The notes beneath the pieces were generated by a model. That model ran no database searches. It saw nothing but the letters and a program-made list of their open reading frames with translations, and was not told where the DNA came from. DNA of 64,000 nucleotides from a bacterium (GTDB lineage Bacteria > Patescibacteriota > Gracilibacteria > Peribacterales > Peribacteraceae). Shown one piece after another: positions 1 through 64,000 of this stretch (positions within the stretch are counted from its first letter, which is position 1; every line of letters begins with the position of its first letter). Location of the stretch: NCBI GenBank assembly GCA_027623015.1, contig JAQBVR010000003.1:2197-66196 (forward strand). The letters are read 5' to 3'. The translations under genes were made by a program, and so were the position numbers.

Positions 1-108
1 CATCTCACTATGCATGTCTGGTCCATGAAGGAATCTATCGGGGTAGAGAATCGCGAGGGCAATGACTGGGATAAGAGTGAGTCCGAGGAAGGTGGAGATG
101 CGTTTCAT
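1..108 (-). CDS. Hypothetical protein, N-terminal fragment (runs off the window)
   Basis: ATG at 108-106 reads MKRISTFLGLTLIPVIALAILYPDRF..., a hydrophobic signal/TM-like N-terminus. Only 36 codons are visible. Confidence 0.35.
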   Translation of the reverse strand, partial: MKRISTFLGLTLIPVIALAILYPDRFLHGPDMHSEM

Positions 109-232
109 AGAGAAGAAGGGGATTTGTACATATGAGGTTTTCGCTTGGGTACAAGCATAGTATGGATAGCCTATACTTCTCAATATTAATTGACTGTACA
201 AATAAATTATACAGGCGTAGAATCGCAACATT

Positions 233-904
233 ATGGTGTTACATCTGCACGATTCAGAGGTTGTTACATCTGACGAATTACTCGCCAGGGAGATAGAGAA
301 TGAAATGGAATGGGTAGAGTTTCTCTTGAAATATGATCTTGATGCAGCAGAGAAGATTGCTGCTGCACATGAGATGATTACCTGCGGTAATGAGAAGAGC
401 TTGAAACCATGGCAGTGTGTGATGGAGTTTATGAAAAGGAATAAGACAGATGCTGAACGTATCTTGCGTGACCCTGTCATCATCATGCTTCGTGCAGATT
501 TTGAAGATCGCTTTCAAAAACTATTTGATTTTCAGACTGGTAGAAACCGTGACGTAGTAGATGCATTCGATAAGCGTATACATGTGCATGCTAAAGAAGT
601 AACTACAGGCATTCATTGTTTTAGACACTTGGTCAATGAAAACCTTGTTGGTGCGTCACAACTTACTCTTCAAGAAGCTGAGCTACGCGTAGAGTCGAGA
701 GTGACTTCGACAATATATGAGCAGGCTACAGACTTTGCTAAAGCAAATCCCCGAATAGTATCGGGTATAGTTATTACGAGTTATTCGCCAATTGTAGATT
801 CTAACGGCAATATAGATACTGAAAATAAGAAACCCCTTGGATTTGTAGTTGCTGGTCCTGGGTTTGCAAAGCATCTGGGCTTTCCAGAAGAAATGGCAGC
901 ATAG
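233..904 (+). CDS. Hypothetical cytoplasmic protein (223 aa)
   Basis: Long ORF with no recognisable motifs. TAGAAT lies 9 nt upstream of the ATG. Confidence 0.6.
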   Translation: MVLHLHDSEVVTSDELLAREIENEMEWVEFLLKYDLDAAEKIAAAHEMITCGNEKSLKPWQCVMEFMKRNKTDAERILRDPVIIMLRADFEDRFQKLFDFQTGRNRDVVDAFDKRIHVHAKEVTTGIHCFRHLVNENLVGASQLTLQEAELRVESRVTSTIYEQATDFAKANPRIVSGIVITSYSPIVDSNGNIDTENKKPLGFVVAGPGFAKHLGFPEEMAA

Positions 905-967
905 CTCTATGAGGGGGAGAAGTTTACTTGCCATCTATGTATTTTACGTTACAATACCTGAAATACT

Positions 968-2017
968 ATGATTTCACAGCCAATACTACCGGCATCTACA
1001 GATCCGAAAGACTTCGTGATAGCTACCATTGGGAGTCACTCTGCTTTGCAGATCCTAAAAGGAGCTCGAGATGAGGGCCTGCGGAACTTGGTTATCTGTA
1101 AGAAGGGAACAGAAGATGTGTACAAGAGATACGGTGTCGCAGATGAGGTGATTGTTATAGATGACTGGAGTGAGTGGGACAGTAAGGTGGAAGAGGAGCT
1201 TATCAAGCGCAATGCTATCGTTATTCCTCATGGGTCGTTCATCGCATATATGGGTCATGACAAAGTAGGAACTATGCAGTCTATGTACTACGGAACGAAA
1301 GAGATACTGCACTGGGAGAGTGATAGAAAAATGGAGCGACAGTGGCTTGAGGCATCGAACCTCAAGCTCCCCAAGGTTCTCGAGAAGCCAGAAGACATCG
1401 ACCGTTCTGTTATCATAAAATTCCATGGAGCAGGTGGTGGATTTGGGTATTTTATCGCCAACACTCCAGAGCAGTTTTACGAAGTGAAGAACCGTAAGTA
1501 TCCAGATCAAAATGATTTCGTTATTCAAGAGTATGTTGTCGGCGTACCGATCTACGCACATTACTTTTACTCTCCTATTACACAGGAGTTAGAGATTATG
1601 AGTTTCGACAAACGCTACGAGAGTAATGCAGACTCTATTGGTCGTATAAAAGCTGCAGACCAGCTTGCTGCAAACATCCATACGAGTTATACGATCGTTG
1701 GAAACATCCCTATTGTCGTTCGTGAGTCTCTCCTACCTGAGTTCTTCACGATGGGAGAGAACGTGGTGGAACAGAGCAAAAAGCTCTGTGGCAAAGGCTT
1801 ATTTGGACCGTTTTGCCTAGAGTGCATCGTTACACGAAAGCTTGAGATACTCGTGTTTGAGATCAGTGCACGAATCGTTGCTGGAACGAATCCCTTCGTC
1901 GAAGGTTCTCCCTACACTGCTCTGAAGTATGACGTTCCGATGAGTACAGGTCGCAGGATATCTCGAGACATCAAAGAGGCGATAGAGTCTGGGAGGTTGG
2001 AGGAGGTACTGGGGTAG
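968..2017 (+). CDS. purP: 5-formaminoimidazole-4-carboxamide ribonucleotide (FAICAR) synthetase, archaeal PurP type (ATP-grasp)
   Basis: IATIGSHSALQILKGARDEG, PHGSFIAY, WESDR, KFHGAGGGFGYFIA, SFDKRYESN, GNIPIVVRESLLP and FEISARIVAGTN all match my memory of the Methanocaldococcus PurP layout. Confidence 0.85.
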   Translation: MISQPILPASTDPKDFVIATIGSHSALQILKGARDEGLRNLVICKKGTEDVYKRYGVADEVIVIDDWSEWDSKVEEELIKRNAIVIPHGSFIAYMGHDKVGTMQSMYYGTKEILHWESDRKMERQWLEASNLKLPKVLEKPEDIDRSVIIKFHGAGGGFGYFIANTPEQFYEVKNRKYPDQNDFVIQEYVVGVPIYAHYFYSPITQELEIMSFDKRYESNADSIGRIKAADQLAANIHTSYTIVGNIPIVVRESLLPEFFTMGENVVEQSKKLCGKGLFGPFCLECIVTRKLEILVFEISARIVAGTNPFVEGSPYTALKYDVPMSTGRRISRDIKEAIESGRLEEVLG

Positions 2018-2044
2018 TTGCGGGTTGCGGGTTACGAGTTGCGT
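2017..2044 (+). repeat. Tandem heptamers GTTGCGG GTTGCGG GTTACGA GTTGCGT between the two purP genes
   Basis: Read directly; the array starts on the last base of the purP1 stop codon. Confidence 0.85.
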
Positions 2045-2086
2045 GTTATTCTTCACTCATATTTCATATCTGATACACTACTGTCA

Positions 2087-3244
2087 ATGGATACAACTAA
2101 ACTCCTCGACGGCTACGATCTTTCCAACATCTCCGTTGGAGTCCTTGGCGGACACAGTGCTCTCGATGTTTGTAGTGGCGCAAAAAAACACGGGCTCAAG
2201 ACTGTTTGCATCGCGAGAGAGGGGAGAGAAAAAACGTATTCGCAGTATTATCGGGTCAGGGAGTCGGGAGTCGGGAGTAGGGAAATGGTAGGATGTATCG
2301 ATGAAGTAATCGTAAAACCAAAGTTTAGTGATGTACTCGAAGAAGAGGTCCAACATAAGCTCAGAAGTATGAACACAATATTTGTACATAATAGGTATTT
2401 TTGGGTCTACTTTGATGACTTTTCCAAAGTAGAAAACGACTTCCATGTTCCCATCTTTGGCTCTCGTGCTCTCATCAAGATCGAAGAGCGTGACCAACAG
2501 TTCAACCAGTACCACCTCCTCGAGTTTGCAGGCATTCGCATTCCGCGCATCTTCGCAACACCAGATGATTTGGACGGTCGACTGTGCATCGTGAAAGCAA
2601 GTGAAGCAGCACGTGGGTACGAGCGGGCATTTTTCCTTGCTACCGATAAAAAGAGTTGGGAACACGAAGGGGCACGCCTAGAGAAGGAGGGGCTCGTTGG
2701 TCCAGACTGGAGAGATGCGACTATCGAAGAGTTTGTCCTCGGTGCTCCGGTGAACTTCAACTTCTTCTATAGTCCACTCACAGGTGAGCTCGAACTGTTG
2801 GGAACAGATATGCGTCGTCAGACAAACCTCGATGGCTTCCTTCGTCTTACTGCAGATCAGCAGGCGATCGCGCTGAAGCATGTAGACCTGAAGATGATCG
2901 AGACAGGGCATGTGTCTTGTACGGTAAAGGAGTCCATCCTCGAGAAGGCATTCACGATGGGAGAGAAGTTTGTAGCAGAAACACAGAAGCTCTCACCAAT
3001 TGTCGATCCGTCTGGCAAAGGCATCATCGGACCATTTGCACTGCAAGGTGCTGTGGTTGCAGAAGAGGGGAAAGAGGACATCGTCATCTTCGACGTAAGC
3101 TTCCGCATCCCTGGGAGTCCTGGGTCAAAGGCCACACCGTACTCAGGGTACCTTCATGGAGAGAACATCTCTGTAGGAGAAAGGGTAGCTATGGAGATCA
3201 AATCAGCAATAGAGAGTGGCAGGGTGGAGGAGATCATTACGTAG
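2087..3244 (+). CDS. purP: PurP-family paralogue (FAICAR synthetase-like ATP-grasp)
   Basis: VGVLGGHSALDVCSGAKKHG, FFYSPLTGELELLGTDMR, GHVSCTVKESIL, FDVSFRIPGSPG. The start is taken at the internal ATG (MDTTKLL). The track ORF from 2018 starts inside a heptamer repeat. Confidence 0.8.
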   Translation: MDTTKLLDGYDLSNISVGVLGGHSALDVCSGAKKHGLKTVCIAREGREKTYSQYYRVRESGVGSREMVGCIDEVIVKPKFSDVLEEEVQHKLRSMNTIFVHNRYFWVYFDDFSKVENDFHVPIFGSRALIKIEERDQQFNQYHLLEFAGIRIPRIFATPDDLDGRLCIVKASEAARGYERAFFLATDKKSWEHEGARLEKEGLVGPDWRDATIEEFVLGAPVNFNFFYSPLTGELELLGTDMRRQTNLDGFLRLTADQQAIALKHVDLKMIETGHVSCTVKESILEKAFTMGEKFVAETQKLSPIVDPSGKGIIGPFALQGAVVAEEGKEDIVIFDVSFRIPGSPGSKATPYSGYLHGENISVGERVAMEIKSAIESGRVEEIIT

Positions 3245-3251
3245 CTTGTCT

Positions 3252-3815
3252 ATGTCATCTGATCAACAAAAATGCGCATGGGCCCTCATGGGAAATGCTT
3301 TGTATGAGCAGTATCACGATGAAGACTGGGGAGTTCCTCTCCATGACGACCAGAAGCTTTTTGAGTTCTTGATCCTCGAAGGAGCACAGGCAGGACTTTC
3401 GTGGAGTACGATCCTCAATAAAAGAGATGAGTACCGCAAAGCGTTCGATAACTTCGATCCGAAGAAAGTAGCTGCCTATGGTGAAAAGAAGGCTGCTGAA
3501 CTTTTGGGCAACGCAGGTATCGTGCGCAATAAACTCAAGATCGCATCTGCGACGCGTAATGCAAAGGTGTATCTGGAGATCCAAAAGGAGTTTGGCTCTT
3601 TTGATGTGTACATCTGGGAGTTTGTTGGCAATACTCCTATCCAAAATGCTCGGAAGTCTATGTCTGAGATCCCAGCACTCACAGAGATATCGGATGCTAT
3701 AGCCAAGGACCTAAAGAAGAGGGGAATGAACTTCGTTGGCTCTACCATCATCTATGCGTTCATGCAGGCAGTAGGCATGGTAAATGACCATGAGATAACG
3801 TGCCCTTCGTATTAG
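3252..3815 (+). CDS. tag: DNA-3-methyladenine glycosylase I
   Basis: YHDEDWGVP, FEFLILEGAQAGLSWSTIL, RNKLKIAS, FVGSTIIYAFMQAVGMVNDH. Start taken at the internal ATG MSSDQQKCAW. Confidence 0.85.
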   Translation: MSSDQQKCAWALMGNALYEQYHDEDWGVPLHDDQKLFEFLILEGAQAGLSWSTILNKRDEYRKAFDNFDPKKVAAYGEKKAAELLGNAGIVRNKLKIASATRNAKVYLEIQKEFGSFDVYIWEFVGNTPIQNARKSMSEIPALTEISDAIAKDLKKRGMNFVGSTIIYAFMQAVGMVNDHEITCPSY

Positions 3816-3862
3816 ATATTAATTTGGTTACGTCATATAAAAACATAGAGTAAAATGAATAT

Positions 3863-4546
3863 GTGAATGATGATACGAATAAGAAAATAGAGGCAGTTAT
3901 TTTGGACATGGATGGCTTGATGATTGATTCGGAAGTCATTTTTCTTGAAGCACTCAAAAAATCATCAGCAACATTTGGCCATGATATGGAGTCAGATTTT
4001 TTCCTTTGTTGCATAGGAAGAACTGACGCAGATACTAAAAAAATGATTCAAGAAGAATTTGGTTCTGATTTTCCAGTAGAAAATATGTATATGAAAACAA
4101 AAGAAATTTTCAATCAAATGAGAAGAGCTGGTCAAATAAAGAAGAAAAAAGGATTAATGGCACTTGTCCATTTCTTACAGTCTAATAACATACCAAGAGC
4201 CATTGCCAGCTCATCTGAAAAGAATGTAATAGCGGATAATTTGAAACTACAGGGCTTAGAAGATGCATTCCTTCATTTTGTAGGTGGCGATCAAGTTTTA
4301 CGTGGAAAGCCAGATCCTGAAATATACCTTGCTGCTGCATCACTGATAGATTTCGAGCCATCCAGTTGTGTTGTATTGGAAGATTCAGAACCAGGTATAA
4401 GGGCAGCAAATGCAGCAGGGATGACAACTATTCTGATACCAGACATCGTAAAGCCATCAGATGAGATTCAACAGATAGCAAATATAGTACTTCCATCACT
4501 TATTGAAGCTACGTCTCACCTTAAGAGGGTGCTAAAACTCTCATAA
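3863..4546 (+). CDS. HAD-IA family hydrolase (beta-phosphoglucomutase/phosphatase-like)
   Basis: Motif I AVILDMDGLMIDSE, motif II ASSS, KPDPEIYL, and motif IV VVLEDSEPGIRAANAAG. GTG start 6 nt after TAAAAT. Confidence 0.8.
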   Translation: MNDDTNKKIEAVILDMDGLMIDSEVIFLEALKKSSATFGHDMESDFFLCCIGRTDADTKKMIQEEFGSDFPVENMYMKTKEIFNQMRRAGQIKKKKGLMALVHFLQSNNIPRAIASSSEKNVIADNLKLQGLEDAFLHFVGGDQVLRGKPDPEIYLAAASLIDFEPSSCVVLEDSEPGIRAANAAGMTTILIPDIVKPSDEIQQIANIVLPSLIEATSHLKRVLKLS

Positions 4547-4602
4547 AAATACTCTTATACAAATTGATACCATCTCAATAGTTCCCTATAGTAGCCGTCA
4601 GT

Positions 4603-4679
4603 GGGGCTGTAGCTCAGCTGGTTAGAGCACCTGCTTTGCAAGCAGGGGGTCAGGAGTTCGAATCTCCTCAGCTCCACCA
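4603..4679 (+). tRNA. tRNA-Ala (anticodon TGC), CCA encoded
   Basis: GGGGCTG acceptor stem pairs with CAGCTCC. AGCTCAGCTGGTTAGAGC D-arm, anticodon loop CTTTGCAAG, GGTTCGAATCC-like T-arm, G3:T70-type Ala identity region, ACCA tail. Confidence 0.95.
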
Positions 4680-4703
4680 CACCTCACATGTGAGGTGTGG
4701 TGG
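4674..4703 (+). terminator. Perfect 30-nt palindrome overlapping the tRNA-Ala 3' end
   Basis: CCACCACACCTCACA|TGTGAGGTGTGGTGG. The left arm includes the discriminator base and CCA. Confidence 0.6.
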
Positions 4704-4940
4704 ACTTCTTTGCTATGTATGGTTGGCAAGTTACGCAAAAGCGAAGGATGATATAATGCATAGATTATTAACTCCAATATCTGTCTATTTTAGATATTTC
4801 TCAGTAAACTTTATCGCATGGATAATGCTAAAGATTCATCTCTGGAGGGGGGTGTAACTCCTACGTCACCCCCTTGGTTCAGCATTGAACCAATGGATCT
4901 GCTATCTGGCCTTAGGTCCTTCAGATAGCACGTTATTCTA

Positions 4941-4990
4941 GCCAGGTGCATTGATATCCTCCAAATATCAAGCACCTGGCATCTTTATTG
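4941..4990 (+). terminator. Hairpin plus T-tract (GCCAGGTGCATTGATAT...ATATCAAGCACCTGGC ATCTTTATT)
   Basis: About a 16-bp stem with one bulge, followed by a T-rich run on the + strand. It lies just past the stop of the minus-strand ORF 4985..5230. Confidence 0.55.
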
Positions 4991-5230
4991 AAGATTCTCT
5001 CCCGTTGGAATGATGGCAATAAGAGGTGCGAAGAAGATGTCTGTTGTGCCAGTCATTCGCGCTATGGAGAAGAAGACGAGTAATGTTCCACAGATCATCA
5101 TCAATCCGTAGATCCCTCCGCAGTAGCGCATCCATTCTGCTTCTCCGATCATATCACCTGCACTTTCTCGCCATTTGATCATGGCGACCCCAATAAGGAT
5201 GAGCGATAGATTGATGAAAAAGTTAGCCAT
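4985..5230 (-). CDS. Small integral membrane protein (81 aa)
   Basis: Two to three hydrophobic helices. TATAGT (rc of 5239-5244) lies 8 nt upstream of the ATG. Confidence 0.5.
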   Translation of the reverse strand: MANFFINLSLILIGVAMIKWRESAGDMIGEAEWMRYCGGIYGLMMICGTLLVFFSIARMTGTTDIFFAPLIAIIPTGENLQ

Positions 5231-5272
5231 TGCTAACTACTATAGCGTTTAGTAGTAGTAGGTGACAATGTA

Positions 5273-5593
5273 TTATCCAATGACGGCGTCGAGTTCTTTG
5301 GCAATGTCCTCTTTGGACTTGGCACCAACGAACGTCTGCTCTACTTTTCCACCCTTGATAATGAGGAACGTGGGGATGCTCATGACACTGTACTTCTGTG
5401 CAGTTTCAGAGTTTTCATCGACGTTAATCTTCACAACTTTTGCCTTACCATCATAGTCTTTTGTGATCTCATCCATGATAGGAAGCATCGTCTTACATGG
5501 ACCACACCATGGCGCCCAGAAGTCTACAAGTACAGGTGTATCGGACTTCATTACCTCTGCTTCAAATGTATCGTCGGTGACTTCGGTGGCCAT
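5273..5593 (-). CDS. trxA: Thioredoxin
   Basis: VLVDFWAPWCGPCK active site; 106 aa; canonical layout. Confidence 0.95.
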   Translation of the reverse strand: MATEVTDDTFEAEVMKSDTPVLVDFWAPWCGPCKTMLPIMDEITKDYDGKAKVVKINVDENSETAQKYSVMSIPTFLIIKGGKVEQTFVGAKSKEDIAKELDAVIG

Positions 5594-5690
5594 AGTTTTT
5601 TAGGGGAAAAGTACATACGCATTATACTGCGGATACTGCTTCTTGATCAATGAATGTTTGGAGATAATGTGACGGGGGTTACGTTTCTTG

Positions 5691-5755
5691 GTTATAGGTT
5701 GTACGTTGTAAGTTGTTGGTTTCTTTGCAAAACTTATAACGTACAACTATTTTTC
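5691..5755. repeat. Period-7 repeat hairpin (GGTTATA GGTTGTA CGTTGTA AGTTGTT ... AACTTATAACGTACAACTAT)
   Basis: Arms ATAGGTTGTACGTTGTAAGTT and AACTTATAACGTACAACTAT are near-complementary. The element lies between the pgi stop and the trxA start. Confidence 0.7.
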
Positions 5756-5765
5756 GTATCAAGTA

Positions 5766-7040
5766 TTAACTTCCTCCTAGTATTTTCTTTGTAATATTTT
5801 TCCCTACCTCAACACCTGGTTGTCCATAGGGATCTATGCGGTAGAGTTTGCCAAGAAGTATGACTTCGACCATGAGGAGAAAGAACAGCTGGCCAAGATA
5901 ATACGCATCGAGTCGGGGGAGTGTCAGTGTAGCATGGGGGCGTTTTGCTGATGTGAGTGCTTGGCTTGTTCCTTGGTAGCAGGCGTCGAGGAGTTCGTTG
6001 AACTGTTTGCCTGAGACATAGTTGAACGACTCTTCTATCTCTTCTGGCACGGTGATGTCCGGACCTTCGAGCACACGGATGAAGAGGTGCCACATCTTGT
6101 ATGGTCCTTGCATCCATTGCTGCAAGAGAGAATGTTGATCTTGTGTGCCGATAGCAGCAAGTGGGATGGGGTTATGTAGTTCTGTTTTCCCGAGACTTTC
6201 TGCTATGAGTTGCTGGTTCCATCGTGAGACGGATTCGAGCTGTTGTGCATATGGCATGATCACACGGATAGGGTATCCACGTTTTGTGTCGAGGAGGAAT
6301 TGCACAGTTGCAAGTAGCGCAGCAGGGTTTTCTTCCAAGGATGTATTTTGACAGATAGTGTCCATCTCCTTAGCCCCCTTTGTGAACTGGTCGATGTCTC
6401 CATCGAGTAAAGCCATGCTGAGGAGGCCGATAGGTGTGAATATGGAGTACCTTCCTCCAACATCAGATGGAATAGATAACATCGTGATGCCATGCTCAAG
6501 GCTGAAACTGCGAAGCTTTCCGGAATCAGGATCTGTAAGAGCGATGACGCGGTCTGCAGCCCTTTCTCCCATTGCATGTTTTAAGAGAGACCAACATAGA
6601 CCAAAGACACTCATAGGCTCTAGCGTTCCTCCAGACTTACTGGCCACTACGATAAGTGTCTGCTTCCAGTCAACGATCTTGCTATAGAGGTCGAGGACTG
6701 AGGGGTCTATGGTGTCGAGCAAGATAAACTCGATGGTGTCGGGACTTTCAAATACTTCTTGGATCACTTTTGGTCCGAGACCAGATCCACCAATACCGAT
6801 CCAGACTACTGTTCGGATTTTTTCCGTTTTTACTCGCATCGCAGCTTCGCGAACTTGTTCGATCATACTTTTATCGTAGGGATTCATAGACCAACCATGT
6901 TTCCCAGCTTCGCGCTCTTTCAAAAAGTCTGTTATGTAGCGCTTCATACTCGTGTATTGACCAGTTAGATCTTGGTCGGGGATACCTTTCGATGCAGTGA
7001 TGGATTTGGCAAGGCTGCCAGTGATATCGAGTGTTATCAT
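5766..7040 (-). CDS. pgi: Glucose-6-phosphate isomerase (short type)
   Basis: WIGIGGSGLGP, ASKSGGTLEP, DVGGRYSIFTPIGL. Confidence 0.9.
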   Translation of the reverse strand: MITLDITGSLAKSITASKGIPDQDLTGQYTSMKRYITDFLKEREAGKHGWSMNPYDKSMIEQVREAAMRVKTEKIRTVVWIGIGGSGLGPKVIQEVFESPDTIEFILLDTIDPSVLDLYSKIVDWKQTLIVVASKSGGTLEPMSVFGLCWSLLKHAMGERAADRVIALTDPDSGKLRSFSLEHGITMLSIPSDVGGRYSIFTPIGLLSMALLDGDIDQFTKGAKEMDTICQNTSLEENPAALLATVQFLLDTKRGYPIRVIMPYAQQLESVSRWNQQLIAESLGKTELHNPIPLAAIGTQDQHSLLQQWMQGPYKMWHLFIRVLEGPDITVPEEIEESFNYVSGKQFNELLDACYQGTSQALTSAKRPHATLTLPRLDAYYLGQLFFLLMVEVILLGKLYRIDPYGQPGVEVGKNITKKILGGS

Positions 7041-7090
7041 ATGAGATATACAGTACCATATGTTTGGTAAAATCTGCTACAATTACCACA

Positions 7091-7672
7091 ATGATCGCTC
7101 ATCTAAGAGGAACGGCGCATAAGCTTAAAATAGGACTCCTTATTGTAGATGTACGGGGTGTGGGATATTTGGTTTCTGTACCAATAGATTTTTGGGATAA
7201 CGTTGAGGAGGGAAAGGATATTTCACTTCATATATTTACGTACATAAAAGAAGACCGACTTGACCTGTATGGTTTTAGTGATCTATCTGGCAGAACGTTA
7301 TTTGAAGAGACAACGAAGATCTCTGGTATTGGACCAAGTTTGGGATTGGAGCTTTGCACTGTTCCTCGGTCACTTCTTGTGCAGGCTATTACATGTCAGG
7401 ACCCAGGCATTCTTACAAACATCAAAGGAATCGGGCGTAAGAAGGCTGAGAAGCTTCTACTGGATCTTAAATCTGTTATGGAGAATCAGCCTGCTATCTT
7501 CTATGCTGCTTCGGCTACCATGAATCTCATGGCAGAATATGACCAAGATGCTGTATCTGCTCTTACTGCTCTTGGATACGATCGATCCACTGCGATCCAT
7601 GCTCTCAAAGGGCTTTCAGGAGATATGAAGACAACAGAACAGAGGGTCGAAGCGGCTTTACGGAGCCTTTGA
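7091..7672 (+). CDS. ruvA: Holliday junction branch-migration complex subunit RuvA
   Basis: MIAHLRGT..., VDVRGVGYLV, ISGIGPSLGLE and IKGIGRKKAEKLLLDLK (HhH motifs). TGCTACAAT lies 7 nt upstream of the ATG. Confidence 0.9.
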   Translation: MIAHLRGTAHKLKIGLLIVDVRGVGYLVSVPIDFWDNVEEGKDISLHIFTYIKEDRLDLYGFSDLSGRTLFEETTKISGIGPSLGLELCTVPRSLLVQAITCQDPGILTNIKGIGRKKAEKLLLDLKSVMENQPAIFYAASATMNLMAEYDQDAVSALTALGYDRSTAIHALKGLSGDMKTTEQRVEAALRSL

Positions 7673-7673
7673 C

Positions 7674-7766
7674 GAAGTAATAGAAGAAATAGAAGATTCT
7701 CTGTATATGATTTCAAAAATGTATTGTACACACATACTTCCAAATCCTCTATTACCTCTATTCCTT
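7674..7766. repeat. Purine-arm/pyrimidine-arm imperfect hairpin with ACTTCCAAATCCT core
   Basis: GAAGTAATAGAAGAAATAGAAGATTC ... CCAAATCCTCTATTACCTCTATTCC. Confidence 0.65.
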
Positions 7767-7793
7767 AATAAGTTGGCAATTCAATAAATCCTA

Positions 7794-7808
7794 AAATTGT
7801 GCTATAAT
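7794..7808 (+). promoter_or_regulatory. Extended -10 promoter AAAATTGTGCTATAAT, 6 nt upstream of ATG 7815
   Basis: TGCTATAAT fits the TGnTATAAT consensus. The 17-mer AAAATTGTGCTATAATA is identical at 10171-10187. Confidence 0.55.
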
Positions 7809-7814
7809 AGCCTG

Positions 7815-10139
7815 ATGACTACACAAACATCAGCACTGCCAGAAAGCGAAAGCCAAGATGCGTATGCAGAAGTCGAAAATCCTATTGGACCTGTTAAAAG
7901 TGGCGTGTTTATGCAAGTAGATGGCATTGAATATAATTACGGTTTTAACAGAGAAAAAAATCATACCATAGATGGGCGGTTTGATTCAGATGGCTACCTA
8001 TACCGCATTGCGCACGTTGGTACGTACTGTAGTAACAATGGAACACTCGCCTATATAGATGAAAATGGATTTATGAATGTAGGGCTCAATGATGAAAGAA
8101 ATATAGAAGCTCTCGAATCTGCTAACTATGTATCAGGTGAGTTTGCCGTTCCATTTTCTAATGGTGAGATGGCAACAGATAGAGCTGCATATGAACAATT
8201 AAGAGATGTTATGACGGGGATGACTCCCGAAGAGCTAGAGGAACATAGGAGCACAGAGGTGAATAGGTTATTGGAAGAGAGGCGACAATTATTTGCTCAG
8301 GTGGCAGAATTTCCTGAGGAAGATGTGTTATATGAGCAAGTTGCTGAGCAGACAGAGGGCACCGTGCAAGATGTTTCTGAGTTTGCAACCGAGCATGCAG
8401 GGAAAAAGCTTGAGAGGGATAATGCAGGAGCCGATAGGGCAGTGTATAGTGTTAATGGAAAAACATTTGCCTTTAGAAGCAGAGAGGAATTGCCCGAGTA
8501 TGAAACAGCAGCAGCCTCTAAAACAAGAATGGTAGGGGGTGGGCCGAGAGAAACATCTTTGGATGATTTTCAAGAGTACGAACAAAGAATGTCTGTAGGC
8601 AATGAAGGAAGTTCAGAGCATTTGAGTGCAACAAAATCACTTCTTGGAGTCGTAGAAACTGCCATAGCTCTTGGGAGTGAAGATGAATCACTCGAGGTTC
8701 TGAAAGAAGAGATTCAAAGCGGACACTACTCCAAGAGGGCGCTTGCTCTTATAGATGCGATTATCGCGTGTGATTATGTTTCCTATTCAGAGTTTACGGA
8801 AGAAAAAACAACAGATGGTGAAGCCGTGGTTGTTTTAGCTCTTATGGGGGACAGAAACGCTCAGGAGATAGTGGCAAAAAAACTTCATTCTTTGCAATAT
8901 ACAGATGCACACATTCGCGATGGTGAAAATTTCTATAGAGATCTCAAAAAGACTGAAGGTGAACCGTTTGATACCAGTGAGCTTGCTATCGTGCATGCTA
9001 CAAGTTACGAGCCCCAAAGAACTGAAGAAGGTGAATTTGATATAAGAACCACATTTGATGCTACAAATGGAGAAATTCCCCGAAATAGTATGCATACCAC
9101 ACTCAATCATAAAGTTACGTCTCACATGCAAGGAAACTGGGATAGCAGTGGGTACACACTCGTTTCAACACTCGACAATATGATGGAAGCTAATGGTCCG
9201 CCTATGGTGCTTCATAGTATAGATACGTATTGGACAAGGGACCCTGGCGAAAAATTGCGATTCCATAATGCTGTAATGGTGCGATGGGGTGGTGATTTGG
9301 GAGATGACTTTTATAAGAGAGATGGTGAATATATGAATGTAAAGTCGGAGGGGTTTACCGCTCAAGATATTGTGAAGCTAAACGATATGGCAGAAATGCG
9401 TTCCAATGTTTATGGATTGTCAGTAGAACTTTCTGCAGCATTTCAGCGTTACGTAAAAGATGAATCAAATGCATTACTGAAAACTGTAGATTCTACTAAG
9501 GTTTTTGAGAATTTTGGCATGAGTCCATATATCCCAGTATCACCGATATTTAGTGAAATAGCAGAAATGGTAGAGAGCTCCTCTAAACCCATTTCTATTG
9601 CACAGGCAATCACAGCAATTTTTGATAGATATAATGTTCGTGAAGCTATTTCAGGAGAAAATGCAGAGAATACCTACAGAGAAATGTGTACAGAATTCTC
9701 TCAGGTTGTTGAAGGAAAGTTTGCAAGTATTATCAATCAGCAAGCAGTCAATGACGTTATCCGCTCAATGGATTGCAAAGTTGCGGCAGGAAACCCTTCA
9801 CACTGGGTAGGGGAAATGGGGGCCGAAGAATATAGATTGCGCATACTTGCTAATGCAATTGGATCTAGGACAGGAAAGCACGAAGGGCAACCAGATCTTA
9901 GAACTACACAAAATTGGATAGAAGCAGATGCAAAAGCTCGAACGGAAGAGCACTACAGAGATAGTGCATTTGACTGGACTAAGTACACTATGGCATATGA
10001 AGTGCTTTTGCCGAAAGTTGACCAGAAAACACGCAGAATGCTTTACGCAAGTGGTCTTATGGATGCAGTTGATAAAACTGAAGCTTTGCAAAGGAGAAAG
10101 CAGGAAAAATATGATGCTAAAGAAACGCTGAGTGGTTAG
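7815..10139 (+). CDS. Large acidic orphan protein (~775 aa), no signal peptide
   Basis: Uninterrupted ORF with no motif I recognise. Start chosen at the ATG after the promoter; the track TTG at 7797 lies inside the -10 region. Confidence 0.7.
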   Translation: MTTQTSALPESESQDAYAEVENPIGPVKSGVFMQVDGIEYNYGFNREKNHTIDGRFDSDGYLYRIAHVGTYCSNNGTLAYIDENGFMNVGLNDERNIEALESANYVSGEFAVPFSNGEMATDRAAYEQLRDVMTGMTPEELEEHRSTEVNRLLEERRQLFAQVAEFPEEDVLYEQVAEQTEGTVQDVSEFATEHAGKKLERDNAGADRAVYSVNGKTFAFRSREELPEYETAAASKTRMVGGGPRETSLDDFQEYEQRMSVGNEGSSEHLSATKSLLGVVETAIALGSEDESLEVLKEEIQSGHYSKRALALIDAIIACDYVSYSEFTEEKTTDGEAVVVLALMGDRNAQEIVAKKLHSLQYTDAHIRDGENFYRDLKKTEGEPFDTSELAIVHATSYEPQRTEEGEFDIRTTFDATNGEIPRNSMHTTLNHKVTSHMQGNWDSSGYTLVSTLDNMMEANGPPMVLHSIDTYWTRDPGEKLRFHNAVMVRWGGDLGDDFYKRDGEYMNVKSEGFTAQDIVKLNDMAEMRSNVYGLSVELSAAFQRYVKDESNALLKTVDSTKVFENFGMSPYIPVSPIFSEIAEMVESSSKPISIAQAITAIFDRYNVREAISGENAENTYREMCTEFSQVVEGKFASIINQQAVNDVIRSMDCKVAAGNPSHWVGEMGAEEYRLRILANAIGSRTGKHEGQPDLRTTQNWIEADAKARTEEHYRDSAFDWTKYTMAYEVLLPKVDQKTRRMLYASGLMDAVDKTEALQRRKQEKYDAKETLSG

Positions 10140-10170
10140 GATAAAAATGAGTTGGTAGTTACTATAGACG

Positions 10171-10186
10171 AAAATTGTGCTATAAT
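10171..10186 (+). promoter_or_regulatory. Extended -10 promoter AAAATTGTGCTATAAT, 7 nt upstream of ATG 10194
   Basis: Identical 17-mer to 7794-7810. Confidence 0.55.
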
Positions 10187-10193
10187 AATGTGA

Positions 10194-11336
10194 ATGACTC
10201 ACAAACAAAAAAACATCCTCATCATTACCATATTGGCGATTTGTGCTTTTGCAGCAGCATCAAAAAACATTCATGCGATGCTGACAGCGTCTGAGCGATA
10301 TCTTGTATATGATCGTACACAGAAGCTTGCCGCACCAGTATCTGCAGAAGTCCCTGTCGTGAGTCCGCGTCGATCTAGAGAATTACACATGGCACAGCTT
10401 GCACGTGAAAAACGTCGTGTTCGTTTGGAGCTTGCACTAAAACACAGGACTATCGATGCCTATAAAGAGCAGGGTGTGGATCTTACAGACATAGAAGAGG
10501 CAGAAGCATTTGTACAGAAAGAAGGTAAAGCTCTACGTGGTCTTGTAAAGGATGTTGTGATCAACGATGAACGTGTAAGAGGACGATCCTTTTATGGCAG
10601 GATTTTTCGTGCACTCAAAGCTATTCGCGCTCCACGAGAAGCGCAGATCCTCAGTGATCGCCATGCAGAACTAACAGATTCTTATCAGCGACTCCAACGC
10701 TCTCAATATGTGATGAATAGCAGCATGCATAGTTCAGGCATAGATAAAGAAGAGATACTCCGCGTAAGAGCAGAGGTAGATGCAGACATTGAAAGCTTGC
10801 AGTCAGAACTTGAACGCATCGACGCACGTATTCGTCGCCAAGCTGAGCGTCGACTTATAGATATGGGACTTCGTGGATCACGTTCGGGTGAATACTCGAA
10901 GGAGTATGAATTTGAGATCGATGGCAGCATCTCGTGGCCTGTCTACAGTCGACGCATCACTGCAGGGTTTCGAGAACCTTCTTATGTTGGTGTGTTCGGC
11001 GTGCCACATAAGGGTATGGATATAGCAGTGCCACAAGGTACACCTGTCTACAGTGCTGCAGATGGCGTGGTGTATACAGCACGTAACGGTGGAGCAACGG
11101 GATACTCGTATGTCCTTATCGGTCACCGCGGAGGATTCGCGACACTGTACGGACACCTATCTCACTTGTCTGTTACGAAGGGGCAAGACGTTACCCGTGG
11201 GCAAATGATTGGTCTAAGTGGCGGAACTCCAGGGACGTCAGGTGCAGGTGGTATGACCACAGGCGCACATCTTCACCTCGAAGTTATCGATGGTGGTGTG
11301 CAGGTGAATCCGTTGAATATATTGCCACGTTCGTAG
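10194..11336 (+). CDS. M23 family (LytM-type) peptidoglycan metalloendopeptidase with N-terminal TM/signal and coiled-coil region
   Basis: HKGMDIAVPQGTPVYSAADGVV, GHLSHLSV, TGAHLHLEV. Confidence 0.85.
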   Translation: MTHKQKNILIITILAICAFAAASKNIHAMLTASERYLVYDRTQKLAAPVSAEVPVVSPRRSRELHMAQLAREKRRVRLELALKHRTIDAYKEQGVDLTDIEEAEAFVQKEGKALRGLVKDVVINDERVRGRSFYGRIFRALKAIRAPREAQILSDRHAELTDSYQRLQRSQYVMNSSMHSSGIDKEEILRVRAEVDADIESLQSELERIDARIRRQAERRLIDMGLRGSRSGEYSKEYEFEIDGSISWPVYSRRITAGFREPSYVGVFGVPHKGMDIAVPQGTPVYSAADGVVYTARNGGATGYSYVLIGHRGGFATLYGHLSHLSVTKGQDVTRGQMIGLSGGTPGTSGAGGMTTGAHLHLEVIDGGVQVNPLNILPRS

Positions 11337-11337
11337 A

Positions 11338-11475
11338 CCGACCTCACCCTAACCCCCTCCTTTCTTGTCGGCCATAGCCAAGAGGCGACTGTTGAGCGAA
11401 GGAGAGGGAACTGTTTTTGTTTTGTTCCCCCCCCTCTTTTCCGCAGAGGAGAGGGGGTTAGGGGGGTGAGGTCGG
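11338..11475. repeat. Nested palindromic element with GGCCATAGC core between convergent genes
   Basis: Outer arms CCGACCTCACCCTAACCCCCTCC and GGAGAGGGGGTTAGGGGGGTGAGGTCGG. Related copies lie at 27683-27737, 30376-30450 and 22058-22110. Confidence 0.75.
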
Positions 11476-11477
11476 CC

Positions 11478-12149
11478 TTACTTCGGTCCAACGATCACCA
11501 CGAACTCTCCTTTCTTCGTCATGTTTGTTAAAAGTTCAGGTAAGTCTTTTACCGTTGTTCGAATAATGTCTTCATACATTTTGGTGAGCTCACGTCCGAT
11601 GACGATAGTACGATCTGGTTGAGTTGCAAGATTTTTCGCTATTTCGTTCAATGTTCGTTCTATTCTGTGGACGGATTCATACAGAACAATTGTTCGTTTC
11701 TCATCTGCAAATGAAGAGAAGAGTGTTTGCCGTCCTTTCTTTAGAGGAGGGAAGCCAAGATAGACGAACTTATCTATCGGTAGTCCACTTGCGCTCAGTG
11801 CTGCAAGAAATGCAGATGGTCCAGGGATGACTTCCATTTTGATTCCATGCTCATGCATCTTCGACACAATCGCGTAGCCTGGATCTGAGATGCCTGGCGT
11901 TCCTGCATCGGAGACGAGAGCGAGATGCTCTCCTTTTTCGAGTCGCTCTACGATGTTGTCTATCTTTTTGGGGTTCGTGTAGCCATGACAGCTGATGAGT
12001 TCCTTCTTTGGGATCTCAAGCATCTTGAGGAGATTCCCTGTGACACGAGTATCTTCACAGACGATAGCATCACATTTCTTGAGGGTTTCTATTGCTCGTA
12101 GAGTGATATCGCCAAGGTTGCCTATGGGGGTGGAAACGATTGAGAGCAT
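11478..12149 (-). CDS. rsmI: 16S rRNA (cytidine1402-2'-O)-methyltransferase
   Basis: TPIGNLGDITLRAIETLKKCDAIVCEDTR, GTPGISDPG. TAAGAT lies 8 nt upstream of the ATG. Confidence 0.9.
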   Translation of the reverse strand: MLSIVSTPIGNLGDITLRAIETLKKCDAIVCEDTRVTGNLLKMLEIPKKELISCHGYTNPKKIDNIVERLEKGEHLALVSDAGTPGISDPGYAIVSKMHEHGIKMEVIPGPSAFLAALSASGLPIDKFVYLGFPPLKKGRQTLFSSFADEKRTIVLYESVHRIERTLNEIAKNLATQPDRTIVIGRELTKMYEDIIRTTVKDLPELLTNMTKKGEFVVIVGPK

Positions 12150-12172
12150 GGGTCTGTATCTTAGTCTTGTAA

Positions 12173-12311
12173 GGAAATAAGGGGAATAAGAGAAATAAAA
12201 GAAATAAGGGAAAGCTCATAGTTTCTTTTCTGTGGTATGTGCTAGTTAAAACAATGAAGATTGTAAAAATTCCAACTCCCTTATTTCTCTTAGTTCCCCT
12301 TATTTCTTCTC
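12173..12311. repeat. Long purine-arm/pyrimidine-arm hairpin in the rsmI/gyrA divergent region
   Basis: GGAAATAAGGGGAATAAGAGAAATAAAAGAAATAAGGGAAAG ... CTCCCTTATTTCTCTTAGTTCCCCTTATTTCTTCTC. The 30-mer at 12174-12203 is identical to 37914-37943. Confidence 0.8.
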
Positions 12312-12408
12312 TAAATTGTATCTATTTTTCATAGAATCATCCTTCCATAAGAAAAAAATAGCGCTATACTCGTTGCGACCGATCGGTCTGTTTTGAGACA
12401 CTTTCTCT

Positions 12409-15120
12409 ATGGCTAAAAAGGACGACGATACACCAAAGGACGAGGATCCAAATCAGCAATTACCACTCGGTGATGATGAAGGAGATTCCAGTGAATCCCC
12501 TAAAAGTGCTGATCCTGTGATAGACGATAATGATTCTGGAGAGGTCTTCAAGACTATCTCGAGTGTTGGTAAGCTTGAAGCAAGGCCTATCGTTGCAGAG
12601 ATGGAAGAGAGTTACTTGAACTACTCTATGAGTGTGATCGTTTCTCGTGCCTTACCCGATGCGCGTGATGGTCTGAAGCCTGTACACCGCCGTATTTTGT
12701 ACGCGATGCATGAGATGGGGCTCCGCAGCGGATCGAAATATAAGAAGTGTGCTGCTGTTGTTGGAGACGTTCTTGGTAAGTATCACCCCCATGGAGATAC
12801 AGCTGTGTATGACTCTATGGTTCGTATGGCACAGGAGTTTTCTATGCGTCACATGCTGGTCGATGGTCAGGGAAACTTTGGATCTATAGATGGAGATAGT
12901 GCAGCTGCCATGCGTTATACAGAGTCGAAGATGAAAAGGATTGCGGAAGAGATTTTGCAAGATATTGATAAAAATACGGTAGAGTTTGCTCCGAACTACG
13001 ATGGGTCACGTAAGGAGCCTAGAGTTCTTCCAGCTAAAGTACCTAATCTTCTTCTTAATGGATCTGTGGGTATTGCTGTGGGTATGGCAACGAACATTCC
13101 GCCACATAACCTTAACGAACTTGTCGATGCTATCGTGCATCTTATAGAGAATAAAGACGCTACTGTAGAAGACCTTTTACAGTACATCCAAGGTCCTGAC
13201 TTTCCTACAGGTGGAATCGTTTATAACAAAGAGACACTGATTCAGGCGTACCTCACGGGACGTGGTTCTGTTGTGGTTCGTGGTAAGGCTGAGATTGAGG
13301 AGATGAAAAATGGTCGATACCGCATACGCGTATCGGAGATTCCATACCAGGTAAATAAGTCAACGATGATCGAGAAGATGGCACGGTTGGTACAAGACAA
13401 GTTTATTCAAGGAATCTCTGACATTCGAGATGAATCTGACCGTAATGGTATCCGTATCATTATCGAATTGAAGAAAGATGCGTATCCACAGAAGGTACTA
13501 AACTTACTTTTCAAGCACACAGATTTACAGTCGAGTTTTGGATACAACACTATAGCTCTTGCAGATGGTTTGCAGCCACGATTGCTCAATCTACAAGAGA
13601 TGTTGAATATTTTTATCGAACACCGACGCGTTGTAATCACTCGACGAATAACATTTGAGCGAGATAAAGCTAGAGAGCGTGCGCACATTCTCGAAGGGTT
13701 AAAGATTGCTCTCAATAATATCGATAAGGTGATTGAAACCATTAGAAAAAGTGAGACAAAGGAGATCGCCAAAGCGAACTTGATATCCAGCTTTAAACTT
13801 TCAGTCCTACAGGCAGACGCCATTTTGCAGATGCGTTTGCAAACACTGGCAGGACTAGAGCGAAAGAAGATTGAAAACGAACTTGTTGAGAAGCTTGCCT
13901 TCATCGCTGAATGCGAAGCGATCCTTGCAGATCCAACGAAGATTGATAAGATCCTGAAAGAAGAAATTGTAGAGATAAAAGCAAAGTATGGAGATGAGCG
14001 TCGTACAACTATCGTTTCACATCCAGTAGGTCAGTTTAGTGCGAAGGACACTATTCCGAATTCACCGATGATTGTTACTCTTACTGATGGTGGGTACGTA
14101 AAACGATTGAGTCCTATGCAGTTCCGTTCTCAGGCTCGTGGTGGAAAGGGTGTGAAGGGTATGACGACTAAGGATGATGATGAGATGCACTCAATGCTCC
14201 ATGTCATGAACCACGATGACCTTCTTTTCTTTACAAATACTGGTCGTGTGTTCAAGCTTCCTGCCTATGAGCTTCCACAAGGAAGTCGTATCGCTAAGGG
14301 GCAAGCAATCGTAAACTTGTTACAGCTACAACCAGATGAGCTTGTTACTGCGGTTCTTAAATCAGATCTAGAAGACAAAACACACCTCTTCATGGTGACG
14401 GAACACGGAACAGTAAAACGTACAGAGCTTACACAGTTTGATAACATCCGTCGTAGTGGTCTTATCGCTCAGAAAATGAATGCTGGAGATACTCTTCGAT
14501 GGGTTCTTGCGACGACTGGAAATGATGAGGTTATTATCTTGAGCAAGAAAGGAAAGGCTATTCGTTTCAAGGAAGAAGATGTTCGAAGTATGGGTCGTAG
14601 CGCTGCAGGTGTTCGTGGTATCCGACTTGGTGATGGTGATATCGTTGTCGAAGCAGATGCAATTGATCATCCGGATACAAGTAAGGTATTGATCGTCATG
14701 GAAAATGGACTTGGTAAGATGACGGCCGTTTCACAGTATCGATTTCAGGGTCGTGGTGGTAGTGGTGTAAAAGCAGCACAGTTGAGTGCAAAGACTGGTG
14801 ATGTTATCGGTGGGTGCATTCTCCAAGATGGAGAGGATGGAGATCTTCTCTGTATAAGTAAGCAAGGACAGACGATTCGTATGCGCTTGAGTGATATCCC
14901 TTCTCGTGGTCGAGCAACGCAAGGAGTTATCGTTATGCGTCTCAATGGTAAAGATAAAGTAGCAAGTGTGAGCGTGGTTATGGAGGATAAAGAGGGTGAA
15001 GAAGCTGTGGCTGAGGCTCAGGAAGAGACACGTGAAGAAGAGATAGAGGTCCTTAAAAAGGAGCAAAGAAGCGTAAAACGAGCAGAAACCGCAGGCAAGA
15101 AGAAAGCTGCAGGTAAGTAG
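12409..15120 (+). CDS. gyrA: DNA gyrase subunit A
   Basis: [32 protein letters not shown]-terminal beta-pinwheel repeats, and acidic N- and C-terminal tails. Confidence 0.97.
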
Positions 15121-15133
15121 ATATTCTATCGGT

Positions 15134-15239
15134 GATAAAAGAAATAGGGGCAATAGAGGATTCTTTGCGTTAGATTTCAACAATATATCTATAGAACAAC
15201 TTCCAAATCCTTCATTTCTTTTATTGTTTCTATTTCTTC
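15134..15239. repeat. Purine-arm/pyrimidine-arm imperfect hairpin with ACTTCCAAATCCT core
   Basis: GATAAAAGAAATAGGGGCAATAGAGGATTC ... TTCCAAATCCTTCATTTCTTTTATTGTTTCTATTTCTT. Confidence 0.6.
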
Positions 15240-15307
15240 GTTCATTCTATTAAAATTCCTCACCGATCTCTTGCATCTATAAAGCGAAACTGTACAATTC
15301 TTTCGTT

Positions 15308-15520
15308 ATGAAACTTGGTATCCATCCACAAATCCACGACGGCGCAAAGGTAACATGCAGCTCCTGCAATGCAGTATTTGATATCCCTTCTACGATTGAA
15401 GAGCATTCAGTGGAAAGTTGTCGCCTTTGTCATGCTGTATATACAGGGAAGCAGCAAAAAGAGCTTAAGGGAGGTAGAGTCGAGAGATTTCGCAAGAGGA
15501 TGGCAAAATCCAAGGAATAG
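15308..15520 (+). CDS. rpmE: 50S ribosomal protein L31 (Zn-binding type A)
   Basis: MKLGIHPQ..., CSSC...CRLCHAVYTGKQ. Confidence 0.95.
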   Translation: MKLGIHPQIHDGAKVTCSSCNAVFDIPSTIEEHSVESCRLCHAVYTGKQQKELKGGRVERFRKRMAKSKE

Positions 15521-15579
15521 GGCATTTGAGGTGCTCGACGTACTCGAAGGGTTCGAGGTGCTATTTGATAATGCAATAA

Positions 15580-15609
15580 CTGGCAGTAAACGCCATAGAG
15601 TGCTAAAAT
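15580..15609 (+). promoter_or_regulatory. Degenerate CIRCE-like inverted repeat overlapping an extended -10 (TGCTAAAAT) of hrcA
   Basis: CTGGCAGTA-N9-GAGTGCTAA. The right half matches the CIRCE consensus exactly and the left half matches 5/9. TAAAAT lies 7 nt upstream of ATG 15617. Confidence 0.4.
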
Positions 15610-15616
15610 ATAGTAT

Positions 15617-16327
15617 ATGAATGAGCGACAGAGTAAGCTGCTGGTCACCATAATCAACCAGTTCATACAGACAGCAATTCCGGTTGGGTCTAAAAAACTT
15701 GTTGAGTCGGGTTTATTTGATTGTAGTTCAGCCACAATTCGCAATGAGATGCTCCAGTTAGAGGACGAAGGATTTCTTGAGCAGCCACATATCTCTGCAG
15801 GCCGTGTGCCATCTGCAAAGGGGTATAGGGCATATGTACAGGCGCATATGGAGCCTGCGAAGAAGGAAAGGACAATAATGAAACAGTTTGAGATTTTGAA
15901 GTCACACTATTTTCAGAGGAAGGATCAGGAGCGTGCATACGATGCTGTTGCTATGTTATCACATATGATTCCAAATGTAGCTTTTGCATCTGTCCCTCAT
16001 AAAGACCAAGTCTTTTACTTGGGTCTTGCAAATGTCTTGCGGCAGCCAGAATTTCTTGCTGACCCACGATTAGCAAGTGGTGTAGCAGAGGTTTTGGAGA
16101 ATCACTTAAGTGCGTTACTGGAAGAGGTGACTGTTGATGATCATGTTCGGTATTACATTGGAGAGGAGGATGTTCTTCCACAGATTCAAAGCTGTAGCCT
16201 GATGGCAGTGGAGTATACTATGCGTGGAGAGCGTGGAGTACTAGGTATACTTGGGCCCATGCGTATGGATTATTCATATAATACAGTCGCTCTGACGCTC
16301 GCATCTGATTTACTTCGCTCGCTATAA
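15617..16327 (+). CDS. hrcA: Heat-inducible transcription repressor HrcA (short, 236 aa)
   Basis: RQSKLLVTIINQFIQTAIPVGSKKLV...SSATIRNEMLQLEDEGFLEQPHISAGRVPSAKGYR. Confidence 0.85.
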   Translation: MNERQSKLLVTIINQFIQTAIPVGSKKLVESGLFDCSSATIRNEMLQLEDEGFLEQPHISAGRVPSAKGYRAYVQAHMEPAKKERTIMKQFEILKSHYFQRKDQERAYDAVAMLSHMIPNVAFASVPHKDQVFYLGLANVLRQPEFLADPRLASGVAEVLENHLSALLEEVTVDDHVRYYIGEEDVLPQIQSCSLMAVEYTMRGERGVLGILGPMRMDYSYNTVALTLASDLLRSL

Positions 16328-16330
16328 TCT

Positions 16331-19036
16331 GTGGACATAAAACTCTTACATATCCGTGCAGGGCAAGAGAATGAACGGGGACCGTTGTATATGGAGCCTA
16401 CGATATCTGCTATTCACTCGCTGAAAAAAAATAATAAGCAAGTACACCTAGAAGTTGGTGTTGCTGCTGGTAAAATTGCGCTGTATGCACGTGGATCAAG
16501 AATCGCTTTGCATCTTACAGAAAGTCAGTTGTATGCACAGTATCCAGATGTAGATATCGAGCGTTTATCTGAAGACCCTTTTGTGTCTTCTGAAGATGAG
16601 TACGTCGTGTCTTCAGATTTACAACTTGTTGATCCTGAGGTATTTCCCATAAAACGTCATCCACAATTTGATGACATGCTTACACGTGTCAATGTTGATT
16701 CGTTAGCAGGAATTACTTCTGCATTATCACGCTATCCTGATCTTGGAATGCGTGGGCATGTGCAAGTCATTATGATGCCTATCGGGACGGATTATCGTAG
16801 ACGTGCTATTCGGTTTTTGCCATTGCTCGAGAAAGGCTTGGCATCTATTTCTGAAAATTATGCGTGCTTCTTTGCACGAATGCAACTTGCACGTGGCTGG
16901 AGGAGGGTCGCGTATATGCCTATGGCAATGGCTATGGGAGGATTTCGTGTTTGGCCTGGGTTTGGTAAATTTCTGAAGGCACCATCTCTTTCTGGTGATA
17001 TTTCATCTTCAGACTCAGATTATGATGAGGCAGAGAAAGTTACAACACGGTCGCATGACAGAGAAGATTCTGTTTCTGCAGCAATGGATAAGGTAAACCG
17101 CTTACTATTTGTGTGTACGGTTCGTGTCAGTGTGATCTATAAAAAAGGTAGTGAAGAGACTGCTCTCGGAAAACTATCGGAGATAGCAGGAAGCTTTTCA
17201 CAGTTTTCGCTTCCTAACTGCAATGCTTTTGAGGAAGGCAAGGTACGACATAGCAATCAGATTGATTATTCTATGCAGTCAAATCCTTATGTTCTTTCCA
17301 CAGAAGAGATTGCTACATTGTGGCACTTGCCTACTATTCTTGTGCAAACGCCAAATCTTGATTGGGTCATTAGTAAGAAGCTCGAACCACCACTCAATCT
17401 TCCTATCATGGATGAGGAAAATATTGAGGATCTTACTGTTATTGGTGAGTCTATATTTCGTGGTGAAAAGAAGAGGTTTGGTATTAAACCTATAGACCGT
17501 ACACGTCATATTTACTGCATAGGAAAGACGGGTATGGGTAAGTCTACAGTTCTGGAAAATATGGTCTTCTCTGATATTCAAGCAGGAAAAGGAGTTGGTG
17601 TTATAGATCCTCATGGAGACCTTATCGATGCGATCTTGGAGTTTGTTCCGAAGGAACGTAGCAACGATGTTGTACTTTTTGATCCTTCGGATACAGATTA
17701 TCCTATTTCGTTTAACATTCTCGAGTGTGCAGACAAGGAACAACGAGTTCTTGTAGCATCTGGAATTATGAGCGTATTTACAAAGTTATGGCCAGATGTC
17801 TGGAGTGGTCGCATGGAACACATATTGCGCAACACGCTTCTTGCCCTTCTTGAGAACGAAGGTACGTCTATGCTTGGTATCATGCGTGTATTTGCAGATG
17901 ATAACTTCCGTCATAAGATTGTCTCTCGTGTAACTGACCCACTCGTGAAGAGCTTCTGGGTAGATGAATACGAGTCGTGGAGCGAGAAGTACCGTACGGA
18001 GGCTATTGCAGCTATTCAAAACAAGGTAGGCCAGCTGCTTTCTACACCTCTCATACGAAATATCATTGGACAGGTGAAGAGTACGCTCGACATCCGTCAT
18101 GCGATGGATAGTGGCAAGATCATCTTAGTCAATCTAAGCAAAGGAAAGTTGGGAGAAGATGCATCTGCATTTCTTGGGTCTATGCTTGTAACCAAATTCC
18201 AGATTGATGCCATGAGCAGGGCAGATATTCCAGAAAAGGATCGTCGACCTTTCTATCTGTATGTAGATGAATTCCAGAACTTTGCGACTGAGTCCTTTGC
18301 GACCATTCTTTCCGAAGCACGTAAATATAAGCTCTGTTTGACTATGGCAAACCAATATATTGGCCAATTGCTTATAGGAGATAAGAGTACAGCTCTCAAA
18401 GATGCTGTATTTGGTAACGTTGGTTCTATCGTAGCGTTCCAGGTTGGTAGTGATGACGCTGAAGTCTTTAGTCTCCAGTTTGAAGAGTTAGTCCTTCCAA
18501 AAGACATCCTTAGTTTGCCAAAGTATCATGCATACGTTCGCTTGATGATCGATGGTATGCCAGGTAAGCCATTCTCTGTTCAGTCACTTCCGCCACCCGA
18601 ATATGACCATGATGATGGTCGTTCCACTATGCTCAGGCGCCTCTCTCGTGAGCGTTATACTGAGAAGCGTTCTGTGGTCGAAGAGAAGATCAACAAGTGG
18701 GCAGCAAGCGCTGCAGAGGCACGTGGTCAGTCTGTTGCTGCTGGTAAGGCAAAGGAAAAAGAAGAAGAGGAGATGAAGAAGGCCAGAAAGAAAAAGATGA
18801 GCCTAGAAGAGTATCGCACATGGCGAGATAAGGAGATGTGGTCTAATGATTTCAATGCTCTTCGCAAGCGTGCACTCATTGACGAAGATCTCAACGATGC
18901 AGAAAAAAAGCAGTATGCAGATCTGCAAAAGAAGCTAAAAGAGAGTGGGGGAGTTCCTCCCCTGAGTAAGGCTGTGCAGGAACTCGTCGATAAGAAGTCT
19001 TCTCCGCAAGCTTCGAAGACTACTGAGACAGAATAA
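16331..19036 (+). CDS. VirD4/TraG/TraD-like (type IV coupling protein family) P-loop ATPase with novel N-terminal domain and K/E-rich tail
   Basis: Walker A GKTGMGKST, DPHGDL, Walker B-like YLYVDEFQNF, MANQY. The roughly 380-aa N-terminal region is unrecognised. An alternative start is ATG 16391. Confidence 0.65.
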   Translation: MDIKLLHIRAGQENERGPLYMEPTISAIHSLKKNNKQVHLEVGVAAGKIALYARGSRIALHLTESQLYAQYPDVDIERLSEDPFVSSEDEYVVSSDLQLVDPEVFPIKRHPQFDDMLTRVNVDSLAGITSALSRYPDLGMRGHVQVIMMPIGTDYRRRAIRFLPLLEKGLASISENYACFFARMQLARGWRRVAYMPMAMAMGGFRVWPGFGKFLKAPSLSGDISSSDSDYDEAEKVTTRSHDREDSVSAAMDKVNRLLFVCTVRVSVIYKKGSEETALGKLSEIAGSFSQFSLPNCNAFEEGKVRHSNQIDYSMQSNPYVLSTEEIATLWHLPTILVQTPNLDWVISKKLEPPLNLPIMDEENIEDLTVIGESIFRGEKKRFGIKPIDRTRHIYCIGKTGMGKSTVLENMVFSDIQAGKGVGVIDPHGDLIDAILEFVPKERSNDVVLFDPSDTDYPISFNILECADKEQRVLVASGIMSVFTKLWPDVWSGRMEHILRNTLLALLENEGTSMLGIMRVFADDNFRHKIVSRVTDPLVKSFWVDEYESWSEKYRTEAIAAIQNKVGQLLSTPLIRNIIGQVKSTLDIRHAMDSGKIILVNLSKGKLGEDASAFLGSMLVTKFQIDAMSRADIPEKDRRPFYLYVDEFQNFATESFATILSEARKYKLCLTMANQYIGQLLIGDKSTALKDAVFGNVGSIVAFQVGSDDAEVFSLQFEELVLPKDILSLPKYHAYVRLMIDGMPGKPFSVQSLPPPEYDHDDGRSTMLRRLSRERYTEKRSVVEEKINKWAASAAEARGQSVAAGKAKEKEEEEMKKARKKKMSLEEYRTWRDKEMWSNDFNALRKRALIDEDLNDAEKKQYADLQKKLKESGGVPPLSKAVQELVDKKSSPQASKTTETE

Positions 19037-19101
19037 TTACACAGCTTGGTGCGTCTTCGCGAATAAGCCACTTAGTTTGTTCTATCGATCTTTTGATAAT
19101 A

Positions 19102-19127
19102 GCGGCGTAGCGATATCGCTACGCCGT
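19102..19127. terminator. Perfect palindrome GGCGTAGCGATATCGCTACGCC between convergent genes
   Basis: 22-nt perfect palindrome at 19104-19125, extendable by flanking pairs. There is no clear T-tract. Confidence 0.45.
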
Positions 19128-19163
19128 CATAGGGGATGTATTTCCCCGATTGTTATATTCATA

Positions 19164-19373
19164 TTATTGCAGAGCCGTATGGTATGCACGGTTGGTTACA
19201 GTGCAACCTAGTGCCATGAGCACTTTTTGCAGCTTGTGACTTTCAGGGTTCTTTCGCCCTGCAGTAATGTACACGTGCATAGATTCACAGTTACTGACGA
19301 TGCTCTCTGCGGCCTGTTGGATGTTTAGATTCTTCATGTCCGTAAGTGTACATTCGTACACCCCCCTTTGCAA
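19164..19373 (-). CDS. Hypothetical small protein (TTG start; alternative ATG 36 nt in)
   Basis: ORF only; sits downstream of the small lipoprotein gene. Confidence 0.3.
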   Translation of the reverse strand: MQRGVYECTLTDMKNLNIQQAAESIVSNCESMHVYITAGRKNPESHKLQKVLMALGCTVTNRAYHTALQ

Positions 19374-19410
19374 TGGCTAAGGGTTACTTCCACTTTACAA
19401 AGTCACCTCT

Positions 19411-19569
19411 TTAGAGGTCTGCACCATTTGAACCGTCCTCTACAGAGTCACCCATTGGCGCTGGCGTTGGCTCTAGTTCTTCAGATGGTGTTGGTAGTGG
19501 ACTCGGTCCTTGTGCACTACATGCGGCGAGAGCGAGAGTTGCGATGAATGTGATGAGATTCTTTTTCAT
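19411..19569 (-). CDS. Small lipoprotein (52 aa), below the ORF-track cutoff
   Basis: My manual translation reads MKKNLITFIATLALAACSAQGPSPLPTPSEELEPTPAPMGDSVEDGSNGADL*. It has a LAAC lipobox, and TAAAGT lies 7 nt upstream of the ATG. Confidence 0.5.
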   Translation of the reverse strand: MKKNLITFIATLALAACSAQGPSPLPTPSEELEPTPAPMGDSVEDGSNGADL

Positions 19570-19591
19570 AGTTCGTACTTTATCTTTTTTT

Positions 19592-19619
19592 GTTACTCGT
19601 TACTAGTTACTCTTTACTA
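19592..19619 (+). repeat. Tandem heptamers GTTACTC GTTACTA GTTACTC TTTACTA
   Basis: Read directly; followed by ATTGGAATTTGG...GATTTGGAATTT. Confidence 0.8.
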
Positions 19620-19721
19620 GATATTGGAATTTGGGTTTTGTGATTTGGAATTTCTACCCGAGTACCTCTATTGTTCATCAAACCTTTACAGAGTAATCAG
19701 TGCTAACGCATACTTATTCCC

Positions 19722-20351
19722 TTGGTTTACTTTCTTGTTACATCGTTGGCGTTTGCAACTATTGCACTTCCTCAATCTACATCAGCACTGTCGTATATTC
19801 AAACTGGAGGAGGGTATCCGTATACGGATATCTATTCAGAAGATGGCTATCCAGTGTATGAAACACCGTATGTCAAAGTGGTAGATGAAACACGAGGAGG
19901 GTACAGGTACTCCGATGACCGATACTACAACAGTGCTCCAAATAGGAATAATCAGTACAACTATAGTTCACAGAATAATGACCAGTATTACGACTCTGAT
20001 TACTCTCGTGGATCTCTTTCGCAGTCGCAGAAGGCAAGTAGGTGGCCACGGTACTATGAAAGTCCAAGTAAGCCCCTTGCTCCCTATCATGTCACTTCAG
20101 ATAGATACATCCAGTATTTGAATGATAGGCAAGAGCAGTACAGGTATTACCCATACGAAGAGACGCATCCTTACTTTCCTCAAAAGTACTACCACCAGTA
20201 CGATGACCCGCACTTCTATCGTAAGAAGTTACTCAATACGGAGTACAGAGAACGTATGCGCAACACATACGATGGGAATAACTCGTATGACAACTACGAC
20301 TCATACTTCTACGATGATGGACACCAGCGGTTGAACCGTTACGGACATTAG
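19722..20351 (+). CDS. Secreted tyrosine-rich low-complexity protein
   Basis: Signal-like N-terminus VYFLVTSLAFATIALPQSTSA. I count about 38 Tyr in 209 residues, in Y/D/N/R/Q-rich repeats. TTG start. Confidence 0.6.
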   Translation: MVYFLVTSLAFATIALPQSTSALSYIQTGGGYPYTDIYSEDGYPVYETPYVKVVDETRGGYRYSDDRYYNSAPNRNNQYNYSSQNNDQYYDSDYSRGSLSQSQKASRWPRYYESPSKPLAPYHVTSDRYIQYLNDRQEQYRYYPYEETHPYFPQKYYHQYDDPHFYRKKLLNTEYRERMRNTYDGNNSYDNYDSYFYDDGHQRLNRYGH

Positions 20352-20410
20352 AAATAACACCTCCGAACGCAAGGGAACGGAGCATTACCGATCGACTGTC
20401 GCCAGTCGAA

Positions 20411-20605
20411 TCAAGGATGGGGGTGGTCTGCTCTTGGTGGTGCTGGAACCGTCATTGTGCTGTAGATGCCCATTTTTGGGAGCGCGATGCCAATCATCCA
20501 CAATGCACCTAGCGGTATCATTACCAACATAACTATGCAGACGCATATCCGAATCGCGATACACATCTCTCTGCGATCCAGTGCTTCTCTCTCTGCATCA
20601 TGCAT
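20411..20605 (-). CDS. Small membrane protein (64 aa)
   Basis: One long hydrophobic stretch, CIAIRICVCIVMLVMIPLGALWMIGIAL. GGAGGAAAGGA lies upstream of the ATG. Confidence 0.45.
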   Translation of the reverse strand: MHDAEREALDRREMCIAIRICVCIVMLVMIPLGALWMIGIALPKMGIYSTMTVPAPPRADHPHP

Positions 20606-20702
20606 GAGAGAATCCTTTCCTCCCCCCTAGGAGGAGTGGAGTGTCTGGTTACTACGCTTGGCCAGACGATGAGCATATCGTACCACTTGAGTAAATGCTG
20701 TA

Positions 20703-20740
20703 TATGAAAATGCCTCCGCTTGTGAAGGGGCGGAGGCATT
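20703..20740 (-). terminator. Rho-independent terminator after ORF 20772..21464
   Basis: On the minus strand, AATGCCTCCGC-N10-GCGGAGGCATT is followed by TTTTCATAT. Confidence 0.7.
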
Positions 20741-20771
20741 CTCTCTGACAGTCTTATGGCAGCAGTTTTCC

Positions 20772-21464
20772 TCAACGTGAGGAGAGTTGTAGAGGACTGA
20801 TTTTGAACGAAACGTTGTTTCCTTCCACCACGGGGTAGGAAGGAACGCATGCTGTGCTGTACATCCGTGCGGGCTTTTCCACCATATGGTGTTGTCCGCA
20901 GATTCTGTTCGCACACTCGATCTGGTATTCGTCCATGTCTCCTGTGCACGTTGCCGTGTACAGGCCATCTTCGATCTTGAACGACGTGATTCGACTCCGA
21001 AACTTTTCGTCCATGTCCAATTCTTCAGTGTTAAAGGTTAGTGTGAGACTGTCTTCTTTTTCATTGAATCTCACATTGGAGACTGTGGCCCGCTTTCCCA
21101 TCAATTTGAGCCATTCTCCGCAGAGTTGTTGCGAAAAGAACAGCTCTCCGACACATGGTGGGCCAGAGAATGTGACGTTTATGAGACTCTTGGTTTTGTC
21201 CTCGATAGTGATGTGCATGACTGACGTCAGTCGCGGACTTGTTTTTGCGATCAGAGCTACTGGTTGAGCAGTAGGTTCCTCCTCCTCCGGTTTTGCTTGA
21301 ATTACAAAATATTGTCCGATAAGGATGAGGATAGCCAAGCCGCCAGCGATGAATTCTTTGGCAGTTCGGCTAAGTCCGCTTCTTCTTCCATTCCTAATGA
21401 TCTCTTCTGTAGATGGACTAGTCAAGATACGTTCTCCTTTGGGTTGAGGTGAGGTCCGTTCCAC
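20772..21464 (-). CDS. Hypothetical membrane-anchored protein (230 aa, GTG start)
   Basis: One TM helix (FIAGGLAILILIGQYFVI) followed by a Cys-containing extracytoplasmic domain. Confidence 0.55.
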   Translation of the reverse strand: MERTSPQPKGERILTSPSTEEIIRNGRRSGLSRTAKEFIAGGLAILILIGQYFVIQAKPEEEEPTAQPVALIAKTSPRLTSVMHITIEDKTKSLINVTFSGPPCVGELFFSQQLCGEWLKLMGKRATVSNVRFNEKEDSLTLTFNTEELDMDEKFRSRITSFKIEDGLYTATCTGDMDEYQIECANRICGQHHMVEKPARMYSTACVPSYPVVEGNNVSFKISPLQLSSR

Positions 21465-21714
21465 GGACCGTGATGTGTAATGTGAAGTGGTAGCAACTTA
21501 TATTCTGTGAATACAAATAGCTACCACCTCTTTGCTGCCGAATCTGTCAAAGAGCGTTCTCTCTTTTACAAAGAAAGAGGGACAAATTATCGCGTTGTGT
21601 TTACATGTGGTCAAATACTTGAAAGGATAAAAGTTTTTAGAGAACGAATAATTATCCCTATGAGGATAGTAAAACTGTATTGACTCTTGGCTGTACGAAG
21701 CGCAAAATCCCCCT

Positions 21715-22026
21715 ATGGGTGTTGGAAATGTGAATAAATTATTTGGCGATTATGATAATCGTCACAAAATGCCAAAAAATCTTGGGGACAATCCAGTCTC
21801 TGGAGTGGAATCAGGTAAAGCAACAACCCTAGCTCTTCTCTTAATGAAAAATGGAGTTTATGTTAGCATGGCTGGCGCACTAGCTATTTCACAATCTTTA
21901 ACAGCGCAAGGAGTAGGCACTATCCGCAATAAGCCAGCGGATGAACTTGGTCGCAATGATCCATGTCCTTGTGGATGTGGCAAGAAGGTAAAGAAGTGCA
22001 AAGTGGACAGCGTTGATGCCGCATAG
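21715..22026 (+). CDS. SEC-C motif (SecA-type metal-binding) domain protein
   Basis: C-terminal NDPCPCGCGKKVKKC. Confidence 0.65.
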   Translation: MGVGNVNKLFGDYDNRHKMPKNLGDNPVSGVESGKATTLALLLMKNGVYVSMAGALAISQSLTAQGVGTIRNKPADELGRNDPCPCGCGKKVKKCKVDSVDAA

Positions 22027-22432
22027 TATTTTTCAGATATTAAACATCCTTCGTCAGGCGCTTCCTCCTCCGCCCAACCGTCGCTAAAGCTATGGTCGGC
22101 ATGCAAGGCTACGGACGACACGCAGGATGACACTCTAGAATTGAATGTATTAAACAAAACCGCCCATCCTACGCACTCGTTATGCTCGTGGCTTCTGACG
22201 GCAGGACCATTTACGCATATTAAACAAAACCGCCAACCAATATAATCGGAAGACGGTGTTTGTGTTGGTCATTGATCTTGAGAAGCAAGCTTCTTTCCAA
22301 CCGACGACATACTTAGTATAGCAAATTTGACCTACTTTTACAAGTACGAAATTCCTAAAATTGTATTAAGTGGCTTATGGTAGCCAAAAAAATGATCTCG
22401 CCCTGTGGGGGGAGCGAGACCAAATGTGTTCG

Positions 22433-22564
22433 TTATGTGCATCTCAGCACTTCCAGGCACTTCCAGATTCCGAACCCCATGCAACCGATCCAGACGAGAC
22501 CGATCATGACGAGGATGAAAATTTCTGTACCTGAGAGCGGGGTGCGACGATCCTTTTGATTCAC
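22433..22564 (-). CDS. Candidate 43-aa single-TM protein, below the ORF-track cutoff
   Basis: GTG start preceded by AAAGGAG with a 7-nt spacer. Translates to VNQKDRRTPLSGTEIFILVMIGLVWIGCMGFGIWKCLEVLRCT*. Confidence 0.4.
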   Translation of the reverse strand: MNQKDRRTPLSGTEIFILVMIGLVWIGCMGFGIWKCLEVLRCT

Positions 22565-22687
22565 GCGAAGACTCCTTTTCAACGAACAGCGAAAAACGCC
22601 TATGGCCGCCAATCGGCCGCAGGACTAGCGCAACATGCCAGATCTTCCGAATATAAGCAATGGTTGTGAGCGAATTTTGGTTAGTTC

Positions 22688-23953
22688 TTACGCCTTGATT
22701 CCTGGAACAGGGAATCCTCTGCAGAATTCGATGACTTCGCTATGGAGCTGCTCGATAGCGCTGTTATCTTCTTTAGCTTCGATAGCTCTCAACATGAAGT
22801 CCGTAAGTATATCCATCTCAGGCTCTTTCATGCCACGTGTGGTGATAGCAGGAGTACCAAAGCGGATACCAGAAGGGTCCATAGGCTTACGTGGGTCGTC
22901 TGCGATCATGTTCTTGTTGAGGGTGATGCCAACTCTATCGAGGAGTGTCTCTGCTTCTTGCCCCGTAATGCCCCATGACTTTACACAGTCGATCATCATG
23001 AGGTGATTGTCTGTACCGTTGGTGATGAGTTTAGCGCCGTTTTCCATGAACCTGTGTGCCATACGTTGAGAGTTCTTGATGATCTGGTGGGCGTAGTCTT
23101 TGAACTCTGGCTTGAGTGCTTCCCCAAATGCTACAGCCTTAGCTGCGACCATCTGCATGATGGGTCCTCCTTGGAACCCTGGGAAGATAGACTTGTCCAT
23201 CTTCTTACCGAGTGCGAGTTCACGACAGAGGATCATACCTCCACGTGGACCACGTAGACTCTTGTGCGTTGTCGTAGTGATGACATCAAAACCATCATCA
23301 AAAGGATTGCGCAGTGCACCTCCAGCAATCATACCAGCGATGTGTGCCATGTCTGCCACGGTGTATGCGCCGACTTCGTCTGCGATAGCCTTCATCTTTG
23401 CGTAGTCTAGCTCGCGTGGGTAGGCGGAGAATCCTGCGAGGATGATCTTTGGTTTTTCACGGAGTGCAACTTCGCGCATCTCATCGTAGTCGATCTCTCC
23501 AGTCTCTACGTCTTTCATCTTATAGCGTACGAAGTTGAAGATCTTTGTGATGTATGTAACAGGGTGACCGTGTGTTAGGTGGCCTCCATGACTCAAGTCC
23601 ATGCCCATCACCGTGTCTCCTGGTTCGAGGAGAGCGAAATACATACCGATATTTGCTGGTGCTCCAGCATGTGGTTGTACGTTGGCATGTTCACAGTTAA
23701 AGAGTTTTGTTGCTCGTTCTATAGCGATGGATTCTACGCAGTCTGTGTATTCCTGTCCGCCGTAGTACCTCTTGCCTGGGTATCCTTCGGAGTATTTGTT
23801 ATTGAATACACTCGCCATCACTTCCATGACAGCAGGGGATATGTAGTTCTCGGACGGTATCAGCTCTACTCCATCTCGTTGTCTATCCATCTCTCCCATA
23901 AGCGCATTGTAAATTGCAGGGTCTTCTGCTTGGAGAGCGTCGTAGATAGGCAT
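22688..23953 (-). CDS. glyA: Serine hydroxymethyltransferase
   Basis: IPSENY, YYGG, GGHLTHG, TTTTHKSLRGPRGG. Confidence 0.97.
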   Translation of the reverse strand: MPIYDALQAEDPAIYNALMGEMDRQRDGVELIPSENYISPAVMEVMASVFNNKYSEGYPGKRYYGGQEYTDCVESIAIERATKLFNCEHANVQPHAGAPANIGMYFALLEPGDTVMGMDLSHGGHLTHGHPVTYITKIFNFVRYKMKDVETGEIDYDEMREVALREKPKIILAGFSAYPRELDYAKMKAIADEVGAYTVADMAHIAGMIAGGALRNPFDDGFDVITTTTHKSLRGPRGGMILCRELALGKKMDKSIFPGFQGGPIMQMVAAKAVAFGEALKPEFKDYAHQIIKNSQRMAHRFMENGAKLITNGTDNHLMMIDCVKSWGITGQEAETLLDRVGITLNKNMIADDPRKPMDPSGIRFGTPAITTRGMKEPEMDILTDFMLRAIEAKEDNSAIEQLHSEVIEFCRGFPVPGIKA

Positions 23954-24049
23954 AGGTTTCGATGGAGAAAAGAAATGAAACGTTTGTCTGTAACTATTGT
24001 CTAATGTTTGTTACTACTTTTCAATTTTTCTGGGTACTTTCTTCAGATT

Positions 24050-24125
24050 GTTCTGTGTTCTGTGTTTTGGGTTATGAGTTATACGTTCAAATTAAAGCAC
24101 AACACAGAACTCATAACTCAGAACA
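24050..24125. repeat. Period-7 repeat hairpin (GTTCTGT GTTCTGT GTTTTGG GTTATGA GTTATAC ... CACAACACAGAACTCATAACTCAGAAC)
   Basis: Read directly. Lies between the MTHFS stop and the glyA start. Confidence 0.75.
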
Positions 24126-24689
24126 ATTCAGTATTCCTCGTGCTGTGATGAGTTTATCCATTACTTCATCATGCGGTTCGCTGGGGACCTCATTCATCAC
24201 CTGACATTCGAGGGCGATGCCCCAATACTGTGTGTCTGGATTGCGTACACGTTGCTTTTTGATCCAGCGATCGTAGCCTGCATTACCCCTGCCCATACGG
24301 TTTCCTGTTCTATCGAATGCTCTTCCGGGGATCAGGATGATATCTGCATTCATCGGATCTAGCTCCTCTTCACTAAGTGGTGGTTCTTGTATACCTAACT
24401 CTCCTTTGATGAGTGGAGTGTCTTTGGTAAATCTACGATAGACCAATTTATTTTCGTACACAGGGAGATATATCTCTTGCCCTCGAGCAAGAAGCTCTTC
24501 AAGTAATAGCGTGAGATTCACTTCAGTCTTTAACGCGATATATGCACAGATAGTTTTTCCGTCTGGTATAGCTTTGAGTAGTTCACGACAAACCGTCCGA
24601 CTTTCTGCATTGCGCTCTTTGTCACTTAAGCTTTTGAGCCTGTGTTCTATGGCACTGCGTAGCTCGTTCTTCTGGTCGCTAATGTGCAT
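24111..24689 (-). CDS. 5-formyltetrahydrofolate cyclo-ligase
   Basis: ICAYIALKTEVNL, IILIPGRAFDRTGNRMGRGNAGYDRW. Start taken at the ATG (MHISDQKNELR) just after the DsbA-like stop; the track start is 24728. Confidence 0.85.
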   Translation of the reverse strand: MHISDQKNELRSAIEHRLKSLSDKERNAESRTVCRELLKAIPDGKTICAYIALKTEVNLTLLLEELLARGQEIYLPVYENKLVYRRFTKDTPLIKGELGIQEPPLSEEELDPMNADIILIPGRAFDRTGNRMGRGNAGYDRWIKKQRVRNPDTQYWGIALECQVMNEVPSEPHDEVMDKLITARGILNCSEL

Positions 24690-24693
24690 AGTA

Positions 24694-25278
24694 TTACAGG
24701 CGTTGTGTAAGTCGTGCCAGTTCAGCATCTACTGCAGCAGAGATACTATCGAATCCTGTATCAACTTTCTTATCATTTACAAAGAATGAAGGTGTGCCAG
24801 CAACCTCAGCTTTACGGCCCATTTCATAATCTGCAAGAACGGTGTCTCTTTTTGCATGAGACTTCATACATTTGCCGAATGCTGCTAAATCGAGATTGAG
24901 TTCTTCAGCCCATGCATCTAATACATCGAGACTTAGGTCTTTTTGGTTTTCAAATGCGATATCGACGAATTCCCAAAATTTGCCTTGGTCCGCTGCACAC
25001 TCACTTGCTTCAGAGGCATCAAGCGCATATCGGTGGATGGAACGCAGAGGAAAGTGCATGTGTACAAGCGCGATACTATTTCCATATTTCTCTAGGAGCG
25101 GAGCGGTGATAGATTTATGCGCTGCACTACAAGCTGGGCACTGAAGGTCAGCATATTCTGTTATGACAACTGCAGCATTTGGATTTCCTTTTGGTGTCCT
25201 ACTGGATATGTCAGATGAAGAGTCCGAACATGCAGATAGGAGCAAAAGAGCTATTGTAAGGTGAAGGTAGTGTTTCAT
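24694..25278 (-). CDS. DsbA-family thiol:disulfide oxidoreductase lipoprotein
   Basis: LLLLSAC lipobox, DLQCPAC active site, GTPSFFVN. Confidence 0.85.
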   Translation of the reverse strand: MKHYLHLTIALLLLSACSDSSSDISSRTPKGNPNAAVVITEYADLQCPACSAAHKSITAPLLEKYGNSIALVHMHFPLRSIHRYALDASEASECAADQGKFWEFVDIAFENQKDLSLDVLDAWAEELNLDLAAFGKCMKSHAKRDTVLADYEMGRKAEVAGTPSFFVNDKKVDTGFDSISAAVDAELARLTQRL

Positions 25279-25454
25279 AGTACATCTAGCGTGACAGTTT
25301 ATTTGGTGTTTGGCAATGATGTATGTAAGTTTTGTTATAGTGTTTCTAAAAAGGGGGCAAAAGGGTCCAAAGATACCAAGGTGAATTTGCGTAACACCTT
25401 GTCCCCATTGGTCCCCTTGGCGCCTTTGACACCGTGTGCTACACTTTTCTCCTT

Positions 25455-26960
25455 ATGAGCTTATACGGTAAATACCGGCCCCAGATTTTTGCAGATGTTG
25501 TTGGACAAGATCACATTGTTACCACTTTAGAGCAGGCTGCAAGCCAAGATAAACTTGCTCATGCTTATTTATTTGCGGGAAGTAGAGGTACAGGAAAAAC
25601 ATCTGTAGCGAGGATTCTTGCTAAGATTATTATGGCTCGAGACATCGAAGACACTGTGCTCAAAAAACAGATCATTTCTGGCGTAGAAAATGGTAGCATC
25701 GTCGATCTACTTGAAATAGATGCAGCAAGTAATCGTAGTATAGATCATATCCGTGACATTGTGGAGAAGATCCAATTTTCTCCTATTGTGGCGAAGTCCA
25801 AGGTCTACATCATTGACGAAGTACATATGCTTACGAAAGAGGCATTTAATGCATTGCTCAAGACACTCGAAGAGCCACCACCGTATGCATATTTCATTTT
25901 AGCTACGACGGAGATAAACAAGATTCCTACGACTATCCAATCACGATGCCAGTGTTTTCCATTTCGTCGTATTCGTGAGGACGACATCATCCGTCGATTG
26001 CAGTACATATCAGACCAAGAGCATATTAGTATAGACCGTGAAGCTCTGCGTGCGGTAGCCAGCTATGTAGAAGGGGGAATGCGCGATGCTATCTCTTTGC
26101 TAGACCAGATGCGTACATTGGAAAAGATCACGACTAAAGATGTTGAGCAACGTATTGGTAGCACAGGACATGAGTATGTTGCGTCTGTTTTTACAGCTAT
26201 CGAGTCTCAAGATACGGCAGCCCTTCTCCAGACTGTGCGCAAGATCGAAGATGCAGGCGTGTCTATGGATGTATTTCTCCGTCAATTACTGACTATCATT
26301 CGAAAACAACTTCATGAAACTGTAGCTAACAAGAAGTCTACAAAAGACATCGTGTACATTCTCGACGTACTTCTGAAAGCTATTGTTGATGTGCGAATTG
26401 CACCAGTGCCTGGGCTGGTTCTCGAGACTGCATTACTCTCATTGTGTTTGCGTGGTGTTGGAAAAGATGTGTTGCCTCTTAAAGATCAAAAGGAAATAAG
26501 GGATCCAAAAGACCAAGAGGAAACTGTAACAGATGCAGATGAGGAACATATAAGATACAAGATGCAAGATACAAGACCTAAAGAAGAATGTATTGAATCA
26601 AAAGAGGTAGATATCAAAAGTGAATTGCCAATTATCGAAGCGCGCGAACTCAGTATGGATACATTGCAGGAAGCATGGGAAGACATCGTCAGAGACGTGA
26701 CTCCTGCATCTGTAAAGATGTCGCTCAAAAATGCGAAAATTCTTTCACTTGAAGATTCGAAAGTGACTATTGCATTTACATCAGCCTTTCATCGCGATAC
26801 GGTTGCAAAAGACAATGCGAGCATTCGCGTAGAAGAGGTAATGGAAAAACTCTTCAAACGTGCTCTGCGCATAGAGTGCGTTATTGATGCCGATGAAGGT
26901 TCCCTTGACGTAGCAGAAGAGAACGTCAGTCTCGCGGACGCAGCAGCAGAGGTTTTTTAG
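25455..26960 (+). CDS. dnaX: DNA polymerase III subunit gamma/tau
   Basis: YRPQIF, GSRGTGKTS, IIDEVHMLT, LKTLEEPP, SRCQCF. TGCTACACT lies 9 nt upstream of the ATG. Confidence 0.92.
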   Translation: MSLYGKYRPQIFADVVGQDHIVTTLEQAASQDKLAHAYLFAGSRGTGKTSVARILAKIIMARDIEDTVLKKQIISGVENGSIVDLLEIDAASNRSIDHIRDIVEKIQFSPIVAKSKVYIIDEVHMLTKEAFNALLKTLEEPPPYAYFILATTEINKIPTTIQSRCQCFPFRRIREDDIIRRLQYISDQEHISIDREALRAVASYVEGGMRDAISLLDQMRTLEKITTKDVEQRIGSTGHEYVASVFTAIESQDTAALLQTVRKIEDAGVSMDVFLRQLLTIIRKQLHETVANKKSTKDIVYILDVLLKAIVDVRIAPVPGLVLETALLSLCLRGVGKDVLPLKDQKEIRDPKDQEETVTDADEEHIRYKMQDTRPKEECIESKEVDIKSELPIIEARELSMDTLQEAWEDIVRDVTPASVKMSLKNAKILSLEDSKVTIAFTSAFHRDTVAKDNASIRVEEVMEKLFKRALRIECVIDADEGSLDVAEENVSLADAAAEVF

Positions 26961-27031
26961 AATCAAAAGGACTTAAAAGACCAAGAGGATCTAAAGAAAT
27001 TAATACATCTTCCTTTTAGTCCTATATGTCT

Positions 27032-27601
27032 TTAGTTAGAGAGTTGTGCGAAGCCCCAGAGGCGTTCGAGGTCGTTGTCCCATAATACAAGAGTGCGTAT
27101 ACCATCTTTCATCGGGACTTTGTAACTCTGCATGCCATACGGAGATTGTAGCACTCCTATATCTATAGCAGTGTCATCTGGGAATTCTACATCACGAGGA
27201 TCTACTACTGTCGTCATGTATATATGCAAGTTTGGCCCTGGAGTCGTTTCGAATATTGTATCAAAATACACTACATCATCGAGATAGATAATATCTCCTT
27301 TTGCAAATTCATTGATACCTATGGTTGATCCTTCCATACCATCTCGTTGTCGCTTTCGTGTGTCGCGTGCTTTTTCAAGCCATTTTGTTCTTGTCTTCTC
27401 TACGACAGCCGCTTTTGCTTCATCTTCAAGGAGTGGATCGTTTTGGATCTTGAGTTCTACGACTCTATCTACCATCTCTTCTGCGTAGCGCTCTGCGAAG
27501 AGGGGGTTCTTGAGTAGATCGTCTAGTTGGATGCTCGCAGCACTATTACTTTGTCCACAAGCAGTGAGGAGGATACTGGATAGAAGGATGAGTTTTTTCA
27601 T
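27032..27601 (-). CDS. Lipoprotein with DM13-like C-terminal domain
   Basis: MKKLILLSSILLTAC lipobox. The C-terminal FETTPGPNLHIYM...LQSPYGMQSYKVP...LVLWDNDLERLWGFAQL resembles DM13 from memory. TACAAT lies 7 nt upstream of the ATG. Confidence 0.6.
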   Translation of the reverse strand: MKKLILLSSILLTACGQSNSAASIQLDDLLKNPLFAERYAEEMVDRVVELKIQNDPLLEDEAKAAVVEKTRTKWLEKARDTRKRQRDGMEGSTIGINEFAKGDIIYLDDVVYFDTIFETTPGPNLHIYMTTVVDPRDVEFPDDTAIDIGVLQSPYGMQSYKVPMKDGIRTLVLWDNDLERLWGFAQLSN

Positions 27602-27864
27602 AGATTGGATTGTAGGGAAACTGGCTCTTGGAGCAAGGGGATTCTTGGCTTTTCTTTCTGTTTTGTTTCCCCTATCTCTAAACCTCTCCCTCACCAGCCG
27701 TCGCCTCTGGGCTATGGCTGGCAGGCGGGGAGAGGGGAATGTTTATGTTTTTTTAGTTTTAGCTCAACTGATCACTAATAATGGCTACGTAACAGCCTCT
27801 CCTTTCTCCACTTGGGAGAAAGGGATAGGCATTGAGGGAGAGAGCAAGCTGATTTATCCTCTTT

Positions 27865-29625
27865 TTAGTTAATCGAAGGTGGGGCTCCATTGAGTGAAAA
27901 TGCGTGCCCCATGCTGTACAGCTTCTCTATGCCACTTCTGAGTTTCCAGTTCACGTTATAGACAAGGTACTGCTGCTTGTCGTAGCTGATGTTGCGAAGC
28001 TTTACGGTTTCCCAATAGTTACGTTGTCTGTTCTCTCCACAACGGCCTAAGAATGACGCTCTAGCACCACCATCATTGGCATCCAGATGGATGAGAGTAG
28101 GAGCTTGTGTTTTTACGTACGGACGCATAGCACTATCTTTTTTGCCATCAGGTACTGCACTAAGGTTGATGTTTTCAAGGCCATTTTCCCAGTGACCATT
28201 TTCTACAATTTCTTCGGTCTCTTTAAAAGATGCTTGATAGAGTTCTTCGTCTTTACTTTTGTTGAGGTATCCATGCTCGTAGCACCAGATCAAATTATAG
28301 GTTTCACTGTAGAGCCCTTTGAATGTCTTTGGGCCCATGTAGAGGGCGTCTATATAGAGCTGACGTACGGAAGATGGCACTTCTGCGAGCATCTCTCTCA
28401 TCCCTTCTACGACTTCAAGAGCAGATTGGTTTGGATCGTCAGCTTTCTCTTCTGTAGCAAACTGATCAATGTAGTCTTGCATACTCGCAAGTTCATACTT
28501 GTCATCTCCCTCTGCAAGACGCCATGCTTGGGTTAGAGCTTTTTGAGCATTGTTCCATTGTTTTTGCGATATCTCCATACGGACATCAAGCATCAAGCCG
28601 TCTATAGGACGGTCTCCTTGTCCGTTCACGCTCATGCGTAATGCATATTTTGCTTCGCGTACATAACTTTCACGTTTGAAGTAATCCAGATCGAGGAACT
28701 CCTCAGCTTCGTATCGCTTAAAACCTTGTGGTACACCATGTTTATCCATTTGTTCCATCACACTGTTGTATTCCTTGCGCACACTTTTCCATTTTTCTAT
28801 ATACAGAGGCAGCTCTCCCTTGAGTATTCCTTCGATCTCCTTCGGTGTGCGTGTGTAGTTGCTAAACAAACTACTCAGCCACTTTCCAACTTTACGTTCA
28901 CTCATTGCTCCTTTGTTCACTGCACTGGAGATCATTCGATTTGCTTTCTCGTAAAGGGCTGGCATGAGTTTATGACTATCGAGTGCGGCACGAACTTGTA
29001 GTACAAGACTTTCGCGCTCCCCGAAGTGAAGCTCGAGGAATTTCTTATCGTCTTTAAATGTAGCAACATTCTTTACTTGTGTAGACGAAAGATTTTTACA
29101 GTCTGCGTGCTTGAGCATTTCTTTTCTTTTGGTAGCGATGACCTTCGCATTTTTGAGTCGTTCTTTGAGGTCTACGTCTACAAACTTTTCCTTGGATTCA
29201 AAAGAGATAGACGGACTTTGAAACCGCCTGATCCAACCATCTTTCGATCGTTCACTTATGGATCCTTCCGCTACTGCTGTTGCAAGCATAGACTGTAAAG
29301 TTACAGCAGCCTTTTCTACACTGGACTGCAATGTCTTCATGATTCCACGGGCAAACTGTTCCCACATCTTTATATCCTGTTTTGCTTTTTCTAGTTCTCT
29401 TGCATCGAGTTCATCGAAGTTGACCCCTCGTAGTTCCATGAGTGGTTCCATAAGGCTCGCACTTTCATGTTCCGATACACCTCCAAGCTCATAGAACGTA
29501 CGCTTGTTATATCGGATAACTTCTCCGATCACACTTTCACGTGTACGTTTAAGTTCAGTGATCTTTCCTAGCTGACTTGCATCAACTTCTTGGTCTTCCT
29601 GTACATTGGAGTTTACTGAAGGCAT
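27865..29625 (-). CDS. Large orphan cytoplasmic protein (~586 aa)
   Basis: Uninterrupted ORF. Start taken at the ATG 9 nt after TACAAT, with TTGCAG 16 nt upstream of that. The track GTG start is at 29652. Confidence 0.65.
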   Translation of the reverse strand: MPSVNSNVQEDQEVDASQLGKITELKRTRESVIGEVIRYNKRTFYELGGVSEHESASLMEPLMELRGVNFDELDARELEKAKQDIKMWEQFARGIMKTLQSSVEKAAVTLQSMLATAVAEGSISERSKDGWIRRFQSPSISFESKEKFVDVDLKERLKNAKVIATKRKEMLKHADCKNLSSTQVKNVATFKDDKKFLELHFGERESLVLQVRAALDSHKLMPALYEKANRMISSAVNKGAMSERKVGKWLSSLFSNYTRTPKEIEGILKGELPLYIEKWKSVRKEYNSVMEQMDKHGVPQGFKRYEAEEFLDLDYFKRESYVREAKYALRMSVNGQGDRPIDGLMLDVRMEISQKQWNNAQKALTQAWRLAEGDDKYELASMQDYIDQFATEEKADDPNQSALEVVEGMREMLAEVPSSVRQLYIDALYMGPKTFKGLYSETYNLIWCYEHGYLNKSKDEELYQASFKETEEIVENGHWENGLENINLSAVPDGKKDSAMRPYVKTQAPTLIHLDANDGGARASFLGRCGENRQRNYWETVKLRNISYDKQQYLVYNVNWKLRSGIEKLYSMGHAFSLNGAPPSIN

Positions 29626-29720
29626 CGGAATAGTATTGTAGACTTTGTTCACAGTACTGCAATTTTCTCCTAGCTCTTTTTGTGTTCTATGCTACGCTCC
29701 TTCTGACTTCTCCTCTTCCT

Positions 29721-30314
29721 ATGATCCTATCTGACAGAGACATCAAAAGGGCCATTGCTGATGGCCGAGTTACCATCACATCTGAGCAACCAGAGTTGTT
29801 TGAACATATTCATGCATCGAGTATGGACTTGCGTCTAGGTAATACATTTAAGCTCTATGAGCACAGCAAGTTTGCCATCCTCGACCCGAAGCAGCCTGAG
29901 TCTTTCGCAACAGATATGCGCACTGTTACTGTCGCAGATGGAGATCCATTTATCGTTCAACCAGGGGAGTTTGTTCTCGGTGTTACACAGGAAACCATCT
30001 CCGTACCAGACGACCTTGTTGTTCGTGTCGAAGGGCGTAGTTCCCTTGGGCGCCTTGGAATCATCGTGCACTCAACAGCTGGGTTTGTAGACCCAGGATT
30101 CTGTGGAACTATCACACTAGAGATTAGTAACCTCAACCGTCTTCCAGTTGCTCTTTATCCAGGAATGCGTGTTTGCCAGATTGCGTTTGAGGAGATGAGT
30201 AGTCCTGCGGAGCAGCCGTACCACAGCAAGCCACACAGCAAGTATCAGAATCAGGTTCTTCCAGAAGAGAGTCGGCTGTCTATAGACCCGGAGTTTGTGA
30301 ATCTAAAGGCGTAA
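29721..30314 (+). CDS. dcd: dCTP deaminase
   Basis: MILSDRDI, SSMDLRLG, RVEGRSSLGRLGI, DPGFCGTITLE. Confidence 0.9.
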   Translation: MILSDRDIKRAIADGRVTITSEQPELFEHIHASSMDLRLGNTFKLYEHSKFAILDPKQPESFATDMRTVTVADGDPFIVQPGEFVLGVTQETISVPDDLVVRVEGRSSLGRLGIIVHSTAGFVDPGFCGTITLEISNLNRLPVALYPGMRVCQIAFEEMSSPAEQPYHSKPHSKYQNQVLPEESRLSIDPEFVNLKA

Positions 30315-30375
30315 TGCATTTGTGAAAGTTTTTTGAAGATAAGATTTCTCCAGTTTTATATATAGTGAGGCGGGG

Positions 30376-30450
30376 CACCCCTCCCTCTTGTCGGCCATAG
30401 CTTGCCGCAGCAAGCGACGGCTGATCAGGGAGGGGATTAAGGGGAGGGTG
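30376..30450. repeat. GGCCATAGC-core palindromic element copy
   Basis: CACCCCTCCCTCTTGTCGGCCATAGCTTGCCGCAGCAAGCGACGGCTGATCAGGGAGGGG...GGGGAGGGTG. Confidence 0.7.
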
Positions 30451-30475
30451 TAGAAAACATTTCTTACCAAACTAC

Positions 30476-30658
30476 ATTCCACCTTTTTTCCGCCCTTCGA
30501 CGCACTCAGGATAAACTTCAAAAGGTGGAGCCATGGTTCGTCGGGCTCACCATGACATTCTTGGTCTTGTTATATTGCCTGTCACAAGTCAACACAAGTC
30601 ATCCTAAGCCTGACGAAGCACCTTCGCTCAAACAAGGGCGGTTGGCAAAGAGTATTAG
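30476..30658 (+). repeat. Dispersed ~200-230-nt intergenic repeat, copy 3
   Basis: Shares TTCGTCGGGCTCA..., CCTTCGCTCAAACAAGGGC and GGCAAAGAG-ATTAG with the copies at 51872, 60700 and 36822 (rc). Confidence 0.65.
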
Positions 30659-30668
30659 ATAGCTAGGT

Positions 30669-31676
30669 TTAGAGTGGCATATTGATTGTATGTAGGAGTT
30701 TTTGGTATTTCTTCCGTTCAACGCCTGGATCATGATGTTCCTTCATATACTGTAGAGCATTTTGTGAAAGTGATTCCTGTAGTGTTGTATTGCTGATGAG
30801 TTTTTCTGCCTGCTCTCGCCATTGTTCTGGTGCGTCAAACACAAGTCCAGTGATCTCGTGCTCTACTATCGCAATGTTCCCAGGTATTGCCCGAGCCATT
30901 ACCGGTGTGCCTAGTGCCATAGCTTCAAGTATTGTATTGCAACACCCTTCACTTTTTGAGGTATTGAGAACTATAGACGCGTCTTGCATCGCAGCGTGAA
31001 GGTCTTCTTGGGCGATGACATCTAGAAGATGAATACATTGTGAGGCATTTGCTATGGATTGTACTTTTTCTGCATAGAGTGGATCTCGTTTTACGCCGAT
31101 GATAACCAAGTTGATGTGTGCATCTTCATCGCGCCATTTTTGTACTTCTTCTATAAGGTAGAGCGGATCTTTTACGTCTCGTAGCCCAGCTGGGAGGAGG
31201 AAGAGGATGTCAGTTGTCTCCAGTGATAGTGCTTGTCGTAGTGAAAATGACGAAGGTTGTACAGCAACACCTTGTTCGATGATGCTGAGCTTATTTGTAA
31301 TGTTTGGCCAGAGTGTTTTAGCTTTTGCTTCTACCGCTTCGCTATAGGCGATGCACTGTTGTGCGCTTTGCACAACATGTGTCATGACATGGAGCTTCTC
31401 TGCATCTTTGGGTAGTTCATTGATGTCCGTCCCTCCGAAGATGATGACGTAGGGGATCTGCGTATGGAGCAGGTGTTTTCCAGATCCATAGGCGTGGAAT
31501 CCTATAATCAGATCGCTATGTGCATTTTCTAGATCATGCATCACTTCCTCAGTAGATTCCCGTAGGCAGATGTACCGAATCGTATGGCCAGCAGCTTCTA
31601 GATGCCTGCCTACGCGCCTAGCAGACGTCGTATTGCCTGTGCCGGACTCACATATGGATAGAATGGCGATAGTCAT
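30669..31676 (-). CDS. Glycosyltransferase family 1 (GT4-like)
   Basis: SEGCCNTILEAMALGTPVMARAIPGNIAIVEHEITGLVF (E-x7-E region). ATG start 7 nt after TAAACT; the track TTG start is at 31694. Confidence 0.75.
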   Translation of the reverse strand: MTIAILSICESGTGNTTSARRVGRHLEAAGHTIRYICLRESTEEVMHDLENAHSDLIIGFHAYGSGKHLLHTQIPYVIIFGGTDINELPKDAEKLHVMTHVVQSAQQCIAYSEAVEAKAKTLWPNITNKLSIIEQGVAVQPSSFSLRQALSLETTDILFLLPAGLRDVKDPLYLIEEVQKWRDEDAHINLVIIGVKRDPLYAEKVQSIANASQCIHLLDVIAQEDLHAAMQDASIVLNTSKSEGCCNTILEAMALGTPVMARAIPGNIAIVEHEITGLVFDAPEQWREQAEKLISNTTLQESLSQNALQYMKEHHDPGVERKKYQKLLHTINMPL

Positions 31677-31856
31677 TGGGTCGAGTTTAGTCAAATAAAC
31701 GGCTATTTGTAAGGAAATCTGCCCTCTTAGGGGGTTGCTTCTTTAGTGGAAAAATGGTAAAAAATCTCCTTCGTTCTGTGATTTATTGCAGTCTGAAGCG
31801 GTCTTTCACATTACGGAAAACTTTTTCGTCAACAAACTTCATTTGAAAGGTGTAGA

Positions 31857-33302
31857 ATGGAAAGTTCATCAGTTGAGAAAAAGGGGACCGCACTGTTGCT
31901 CGAGGCTGTTTTACAGTCATGGGCTGCATGGGCGTTTCTCTGGATCTACGTCGGACTGAACGTAATTTGGAGTAGTGGTGTCACTGAGCATCAAATGTAT
32001 TGGCTTGGAGGCCTTGCACTCGGTGCGATTCTTTTGGCCATGAATGGATTGGCCAGGACGGAACTTTGGTGGACGTCGCGATCCCCCAAATGGTTCCGAG
32101 AGCATCCTCTCGCGCGGCTTTTGCACTCTGTGCACAACGAGGGCGAACTGGCAGGCATCTTTGTCTCGTCAGTCGTACTCGTGTTTCAGCTCGGACGTGG
32201 TCTTCACGTTCACCTTGCACTTGTCGAAGCTTTCACATTGTTTGGCATCATGTCGGCCGCGAACTTGGCCGTGCATCAGATGATGCCGATAATGGCTGCA
32301 GTTGAGAAAGCATTTGGGGTGTGGGGCGCGATATGCGTCGGTTCTTTTTTGAGTTCACTCACAGGAGAGCCGGCAGCGGCGATTTTCCTGTCAGAGTACT
32401 TCAAATCTAGAATTCCGGAAAAGGACCGGAAGCGTTTTGCAACAGGACTTGGAGCAACGATAGGCAGTGGCGGAGGACTTATGCCGTTCTCCGCGCCACC
32501 CATTCTCATCATTTGGGCGATTCTTCAGTCGGTCTTCGGCTGGACTCTCCCAGATCTGTGGATGTTTGTGGGTGGTGGGTGCTTGCTCCACGTGGGCATT
32601 ACGGCATGGAGGATGCGTCATATGGTCGGGAAGATCCAGCCTATGAGCAAGCCGAAACAAAAGGCTGCTTCGTGGCAGGTGTTCTGGCCGCTGTACGTTC
32701 TAACTACCGTGGTGGGACTCAATGTTTCGTACGAGTACCATCATCTCACTGCGTTGACATGGATAACCGATGGAGCGGTTGGCATCTGGGCACTGGTTAG
32801 GGCGATTCGTGATCCCTCGATTACAGAGACTGAGGGGCATGAGCAAGAGGGGCACGGTCGCCATTGGCAGCCGTTAACTCTTGGACTGTTGTTGATGGGC
32901 CTGGAGATTGTGGGAGTTGAAGCAGAAAAACTGCTACTGTTCCTGACAAGCTTTATCCCCGAAACGCTCCCTGTCTTCGTGATAGCAATGATGCTGTGGT
33001 ACGCCACCGCATTTACTAGTCACTTTGCTGACAACGCTCTGGCCAGCAGAATTTTCATCACGGTCGCAGCTGCCTTGACTACCTCTCTCGGTGGTCACGG
33101 AGACTTGCTGGCATTGTCAGTAGTGCTTGGTGCACTGTTTGGTGGGTTTCTCTTGATACCCGCCAACCTACCCAACTTTGCCATCGCGGCAGAGTTTCGG
33201 ATGAATGCCGGCGATTGGGCTGGCACTGCATACCGCTGGTATCCCACGTGTATCGCACACGTCGTTTGGATTGGTGCGATGTACTACCTGTTAATCCCGT
33301 AA
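31857..33302 (+). CDS. Polytopic membrane protein, ion-transporter-like (family not resolved)
   Basis: At least 10 hydrophobic segments. The gene is GC-rich relative to the window. Confidence 0.55.
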   Translation: MESSSVEKKGTALLLEAVLQSWAAWAFLWIYVGLNVIWSSGVTEHQMYWLGGLALGAILLAMNGLARTELWWTSRSPKWFREHPLARLLHSVHNEGELAGIFVSSVVLVFQLGRGLHVHLALVEAFTLFGIMSAANLAVHQMMPIMAAVEKAFGVWGAICVGSFLSSLTGEPAAAIFLSEYFKSRIPEKDRKRFATGLGATIGSGGGLMPFSAPPILIIWAILQSVFGWTLPDLWMFVGGGCLLHVGITAWRMRHMVGKIQPMSKPKQKAASWQVFWPLYVLTTVVGLNVSYEYHHLTALTWITDGAVGIWALVRAIRDPSITETEGHEQEGHGRHWQPLTLGLLLMGLEIVGVEAEKLLLFLTSFIPETLPVFVIAMMLWYATAFTSHFADNALASRIFITVAAALTTSLGGHGDLLALSVVLGALFGGFLLIPANLPNFAIAAEFRMNAGDWAGTAYRWYPTCIAHVVWIGAMYYLLIP

Positions 33303-33320
33303 TCTCGAAAGGCAACTGTC

Positions 33321-33350
33321 GCGATCTCCTCCCGGAGATCGCGGCTTTTG
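33321..33350 (+). terminator. Rho-independent terminator
   Basis: GCGATCTCC-TCCC-GGAGATCGC followed by GGCTTTTG. Confidence 0.75.
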
Positions 33351-33355
33351 ATATT

Positions 33356-34063
33356 ATGCAGATATATTCCCCCAAAAGGGGCTTTTTGCCTTACACTATC
33401 GCCATGCCTTTCTCTCCCCGCCGTATCCTCTTCGAGGACGATCATCTCCTGGTCGTCGATAAGCTCAGTAAAGAGTTGGTTGTAAGGGGTAAGGGGAACG
33501 TACATAAGCTTCCTCTACTAGACCTTCTCAAAGAGGATTACCCAGGGCTTCGTGCAGTGCACCGTCTCGACTTCGAGACATCTGGAGCTTTGGTGTTTGC
33601 CAAGTCGAAGGAGGCTCTCGATGCCATACTCAAGAGTGACTTTGCTGGATGGAAGAAGATCTACACGACTCTCGTGATGGGGAGGATGCATAAAGATATT
33701 GGTGTCATCTCGCAGAAGCTTTCTGCTCGTGCAAAAGACGTTCTCGTTCCTGCTATAACGCACTACCGCGTACTCGAACGGTTTGCAAACTCAAGTCTCA
33801 TAGAAGCCAAGATAGAAACAGGGAGGCACCATCAGATCCGTAGACACCTTGCAACTCTTCACCATCCACTCGTGTGTGACGACGAGTATGGTCACCGAAA
33901 GTTCAACAAGGTATTCACGCAGGAGTTTGGTTACAAGATATTCTTTCTTCATGCATCGATGATTGAGTTCCCACATCCTATTAGTGGAGAGAAGGTACAC
34001 ATAGAATCCCCCTTACCAAAGACATTTGCTGGTATCGTGAAGAAGTTGAAAAGCTTGTGTTAG
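33356..34063 (+). CDS. RluA-family pseudouridine synthase
   Basis: HRLDFETSGALVFAKS, GRHHQIRRHLA. The start could be 33356 or 33404; the track start 33215 overlaps the upstream gene and its terminator. Confidence 0.85.
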   Translation: MQIYSPKRGFLPYTIAMPFSPRRILFEDDHLLVVDKLSKELVVRGKGNVHKLPLLDLLKEDYPGLRAVHRLDFETSGALVFAKSKEALDAILKSDFAGWKKIYTTLVMGRMHKDIGVISQKLSARAKDVLVPAITHYRVLERFANSSLIEAKIETGRHHQIRRHLATLHHPLVCDDEYGHRKFNKVFTQEFGYKIFFLHASMIEFPHPISGEKVHIESPLPKTFAGIVKKLKSLC

Positions 34064-34110
34064 TGTGGTTCGTCGGTCCTTCGTCGGGCTCAGGATGACA
34101 TCACCATGAC

Positions 34111-34205
34111 ATTGTATATACAATGTATCACCGTCGCACATGTGCGACGTGATGTATGACGGTGTATTACATTTTATATACAGCGTATTACATCTTATAT
34201 ACACG
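34111..34205. repeat. Cluster of palindromes and direct repeats
   Basis: ATTGTATATACAAT (34111-34124), GTCGCACATGTGCGAC (34133-34148), and GTATTACAT(T/C)TTATATACA(G/C) twice. Confidence 0.8.
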
Positions 34206-34348
34206 ATATGGGATCCAAGGGTGCAAAGGTGTCTTGTAATAATCTTTTGTACCCTTTGTACCCCTTGTGCACCTTAGACATGAACTAAACTGATAATTAT
34301 TCTCTAAATCCAGTATGGAATTTTGTTCTCAGTCGTTACAATGCATAC

Positions 34349-35305
34349 ATGCGCGTTCTATCTGCGATGCAACCATCGGGCCAGCTTCATCTGGGAAACT
34401 ACTTTGGATCTATGAAGCCCAATCTAGAGCTATCTAAAGAAGCCGATGAAAGTATCTTCTTTGTTGTAGACCTTCACGCACTCACTACCGTGCATGATCC
34501 AGATCTTCTGCGCACATCAAGGCAAGAGGCAATGCATGATTATATTGCATCGGGGTTTGATCCTGAGAAGACTATCATGTTCTTTCAGTCATATGTTCCA
34601 GAGCATACGGAGCTGATGTGGATTCTTTCCACGCTAGCGCCAGTGGGCATGATGGAACGGGCTGTAAGTTATAAGGACAAGGTAGACCGTGGACTAGATG
34701 CAACTCTAGGACTGTTTGCGTACCCTGCATTGATGGCGGCGGACATCCTTCTCTATGAAGTTGATGTTGTTCCCGTAGGAAAAGACCAAAAGCAGCATGT
34801 GGAGATGACGAGAGACCTTGCGACGAAGTTCAACAATGCTTTTGGTGAGACGTTTACTCTTCCTGAACCGCTTATTCGAGAAGAGGTGGCTGTTGTCCCA
34901 GGGACAGATGGCCAAAAGATGAGCAAGAGCTATGGAAATACAATCCCACTCTTTGGAGATGAAAAAGGAATTAAAAAAGCTATTATGAGCATCGAAACTG
35001 ATAGTAAGGGCGCTAGCGACCCTAAAGACCCAGAAACTTGCTCTGTGTATCAGATTCACAAGCTTTTGCTTTCAGAAAGCGACGCAAAGGCTCTTGCAGA
35101 CGAATATCGCAATGGAATGTCTTATGGAGATGCTAAAATACAACTATTTGAGGCCTATATGGATTATTTTGGAGCAATGCGTGAGCGCAGGGCTTCTATT
35201 AGCGAAAAAGAGGTGATTTCTGTTATGGAAGAGGGCGCAATAAAGGCTTCTGCTATAGCAAAAGCCACTATGGAACGTGTCCGAACGGCTACGGGATTGC
35301 GATAA
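34349..35305 (+). CDS. trpS: Tryptophan--tRNA ligase
   Basis: QPSGQLHLGNY, KMSKS. TACAAT lies 6 nt upstream of the ATG. Confidence 0.95.
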   Translation: MRVLSAMQPSGQLHLGNYFGSMKPNLELSKEADESIFFVVDLHALTTVHDPDLLRTSRQEAMHDYIASGFDPEKTIMFFQSYVPEHTELMWILSTLAPVGMMERAVSYKDKVDRGLDATLGLFAYPALMAADILLYEVDVVPVGKDQKQHVEMTRDLATKFNNAFGETFTLPEPLIREEVAVVPGTDGQKMSKSYGNTIPLFGDEKGIKKAIMSIETDSKGASDPKDPETCSVYQIHKLLLSESDAKALADEYRNGMSYGDAKIQLFEAYMDYFGAMRERRASISEKEVISVMEEGAIKASAIAKATMERVRTATGLR

Positions 35306-35350
35306 GAGGTAAAGTTTGCTATACTGTATAGAAAACTTCTCACTTTTCTT

Positions 35351-36121
35351 ATGAACAGAAACAGACATCCACATTTTAATGTCCTCACTGCACTCCTTGT
35401 AGGTATCGCATTGGTACCTGTCGCAACGCAGTCTTTCATCGATGGACCTGACCATAAGCTCGCAGAGCTTGTGTCGCTCTTCCGTTCTACGGATGACGAT
35501 GGAAGGTACTTTGAGTCCGCTCCAGATATCCGTGCATATGCAAATGCAAATCGAGATGCATTCCGTACACAGCGCCGAGCATACACTCGTGCAGTCGATA
35601 GGTGTCGTGATCGTCTACGTGATGGCGAGGAAATAGAATGTCCAGATTTCAATAACCTTGATACATATATCGAGAAGCAGAATGCGAAAGCAGCTGCACC
35701 TCAAGAAAAGATACAAGATACAAAGATACCCTCCGACGCCAAGGCTATGGACGGCACGCAAGATGCAAATGAAGAAGAGGTGGTCGAATTCGAAGAGGAG
35801 GAGGTGAACACCGACATTATTGAACTTTCGACGATAGAGCGTAAGATGCTTCGTAGTTATGTTCGTGCAGGATTCTGTAGTGAGAGGGCTGGATCATTGA
35901 TCTTCCGACTATGTCAGTCTCTTGTCGACGATAGTGCGGCAACTCCTATGGGATACATCAACGACAACGTGAAGCTTCATAGTTTGCACTCTGGCCCTCC
36001 TACGACATTGAAACTTCGTCTGCAGATGGTCGACGAAGCTATCTCTGGTATCCATGGAAAGCGCTCAGATGGCACGAGGCCAATGAGGCCAAATAGTAGA
36101 AGGGTAACTGGAGACGAGTAG
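35351..36121 (+). CDS. Hypothetical secreted protein
   Basis: Signal-like HFNVLTALLVGIALVPVATQSF and an acidic middle region. Confidence 0.6.
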   Translation: MNRNRHPHFNVLTALLVGIALVPVATQSFIDGPDHKLAELVSLFRSTDDDGRYFESAPDIRAYANANRDAFRTQRRAYTRAVDRCRDRLRDGEEIECPDFNNLDTYIEKQNAKAAAPQEKIQDTKIPSDAKAMDGTQDANEEEVVEFEEEEVNTDIIELSTIERKMLRSYVRAGFCSERAGSLIFRLCQSLVDDSAATPMGYINDNVKLHSLHSGPPTTLKLRLQMVDEAISGIHGKRSDGTRPMRPNSRRVTGDE

Positions 36122-36215
36122 CCTTTCTATAGGTTTAAAATCTAAACGGTGTTTAGCAATAGGGTCTTTGACCCTTTTTTTAGATTTATGCGTGTCAAAA
36201 CGTTAGCATAGGATC

Positions 36216-36785
36216 ATGGAATTCTTCCTCGCATCCGCTAGTCCACAACGCCGAGAGCTCCTTGAGGGTATTGGCATCGACTTCACTGTGGAGCCATCGA
36301 CTATCGATGAAGCGATGTGCACCGCAAGTGACCCTGTGCAACGTGCAATTGCACTTGCGAAGTTGAAGGCTGAAGATGTGCATTCACGTCACCCAGATGT
36401 ATGGGTTCTTGGAAGCGATACTCTTGTTGTATCTAACAGTGGTGAACTTTTGGAAAAACCTACAGATGCTTCTGATGCAGAGCGGATGTTGCGAGCTCAT
36501 TCAGGCAATACGTCTCAGGTACATTCTTCTATTTGTTTACTGGGCCCAGAGGAGCAGGTGTTGGAAGACATCTCTTCATCGTCTGTGACGTTCAAAGAGT
36601 TATCGGATGAAGACATCGCATGGTGGATCTCTACGAACCAGTGGCAAGACCGCAGTGGGGGATTTCAGATAGATGGACTAGGGCAGATGATGATCGAGAA
36701 CCTTGAAGGGGACTGGACGGGGGTGGTGGGGCTTCCGGTGTTTGCCTTAGGAGGTTTGCTGAAGAAGGCGGGGCTACGTAACTAG
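36216..36785 (+). CDS. maf: Maf-like nucleoside triphosphate pyrophosphatase
   Basis: LASASPQRRELL, VLGSDTLV, GGFQIDG. Confidence 0.9.
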   Translation: MEFFLASASPQRRELLEGIGIDFTVEPSTIDEAMCTASDPVQRAIALAKLKAEDVHSRHPDVWVLGSDTLVVSNSGELLEKPTDASDAERMLRAHSGNTSQVHSSICLLGPEEQVLEDISSSSVTFKELSDEDIAWWISTNQWQDRSGGFQIDGLGQMMIENLEGDWTGVVGLPVFALGGLLKKAGLRN

Positions 36786-36821
36786 ATTAAGACTGTCACT
36801 CTAAACCTAAATGTAAAGCTG

Positions 36822-37022
36822 TGCTGCGAAGCTAATCCTCTTTGCCAGCCGCCCTTGTTTGAACGAGGGCAAAACTTCGATGACTCATCCAGTCACTGAG
36901 TGCCAAGTGACCGCAGTCATCTTGGTCGAAGTGCGAACAGTAATGGCAATCAACTATGGCCCGAGTGAGGCTCGGCTGGCAGGTGTTTTGGCTTCACCTT
37001 TTTCGCGGAAAAAGGTGGAATG
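36822..37022 (-). repeat. Dispersed ~200-230-nt intergenic repeat, copy 4 (reverse orientation)
   Basis: CTAATCCTCTTTGCCAGCCGCCCTTGTTTGAACGAGGG ... GGAAAAAGGTGGAATG. Its reverse complement aligns with copies 1-3. Confidence 0.65.
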
Positions 37023-37033
37023 TATTTTCTTTG

Positions 37034-37849
37034 CTACACAAGCTTCTTCTCGAATACAAAATCACACAATTCATCAAATATAGGTGGAGTTGATGCGACA
37101 ACGAGGAGTCCTCCACTAGGGTTTCCTGGCTCTTCCCATTCGTAGCGGTACTTTCCACCTGCTTCTTCCATCATCAAGCAACCTGGGGCTATGTCCCAGA
37201 GTCGAATACCACGGAAGAATGCACCATCGTTCCAGCCGAGGAGCATCTCACCCATCTCTTGCGCTGCACAGCCGTAGTTCTCTATAGAGCTTGCATAGGG
37301 CATGGAGGCATACCAAGCACCGTTCTCGTGCTCTACAGCACGACGCATGATGTTACAGGAGAGGACAGAGTCATTCATACTGACCGTCTTGCGAAGCTTT
37401 ACAGGCTTGTCGTTGATCGTTGCTCCACCACCTTTCACTCCTGTGAAGTGGTAGTTCATAAGAGGCATGATCATAACACCAGCTTGTAAGACACCATCTT
37501 GTTGGACTGCTACGCAGGTGCCGAAGTTTGGCTTGCCGTGGATGAAGTTGTTTGTACCGTCTAGAGGATCGATGATCCATTCATATGAGCTGTCGCTCGA
37601 ACCCAAGCTGTCTGCCCCTGTTTCCTCTGCGATGAATCGGTGGTCGGGGTAGGCGTTCTGGATGATCGCAATCATATCCTCCTGACACTTGGCATCTGTC
37701 TCTGTAACGAAGTCTGTCTCTGAAGACTTGGTTTGAATGCTCAGATCACCACCATTGGTAAAGACGTCATGATACTTTTCTACTTGTATTTCCGCAGCTC
37801 TTTTTGCCGCTGCTTCTGCGATGATGAGGAGATTGTGTGGGGTGGGCAT
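37034..37849 (-). CDS. Inositol monophosphatase family protein (SuhB-like)
   Basis: FIAEETG, WIIDPLDGTNNF, WDIAPG. Start taken at the internal ATG MPTPHNLL. Confidence 0.85.
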   Translation of the reverse strand: MPTPHNLLIIAEAAAKRAAEIQVEKYHDVFTNGGDLSIQTKSSETDFVTETDAKCQEDMIAIIQNAYPDHRFIAEETGADSLGSSDSSYEWIIDPLDGTNNFIHGKPNFGTCVAVQQDGVLQAGVMIMPLMNYHFTGVKGGGATINDKPVKLRKTVSMNDSVLSCNIMRRAVEHENGAWYASMPYASSIENYGCAAQEMGEMLLGWNDGAFFRGIRLWDIAPGCLMMEEAGGKYRYEWEEPGNPSGGLLVVASTPPIFDELCDFVFEKKLV

Positions 37850-37912
37850 TGATTGTAGAGTACAGGGCTTGGTGTTGGTTTGCATTGAATTGAAAAAGAA
37901 ATACATACCGTT

Positions 37913-38023
37913 TAGAAATAAGGGGAATAAGAGAAATAAAAGAATTTGGAAATATTGATATTACAAAAGTCATTGAAATCTCATGCAGAGAATTCCCTTA
38001 TTACACTTATTTCTCTTATTTCT
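37913..38023. repeat. Long purine-arm/pyrimidine-arm hairpin, second copy of the 12173 element
   Basis: AGAAATAAGGGGAATAAGAGAAATAAAAGAATTTGGAAAT ... TTCCCTTATTACACTTATTTCTCTTATTTCTT. Confidence 0.8.
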
Positions 38024-38057
38024 TGTACATTGAAGAATGACGGCTACCACTCCGTTT

Positions 38058-38759
38058 TTAAAGGTTCGGCAATTGGTATTCAAGAAGATTTTCTACAGCT
38101 GTTCTGTAGCTTGGTAATTGCCTCTCGACGATCTTCCAGTACGCTGCAGAGTGGTCTCCACGTTTGCGGTGTGCGAGCTCATGGACGATGACATAGTGCA
38201 GTAGGTAGTGAGGCACGAAGAGGAGTGCAGTGTTGATCATGATGGTTCCTCGTGGTGAGCAGCTACCCCATTGTGATGTTGCAAATGCAAAGCGAATCCT
38301 TGGGACATGCACACGATAGGTTTGGCGATTGATCTTATCGATGAGCATCGTGATCCGCGCATTTTCGCTTTGAGAAAGAAGTTTCCAGAGGAAGCGATGT
38401 AGAGATTCTCGCCGAGTCTTTGGCCCTACTGTAACAAGCCAACCTTTCCCCGTTTTCTCTGCTTTAAGCTTGTCTCCTGGCTGTAGGTTGAAGAGGTAAC
38501 TTTTTCCCGTTGCGAGAGTCACAAGCTCTTGTTGAGCACCATTCAGAAGTCTTGCGAAGGGATTGATGGTGATCTTGGCGTGGACCTCTTCGAGAAGTTG
38601 TTCAGTCATACGACTAAGAAGATCTTCGACGTGTTCTTGCTCCTCTGTTTTACTGAGATCTTTGGCTAGGCGAATCACGATAGTGTTGTTTGTATAGACG
38701 GCTCGTGAATGCTTGTTTGTTGTGTGCTCGACCCGGTGAGGAAAGTTGTCTGGAGTCAT
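38058..38759 (-). CDS. YgjP-like (DUF45/M48-related) metallopeptidase
   Basis: QWGSCSPRGTIMIN, YVIVHELAHRKRGDHSAAYW (HExxH). Confidence 0.8.
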   Translation of the reverse strand: MTPDNFPHRVEHTTNKHSRAVYTNNTIVIRLAKDLSKTEEQEHVEDLLSRMTEQLLEEVHAKITINPFARLLNGAQQELVTLATGKSYLFNLQPGDKLKAEKTGKGWLVTVGPKTRRESLHRFLWKLLSQSENARITMLIDKINRQTYRVHVPRIRFAFATSQWGSCSPRGTIMINTALLFVPHYLLHYVIVHELAHRKRGDHSAAYWKIVERQLPSYRTAVENLLEYQLPNL

Positions 38760-38891
38760 GTAGGCTGACGATCATACATCACTATGCAAGTCCTGTGGAC
38801 CCTGGTGCGAATGCATGTGTAAAGCGCCTTAAATAGCTATATATCGCGCTATAGTGCCAATCTATTCCACATCATAAATACATGTTTTGCG

Positions 38892-39716
38892 TTAGAACTC
38901 TTCGTCGGTCAAGACCTCTTTTTCAGAGGTATGAATTTTATGCGCCTCTCGAAGGATTGGTGAGCAGGTCTGAAGGTGTAGAAGGGTTTGACTAAACATG
39001 AAGTTGGATTCTTGGTATTCTTCTGTATCAATAACTTGACGAAGAAGTGCCTCTCCTTGCTCAAAGCAGAGCGATGCAGTGGAGACCTGAGCAAAGGTGT
39101 GGTCACTAATGGGGGTCGTCTGAACGAGAGACAGCATGCGGAACATGAGATGAGCTATCCAGGTTTGCATCCTATCTGCACGCATGTAGAGCCGTCCAAG
39201 GGCAGCAGGAACTCTGTAGAGGTCCCGTAGGTTTGCTTTGGCCTCTTCTGCCTCTTCTACGGAGCCGTAGACACCGCTTTCAAGACCGAAGATCACGGCA
39301 TCGATGGCAGTAAGAAGCTCACGTTGCTTTGTGATATTTGGCGCTCGGACAGTTTCAGTTATACCAGGGATAGTCTCGAAGTATTCCATCTGCCTTTGGA
39401 TGAACTCTCTCTGTAATACGAGCTGAGCTCGGTAGCAGCGCATTGTCGTCGAAAGTCTTGTATCTCTATTTGCCCTGCGCAAAGCGAGTCTGCACTCACC
39501 TCTGTGCTCCGCAAGGAGTATTTCGTGGTCTTTAGACAGATCTGCAAAAAGCCGCATACCTTGGCGAGTGTGTAGTGCTGCTGCTCGAAATCCTTCCGCA
39601 CGCTCCACTCGTTCTTCCCACAGGATATCCTGTTCCTCTGCTGCAGTATGTAGCTCGGCTTCCTGCGCATAGGCAGGGGTGGTAAATAGTCCAATGACAA
39701 TAATTAAGTTGATCAT
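38892..39716 (-). CDS. Hypothetical secreted alpha-helical protein
   Basis: MINLIIVIGLFTTPAYAQEA signal peptide. TACACT lies 8 nt upstream of the ATG; the track GTG start is at 39734. Confidence 0.6.
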   Translation of the reverse strand: MINLIIVIGLFTTPAYAQEAELHTAAEEQDILWEERVERAEGFRAAALHTRQGMRLFADLSKDHEILLAEHRGECRLALRRANRDTRLSTTMRCYRAQLVLQREFIQRQMEYFETIPGITETVRAPNITKQRELLTAIDAVIFGLESGVYGSVEEAEEAKANLRDLYRVPAALGRLYMRADRMQTWIAHLMFRMLSLVQTTPISDHTFAQVSTASLCFEQGEALLRQVIDTEEYQESNFMFSQTLLHLQTCSPILREAHKIHTSEKEVLTDEEF

Positions 39717-39787
39717 TGGAGGATAGTGTAACACGACTGATGAAAAGACCTAGAAGACCTAGAAGATTTGGAATAGTCCATTTTCCT

Positions 39788-40717
39788 TTAGACAGTTTTA
39801 GTCTTCAGTACATGCCCCTTGATCGTTTCTATGACGGTCTCCAGATCTTCGTTGACGAGGAAATGGTCAAAGAGCTCTGAGCGATTTGTGAAGAAGTCGA
39901 GGTCTTCTTCGGCATTGCGCATGCGGTCTGCGATGCTTTGTTCGTTGTCTCTACCACGAGTACGGAGTCTGCTGAGAAGCTGCGAGAGCATGGCGCGCTT
40001 ACTCTTGCCTGGAGGCAGGAGTCCACAAGAGAGTATGGACCGTCTGCTATAGTGGTTGCTGAGTTCTTGGAGGAGGTTTTGTTCGGTGATGACGACGGGG
40101 ATACTTTCATTTTTCCAGATCGCTTCTAGGTCTGTAGCGCGGTAGCCATACCATCTCTTCTCGTCTTTCGATGGAATCTGTGTTGCTGCGATGATCTCTT
40201 CGTCTTTGCGCATCTTTATGAAGGCTTCTTCTGTGACATAGGTGTACTCACCATCATCTCCGTCCTTTGGTTCTCTTGTTGTGACGATAGGACTAGCGGT
40301 TACGTAGTCGCTAAACATGGTCACCAGCGAACGGCTAATGGTAGATTTTCCGACACCAGATGGTCCTGTAAGAGCGAGGATGTAGCCTGGGAATTCTTTG
40401 AGAGTTTCCTGCTCTACGGGCTTTCCTACTAGGACTTCGTAGCCGACATCATATATGCGTAGCCCCTGAGCGGTTGTGCGAGTAAGACGCATACGAGGGC
40501 AGACCTGTAGGCCGATTTGTAGGTCTTGAGATGTACTGTGGATGAGTTGACCCATGGCTCGTGTGCCGTCTTCGAGTTCTAGTAGCCCTATAGTAAGAGG
40601 AGCTGAGCCGAAACCTTCTGCTGGGTGAGCGACAGTGGTGAACGATACGATGTTGCCTTTTTGCATCTTGCGATGTACTTCTTTCTGGTACCGAGAGGTG
40701 AAGGCTGGGCTTGTCAT
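39788..40717 (-). CDS. Fusion protein: DUF35-type OB-fold (thiolase/HMGCS scaffold-like) plus guanylate-kinase-like P-loop kinase domain
   Basis: The N-terminal region GNIVSFTTVAHPAEGFGSAPLTIGLLELEDGTRAMGQL...IGLQVCPRM looks OB-like. The C-terminal part has LTGPSGVGKST, VTTREPKDGDDGEYTYVTEEAF, WYGY, LPPGKSK...RLRTRGRDNEQSIADRMRNA and FLVNEDLE. The ATG overlaps the thiolase TGA (ATGA). Confidence 0.75.
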   Translation of the reverse strand: MTSPAFTSRYQKEVHRKMQKGNIVSFTTVAHPAEGFGSAPLTIGLLELEDGTRAMGQLIHSTSQDLQIGLQVCPRMRLTRTTAQGLRIYDVGYEVLVGKPVEQETLKEFPGYILALTGPSGVGKSTISRSLVTMFSDYVTASPIVTTREPKDGDDGEYTYVTEEAFIKMRKDEEIIAATQIPSKDEKRWYGYRATDLEAIWKNESIPVVITEQNLLQELSNHYSRRSILSCGLLPPGKSKRAMLSQLLSRLRTRGRDNEQSIADRMRNAEEDLDFFTNRSELFDHFLVNEDLETVIETIKGHVLKTKTV

Positions 40718-41826
40718 ACTGCAGTGTGTTCGAGGATGTGAATACCGCATGTGGCACAGGCTCCACCAAAGTTATGTGCAAGGCCATAGCGTTTTCCTGA
40801 TGCTTTGAGCTGTTTTCCTATATCTATAATCTGCTTCACACCTGTGGCAGCAACAGGATGGCCGCACGCTTTGAGTCCTCCACTCGCATTGATCGTCTGC
40901 TTTCCAGGATTTTCATAGAGCTTTACGCCAGTTCCTGGTGCTGCGTAGCCGAGGTCTTCGAGGTTGATGATCGCAGCGATAGAAAAGCAGTCGTGGATCT
41001 CGAGATGAGCTATGTCGTTTCGGTGGATTGCAGCTTCTGCAAATGCTTTGGCCGCTGCTTGTTTGGTTGCTTTAAATCCTGTGATCGACTCTCGTTGAGT
41101 GATACTGACAGTATCTGATGCTATTTGCGATGCTGCGATTTTTAGTGAGCTTTGGTGCTTTGTCGACAAAATACATGCAGCAGCACCATCGCTGATGGGA
41201 GAGCAGTCGAGCATACAGAGTGGCTCTGCTACTGTAGTGCTCGAAGTCACTGCCTCAGGACTCACTTCCATACGAAACTGTGCGAAGGGATTTGCCATGG
41301 CATTGCTGTGGTGTTTCGCACTAACTGCACTTAGACGCTCTCGACTGAGACTGTGTTCGTACATGTATCGGTTGGCTATAAGACCAAAGATACCTGGGAA
41401 TGTGATACCACTTGGGCTGTCGAGTTCACTGTCTGCCGCACCCATGAGACCAGAGGCGATAGCTCCAGTATCTGCATCGGTCATTTTCTCTACTCCTACG
41501 ACAAGCACGGTCTCTACTTTGCCACTTTCTAGCATACCACAGGCTGTATGCAGTGCCATGGCACCAGATGCACAGGCAGACTCTACGCGCAGTGCAGGTG
41601 GCTGGTGTGGCAAAAGGCTCGATGCCATAGCACCAAGGTGTGCTTGGTCACTTGTACGCTCAGCAAGCATGTTTGCAACGATAACAAGATCGATATCGAG
41701 TACGCTAATACCTGCATCTTTGATGGCAGAATCGATAGCGCTATCCATCAGTTCTCTTAAGCCCATATCCCAGTGTTCCCCGAAGGGAGTTTGGCCAGTT
41801 CCTGTGATGTAGATGTCAGTATTCAT
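40714..41826 (-). CDS. Acetyl-CoA acetyltransferase (archaeal-type thiolase)
   Basis: VESACASGAMAL (catalytic Cys), HDCFS, GHPVAATG, NFGGACATCGIHILE. Confidence 0.85.
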   Translation of the reverse strand: MNTDIYITGTGQTPFGEHWDMGLRELMDSAIDSAIKDAGISVLDIDLVIVANMLAERTSDQAHLGAMASSLLPHQPPALRVESACASGAMALHTACGMLESGKVETVLVVGVEKMTDADTGAIASGLMGAADSELDSPSGITFPGIFGLIANRYMYEHSLSRERLSAVSAKHHSNAMANPFAQFRMEVSPEAVTSSTTVAEPLCMLDCSPISDGAAACILSTKHQSSLKIAASQIASDTVSITQRESITGFKATKQAAAKAFAEAAIHRNDIAHLEIHDCFSIAAIINLEDLGYAAPGTGVKLYENPGKQTINASGGLKACGHPVAATGVKQIIDIGKQLKASGKRYGLAHNFGGACATCGIHILEHTAV

Positions 41827-41836
41827 GGGGTGGACG

Positions 41837-42865
41837 TTACTGGTTACTGGTTATGCGTTCGCGGTAGTGGGCGTAGCTGAGGTATTCGGTTTCACGATTG
41901 TCGGAGGGCAGTGTAATGCCATCGCGGAGCATTGTCATGAGGAAGGCGTCTGAGCCAGCACCAGAACCATAGGAGATCATAAGGATGCTCTCATTCTTTT
42001 TCGCTTTCTGTAGAGCATGTACGAGTCCGATCATCGAGCACGCACTGTACGTATTGCCAATAGTTGGAACGATGAACCCTTCCTGCATTTGCTCTTTCGT
42101 AAATCCAAACTCTTTTGCCATCTTGCTTGGGAACTTTGCATTTGGCATGTGGAGAATGACGTGATGAATACTCGAGAGGTCACATCCAGAGACTTCTGTG
42201 ATTCCTTTGATTGCTTCACGAACATGATGGAAATAGGCAGGCTCTCCTGTAAACCTTCCTGCATGCTGTGGGTACCTATCGTGCGCACCTCTCCAGAAGT
42301 CTGGTGTGTCTGTAGTAAACGAAAGGGTTTTATCGATGCTACAGAGTGCGTTCTTTTCGGTACTTGGCCCTATCACGACTGCAGCAGCTCCAGCAGCAGC
42401 TGTGTACTCAAGCGCATCTCCAGGTGCTGCCTGCGCAGTGTCGGAGCCTATCGCAAGTCCGTAACGGATCTGCTTGGACCTCACAAAGCTATCGACGATT
42501 TGCATCCCCGCTGTACCTGCTTTGCAGGCAAACTCTAAGTCTGCACAATGGCAGTATGGGTCGACTTTGAGGGCTGCAGCTACCATGCCACTTGTGGGTT
42601 TGACTGCGTAAGGATGGCTTTCAGAACCAACAAATACAGCCGAGATCTGTGAAGACTTGATGTTTGCCGTATCGATAGCCTGCTTTCCTGCTTCATACGC
42701 CATGGTAAATGTATCCTCTCCATCTCCAGGAACCGTCTTTTCATTTACACCAAGGCCCTTTTCTACGGATACAGGGTCTTTTTTCCAGTGACCCGCTATA
42801 GTAGCCGTTTTGATGCGGTGAGATGGGAGGTACATGCCGAAGCTGATAATGGCAGAATTGTTCAC
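41837..42865 (-). CDS. Hydroxymethylglutaryl-CoA synthase (archaeal type)
   Basis: GSESHPYAVKP, EFACKAGTAGM (catalytic Cys), HMPNAKFP, GNTYSAC. GTG start chosen; the track start 42916 lies inside the repeat hairpin. Confidence 0.8.
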   Translation of the reverse strand: MNNSAIISFGMYLPSHRIKTATIAGHWKKDPVSVEKGLGVNEKTVPGDGEDTFTMAYEAGKQAIDTANIKSSQISAVFVGSESHPYAVKPTSGMVAAALKVDPYCHCADLEFACKAGTAGMQIVDSFVRSKQIRYGLAIGSDTAQAAPGDALEYTAAAGAAAVVIGPSTEKNALCSIDKTLSFTTDTPDFWRGAHDRYPQHAGRFTGEPAYFHHVREAIKGITEVSGCDLSSIHHVILHMPNAKFPSKMAKEFGFTKEQMQEGFIVPTIGNTYSACSMIGLVHALQKAKKNESILMISYGSGAGSDAFLMTMLRDGITLPSDNRETEYLSYAHYRERITSNQ

Positions 42866-42884
42866 TGTAATGATACTACTGGTT

Positions 42885-42971
42885 GAAGATGCAAGATGGC
42901 AAGATACAAGATGCAAAATATTTGCCTAAAAACCTCTTTGGACCTTGATATCTTGTATCTTGTATCTTTTT
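42885..42971. repeat. CAAGAT(A/G) heptamer hairpin between HMGR and HMGCS
   Basis: GAAGATG CAAGATG GCAAGATA CAAGATG ... GATATCTT GTATCTT GTATCTT. Confidence 0.8.
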
Positions 42972-42988
42972 CAAATGATAGATTACAT

Positions 42989-44134
42989 CTAGCGTCCAAG
43001 CGTGCTATGAGCAGTTGCCAGGTGCCCCGCAGCCTGCGCAGCGAGGAGAGACACCTCTCCAGCAAGAACTGCTGCACCGATGCTTTCTGCCAAGTGTTTC
43101 TTGTCACCTCCTTGTGAGAGGAGTTCGAGGCATTGCCTCTGTGCAGGGAGGTCTGTGCCACCTCCTCGGAGTCCTACCAAGATGGCAGGGCAACGGACGG
43201 AGATCTTTAGGCCATCCTCTGTAGCTTCTACGGTAGTGTCTGCGAGTGAACCTTCTACGACGTGAGCAGCATCTTGACCTGTAGCAAGGTAGAGAGCGGC
43301 GATGACGTTTGCTGCGTGCATATTTGCTCCAAGTGCACCTGCAATTTTCGAACCTTCTATTAACTTGGCTCGTGCAACATTCATCATTGCCTCGTGGTCA
43401 GATTTGAGAATGTCTGTTATCACGGTAGTGGGGAGAGTGGCAGTCGCAGTGACTTCGTAACCACGTCCTTTTTCATGCGTTCTTTTACTTGGTTTTTTAT
43501 CGCTATCGACGTTTGCAGCGATCGTTATCAGTCTGCAGTTTTCATCATTTTCAACGATCCAATTTCCTACAGCTTCGGCAGCGATCGTCACCATGTTCAT
43601 GCCCATTGCCTCATCGGTATCGACGTTTATTGTGAGGAAGATGTGCTCGTTTGTTTCATCGATGTCGAAGTGCAAAACTTTAAGATGATTGCTTGTTTTT
43701 TCTGCGACTACTTTCCATGTTTCTTCGTTTTTTTCTAACAACTCTTTTACACGTTTTGTGTTTGTAGTTTTTATTGCAATCGACCGAGAGATACCATGAT
43801 GTATAGAAGACGTGTGTACACCTTTTGCACTATTTAATGCTTTGCAACCGCGGTTCACACTCGCAACAAGTGCGCCTTCCGTTGTAGCAAGCGGTAGGTG
43901 TACGTACATGTTTTTCTGTGAAGAAAAATACACGTGCAGTGGTCCCGCGTGTCCGACAGGGATGAGCATAGACCCGAACATGTTTTCACAGTTTTTTTCA
44001 TCACTGTGTCCTATGGTGGACGGTCGTTGTTCGAGCAAAGACAGGTCGCAGTCGCACTCATCTTCGATGCGCTTGCGACGCTCGGCGATCCTTTCTTTTG
44101 GGCTGCCTAGATTGGGTAAATTGCGGAGATCCAT
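42989..44134 (-). CDS. Hydroxymethylglutaryl-CoA reductase, class I
   Basis: ENMFGSMLIPVGHAGPL, TTEGALVASVNRGCKA, DAMGMNMV, GLRGGGT. Confidence 0.9.
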   Translation of the reverse strand: MDLRNLPNLGSPKERIAERRKRIEDECDCDLSLLEQRPSTIGHSDEKNCENMFGSMLIPVGHAGPLHVYFSSQKNMYVHLPLATTEGALVASVNRGCKALNSAKGVHTSSIHHGISRSIAIKTTNTKRVKELLEKNEETWKVVAEKTSNHLKVLHFDIDETNEHIFLTINVDTDEAMGMNMVTIAAEAVGNWIVENDENCRLITIAANVDSDKKPSKRTHEKGRGYEVTATATLPTTVITDILKSDHEAMMNVARAKLIEGSKIAGALGANMHAANVIAALYLATGQDAAHVVEGSLADTTVEATEDGLKISVRCPAILVGLRGGGTDLPAQRQCLELLSQGGDKKHLAESIGAAVLAGEVSLLAAQAAGHLATAHSTLGR

Positions 44135-44137
44135 ATT

Positions 44138-44214
44138 GTAGGGAGTAGGGAGTCGGGAGTAGGGAGTCGGGAGTAGGGAGTAGGGAATCGGGAATCGGGA
44201 GTAGGGGGTGGGTG
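44138..44214 (+). repeat. Tandem heptamer array (GTAGGGA/GTCGGGA/ATCGGGA), 10 clean units plus degenerate units
   Basis: Read directly. It starts 4 nt upstream of the HMGR ATG and fills most of the mvaD-HMGR spacer. Confidence 0.95.
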
Positions 44215-44227
44215 TAGGTTTTTTCTT

Positions 44228-45241
44228 CTAAGCTTTTTCTATCATGGAGGTTCCAGGTCCGACTGTCGTTTCAAATACGGTGCAGCCCTGTTGTGCGTTT
44301 GCGAAAGATAGTATGTCTGCGCGTGCATCTGGCGTACAGAAGAGGTGGACTGTGGGGCCTGCATCCATGGTATAGAGCACTTCGAGGTGCTTGCTAGATC
44401 GCAATTCTTTTACCTCTCCGAGGATGCGGTGTGTCTCGTTACTCAGGTACTTGAGAGGAGTAGAGCTGGTTTCCATGACATGGTGCATATCCATACAGTC
44501 TTCCTCTGAAACAACTTGACGCTTCTCGAAGTCTTTGTTCAAGATCGCACTTATACATTCACTCTGCCTGCGTGGCATCGCTTCGACACGCTGAGTCCAG
44601 TCTGGACTCGTCTGTGCGATGGCATGACCCTCTGTTGAGCCGACGGCTTTCTCTTCTTGGCTAGGTACGATGATGATGTCATAAAGAGGCCAGTGACTTT
44701 CGTCTGCTATCTGTACTCCCTTGGCAGTGTCTATGTCGTTACCGTCTCCTGCTTCGATGGCGCTAAACCCTCCGAATATACTTCGTGTTGCAGACCCTGA
44801 CCCCAGCCGAGCAATGACACTGACTTGCTCGTCATTGAGTTCCGTACCTCCAAAGCTGCCATAGCACTTTGCAATGCAACTAAAGACTGCAGCAGAGGAT
44901 GCAAGTCCGATACTTGGTGGGATGCCTGACTCTATAGTGATGGCGATGTTTTCGGGAATCATTTCCTCTATTCCGAGGAAGTGGAGATAGTGATTTGTTA
45001 GTTCTCGGTGTTTCATAAATCTTGCGATGTCTTTTTCTTCTAGGTTCTTTTCAGTTCCATCTGCAAGAAATGATCGTAGTGAAAAGTTCTCTGAATCTTC
45101 CACGGTGATATCTACACTCGGAGTATCTATCGTCATGCTGAGAGAGTCATAGGCTGGAAGGCGTAGATCGTTGTTACGGTTACCCCAATATTTGATGAGG
45201 GCAATGTTCGGCGTTGAGCGAGCTGTGACTTTCATGGTCAT
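44228..45241 (-). CDS. mvaD: Diphosphomevalonate decarboxylase family (GHMP); substrate not resolved
   Basis: NIALIKYWGNRN, GLASSAA, GSGSATRS. The start overlaps the mvk stop (TAATG). Confidence 0.85.
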   Translation of the reverse strand: MTMKVTARSTPNIALIKYWGNRNNDLRLPAYDSLSMTIDTPSVDITVEDSENFSLRSFLADGTEKNLEEKDIARFMKHRELTNHYLHFLGIEEMIPENIAITIESGIPPSIGLASSAAVFSCIAKCYGSFGGTELNDEQVSVIARLGSGSATRSIFGGFSAIEAGDGNDIDTAKGVQIADESHWPLYDIIIVPSQEEKAVGSTEGHAIAQTSPDWTQRVEAMPRRQSECISAILNKDFEKRQVVSEEDCMDMHHVMETSSTPLKYLSNETHRILGEVKELRSSKHLEVLYTMDAGPTVHLFCTPDARADILSFANAQQGCTVFETTVGPGTSMIEKA

Positions 45242-46128
45242 TATGATTTGAAGATTTCAAAAGGGGATTCGTCGATTGTCTTCTGCAGAATTGCGGGGTC
45301 AGGATGGAGAGCAAGTACCATGCCTCCACCACCGGTGTGACTCCCTGCGCCGATGATCTTAGCAGCTCCTCCATCTTGAACAATTTTTTTGATCAGTTCT
45401 TGCACTGCAAATGGGACTATCCCAATCCTACACTGGGCTTCGTGGTGTTTACGTACGATGCTAATTATGTCGGGATTTGGCTGATTCCACTTCTCTGTGC
45501 ACTGTCCGATAGTTTCCAAGGCTTCAGACATAGCAGGGTCTTTGTTTTGCATTGCCGTATCGATACTTGAGATGAGTTCAGGCGTGGATTCGTTTGGGGT
45601 TCCTGTATCGACCAATACGAAATTGACCTCTGGTAGGTCTACGAATTCTGGAGCTGACGTTTTGCGAAAGAGTACAGGACGGTTGTGCCAGATGACGGCA
45701 AAGTCTAGGCCACTGTGCCCTTGGTTTACTTCATCTTCGATCGCCATTGCTACCTCTTCACAGTCTGGGCCAAGTAAACATCGTGTGACTGCTATCACCA
45801 ATGCAGTAGAAGAGCCCATGCCTTTACCAAGAGGAAGGTGATTTACAATCTCTAGTTTTCCGAAAAGGTGGTTGTTTTGCTGATTGCAGAGAGAAATGAT
45901 CTGCTCAAGGTACGTATCCCATTCCTGTCCTCCTGCTATCCCGTGCCAGGAGATTTCTAGGTCTGACCTACTAAGGTCTTCTGTAAAAGTTGCTTCAATT
46001 CCAATATTTGCAGGAATAGCGATACCAGGGTAGCCATATACTACTGCGTACTCTCCACTGAGGATGATCTTGCCGGTGGCTTTTTCATGATTAACCACCA
46101 AACCGTCTGGTACGCTTTGCAAATGCAC
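45241..46128 (-). CDS. mvk: Mevalonate kinase (GHMP)
   Basis: KIILSGEYAVVYGYPGIAIP, LPLGKGMGSSTA, GAGSHTGGGG. Alternative starts are GTG 46098 and TTG 46101. Confidence 0.85.
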   Translation of the reverse strand: MHLQSVPDGLVVNHEKATGKIILSGEYAVVYGYPGIAIPANIGIEATFTEDLSRSDLEISWHGIAGGQEWDTYLEQIISLCNQQNNHLFGKLEIVNHLPLGKGMGSSTALVIAVTRCLLGPDCEEVAMAIEDEVNQGHSGLDFAVIWHNRPVLFRKTSAPEFVDLPEVNFVLVDTGTPNESTPELISSIDTAMQNKDPAMSEALETIGQCTEKWNQPNPDIISIVRKHHEAQCRIGIVPFAVQELIKKIVQDGGAAKIIGAGSHTGGGGMVLALHPDPAILQKTIDESPFEIFKS

Positions 46129-46786
46129 TCACTGCAGTATCGAGATCTTCGGTCGTGAAGTCGGGGAAGAACTTGTCTACGAAGTCCCATTCGCTATAGG
46201 CAGACTGCCACAAAAAGAAGTTGCTTGTGCGGTGCTCTCCTGATGTACGGATGATGAGGTCGAGGTTTGGCAGATTTGGTTGATCGAGATGCTTTTGTAC
46301 TTCTTCATCAGTGAATTGCATATTTGTTGTGAGCTGTGAGTTGTGAGTTGTGAGCTTGCTCATGGCACGAAGCAGCTCGTCTTTGCCACCGTAGTCGAGA
46401 GCGAGGTGAATGGTCGCTTTTGCATTATCTTTTGTTTCGGATTCGATCTCTTCGATGAGTATAGCAAGTGAAGAGGGTATGCGATCTTTGCGACCAGAGT
46501 GGAGAAAGCGAATGTTATTTTCTGCAAATGATGCACGTTCATCGTTGAGATACTGCTCAAGCATATCCATGAGCATGCCTATTTCTTTCTCATCGCGTTT
46601 CCAGTTTTCGGTCGAGAAGCACCAGATAGTGAGGATGCTCACTCGAGGATCTACTCTGCACCACTCGGTGATGGATCGAAAGATATTGATAGCCTTACGA
46701 TGCCCTTCCCAAGGATCTAAACTCTGATTCTTCGCCCATCGGCGATTGCCGTCTGGGATGATAGCTATGTGGAGGGGGGTATCCAT
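46091..46786 (-). CDS. uppS: Undecaprenyl (cis-prenyl) diphosphate synthase
   Basis: HIAIIPDGNRRWA, FSTENWKR, IRTSGEHRTSNFFLWQ. Confidence 0.92.
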   Translation of the reverse strand: MDTPLHIAIIPDGNRRWAKNQSLDPWEGHRKAINIFRSITEWCRVDPRVSILTIWCFSTENWKRDEKEIGMLMDMLEQYLNDERASFAENNIRFLHSGRKDRIPSSLAILIEEIESETKDNAKATIHLALDYGGKDELLRAMSKLTTHNSQLTTNMQFTDEEVQKHLDQPNLPNLDLIIRTSGEHRTSNFFLWQSAYSEWDFVDKFFPDFTTEDLDTAVSAFAKRTRRFGG

Positions 46787-46792
46787 TTAGGG

Positions 46793-47338
46793 TCAGGGAG
46801 TAGGGCGTAGGTAGTCGGGAGTGGATAGGTTAAGAATTTGGTGTAGTCCTAACTGGAACCATATAGCATAATCTTCTCTCTTCGATGCCATATCTGCAAT
46901 AAGCGTATCTACATGTCTCCATTCCAGCGATTCCACTTCATCTGGATCTGGCTTCATTTCGATATCGCCATCGACTTGTCCTGTAAGAAGTGTAACGAAC
47001 TCATGCTCAGATCCTGCTCTATTTGGCGATTCTTCTTGATATACCAGTGTACTATGCACTGAGAGATCGGGGCTTTTTATGCCACATTCTTCCATGACAC
47101 GCTTTGGTGCAACTTCTTCCTCTGTCTGCCCTACTCGTGGGTGACTACAACAGGTATTTGCGAGAATACGAGGCCAGAGTGGCTTGCTTGCACTGCGACG
47201 CTGCACAAGAAGTTCACGCTTGCCATCGCGAAAGAGATATACAGAAAAAGCTCTATGGAGTTTCCCTGGGCTCTTGTGCGCATCTTCCCACGACGCTTCT
47301 CCATTCTGGTCGCCTGCAGTATCACAGAGAATTAACAT
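46793..47338 (-). CDS. idi: Isopentenyl-diphosphate delta-isomerase, type 1 (Nudix)
   Basis: LHRAFSVYLF, WPRILANTCCSHP, EHEF. ATG start 6 nt after CATAAT; the track GTG start is at 47353. Confidence 0.85.
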   Translation of the reverse strand: MLILCDTAGDQNGEASWEDAHKSPGKLHRAFSVYLFRDGKRELLVQRRSASKPLWPRILANTCCSHPRVGQTEEEVAPKRVMEECGIKSPDLSVHSTLVYQEESPNRAGSEHEFVTLLTGQVDGDIEMKPDPDEVESLEWRHVDTLIADMASKREDYAIWFQLGLHQILNLSTPDYLRPTP

Positions 47339-47415
47339 GAGGTAATTATGCACACGTATTGGCTCTTTTGTAAGAATCTAGTATTCTTTTTCTGCAATTA
47401 TTCCTCATTTCACCT

Positions 47416-48522
47416 ATGACAGACACAACGAATCCCTCAGATTTTGTCTCCGACTTTGTTTCGAAAGGTACTGGTGACCTTTCTATTATGAATGATGTGT
47501 ACCTTGGGAACTCAGTTTTAGATTGGGTGACTGCCATTGTTGTGTTTGTATTGGCTCTCATAGCTTTGAACATCTTCAAGCGTGTGATCATTTGTCATAT
47601 GAAAAAGCTTGCATCGAAAACGAAGGGGCATCTCGATGATGCTGTTATTGAGTATCTAGAAAACATCAGTAGTGGCTTCTACAAAATGATGGCCATCTAT
47701 GCCGCTGTGCAGGATCTATCCTTACCATCAATTGTGCAATTAGTTCTTCGTGCTGCATTTCTTCTTATGGTTGTTTCGGAAGTCATCAAGATCATTCAGA
47801 GTGTCATACAGTATGCTCTTGCTAAGAAGACTGGTACGAATACTGCAGAAGACAAAGCGATCTCTGGCGCATTGCTCCTTATTCTCCGTATAGCGCTGTG
47901 GATGATGGGTATTTTGCTTGTACTTTCAAATCTTGGTTTCAATATCAATTCCCTTATTGCTAGCTTAGGTATTGGAGGTTTGGCTATTTCATTGGCGCTT
48001 CAGCCAGTGCTTACAGACATCTTCAGTTCGTTTTCTATTGCTTTGGATAAGCCGTTTGAGGAAGGTGACTTTATCGTGTGTGGGGAATTTAAAGGAGACG
48101 TGAAGAAAATAGGACTCAAGACCACACGCCTGATAGCTTTGCAGGGAGAAGAATTGGTTATCTCGAATACTGAGCTTACCAATGCACGTGTACAGAACTT
48201 CAAAAAAATGAAGAAGCGACGTGTCGTATTTAGTATTGGTGTGAAGTATGGAACGTCGCCTGATCAGATTCGTGCGATTCAAGCTATGATCCAAAAGACT
48301 ATTGATGAACATGAGCATACGGAGTTCAATCGCGCGCATTTCTATGAGTTTGGAGAATCCAATCTTCATTTCGAAATCGTCTACTTTATGCTTTCGGGTG
48401 ACTATGCTGAATATATGGATGCCCAGCAGTCTATTAATCTTTCGATCATGGAAGGCCTAGAAAAGATTGGTGTCGAGATGGCTTTCCCAACGAGAACTGT
48501 GCACATGGTCAAAGATGTTTAA
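47416..48522 (+). CDS. Mechanosensitive ion channel (MscS family)
   Basis: TM helices followed by GDFIVCGEFKGDVKKIGLKTTRLIALQGEELVISNTELTNARVQNF. Confidence 0.85.
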   Translation: MTDTTNPSDFVSDFVSKGTGDLSIMNDVYLGNSVLDWVTAIVVFVLALIALNIFKRVIICHMKKLASKTKGHLDDAVIEYLENISSGFYKMMAIYAAVQDLSLPSIVQLVLRAAFLLMVVSEVIKIIQSVIQYALAKKTGTNTAEDKAISGALLLILRIALWMMGILLVLSNLGFNINSLIASLGIGGLAISLALQPVLTDIFSSFSIALDKPFEEGDFIVCGEFKGDVKKIGLKTTRLIALQGEELVISNTELTNARVQNFKKMKKRRVVFSIGVKYGTSPDQIRAIQAMIQKTIDEHEHTEFNRAHFYEFGESNLHFEIVYFMLSGDYAEYMDAQQSINLSIMEGLEKIGVEMAFPTRTVHMVKDV

Positions 48523-50152
48523 GTTACTCGTTCCTCGTTACTTGCCTGCCCCTCGTAGCCTTGGCGTAGTAGGGTTCCTCGTTGTCATCTTGGTAGCTGG
48601 GGCTGTGTATTACCCCGTCCTTGGCTTTGATTTTATCAATTTAGATGATCCACAGCTGGTGTATCAAAACTACCTCGTACGTAGCTTCTCGCCGAAGATC
48701 TTTACGACGTATGACCCCGAACTATATATACCTCTCACCTTATTGACGTATCAGATCGAGCATGCGTTTATTGGCTTACAGCCACTGTATTATCATTTAG
48801 TTAATCTGATCATTCATGGAGCAAATGCCATGTTACTTCTTTGTATTCTTAGGAAGTTGCTTCGCACGGACTCGTGGCTCTTACCGCTTCTTGGAGCATT
48901 GATCTTTGTCGTCCATCCACTTCACACAGAGACAGTCGTGTGGGTAAGTGCACGGAAAGATCTACTCTCTGGATTCTTTTTCTTGTTTGCATTACTCAGT
49001 TATCTTCACAACAAGAAGAAGGCGGGTATCTTGTTTTTTGTACTAGCACTACTCTCGAAGGTTACGGCCATTACATTGATCCCTGTTCTATTTCTGGTAG
49101 ATTTCTTACAGGGCAAACCTCTCACGCGTGCATCTATCACATCCAAATTGCCGTACATGGCTCTTGGTACTGTCTTTTCTGGCATCGCACTTGGTGGGAA
49201 AACTGAGAATCTCTCTGCACTGAGCATTGCGGAATTTGTATTACTTGCGTGCAAGAGTGTCATTTTCTATCTACAGAAGCTCGTAGTCCCCACGGACCTT
49301 TCGATCTTGTACCCGTGGACGGAGCCGATAGTCCTTTTGTCATTTGACTTCATGTTACCTGTACTCTTGTTTTTGGTTGTTGTGTTGATGCTTGTCTTTA
49401 CCTGGCAACATAAGAAAGACGTGTTCTTTGGTCTTGCATTCTTTTTGGTAACATTGGCTCCGAGTCTGTTGACCTTTTCCAAGGCAGGAGATGTATACTT
49501 CGCGTCCGATAGGTATGCGTACATCCCTTCGATTGGGATCATCTACTTGCTACTGATCTGGATCGCTCAGTCCCGATTGCGTTCCAATACCGTTATGACA
49601 TTGGGCGTGATCTTGCTTATAACGTTTGGAGTAGCATCACGCAACCACTCACAGGTATGGCGTAATAGTGAAGTATTGTTTTTAGATGTTCTCACGAAAT
49701 ATCCTCAAGCACATATATCAGAGGAAAACTTAGGTCATCTCTACTTGATGGATGGAAGAACTGAAGAGGCGGTTGCACATCTTGAGAGGGCACTTACTCT
49801 CAAAAGTACCTCGTTTGCTGCACACAATAATCTTGGGTTTATCCGCATGATGCAGGGGCAATATAGGACTGGTCTTGCACACTTTCAGGCATCTATAGAG
49901 TTGAACAGTGCTTACGCTCCTGCACACGTAAATGTTGGAGTTTGGCATGCAAAGCAGGGGGATTACGCTATAGCAGAACAGGCGCTCAAAAATGCTATCG
50001 AACTCGACCCATACATGGCACAGGCGTACTTCAACCTAGCTGGTGTGTACCTCAAGCGTGGAGATGATGTCAGTGCGAAGGCATTTTATGCTAAAACACT
50101 AGAGCTTGAACCAGGTCACCCAGATGCTATTCGACAACTACAAACATGGTAA
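48515..50152 (+). CDS. TMTC-like GT-C membrane protein with C-terminal TPR repeats (DUF1736-type)
   Basis: FINLDDPQLVYQN, VHPLHTETVVWVSARKDLLSGFFF, then four or more TPR units. The start overlaps the mscS end. Confidence 0.7.
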   Translation: MFKLLVPRYLPAPRSLGVVGFLVVILVAGAVYYPVLGFDFINLDDPQLVYQNYLVRSFSPKIFTTYDPELYIPLTLLTYQIEHAFIGLQPLYYHLVNLIIHGANAMLLLCILRKLLRTDSWLLPLLGALIFVVHPLHTETVVWVSARKDLLSGFFFLFALLSYLHNKKKAGILFFVLALLSKVTAITLIPVLFLVDFLQGKPLTRASITSKLPYMALGTVFSGIALGGKTENLSALSIAEFVLLACKSVIFYLQKLVVPTDLSILYPWTEPIVLLSFDFMLPVLLFLVVVLMLVFTWQHKKDVFFGLAFFLVTLAPSLLTFSKAGDVYFASDRYAYIPSIGIIYLLLIWIAQSRLRSNTVMTLGVILLITFGVASRNHSQVWRNSEVLFLDVLTKYPQAHISEENLGHLYLMDGRTEEAVAHLERALTLKSTSFAAHNNLGFIRMMQGQYRTGLAHFQASIELNSAYAPAHVNVGVWHAKQGDYAIAEQALKNAIELDPYMAQAYFNLAGVYLKRGDDVSAKAFYAKTLELEPGHPDAIRQLQTW

Positions 50153-51789
50153 ATTTCCTTCTCCAGTATCGGTTGCCACTCATTGCGATCGTTCTAATAA
50201 CAGTGGGAGTGTATCTACCAGTCTTTGGTTTTGATTTTGTGAATTTCGACGATCCTCAGTTGGTATATGAGAACCCTTTCATACAGAATTTCTCCCTGAA
50301 GATCTTTACGACATATGACCCTGAGCTCTACATCCCTCTTACATTGCTTTCGTATCAGGTAGAGCATGCAATATTTGGGTTAAATCCAGCAGCTTTTCAT
50401 CTGACAAATGTGCTCCTTCATATAGCAAATGCCGTGATGGTTTTCATGGTTTTGCTGAAGCTAAAGCGCAATTCTTCTAGTTATCTTCTGCCATTTATTG
50501 GAGCATTACTCTTTGCAGTTCATCCTCTTCATACAGAGGCTGTAGTGTGGGTGAGTGCGCGAAAGGATCTACTTTCTGGCTTTTTCTTTTTACTGTCACT
50601 GCTGCTGTATATGCATAAAAGGCGATTAATTTTCTGGAGTATTGGCGCTTTTGTATTGGCACTACTCTCCAAAGTAACAGCAATCACTCTCATACCAGTT
50701 CTTCTTCTCGTAGATTGGCGAGATACGAAGAGGTTTACGGTGCGGTCTGTCATCGAAAAATGGCCGTATATCTTCTTAGGAATCGTATTTGCGATCATTG
50801 CCTACATTGGTAAGACGTCAAACCTCACAGCGTTTTCTGCAGTGGAGTTTGCATTACTTGCTTGCAAAAGTATTGCGTTCTACGTTCAGAAGCTCTTTGT
50901 GCCTTCAGACCTATACGTGCTGTATCTCTGGAAAGGATTTATTTACCTACTGTCACCGAGCATCGCTCTGACAGTTCTTCTCTGTATCGCGATCGGCATT
51001 ACCCTTTGGATAAGTTATAGGCGCAGCAGTGACGTGCTCTTTGGACTAGCTTTCTTTTGTATAACGCTTGCTCCAAGTCTTTTGACATTTTCCAAAGCGG
51101 GACATATTTACTTCGCATCCGATCGCTATGCGTATATCCCATCTATCGGAATCATCTTCCTTTTGGTGCTCCTTCTTTCACGCTGTGTCAACTCTCGTCG
51201 TTGTCAGATAATTACTGCGGTTAGTGGCTTGTGTGTCGTCAGTGTGTTTGCTGTTATGGCACGTGCACAATCTGCAATTTGGCATGATAGCCCAACGTTG
51301 TATCAGCATGTATTGGCGCATGACCCTGAGTCGTATATCGCATTAAATAATTTGGGTGTGCTCATGCTTGAAAACCATCAGTATGAAGATGCTCTTTGGC
51401 ACCTTGAACGTGCAGCAAGTGTAAAAGAAGACTATACCTCTGCTATGCTCAACATGGGAGTAGCGCACTATTATTTAGGAAATCTAGAAGAAGCTGAAGA
51501 GGTAACTGCACGTGTGACAGTACTTCGCCCAAGTATGCTTAAGGGTTGGTTCAGTCTGGGGTGGATCTATGAACAAGAAGGGAAGTACGAAGAAGCGTTA
51601 CAAGCGTTTGCTACTGCTTTAGAAATCGATGATACAGATCCTCAAGTGCACTGGCACATTGGCCATGTGTACGGCAAACAAGGGAAGTACAAAGCTGGTT
51701 TAGATGCGTATAGGAAGGCGATGGCACTTGACCCAGCATATGAGAAGCAGCTTGAGACTGTAGATGCGTTGATGGTTCCTGGTTCCTAG
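50146..51789 (+). CDS. TMTC-like GT-C membrane protein with C-terminal TPR repeats, paralogue
   Basis: FVNFDDPQLVYEN, VHPLHTEAVVWVSARKDLLSGFFF, TPR units. Overlaps the upstream paralogue by 7 nt. Confidence 0.7.
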   Translation: MVNFLLQYRLPLIAIVLITVGVYLPVFGFDFVNFDDPQLVYENPFIQNFSLKIFTTYDPELYIPLTLLSYQVEHAIFGLNPAAFHLTNVLLHIANAVMVFMVLLKLKRNSSSYLLPFIGALLFAVHPLHTEAVVWVSARKDLLSGFFFLLSLLLYMHKRRLIFWSIGAFVLALLSKVTAITLIPVLLLVDWRDTKRFTVRSVIEKWPYIFLGIVFAIIAYIGKTSNLTAFSAVEFALLACKSIAFYVQKLFVPSDLYVLYLWKGFIYLLSPSIALTVLLCIAIGITLWISYRRSSDVLFGLAFFCITLAPSLLTFSKAGHIYFASDRYAYIPSIGIIFLLVLLLSRCVNSRRCQIITAVSGLCVVSVFAVMARAQSAIWHDSPTLYQHVLAHDPESYIALNNLGVLMLENHQYEDALWHLERAASVKEDYTSAMLNMGVAHYYLGNLEEAEEVTARVTVLRPSMLKGWFSLGWIYEQEGKYEEALQAFATALEIDDTDPQVHWHIGHVYGKQGKYKAGLDAYRKAMALDPAYEKQLETVDALMVPGS

Positions 51790-51871
51790 TTCCTAGTATT
51801 GTGTATATACAATGTATTACATTATATTTTTTTACTGTTTGAACCGCAGATGCGACAATATGTATACCTCT

Positions 51872-52095
51872 TTCTTTTCTGAAACATCAGTACTTCGTCG
51901 AGCTCAGCAGAAACAAAAGAATGTTGTCATCTGCAAGCCTCACTCGAGCGATACTTGCTCATACGATCTGTACGGCTCTCAACCAAGCTGGCTGAGGCCA
52001 CTTGGCATTCGAGTACGAAGAGGATGAAACAGACAGATCCTTTCGCTCAAACAAGGGTGCAGATGACAAGAGGATTAGCGTTGCAGCACAGCTTC
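51872..52095 (+). repeat. Dispersed ~200-230-nt intergenic repeat, copy 1
   Basis: The first ~55 nt, TTCTTTTCTGAAACATCAGTACTTCGTCGAGCTCAGCAGAAACAAAAGAATGTT, are identical to 60700 onward. The rest is alignable but diverged. Confidence 0.85.
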
Positions 52096-52184
52096 AATTC
52101 CAGTATTTCATTGTAAATCTCTAATTAGACAATAAAATCTCACAATTCTCAAAACTACAAAAATATGGTATAATAATAGGGTAA

Positions 52185-53078
52185 ATGACCAAACTAATAC
52201 AAACACTCCGCTCTACTTGTATCTCGAAGCAAACACTGCTTACGGTGTTTAGCACACTGGTTGTTAGTCTAGGAGCTCTTCTTAGTGGATTACAGGTAGA
52301 GGCATACTTTAGTGGTGAGATTCGTAATTTGGAGCAAGGACAACGCAGATCGTCTTTATCAGATCGTCGTTCATTTGTCATGGCTCGCCACAGTGCAGCT
52401 CCAGATGATTTTCCATCATTTGAATGTGCGATCATGCCTTTTGGATTTGTGCCGCATTGGGGAAACATGCTTAGTGCGCAAGACTTGCAGAGAAACTTCT
52501 GTTCTATAGATCCAGGAGAGTTTGTGCCTATTCCTACGTACGATATTGCTACGCTTACACGACCGATGGATGAACTCAATCGTGTGCAGCGTACAGACGC
52601 TGTGTCCAATGCTATTACTGCTAAACTTTTCTACTCTACGCGCTTCATGGGAAGCTACGACTTAGATAGTGCCGAATTTAGTAATCCTCAACATCCAGCA
52701 ATGGACTTCAAGATGCCATTTGGCACTCCTATTCGTGCTGTTGCAGGGGGGATAGTCCATGCACTTCAGAAGCAGCAAAATGGTCTTGGTAATCTTGTTA
52801 TCATCGAACATCGTCTTCCTGATACACAAGAGCGTGTGTTCTCTATATATGGGCACATGGATATGCGACTTGTTGGTACAGGAGAGTCTGTCGAAGCTGG
52901 TCAGGTGATTGGGACGGTTGGTAACTCTGGACGCTCAACAAATCCACACCTCCACTTGCAGATCGACAAAGACCGGGGTCATGAGTTCCATACTCCATAC
53001 ACGGCTTCTGCCAATACGACTCGAGATGATGTGCTGAAGTGGACCATGCACCCTATGGATTTCATCAATACGTTTTAA
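52185..53078 (+). CDS. M23 family metalloendopeptidase
   Basis: HPAMDFKMPFGTPIRAVAGGIV, GHMDMRL, NPHLHLQI. TGGTATAAT lies 10 nt upstream of the ATG. Confidence 0.8.
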   Translation: MTKLIQTLRSTCISKQTLLTVFSTLVVSLGALLSGLQVEAYFSGEIRNLEQGQRRSSLSDRRSFVMARHSAAPDDFPSFECAIMPFGFVPHWGNMLSAQDLQRNFCSIDPGEFVPIPTYDIATLTRPMDELNRVQRTDAVSNAITAKLFYSTRFMGSYDLDSAEFSNPQHPAMDFKMPFGTPIRAVAGGIVHALQKQQNGLGNLVIIEHRLPDTQERVFSIYGHMDMRLVGTGESVEAGQVIGTVGNSGRSTNPHLHLQIDKDRGHEFHTPYTASANTTRDDVLKWTMHPMDFINTF

Positions 53079-53081
53079 CCA

Positions 53082-54302
53082 ATGGAAGGTGAACATCAAA
53101 CACTACTGAGCTTGCTTCTTATTTTGTCTTTCGGACTTATTGTTCCAGAACTGTTCAAGCGCACGATGCACTTACCGTTTGTTACTTCTCTTATTTTGAT
53201 TGGTTCAGTTCTAGGCCCTCATGGGTTTGACTACATAGAATCTAACGAGGTCATCAACTTCTTTGGCTTTCTTGGGTTTACGTTCCTCATGCTTATGGCA
53301 GGGCTTGAAACACATGTCAGTGAGGTAAAAAAATCTGCAGGGAAGATCTGCACTCTTGCTGTTATTAATGCGAGCATTCCCTTCGCTGTTGGGATTGGTA
53401 TTGGTCGTTTCTTTGGCTATAGCTGGCTCCAGTCTTTGCTTATCGGCACCATTTTCATCTCCTCGTCTGTTGCCATCATCATTCCATTTGTGAGTGCGAA
53501 AGGGTTTGGGTCAGATGTGCGTAAGCTCATGCTTCCAGCATTTGTTATACAAGACCTCTTTAGCATGATGATGCTTGCAAGCATCTTCCATGCGGTATCT
53601 CCTATGACAAGGTTTTCTCTTCCTGTATACTTCTTCGTTCTCTTCATATCTATAGCTGTGCTGTATATCACTGTTCCCATACTTGCGAACCATTTTGTTG
53701 GAAAGAAATTCCTGCGTAGACAGAAGAATCTCCATGAAGATGAGCTACGTTTTGTTTTAGTATTATTGATAGCAGTATTGTTGTATTTCTCTGCTCTAGG
53801 TGTGCATCCGATCTTAGCAGCATTCCTCGTTGGGATACTTCTTGCTGATGTGGTGACATCGAAGTCAATATCTACAAAGATCCACACACTAGGCTACGGA
53901 CTCTTTGTGCCAGTATTTTTCTTCATTGTTGGTATGGAGATGGATATGACGATATTTGCGAAGTTTAATCTGAGCAATCTTCTCGTTTTATCTATTGCTG
54001 CAGGATTAATTCTTTCTAAGTTTTTGAGTGGCTTCATTGCTGGTTCATTGATCGGCTTAAAGCCTTGTCGTGCCGCGCTCTTTGGGACTGTTTCTATGGC
54101 ACAGCTTACAACCACACTTGCAGCTGCATACGCAGCTGCGGCAGTAGGACTCTTCGATGAGACGCTCATTACTGCTATCGTTGCGATGACTATCATCACA
54201 AATGTATTAGTGCCTATAGGTTTGCAGGTGATTTTGCAGAAGAAGTATTCTCGCATTCGAAAATCTATCGCCCTCTCTGGGGCTACTGAAATACATCTGT
54301 AG
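53082..54302 (+). CDS. Cation:proton antiporter (CPA2-like)
   Basis: About 11-12 TM helices with a Na/H-exchanger-like layout (GPHGF, LMLMAGLE). Confidence 0.8.
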   Translation: MEGEHQTLLSLLLILSFGLIVPELFKRTMHLPFVTSLILIGSVLGPHGFDYIESNEVINFFGFLGFTFLMLMAGLETHVSEVKKSAGKICTLAVINASIPFAVGIGIGRFFGYSWLQSLLIGTIFISSSVAIIIPFVSAKGFGSDVRKLMLPAFVIQDLFSMMMLASIFHAVSPMTRFSLPVYFFVLFISIAVLYITVPILANHFVGKKFLRRQKNLHEDELRFVLVLLIAVLLYFSALGVHPILAAFLVGILLADVVTSKSISTKIHTLGYGLFVPVFFFIVGMEMDMTIFAKFNLSNLLVLSIAAGLILSKFLSGFIAGSLIGLKPCRAALFGTVSMAQLTTTLAAAYAAAAVGLFDETLITAIVAMTIITNVLVPIGLQVILQKKYSRIRKSIALSGATEIHL

Positions 54303-54378
54303 CGTCGATCTGATTTGGAGATTGAAAGATTAAGACTACTAAAATGATAGAAAGGAGATGAGTGATTGTTTTTAGTCA

Positions 54379-55473
54379 TTATTCTATAACAATCTCTCCC
54401 TTCATATCTGAGTGTCCACGACCACAGACGATGTCGCAGTAGAAGAGATACTTTCCTGGTGCAGCAGATGATGGGATCACAACAGAGATTATTTCTCCTG
54501 GCGATACTTGTTTATCGATACCAAGACCAGGGACAATAAATCCGTGTACTCCTCCTACTCCTCTTAACTTGAGTGTAACTGCTTCTCCTTGTTTGATGAG
54601 TATCGTGGATGGTGTAAAAAGCCAATTGTCTACGGTCATGTCTATCACTCTTGTTAGTGGTGTCAAGTTGAGGTTCATCGTAGGAGCTGGTGGTGGCACC
54701 ACTGCATTTGGTGCTGGTGATGGTGCTGGTGATGGTGGCGCAACGACAGGGCCAGAGGCGACAGGGGGAGGAGGTGTGACGGTCACCGATGGAGGTGGAG
54801 GTGGTGGAGGTGGAGGTGTTTGTTCTGTGTTCTGTGTTGTGGGTTGCGGGTTCTGGGTTGGGTTGAAAAGTTGATAGATAGCAATAGCCACATCTGCACG
54901 AGACAGTTGAATACCAGGAGCAAGGTATGTCGTACGGGCAGGGAAGATGTTGTATTGTTGAGCAACGCCAGCGTACTGAGCAAACCATGCATCAGCTGGA
55001 ACATCACTATAGCTATAGGGAAGATTTAGCTGTATCCCAAAAGCCAAGGTGATCATTTTGAGGAACTCTGCTGTATTGATACCTCTTTCAGGACGGAAGG
55101 AGAGGTCGGGGTATCCATTGATGATGCCATACTGCGCAGCAGACATGACAAACTGCGTATACCATTGTCCGTTGATTACATCGGTGAAGGAGTATTCATT
55201 TTGAATGTCATAGATAGTTTTACCAGCAGCGTTGAGGAGGATCTTTGCTGCTTGTGCTCTGTTTACGGGGAGCGACCCTTTGAACTCTCCATCTGGAAAC
55301 CCTCCGAGTACTCCAGCGTTGTAGAGAAAAGTAGCAGCCTTTCCTTCGAGGGATTGGATGTCTGTATCTGGAAAAGGATTCTCTTGTGCTTGGATTCTTT
55401 CTACGGAAACAGTAAGAAGTACTGCTAGTATTCCTGCTACTGCGATGGTAGATGATCTCTTTTTGTATCTCAT
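54379..55473 (-). CDS. Surface protein: signal peptide, SLH domains, poly-Pro linker and a CuA-type cupredoxin domain
   Basis: SLH-like FPD...GEFKG...VNRAQAAKIL and FTDV...WY..FV...GIINGY. Linker PPPPPPPPPS...PSPAPSPAP. C-terminal HGF-x32-C-x3-C-x3-H-x2-M (YCDIVCGRGHSDM). Confidence 0.75.
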   Translation of the reverse strand: MRYKKRSSTIAVAGILAVLLTVSVERIQAQENPFPDTDIQSLEGKAATFLYNAGVLGGFPDGEFKGSLPVNRAQAAKILLNAAGKTIYDIQNEYSFTDVINGQWYTQFVMSAAQYGIINGYPDLSFRPERGINTAEFLKMITLAFGIQLNLPYSYSDVPADAWFAQYAGVAQQYNIFPARTTYLAPGIQLSRADVAIAIYQLFNPTQNPQPTTQNTEQTPPPPPPPPPSVTVTPPPPVASGPVVAPPSPAPSPAPNAVVPPPAPTMNLNLTPLTRVIDMTVDNWLFTPSTILIKQGEAVTLKLRGVGGVHGFIVPGLGIDKQVSPGEIISVVIPSSAAPGKYLFYCDIVCGRGHSDMKGEIVIE

Positions 55474-55555
55474 GCATATAGTATTACAGGAAGTGTGTGG
55501 TCTGAGAATTATTTGCAATTGCTATACGGACTATAATTCGCGATAATAGATCGCG

Positions 55556-56146
55556 ATGTCTCTCTTGCGTTCTATTCTTACTGGCTCTCTCATCTCGGTT
55601 CTCCTTGCTCCGTCTGCTTTTGCCGTTACAAATATGGGACATCTTAACGTAGAAGGAACGTATGATAGTGCTGCTGAACTTGATGCGGCATGTCGAGCGT
55701 TATTGGGAGTAGGGCATAATGTCGAGCGAGATAACTCAGTATTGTTTCAAGTACGTCGATGCATCAATTCGTATTATAAGAAACAGAAGAATACAAGCAG
55801 AGGAGTTGCTCGATCAGCGCGAAGGCAACGCGTACACATGCAACTTTTTAAGAGAAGTGAAGGATACAAGGAGCGCCAAAACACTCGTCAGCGAAGTGAA
55901 GCTGCAGCCCAGATAAACCAACGATCTGCACAAGTGACCCGCTCCATACGTGATAGCAGAAAGATCTTCTCTCGAACTCGATCTCGTGAGCGTAGTAGTG
56001 TTCAGGCCAAAGAGCGTACAAATCGTGGTCGAATAGATTCAGAGCTTGCTGCAAAACGTTCCGCTCGACTCTTCTGTATGAACTATATTGGCTCTACTCG
56101 GTCTGACTGTGTAGAAAAAAGAATGGCTGAAATCCTAGAGTTCTAG
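55556..56146 (+). CDS. Hypothetical secreted, strongly basic R/S/Q-rich protein
   Basis: Signal peptide SLISVLLAPSAFA followed by a low-complexity basic region. Confidence 0.55.
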   Translation: MSLLRSILTGSLISVLLAPSAFAVTNMGHLNVEGTYDSAAELDAACRALLGVGHNVERDNSVLFQVRRCINSYYKKQKNTSRGVARSARRQRVHMQLFKRSEGYKERQNTRQRSEAAAQINQRSAQVTRSIRDSRKIFSRTRSRERSSVQAKERTNRGRIDSELAAKRSARLFCMNYIGSTRSDCVEKRMAEILEF

Positions 56147-56695
56147 GAAGAGCTTGTGTATCTCTGTGGTGTTTGTGACTTCTGGATGAAAAGTTCCTGC
56201 AAGGATCTTTCCTTGTTTGACCAAAATGGGATCACCGTTATGTGAGGCAAGTACATCTACACTTACTCCGATGTGCGTTATGCGTGGAGCGCGGATGAAT
56301 GCGACTTTGATGGGATCTTTCACTCCTTGGATCTCGATTTCTGCGTGGAAACTATTGAGCTGCGTGCCGTACGCATTGCGCTCTATTTGGACATTGAGAA
56401 GCTTCAATGTCTCTATTGATTCATCATTATCGATGCTTGTAGCAAGGAGTATCGCCCCTGCGCATGTTCCGTAGATTGGCATGCCTGTGTTTACCCTTTC
56501 CATGATGGCGGTATCAAATCCATTGATCTTAAGTAGTTTGCTGATGGTAGTGCTCTCACCCCCTGGCAAGATCAGTCGATCGACTTTGGCGAGATCTTTT
56601 ACTGTTCGTACTTCTATGTGGTGCACATCTAAAGACTGGCAAATAGCACAGTGTTCTGCGAAGTCACCCTGCAAAGCAAGCACACCTACTACCAT
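56135..56695 (-). CDS. pdxT: Pyridoxal 5'-phosphate synthase glutaminase subunit
   Basis: [22 protein letters not shown]. Confidence 0.92.
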
Positions 56696-57561
56696 CCTCT
56701 GTCTTGCATACGCGTCTCAAGCACGGGGATCTCCAGTCCTGGCATCGCACCTCCCAGATCAGTCGACACTTCGAGCAGTACCGCAGGGTCTGCAAAGTGT
56801 GTGGTTGCGCGAACGATGGCTTTGGCGCGCTCGGCTGGATTGTCGGACCTGAATATTCCAGATCCTACAAATACTCCTTCGGCTCCCATACCCATAAGCA
56901 GAGCAGCATCGGCAGGCGTAGCAATACCTCCTGCGACAAATGTCACAACAGGCAAACGTCTTGCTTCGCGGACTCGTTCTAGAGCATCGACAGTTATACG
57001 TTCCTTGATGGCAAAGTTTGCGAGCTGGCCATTGTCCATCTCTTCTAGGGAAGCTATCTCCTCCTGAATAAGACGCATGTGGCGAACAGCTTCGACGACA
57101 TTGCCAGTTCCAGGCTCGCCCTTGGTACGGATCATCGCTGCTCCTTCTTGGATACGACGCAATGCCTCACCAAGGTTCGTTGCTCCACAGACAAATGGCA
57201 CCTTAAATAACTTCTTGTCGATATGCTTAAATGGATCTGCTGGAGTTAGTACTTCACTTTCATCGATATAGTCTACTGCGAGCTCCTCAAGTATGCGTGC
57301 CTCTGCAGTATGCCCTATGCGCACCTTGGCCATCACGGGGATGGTGACTGCGGCCTGTATGGCTGCAATCATCTTGGGGTCGCTCATACGAGCGACTCCA
57401 CCCTGTTCACGTATGTCAGAGGGGATGCGCTCAAGGGCCATCACAGCGCATGCTCCAGCATCTTCTGCGATACGGGCTTGCTCTGGGTTCATCACATCCA
57501 TGATGACACCACCTTTGAACATCTTTGCAAAGTCTTGGCCGAGGGTGTTGTGAGCTTCCAT
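56689..57561 (-). CDS. pdxS: Pyridoxal 5'-phosphate synthase lyase subunit
   Basis: [55 protein letters not shown] lies 8 nt upstream of the ATG. Confidence 0.95.
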
Positions 57562-57614
57562 TGGTGAGGAGTATAGCGCTGAGTTCTACTCTATTGCTTT
57601 AAAATACCTCTTAT

Positions 57615-59207
57615 TTACAGCCCTGGACACTCCTTAGCAATTGCAGGATCTAAGTCTGCTTGGCCGTATTCTTTCTGGAAGTGAGCGGCAAATTGCTTCG
57701 CTAGTGTGTCTGCTGCTTCGTCGTAGGATGCTGCATCTGTCCAGGTATTGCGTGTCTGGAGGATGGAGTCATCGACGCTAGGGCAAGATGTTGGAATATC
57801 GAGGTGGAAGCGAGCATCGTGAGTGTACTCGACATCTACGATAGATCCATCCAAAGCTGCTGCAGTGACCGCACGAGTGATGGAGATGTCCATACGCTCT
57901 CCTGTACCGTATGCGCCGCCAGACCATCCAGTGTTTACGAGGTAGACTTGTGTGCCGTGGCTTTCCATCTTCTCTTTGAGCAAGGCTGCATACTTTGCTG
58001 GTGGGCAGGGCATAAACGGTGCACCAAAGAAACGAGAGAATGCTGCCTTAGGTGCTGTGATGCCTTGCTCAGTTCCTGCAAGTTTGCTGGTGTAGCCCAT
58101 CATGAACCAGAGCATGGCTTGAGAAGGACTCAGCTTTGCGATAGGAGGCAAGATGCCCGCAGCATCTGCAGTGAGAAAGATGATCGTCTTTGGATGTGTG
58201 CCAACTTGTCCTTCTTTGACATTGCTAAGGAAGGTGAGTGGGTAAGACGCACGAGAGTTTTCTGCGATGCGTCCGTCGTTGAGGTCGCAAACACCATTTG
58301 GATAGACCATAGCATTTTCGATGATACTTCCGTGCTGGTCAAATGGGCGTTTTTTGAATACTGCATCAAAGATCTGAGGCTCTTTACTTGGGTCGAGGTT
58401 GATGAGTTTGGCGTAGCAACCGTTTTCGAAGTTGGCGATGCCTTCGTTGCTCCATCCCATCTCGTCATCACCGATGAGTTTACGATCTGGAACATTGGAT
58501 ATCGTTGTCTTTCCTGTACCAGAGAGTCCGAGAAAGAGTGCTGTTGAGCCATCGTTTGCTTCGTTTGCGCTGCAGTGTAGTGGGAGGATCCCGTGTTCTG
58601 GGAGGAGGTAGTTCATGACAGTAAACATCATCTTCTTGATGCATCCACAGTATGAAGAGCCATAGATAAGTCCGATACGGCGGTCGAAGTCCATGGCAAC
58701 GACCTGCTTCTTTCCATATTCTTTGTTGTCGATGTAATCATGTGGGACACAGATGATCGTAAATCCAGCATCTGCAAAGATGCTATCGCTGATGTTGTCT
58801 GGCAGTGCGCGGAACATGTTGTCTGCGAAGAGCGTTGAGAGTGCATTGTCTGTGATGAGCTTTGTTGGCATAGCGTAGTCTGCATCTGCTCCAATACATC
58901 GATCCAATTCGTATATCCTTTCTTTATTCCTTAGCACTGCAAGAGCATCGCCTAATAGTGAATCGAACAATGCAGGAGTCATGGCTATGCACGCAGCTGC
59001 AGTCCAGTCGATGGTATCTGCTGTTTCTTCGTGTCGCACCATGTATGTTTCATTTGGGATACGACCAGTTGAGTGTGCAGGGTTCCACGTCGCAAGTGCT
59101 CCAGACTCTGCGATGATGGCATTTCTATGCTCAACAGATTGTGTGATGAGTGACGCACGGTCTAGGTTGGACCGAACATCGTGGTGGCTAGAAAGAAGGG
59201 ACTGCAT
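57615..59207 (-). CDS. pckA: Phosphoenolpyruvate carboxykinase (ATP)
   Basis: GLSGTGKTT, IGDDEMGW, NTGWSGG. Start taken at the ATG 1 nt after the upstream stop; the track start is 59297. Confidence 0.9.
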   Translation of the reverse strand: MQSLLSSHHDVRSNLDRASLITQSVEHRNAIIAESGALATWNPAHSTGRIPNETYMVRHEETADTIDWTAAACIAMTPALFDSLLGDALAVLRNKERIYELDRCIGADADYAMPTKLITDNALSTLFADNMFRALPDNISDSIFADAGFTIICVPHDYIDNKEYGKKQVVAMDFDRRIGLIYGSSYCGCIKKMMFTVMNYLLPEHGILPLHCSANEANDGSTALFLGLSGTGKTTISNVPDRKLIGDDEMGWSNEGIANFENGCYAKLINLDPSKEPQIFDAVFKKRPFDQHGSIIENAMVYPNGVCDLNDGRIAENSRASYPLTFLSNVKEGQVGTHPKTIIFLTADAAGILPPIAKLSPSQAMLWFMMGYTSKLAGTEQGITAPKAAFSRFFGAPFMPCPPAKYAALLKEKMESHGTQVYLVNTGWSGGAYGTGERMDISITRAVTAAALDGSIVDVEYTHDARFHLDIPTSCPSVDDSILQTRNTWTDAASYDEAADTLAKQFAAHFQKEYGQADLDPAIAKECPGL

Positions 59208-59208
59208 G

Positions 59209-60603
59209 CTAGTTGTGTGCGCTTGTGACTGGAGTGTTGTGCTCATGATTTGTAGAATTGGAAGAAAGTGAGGAGCAAGTGGTGTAGATATTTTCAAAAA
59301 GAGAAGGGATCAATTTAGTTGGAAGAGAGGAGTAGGCGATGCGAAGCTTGTTTCCTGTGGCTATCACTCCTGTGTCGTGTTGCTCAAGTAAGGTTTTGCG
59401 GACCTCTTCAGCATCGAGAGCATCGTTGAGCTGTACGCACATAAAGTAGCCTGAGTTGAAGGGGAGTGGCGTGAAGAATTCTGCGTATTTGGCTTCATCT
59501 AGCACTTCTTTCACGATCTTATAGCGCTTTTTTAGAAGCGTGTACTGCGTGAGCTTTTCTTCGTTGTAGCTTGGAGACTTGTATGTTTCGAGTAGGAGGC
59601 TCTGTGAGAGATGGCAGGCGTTTGAGATCGTAGAACGTACGGCTCCAGCGATTTTTGATGCAAATGCATCTGCACACTTCGTAGTCATACCTTTTGCTGC
59701 AACAGTGCAAAATCCGATGCGATGACCCCAGACGTAGTCTTCCTTTGTCGCTCCATCGACTTTCACAGCTAGTACGTTCTCATGAAGAGTGGCCAGTGGT
59801 GCAAAGATAGACTCGGTATAGACACCATCTTCATAGACGAGTCCGAAGTATGCATCATCGATGATGATAACAAGATGATCTCCCGCTTCTGCACGCTCTT
59901 TGATGATGTTGAGTATTTTTTCTACTTCTGCATTCGTTGGTGTGTAGCCCGTAGGGTTGTTTGGGAAGTTGAGTAATAGCACTTTCTTTCCTGTGTCTTG
60001 TGAGAGTATGTCTCGGAGACTCTCCGTATCAAATCCGCCATCCGTAAATGTATTGAAGGTCTGCAGCTCAGTTCCATAGACGGTATTGAACATCAGGTTG
60101 TAGTTTCCCCAGAAGAGATCTGGAAGGATGAGATTTTCGCCTGGATCAAGAAAGAGATATGCAGCCATGCTCAGACTGTGAGTGAGTCCATTGGTTACAA
60201 CTGGCATGCTAGTTTCACCTTCGAGGCTAGGGTTCTTTTCGTGGATCATCTCTGCCCATTTTTCACGGAGTGGTTGTTTGCCATAGCTCGATGCGTAAGG
60301 GTACACAGCGCTTGGATCCATGTTGATGAGGTGATCCATGGAGGGGAGTCGCATGGGAGTGTTGTCATCATCTAGTGCTATGCCGATCGTTGCATTGAAC
60401 TTCTTTCCCTTTGCCTCTGCGGTTTGCCCGAGTATGCCACCGCTAGGAAAAAAGACATTTTTTCCACGTACAGACAGAAGCTCGAATAACCTTGGATTGT
60501 CCGCAGTTATTTCGTCGTTGAGTTTTTGTGCAAGAGGGTGCAGATTTGATAGTGGAAGTAGATTAAGTACAGGCAGAATAGTGGCAAATTTAGAGGTCGG
60601 CAA
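59209..60603 (-). CDS. Class I/II PLP-dependent aminotransferase (aspartate aminotransferase-like)
   Basis: FPNNPTGYTPT, DDAYFGLVY, ATKEDYVWGHRIGF. Confidence 0.8.
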   Translation of the reverse strand: MPTSKFATILPVLNLLPLSNLHPLAQKLNDEITADNPRLFELLSVRGKNVFFPSGGILGQTAEAKGKKFNATIGIALDDDNTPMRLPSMDHLINMDPSAVYPYASSYGKQPLREKWAEMIHEKNPSLEGETSMPVVTNGLTHSLSMAAYLFLDPGENLILPDLFWGNYNLMFNTVYGTELQTFNTFTDGGFDTESLRDILSQDTGKKVLLLNFPNNPTGYTPTNAEVEKILNIIKERAEAGDHLVIIIDDAYFGLVYEDGVYTESIFAPLATLHENVLAVKVDGATKEDYVWGHRIGFCTVAAKGMTTKCADAFASKIAGAVRSTISNACHLSQSLLLETYKSPSYNEEKLTQYTLLKKRYKIVKEVLDEAKYAEFFTPLPFNSGYFMCVQLNDALDAEEVRKTLLEQHDTGVIATGNKLRIAYSSLPTKLIPSLFENIYTTCSSLSSNSTNHEHNTPVTSAHN

Positions 60604-60699
60604 CTTAGTGATGTTCTATCTGATGCTAGGTATAGAATCAGTCTATTCTAAGCGCAAAGATTAGTGTTTATGAAGTGATATTTCTTGCAGAAGCCTTCA

Positions 60700-60921
60700 T
60701 TCTTTTCTGAAACATCAGTACTTCGTCGAGCTCAGCAGAAACAAAAGAATGTTCGTCATCTGTGTTCTCACTCGGAGTTATTTGCTAGTGATGTTATGTG
60801 CGCTCTATCGACCAAGCTGACCTGCGGGTCACTTGGCACTCCTCGCTAGATGATCCTCCTATCGTAACTCCTCGTTCAGACAAGGGACAGATGACAAGAG
60901 AAGCAGCGTTGCGGCACTGCC
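60700..60921 (+). repeat. Dispersed ~200-230-nt intergenic repeat, copy 2
   Basis: See copy 1. Confidence 0.85.
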
Positions 60922-60926
60922 TTACT

Positions 60927-62984
60927 TTAGCGCAGTAGAGGATCTATAGAAGTCATGTATGCGCGGATGCGAACGTCGTTACTAAAGCGCATGGTTCGAA
61001 CGACGAGAGCGGAGAGCTCTGTTCGAAGCATCGGTTGATCTGGTCTGTAGTTCTCTGTTTTTTGAATAATGTTATTCCCAACTGCAAAGCTGACATAGGG
61101 GTGATACCATTCGCCGTCTTTGAGATCTTTGAAGGGAAGGGGCTTTGGCTTGTATCCATCGGGGATAGCTTTGGATGCTCGTAGCAGGATCGCTAGTGCC
61201 TCTAGTCGGTTTACCGCTTCATCAGGTCGTACTGTGCCATCATTGTATCCTCGTACGATGTTATGCTCTGCGGCGGTGTAGAATAATCGAGAGAGTTCGC
61301 TGTCATTGTCTTTAGCAAGATCTCTAAATGGGGCAGTGTCGTCGGAGATAATGTCGTTCTTTGGATTGCAGTTTCCAATGAGTGCCATATGGACGATGTC
61401 TTCTCGTGTAGCAGGAAGCTCTGCTGCTACCCCTCTATCGGGGATCATATAGTCCATAGTCGTTCCGAGGAATGTTCGTTGGAGAGCAGACACATATGGT
61501 TGAGCCCAATGGTGATCTGGCAGGCTGATTCGTACCCCTGTGCGATCGAGATTGTATGCGAGACAGGGGACGATGTTTGGGTCACGTTCATTACATGTAC
61601 TCTCTTCTTCTACAATCATCGACCCAACAAGTGGTGTAGGAGTGTATGCGTATTCTTGGCTTCTAAATTCTTGTGAGTCGAGATCTAGCTGTTGCATATA
61701 GCTAAAGACAGCAGGGTTTGGATTTATAGCCATGATGCTTATAAGCATGTTACTCATCTCGCTTCTCGTCATAGTGCCAAAGGGGTCGAAGTCCTGTGAG
61801 ACAATGCGGTTCGCTACTGCGAAGTTCACGTAGTCATCGAACCAGTGTTCTTTTGTGACGAAGCTGTACCCTTCTGGTAGTGCATTTGCAGCACGAAGGA
61901 AGAACGCAAGTGTCTCTGCATTGGATGACTGATCAAATGGTCTCACAGTGCCGTCTTCAAAACCCTTTACAATAGCAAACTCGGATGCTGAGTAGACCAC
62001 TTCTGCAGTAAATGTATCGAGGTCTGACCCTTCGCCATCAAGAACGTCTTTAAAATTTCTACCGGTTTGCGTTGCCCCTGTTTTGATAGGCAGGCAGTTA
62101 CTCAGTAGTGCGAGCTTAATGACTTCTAGTCTTGAGCTTCCTCTGTTTGGCTCGAAAGGAAACTCTCCTTCACGGTACTTTTCTTGTTGCTTTCCAGATG
62201 AGTGGTTTCCGCTCCCACTAACGATAAAGTCACCATGCTCTACGATCTTTGTTTTACGTAGTGCCTCTATTACATTGCGATACGGGTCATCTTCTATATC
62301 TGTAAATGTCACAGGGCGATCGGGATGGAACGAAAAGCATGATGTATTACTGTCTATCGCTAAGGCTAAGCGGTGTTCATCGTCAAGAGGACAGTTGTAC
62401 GCATCGGTATCTGGTCCTCCAAAACCACCAAGTTCGTTACTGAAGGTTAGACTGTTTTCTTGCGTGCCACCTATACCACCTCCGCCACCCGATTCACCAC
62501 CACTATTTCCACCTGAGTCACCTCCCGTTGTTCCTCCGCCACCACCTCCATTTCCACCACCACCTCCAGATGACTCTGGGGGTATGGTTACTGATGCATT
62601 GCTGAGGGTGGCTGAGTCGTTGTTTTCGTTATTATCTCCTTGGGTATCGACGGATGCTGAGAATGTTACCGATGGTAGCGCAGCACTAGTCACAAGTGTA
62701 TTGATCGAAATGCTTGGTAGAGATGCTCCACTCGCTAGTGGTCCTTGGTGTGTACACGTCACCGTTTGGTTTGCTGTGGTACAGGTAAATCCATCTCCAC
62801 TTGCACCGAGGACTATGAGACCAACAGGCACGGGCACAGTCACGGTAATGGTATTGATGGTGGCACCATCGCCTATGTTGCTTACTTGCACACCAAAGGA
62901 TGCATTGCTTCCAACAACAATACTCGACGGTGGAGCAATAGATACCGTCAAATCAGCAAGAGAGTAGAGATAGGTGATAGACAC
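60927..62984 (-). CDS. Cell-surface protein: DUF11-like repeat, Gly-rich linker and multiple SLH-like domains; no signal peptide of its own
   Basis: ADLTVSIAPP...VQVSNIGDGAT (DUF11-like), GGGGGNGGGGGGTTGG, and repeated F(T/K/R)D...Y...A......I(V)(K/R)G(F/Y).DGT(V)RP modules. GTG start with GGAG 5 nt upstream. Confidence 0.75.
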   Translation of the reverse strand: MSITYLYSLADLTVSIAPPSSIVVGSNASFGVQVSNIGDGATINTITVTVPVPVGLIVLGASGDGFTCTTANQTVTCTHQGPLASGASLPSISINTLVTSAALPSVTFSASVDTQGDNNENNDSATLSNASVTIPPESSGGGGGNGGGGGGTTGGDSGGNSGGESGGGGGIGGTQENSLTFSNELGGFGGPDTDAYNCPLDDEHRLALAIDSNTSCFSFHPDRPVTFTDIEDDPYRNVIEALRKTKIVEHGDFIVSGSGNHSSGKQQEKYREGEFPFEPNRGSSRLEVIKLALLSNCLPIKTGATQTGRNFKDVLDGEGSDLDTFTAEVVYSASEFAIVKGFEDGTVRPFDQSSNAETLAFFLRAANALPEGYSFVTKEHWFDDYVNFAVANRIVSQDFDPFGTMTRSEMSNMLISIMAINPNPAVFSYMQQLDLDSQEFRSQEYAYTPTPLVGSMIVEEESTCNERDPNIVPCLAYNLDRTGVRISLPDHHWAQPYVSALQRTFLGTTMDYMIPDRGVAAELPATREDIVHMALIGNCNPKNDIISDDTAPFRDLAKDNDSELSRLFYTAAEHNIVRGYNDGTVRPDEAVNRLEALAILLRASKAIPDGYKPKPLPFKDLKDGEWYHPYVSFAVGNNIIQKTENYRPDQPMLRTELSALVVRTMRFSNDVRIRAYMTSIDPLLR

Positions 62985-63044
62985 ATCGACTCCAGCTATA
63001 GATGTAGATCGTGTTTTTAGATTTCCTGCACCACTAAAGCTTGT

Positions 63045-63542
63045 CTAAGCTGTTGCAGTGATGGGTAGATCTATAAGTCCGATGCCTGTAAAGAGTATTG
63101 CGTCTATATCACTAAGACTGATATCACGTGTCTCTGGGTCGTCGGAACTAAAGGTGTGGGTATTTTCAGATGTTCCTCCATAATCTACAGATCCGTCGTA
63201 GGCAGTAAAATCATCTCGTCTTTCGAGAGAAGGTGAGTGGGTGAATAGGCGAGAGAGATTTGGTCGCAGTACACTGATGTACGTATTGATACCCGACAGT
63301 ACAGTGGCTTCTTTTACATCGAGACTTTCTACCTCTAGGGTCCAGTCTGTCTTGGATTGCATCGTGATGCGTAGGCCCGTGAGTACTCCACGCTCATTGA
63401 ACTTTGGCAATGTGATGGACCCTGTCCAGTTTGTAGGCTGTTTTGCTATAGATTGACTAGCGGAGAAGAGATTTTCTGCCTCCACGGAGTGGGGGATAAG
63501 AAGCACAATGAGAGCTACTATAATTATATATAGGCGAAGCAT
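63045..63542 (-). CDS. Secreted protein with signal peptide, in frame with the downstream SLH ORF across one TAG
   Basis: MLRLYIIIVALIVLLIPHSVEA. The fold vaguely recalls choice-of-anchor-type domains, but that recollection is weak. Confidence 0.55.
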   Translation of the reverse strand: MLRLYIIIVALIVLLIPHSVEAENLFSASQSIAKQPTNWTGSITLPKFNERGVLTGLRITMQSKTDWTLEVESLDVKEATVLSGINTYISVLRPNLSRLFTHSPSLERRDDFTAYDGSVDYGGTSENTHTFSSDDPETRDISLSDIDAILFTGIGLIDLPITATA

Positions 63543-63725
63543 ACGTTTATGGTATCGAAATCACTTCTTTTCACCTATTGATTCTGAACGCTCTGACGTT
63601 GTCATTCTATGTGATTCGTGGTCTAAGCATGAATGTAATAATTATTCGTATTTTGTAAATTACCTGCTCTACTCCTTGGCACTTTAGGCCAGATCACGGT
63701 ATTATCTGGTTCGTCTTTCACATAA

Positions 63726-63800
63726 GCGGGCGTCGTATAATGGTTTTTACCCCAGCCTTCCAAGCTGGTGATGGCGGTTCGATTCCGCTCGCCCGCTCCA
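63726..63800 (+). tRNA. tRNA-Gly (anticodon TCC), CCA encoded
   Basis: GCGGGCG acceptor stem pairs with CGCCCGC. Anticodon stem-loop CCAGC-CTTCCAA-GCTGG, GGTTCGATTCC T-arm, TCCA tail. Confidence 0.93.
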
Positions 63801-63859
63801 AAAAATTGATTTTTAGTAGTTTAATGCTATAATATAAAAAATACATCTGCACAATATTT

Positions 63860-64000
63860 ATGCCTCCTGAAAGACCAATTGCCGATCATAGTGAACGCCA
63901 AAAAAATGCAAAACAGGAATTGGAGCAATTCCTCGAAATAGCAGAACAGTTGAATAAAGCTATCTATCTTGCGAAGGAAGCATACGATGGATTGAAAGGG
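63860..64000 (+). CDS. Hypothetical protein, N-terminal fragment (runs off the window)
   Basis: ATG at 63860 reads MPPERPIADHSERQKNAKQELEQFLEIAEQLNKAIYLAKEAYDGLKG and is open to the window end. TGCTATAAT lies about 25 nt upstream. Confidence 0.4.
   Translation, partial: MPPERPIADHSERQKNAKQELEQFLEIAEQLNKAIYLAKEAYDGLKG

Follow-up and report, generated by a model that had tools for sequence, protein, structure and literature searches.

A DUF35 OB-fold domain fused to a guanylate-kinase-like domain in a Peregrinibacteria mevalonate operon: a candidate lower-pathway kinase

In five complete Peribacteria genomes the mevalonate pathway has been described as 'near-complete', with the step after mevalonate-5-P left unassigned (PMC4736985). 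The 64,000-nucleotide stretch of DNA analyzed here (the window) raises the question of what might fill this hole, as it contains a mevalonate operon with the order IDI-UPPS-MVK-decarboxylase-HMGR-HMGCS-thiolase in which the last gene encodes an OB-fold domain joined to a guanylate-kinase-like (Gmk-like) domain. The genes, from the last to the first, are as follows.

39788..40717, minus strand: fusion gene, i.e. a DUF35-type OB domain, a linker and a Gmk-fold kinase domain (from the translation, 309 amino acids plus stop)
40714..41826, minus strand: archaeal-type acetoacetyl-CoA thiolase (NF004720, 371.9 bits; NF053570, 330 bits; Thiolase_N and Thiolase_C)
41837..42916, minus strand: archaeal-type HMG-CoA synthase (NF003274, 421.7 bits; TIGR00748, 383.9 bits; both above their cut-offs)
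42989..44134, minus strand: class I HMG-CoA reductase (PF00368, 315 bits; TIGR00533, 312.7 bits)
44228..45241, minus strand: GHMP decarboxylase with a phosphomevalonate decarboxylase (PMD) signature (PDB match and residues)
45241..46128, minus strand: divergent mevalonate-kinase-like GHMP kinase (TIGR00549, 103.7 bits, below the cut-off of 163)
46091..46786, minus strand: cis-prenyltransferase, UPPS (PF01255, 232 bits; TIGR00055, 216 bits, above the cut-off)
46793..47353, minus strand: type 1 IPP isomerase, Nudix (NF002995, 132.3 bits, above the cut-off of 127)

The thiolase model NF053570 represents the M. thermolithotrophicus type of enzyme, and the HMG-CoA synthase probably starts some 20 codons into the listed ORF, the model matches beginning at residues 21-22. 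No promoter or terminator signals above background were found for the operon. Pfam and NCBIfam scans agree with the initial annotation that the operon encodes two GHMP enzymes only, and its observation that the window lacks both a phosphomevalonate kinase (PMK) and an isopentenyl phosphate kinase (IPK) was borne out when all predicted ORFs were searched with Pfam: the 64 kb contain neither a GHMP PMK nor an AA_kinase IPK nor a second Guanylate_kin domain. The divergent GHMP kinase (45241..46128) was rejected as a PMK candidate, because its PDB matches are to mevalonate kinases alone, with none to PMK. The identical eight-gene operon occurs in four other Peregrinibacteria loci (L001, L003, L005 and L015; 54-64% identity), no extra kinase was found among the Pfam-annotated gene calls within the ±10 kb flanks of L003 and L005, and the gene order HMGCS-thiolase-fusion is kept in L001, L003, L005, L012, L015 and L016.

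Which kinase would be missing depends on the substrate of the decarboxylase, for which three residues are relevant.

45179..45181, minus strand: decarboxylase Asn21
44624..44626, minus strand: decarboxylase His206
44363..44365, minus strand: decarboxylase catalytic Asp293

The best PDB match of the decarboxylase is the PMD of Anaerolinea thermophila (6n0x), at 164.8 bits vs 126.1 bits for the best diphosphomevalonate decarboxylase (DMD). Its Asn21/His206 pair is that of the wild-type PMD and is also found in L001, L003, L005 and L015, as against Lys/Met in every DMD aligned and in 6n0z, although this signature derives from one characterized PMD and an engineered mutant. The entries 6n0x and 6n0z differ at these two residues only, 6n0z presumably being an engineered Anaerolinea sequence. 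A published study identifies 6n0x as a PMD with MVA5P bound and describes a switch of the specificity through mutagenesis (PMC9254496). Judged by its closest PDB match and by this residue pair, the operon decarboxylase is of the phosphomevalonate (monophosphate) type. As it is the only decarboxylase of the operon, the predicted route runs via isopentenyl phosphate, and the hole in the pathway is therefore most likely that of an IPK rather than that of a PMK.

The fusion gene is the best candidate for this second kinase, and its domains and motifs are located as follows.

40418..40717, minus strand: OB-fold domain, residues 1-100, with an N-terminal helix and five strands and without a Cys4 zinc ribbon (domain model)
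39791..40387, minus strand: guanylate-kinase-fold P-loop kinase domain, residues 111-309 (Foldseek and Pfam)
40340..40366, minus strand: P-loop GPSGVGKST, residues 118-126 (K124 kept in 177/180 fusions and 53/55 standalone proteins)
40235..40282, minus strand: acceptor-phosphate motif TTREPKDGDDGEYTYV, residues 146-161 (residue table and family counts)
40139..40177, minus strand: rebuilt hairpin IPSKDEKRWYGYR, residues 181-193 (residue table and family counts)
39911..39970, minus strand: lid helix RLRTRGRDNEQSIADRMRNA with the catalytic arginines, residues 250-269 (aligned to the Gmk lid arginines)

The ORF, its coordinates and every motif quoted in the initial annotation were found in the translation, including KRWYGYRA (residues 187-194), VITEQN (209-214) and FLVNEDLE (286-293), and the reported overlap of the start codon with the thiolase stop codon as ATGA is seen at 40717. 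An alternative in-frame ATG lies at 40750; since the homologues begin at the MxxTP position, the start at 40717 is favored. Both domains pass their Pfam gathering thresholds (PF01796 and PF00625). The AlphaFold model of the full protein has a mean pLDDT of 89.1, falling below 50 at residues 102-105 only, and a pTM of 0.63, so that the placement of the OB domain relative to the kinase domain is uncertain in it. A survey of relatives for the fusion, as the initial annotation had proposed, returned at least 120 full-length homologues with both domains at E-values below 1e-100, which puts the fusion far beyond chance. Public databases name the protein 'OB-fold domain-containing protein', 'hypothetical protein' or 'guanylate kinase'. 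The candidate kinase is a small, soluble protein.

That the N-terminal region is the OB half of a DUF35 protein without its zinc ribbon, as initially suggested, is supported by profile, predicted structure and composition alike. The OB_ChsH2_C model (PF01796) matches residues 20-72 at 33.5 bits (gathering score, 27.1), and a separate model of residues 1-105 has a pLDDT of 89.7. When this model was compared with the PDB, the best predicted fold match was 6esq_F (E 3.6e-6, rmsd 1.9 Å over 83 columns), the DUF35 chain from the thiolase/HMGCS complex of M. thermolithotrophicus; PhlB, MucC and ChsH2-DUF35 followed, and the top 16 matches of the model were DUF35 proteins throughout. A profile match to 6esq_E (E 1.4e-5) covers chain residues 48-122 only. 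The first 105 residues contain a single Cys (C73) and hence no rubredoxin-like Cys4 zinc ribbon; a helix at residues 4-17 is predicted in its place. In the known thiolase/HMGCS complexes the DUF35 subunit forms the bridge between both enzymes (PMC12960953).

The Gmk architecture described in the initial annotation for the remaining residues was also recovered. Guanylate_kin (PF00625) matches residues 115-301 at 56.4 bits, above its gathering threshold, and the predicted structure superimposes on yeast Gmk with bound GMP (1GKY) with a TM score of 0.88 (target-normalized) and an rmsd of 2.1 Å in Foldseek. The models for Gmk itself score far lower than their cut-offs, i.e. 79.9 bits for TIGR03263, half of the required 160.45, and 49.7 bits for NF011324 against 318. 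We compared 72 family members with 87 canonical Gmks in a residue table and counted conservation in 235 family members. The residues needed for catalysis and for holding the acceptor phosphate are preserved in at least 174/180 fusions: R148, K151 and Y158 are the counterparts in the alignment of Gmk R41, R44 and Y53, Y190 in the hairpin corresponds to Gmk Y81, and R250, R254, R256 and R265, likewise kept in at least 174/180, align with the lid arginines. The guanine-binding region, by contrast, is altered, as had been noted from the sequence. The mouse Gmk positions Ser37, Glu72, Thr83, Asp101 and Asp103, which in the 87 canonical Gmks are mostly Ser (75/87), Glu (76/87), Thr, Asp/Glu and Asp, are occupied by Ile (Leu/Met), Ala/Ser/Thr, Tyr, Ile/Val and Glu in all 72 aligned members (here I144 just upstream of the acceptor-phosphate motif for Ser37 and A177 just upstream of the hairpin for Glu72), and the first four replacements hold in essentially all family members. 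The hairpin itself carries the family-specific residues P182, E186, R188 and Y192.

The family that we recovered comprises 180 fusions and 55 standalone proteins, the latter with identical acceptor-site residues. By sequence comparison it is distinct and stands clearly apart from canonical Gmks: in family vs canonical HMMs, the 235 members were separated from 146 canonical-type matches by more than 40 bits, with one full-length protein ambiguous between the two. An exhaustive search with the kinase domain gave 18 representatives at E<1e-30 (126-271 bits), and the listed proteins of 180-230 residues with canonical Gmk residues scored about 52-63 bits. Among the best canonical matches, where a Peregrinibacteria gmk was sought, the named ones were from a ciliate and Mycoplasma; the P0161 cluster, also among these matches and located on long contigs, looks low-GC. 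In a contig search with the single protein, L001 was the sole true relative, alongside an unrelated Gmk. A metagenome scan with alignment A1, for which the generic P-loop pattern was selected, gave mostly canonical Gmks, the fusions in it being L014-L016 only. Matches spanning 'aa 21-304' in L068, L069, L075 and L077 were rejected as further OB-Gmk fusions: translation of L075 revealed a tblastn read-through from an upstream gene into an ordinary gmk, and the other three matches are near-identical.

Standalone genes adjoin UPPS in two unrelated arrangements, one in L009, L094 and L097 and the other in L096. Some standalone homologues lack any mevalonate gene within 10 kb, one of these being from a gammaproteobacterial MAG. 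A translationally coupled His_Phos_1 protein accompanies the standalone kinase, for which GCA_964427895.1 is an example genome. An apparent OB extension of the L096 gene is spurious, as it contains a stop codon; what seems to be left there is a short remnant of the final OB strand and of the linker. Catalytic or acceptor residues are gone from six fusion clusters. In three of them the P-loop Lys is replaced (K to T in P0126, K to R in P0136 and P0140), and P0130/P0276 lack R148, Y158 and lid arginines. Among the catalytically dead fusions, only that of L012 could be read together with its entire operon, and this locus carries an extra inverted cassette with a canonical MVK (TIGR00549, 194 bits) and a second PMD-like decarboxylase; L016, in which the operon was read in part, combines such a cassette with a remodeled acceptor hairpin. 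This correlation between a dead fusion and an extra cassette, in one full and one partial operon, resembles a natural experiment and lends support to a lower-pathway kinase. However, the cassette decarboxylase is also PMD-like, which leaves the phosphorylation of isopentenyl phosphate in L012 without an explanation and counts against the main reading.

From the domain identities, the residue pattern, the conserved operon content and the PMD signature we infer the following scheme. The OB domain, with its zinc ribbon lost, would serve as a DUF35 subunit linking the two archaeal-type enzymes encoded just upstream, thiolase and HMG-CoA synthase. The C-terminal domain would be an active P-loop kinase, descended from guanylate kinase, that still binds ATP and holds a phosphomonoester acceptor by means of R148, K151, Y158, Y190 and the lid arginines but no longer reads guanine, and that moves the gamma-phosphate onto the phosphate of the acceptor to give a diphosphate. 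Mevalonate would be converted by MVK to mevalonate-5-P and by PMD to isopentenyl phosphate, which would be the most likely acceptor; the product, IPP, would feed the IDI and UPPS of the operon. The kinase domain would then stand in, as a non-orthologous enzyme, for the amino-acid-kinase-fold IPK and be tethered to the complex at the head of the pathway. We lean slightly toward this explanation as a whole, i.e. a DUF35 bridge plus a Gmk-derived, active isopentenyl phosphate kinase tethered to the thiolase/HMGCS complex. Taken separately, the kinase domain is probably a lower-mevalonate-pathway kinase of one kind or the other, as the initial annotation proposed, and this is the best-supported reading of the locus; of the two versions that it offered, PMK is the less likely in view of the PMD signature, and we put the chance of an isopentenyl phosphate kinase specifically at just under even.

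A PMK, converting mevalonate-5-P to mevalonate-5-PP for a decarboxylase that takes the diphosphate despite its PMD-like residues, is nonetheless an alternative to be weighed, unlikely as we consider it. It would fit the identical pathway hole and the same operon conservation, and in animals an NMP-kinase-fold enzyme acts at precisely this step. To judge from the alignment, the family-invariant residues R188, E186, E212, T211 and Y192 suit a carboxylate- and hydroxyl-bearing acceptor such as mevalonate-5-phosphate no less well than one with a greasy isopentenyl group, and the extra Arg188 together with E212, T211 and Y192 could hold both of these groups. The NCBIfam model for diphosphomevalonate decarboxylase scores just above its cut-off on the operon enzyme (179.3 vs 171.35), and the published reading of the Peribacteria pathway presumed a diphosphate decarboxylase (PMC4736985). 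Against this, the decarboxylase scores 39 bits better on the Anaerolinea PMD than on any DMD and has Asn/His instead of Lys/Met, and the standalone homologues far from mevalonate genes would have no substrate unless the pathway is encoded elsewhere. The fusion also matches no PMK model in Pfam, NCBIfam or the PDB, of either the GHMP ERG8 type or the animal PF04275 type, and a candidate kinship to animal PMK or PhnN was dropped when nothing past weak P-loop similarity was found.

Two further alternatives place the kinase domain outside the lower pathway. It might be the divergent guanylate kinase of the lineage, joined to DUF35 by accident or for regulation, with the second pathway kinase elsewhere; the Gmk fold with all catalytic and phosphate-binding residues, the JGI annotation of family members and the lack of another gmk within 64 kb are consistent with this, as are the standalone forms amid housekeeping genes, with guaA (GMP synthase) two genes downstream on the same strand in L009, L010 and L097, a neighborhood that is compatible with a nucleotide kinase and speaks against our main reading. 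However, replacement of the guanine-reading residues in every aligned member, an equivalog score at half the cut-off, the small size of the family and its clean separation from canonical Gmks make this decidedly unlikely, as do the catalytically dead copies in some Peregrinibacteria, which imply another Gmk there, the fact that at least 120 clusters retain the fusion and its position within the mevalonate operon, and the adjacency to UPPS in independent arrangements. It is also quite unlikely that the domain acts on some other phosphorylated compound (candidates being a longer prenyl phosphate, dimethylallyl phosphate or a CoA-related intermediate) or mainly provides the thiolase/HMGCS complex with a structural or regulatory nucleotide-binding module. 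Fold and OB domain persist in the pseudokinases, with P0126 remaining 53% identical in its kinase domain, which implies a further, non-catalytic role, and UPPS, the conserved partner of the standalone forms, also uses an allylic prenyl diphosphate primer. Yet the catalytic residues kept in nearly all fusions argue for catalysis, the second kinase is the sole unfilled step of a conserved operon, and nothing points to any specific alternative substrate.

Returning to an isopentenyl phosphate kinase, we tentatively raise a broader idea, somewhat short of an even chance, of a family of Gmk-derived P-loop isopentenyl phosphate kinases, a previously unrecognized third evolutionary route to IPP in the lower mevalonate pathway, with a scaffold fusion in Peregrinibacteria and a standalone form for isopentenyl phosphate salvage. 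The fused form would hold the first and last pathway enzymes in one assembly, and the standalone form beside UPPS in other CPR-like bacteria would convert salvaged isopentenyl phosphate to IPP for the cell-wall carrier lipid without a mevalonate pathway; CPR bacteria that lack most mevalonate genes are known to keep the classical IPK (PMC6107057). A limited literature search found no report that links DUF35, guanylate kinase and the mevalonate pathway. If the main reading is right, it would fill the hole in the 'near-complete' Peribacteria pathway described in 2016 and reassign that pathway to the MVK-PMD-IPK (Chloroflexi/haloarchaeal) type. It would also add a new, unrelated fold to the IPP-making enzymes and provide the first lower-pathway enzyme fused to an upper-pathway channeling scaffold. 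It bears as well on the diversification of the mevalonate pathway among archaea, CPR and other bacteria, and on the supply of IPP for undecaprenyl phosphate in reduced symbionts.

Among known systems, the fusion shares its OB-fold, by profile and by predicted structure, with the archaeal DUF35 subunit (6ESQ/6ET9, PhlB and MucC), and its gene directly follows those of an archaeal-type HMGCS and thiolase; it differs in the 200-residue kinase domain on its C-terminus. With guanylate kinase (EC 2.7.4.8) the kinase domain has in common the fold, the P-loop, the lid arginines and the four acceptor-phosphate residues, whereas the guanine-reading Ser and Glu are replaced family-wide, the hairpin is extended and has gained invariant residues (P182, E186, R188 and Y192), and the genomic context of the fusion is isoprenoid synthesis rather than nucleotide metabolism. 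Animal PMK (NMP-kinase fold, PF04275) shows that a P-loop enzyme of this fold can take over from a GHMP kinase at a lower mevalonate step; it has no detectable sequence relationship to the fusion kinase, and the decarboxylase type found here speaks for a different substrate. The modified pathway of the Haloarchaea/Chloroflexi type (MVK, PMD, IPK) resembles this operon in its MVK-like kinase and in a decarboxylase like the Anaerolinea PMD with both specificity residues, but here the third enzyme is not a classical IPK, and the upper pathway uses the three-protein complex of archaea, whose scaffold subunit bears the candidate kinase. The classical IPK (EC 2.7.4.26) of archaea, Chloroflexi and some CPR has the reaction and the pathway position, after MVK and PMD, that are proposed for the fusion, and CPR genomes lacking the rest of the pathway also encode it (PMC6107057), as may be the case for the standalone kinases. 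It is of an unrelated fold, and the Pfam scan found no AA_kinase domain (PF00696) in the fusion, which, if it is an isopentenyl phosphate kinase, would therefore be an analogue of the classical IPK and not a member of that family.

A 309-aa protein is encoded on the minus strand at 39788-40717. Its translation contains all of the motifs quoted by the initial annotation, at the positions reported, and its start codon and the thiolase stop codon upstream overlap as ATGA, as had been described. The in-frame ORF can also be extended to 40750; 40717 is the likely start, because homologues begin at the MxxTP position. Two Pfam families matched above their gathering scores: OB_ChsH2_C, which covers the OB portion of DUF35, over residues 20-72, and Guanylate_kin over residues 115-301. 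The NCBI guanylate kinase equivalog model gave 79.9 bits against a cut-off of 160.45. The gene is the last in a tightly packed mevalonate operon, which spans 47353 to 39788 with all genes on the minus strand.

Genes of the mevalonate operon, 5' to 3'
Gene 1, 5'-most, from 47353, minus strand: type 1 IPP isomerase
Gene 2, after the IPP isomerase, minus strand: cis-prenyltransferase (UPPS)
Gene 3, after UPPS, minus strand: divergent mevalonate-kinase-like GHMP kinase
Gene 4, after the GHMP kinase, minus strand: GHMP decarboxylase
Gene 5, after the decarboxylase, minus strand: class I HMG-CoA reductase
Gene 6, after HMG-CoA reductase, minus strand: archaeal-type HMG-CoA synthase (HMGCS)
Gene 7, after HMG-CoA synthase, minus strand: archaeal-type thiolase
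Gene 8, 39788-40717, minus strand: DUF35 OB/guanylate-kinase-fold fusion

A Pfam scan of all other predicted ORFs in the 64-kb window turned up neither an amino-acid-kinase-fold protein nor any GHMP kinase or guanylate kinase domain beyond those of the operon, in agreement with the earlier observation that phosphomevalonate kinase (PMK) and isopentenyl phosphate kinase (IPK) are absent from the window. Simple scans gave no promoter or terminator signals above background. Downstream (37034-39734, minus strand) lie genes for a secreted hypothetical protein, a YgjP-like metallopeptidase and an inositol-monophosphatase-family protein, then Maf and TrpRS. The last four recur in other Peregrinibacteria loci, but their distance to the fusion varies and the genes inserted behind it differ, and we therefore place the end of the operon at the fusion.

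Elsewhere in the window, two tandem DUF1246 + DUF1297 genes (968-2017 and 2018-3244, plus strand) are of what we take to be the PurP type, i.e. the archaeal ATP-grasp FAICAR synthetase of purine synthesis; this duplication in a CPR bacterium is a further archaeal-type enzyme beside the archaeal-type thiolase and HMGCS. An MscS-type channel gene, divergent from the mevalonate operon, adjoins two tandem paralogues (48467-50152 and 50146-51789, plus strand) encoding membrane proteins of about 550 aa, each of which has numerous transmembrane segments in its N-terminal part and TPR repeats towards the C-terminus. Directly 3' of hrcA lies a gene (16331-19036, plus strand) whose 901-aa product has a T4SS-like coupling-protein ATPase domain of the TrwB/TraD type. 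Two SLH-domain surface proteins (54379-55518 and 60927-62984, minus strand), one with a proline-rich linker and then a terminal cupredoxin-like domain, fit the cell-envelope emphasis reported for Peribacteria. The ORFs in 7797-10139 (plus strand), 27865-29652 (minus strand) and 19722-22026, which encode proteins of 780 aa, 595 aa and three smaller sizes, had no Pfam match at E <= 1e-4.

The predicted structure of residues 1-105 (pLDDT 89.7) consists of one helix followed by a five-stranded barrel. Among solved structures it was closest (E 3.6e-6, rmsd 1.9 A) to the DUF35 subunit in 6esq, the thiolase/HMG-CoA synthase complex from Methanothermococcus thermolithotrophicus. All of the top 16 structural matches were DUF35 subunits from related thiolase-type complexes, including PhlB, MucC and those of benzoylsuccinyl-CoA thiolase and ChsH2. 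A rubredoxin-like zinc ribbon normally lies N-terminal to the DUF35 OB fold, and in solved complexes the DUF35 subunit bridges thiolase and synthase (PMC12960953). The family sequence profile also matched 6esq_E, but only from residue 48 of 6esq_E on, and residues 1-105 of the fusion contain one cysteine; the zinc ribbon is therefore missing. Together with the OB_ChsH2_C match, these results bear out the proposed DUF35 OB fold lacking the Cys4 ribbon.

The model of the full-length fusion (pLDDT 89.1) was confident except in linker residues 102-105. Its kinase domain resembled yeast guanylate kinase with GMP (TM 0.88, 2.1 A) which, with the above-threshold Guanylate_kin match, upholds the guanylate kinase architecture first assigned to the C-terminal part. 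The kinase domain alone was searched exhaustively against 1.84 billion cluster representatives; 18 were better than E 1e-30 (126-271 bits), and among the matches listed, proteins of 180-230 aa with canonical guanylate kinase (Gmk) residues scored about 52-63 bits. When the collected proteins were sorted by two HMMs, one for the family and one for canonical Gmks, 180 fusions and 55 standalone family members split cleanly from 146 canonical-type matches (116 of standalone length), with one full-length protein left ambiguous. Judged by sequence, the kinase domain is a distinct family.

An alignment was built from 72 family members, 87 canonical Gmks and mouse Gmk. The P-loop lysine and lid arginines are kept in the family, as are the residues that hold the GMP phosphate (mouse R41, R44, Y53 and Y81, i.e. 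R148, K151, Y158 and Y190 of the fusion). The reported divergence of the guanine-binding region extends throughout the family, in which mouse Ser37 (Ile144 in the fusion) and Thr83 (Tyr192) are replaced, Glu72 has become Ala/Ser/Thr (A177 in the fusion) and Asp101 has become Ile or Val; a lengthened hairpin carries the new invariant residues P182, E186 and R188. The domain looks like an active kinase for a phosphomonoester other than GMP and, since this pattern is common to fused and standalone members, both forms probably share one substrate.

Among solved structures, the window's decarboxylase was closest to the Anaerolinea thermophila phosphomevalonate decarboxylase (PMD) 6n0x (164.8 bits, vs 126.1 bits for the best true diphosphate enzyme), which was solved with mevalonate-5-phosphate bound (PMC9254496). 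As stated in PMC9254496, work of Thomas et al. turned PMD to diphosphomevalonate decarboxylase (DMD) specificity by mutagenesis; the second Anaerolinea PDB sequence, 6n0z, is presumably that engineered enzyme. In our alignments 6n0z differed from wild-type 6n0x at exactly two positions, Asn to Lys and His to Met, and every DMD aligned (Arabidopsis, human, mouse, Enterococcus and Staphylococcus) had Lys and Met there. The window's enzyme has Asn21 and His206, a pair also present in the orthologues of four other fusion-bearing operons, and with its best match to 6n0x this speaks against the DMD that the PMK reading of the initial annotation would require. Because the decarboxylase is PMD-like and the operon's GHMP kinase matched mevalonate kinases only, the most economical route would run from mevalonate through mevalonate-5-phosphate and isopentenyl phosphate (IP) to IPP, which would make IPK the most economical assignment for the unfilled step. 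In five closed Peribacteria genomes the decarboxylase was read as the diphosphate type and the pathway as 'near-complete' (PMC4736985), which would be explained by a decarboxylase of the monophosphate type.

Full-length fusions formed at least 120 clusters (90% identity) with E below 1e-100, and the named hosts in that search were Candidatus Peregrinibacteria, Peribacteria or Peribacteraceae; one fusion from a later search carried a Kaiserbacteria label. Four homologous loci (L001, L003, L005 and L015; 54-64% identity) have the eight operon genes in unchanged order, and Pfam-annotated gene calls gave no additional kinase in the 10-kb flanks of L003 and L005. Catalytic or acceptor residues are lost in six fusion clusters, all of which keep the OB domain and overall fold: the P-loop Lys has been replaced by Thr (P0126) or Arg (P0136, P0140), P0130/P0276 have lost R148, Y158 and lid arginines, and P0128 has lost R148, Y158 and R250. 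Locus L012, the sole catalytically dead fusion with the whole operon readable, has gained an inverted cassette of two genes. One encodes a canonical mevalonate kinase (MVK; TIGR00549, 194 bits), the other a second decarboxylase, which at 262 bits resembles Anaerolinea PMD even more closely. The same cassette is present in L016, where the acceptor hairpin of the fused kinase is remodelled; in both loci the cassette decarboxylase has Arg/His at the two specificity positions.

Inverted MVK + decarboxylase cassettes
L012:3840-6565, beside the resident divergent MVK-like gene
L016:141-2319, on a contig that ends before the resident MVK-like position

One full operon (L012) and one partial operon (L016) thus suggest that the catalytic integrity of the fused kinase is linked to lower-pathway make-up. 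From the dead copies we infer that such Peregrinibacteria must have a separate guanylate kinase.

In a crude neighbour-joining tree, some standalone kinases are basal to the fusions and others are nested within them. In four loci the kinase is paired with a divergent histidine phosphatase gene (His_Phos_1).

Kinase with translationally coupled divergent His_Phos_1
L009:8615-10642
L094:4193-6187
L097:8655-10639
L010:2710-3929

In L094 and L010 the two genes share 4 bp, where the stop of His_Phos_1 overlaps the start of the kinase. UPPS lies upstream of the pair in three of the four loci, within a cluster that also has WecG/TagA-like, UDP-GlcNAc 2-epimerase and Wzy-like genes. The gene order in L009, L094 and L097 is phosphoglycerate mutase, UPPS, His_Phos_1, kinase, UDP-GlcNAc 2-epimerase, Wzy-like, the last position falling past the end of the short L094 contig. 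L096 is arranged differently, with the kinase divergent from UPPS and a lycopene-cyclase-domain gene adjoining; a relic of the OB linker suggests that this kinase descends from a fusion. In these loci there was no mevalonate gene within 10 kb of the kinase. A distant homologue, P0145 (L095:10001-10648), is intermediate between the family and canonical Gmk and lies 8 kb from a PMD-like decarboxylase (L095:952-2001) with Cys/His at the specificity positions; its contig is high-GC (71%) and encodes a Por_Secre_tail protein. MAGs annotated as Candidatus Kentron, a gammaproteobacterial ciliate symbiont, contain one standalone clade. Its kinase (L011:10001-10675, also L007) shares about 51-52% identity with the kinase domain of the window, lies on a contig also carrying T2SS, fis and purH, and is explained either by horizontal transfer from CPR or by a binning problem.

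In the mechanism that we propose, the OB domain would dock the fusion onto the thiolase/HMGCS assembly, as homology and gene order suggest, and residue conservation points to a kinase domain that would bind ATP via the P-loop and lid and hold the acceptor phosphate through R148, K151, Y158 and Y190; phosphate transfer onto the acceptor would then give a diphosphate. IP is the most likely acceptor, given the PMD signature and the linkage to UPPS; mevalonate-5-phosphate, which would make the domain a PMK, comes second. Compared with Gmk, the pocket has become more hydrophobic (Ile, Ala, Tyr, Ile/Val, Trp, Leu) and holds an invariant Arg188/Glu212 pair, and therefore does not by itself choose between the two. 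UPPS consumes IPP. Classical IPK persists in CPR genomes without most mevalonate genes (PMC6107057). For both of these reasons the standalone contexts beside UPPS would suit an IP kinase more than a PMK. A rival explanation is that the domain is a guanylate kinase, for which the best evidence is guaA, two genes downstream of the kinase in L009, L010 and L097; the below-cut-off equivalog score and the replaced guanine-binding residues argue against it.

No paper among those listed by a limited literature search brings together DUF35, guanylate kinase and the mevalonate pathway, and on that basis the OB/kinase fusion is apparently undescribed. The fusion falls within the DUF35 OB family but is missing one defining part, the zinc ribbon, and has the guanylate kinase fold but departs from guanylate kinases in equivalog score and guanine-binding residues. 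It belongs neither to the classical IPK family nor to either PMK family, and would be a functional analogue. The proposed MVK-PMD-IPK pathway type is already known from Chloroflexi and haloarchaea.
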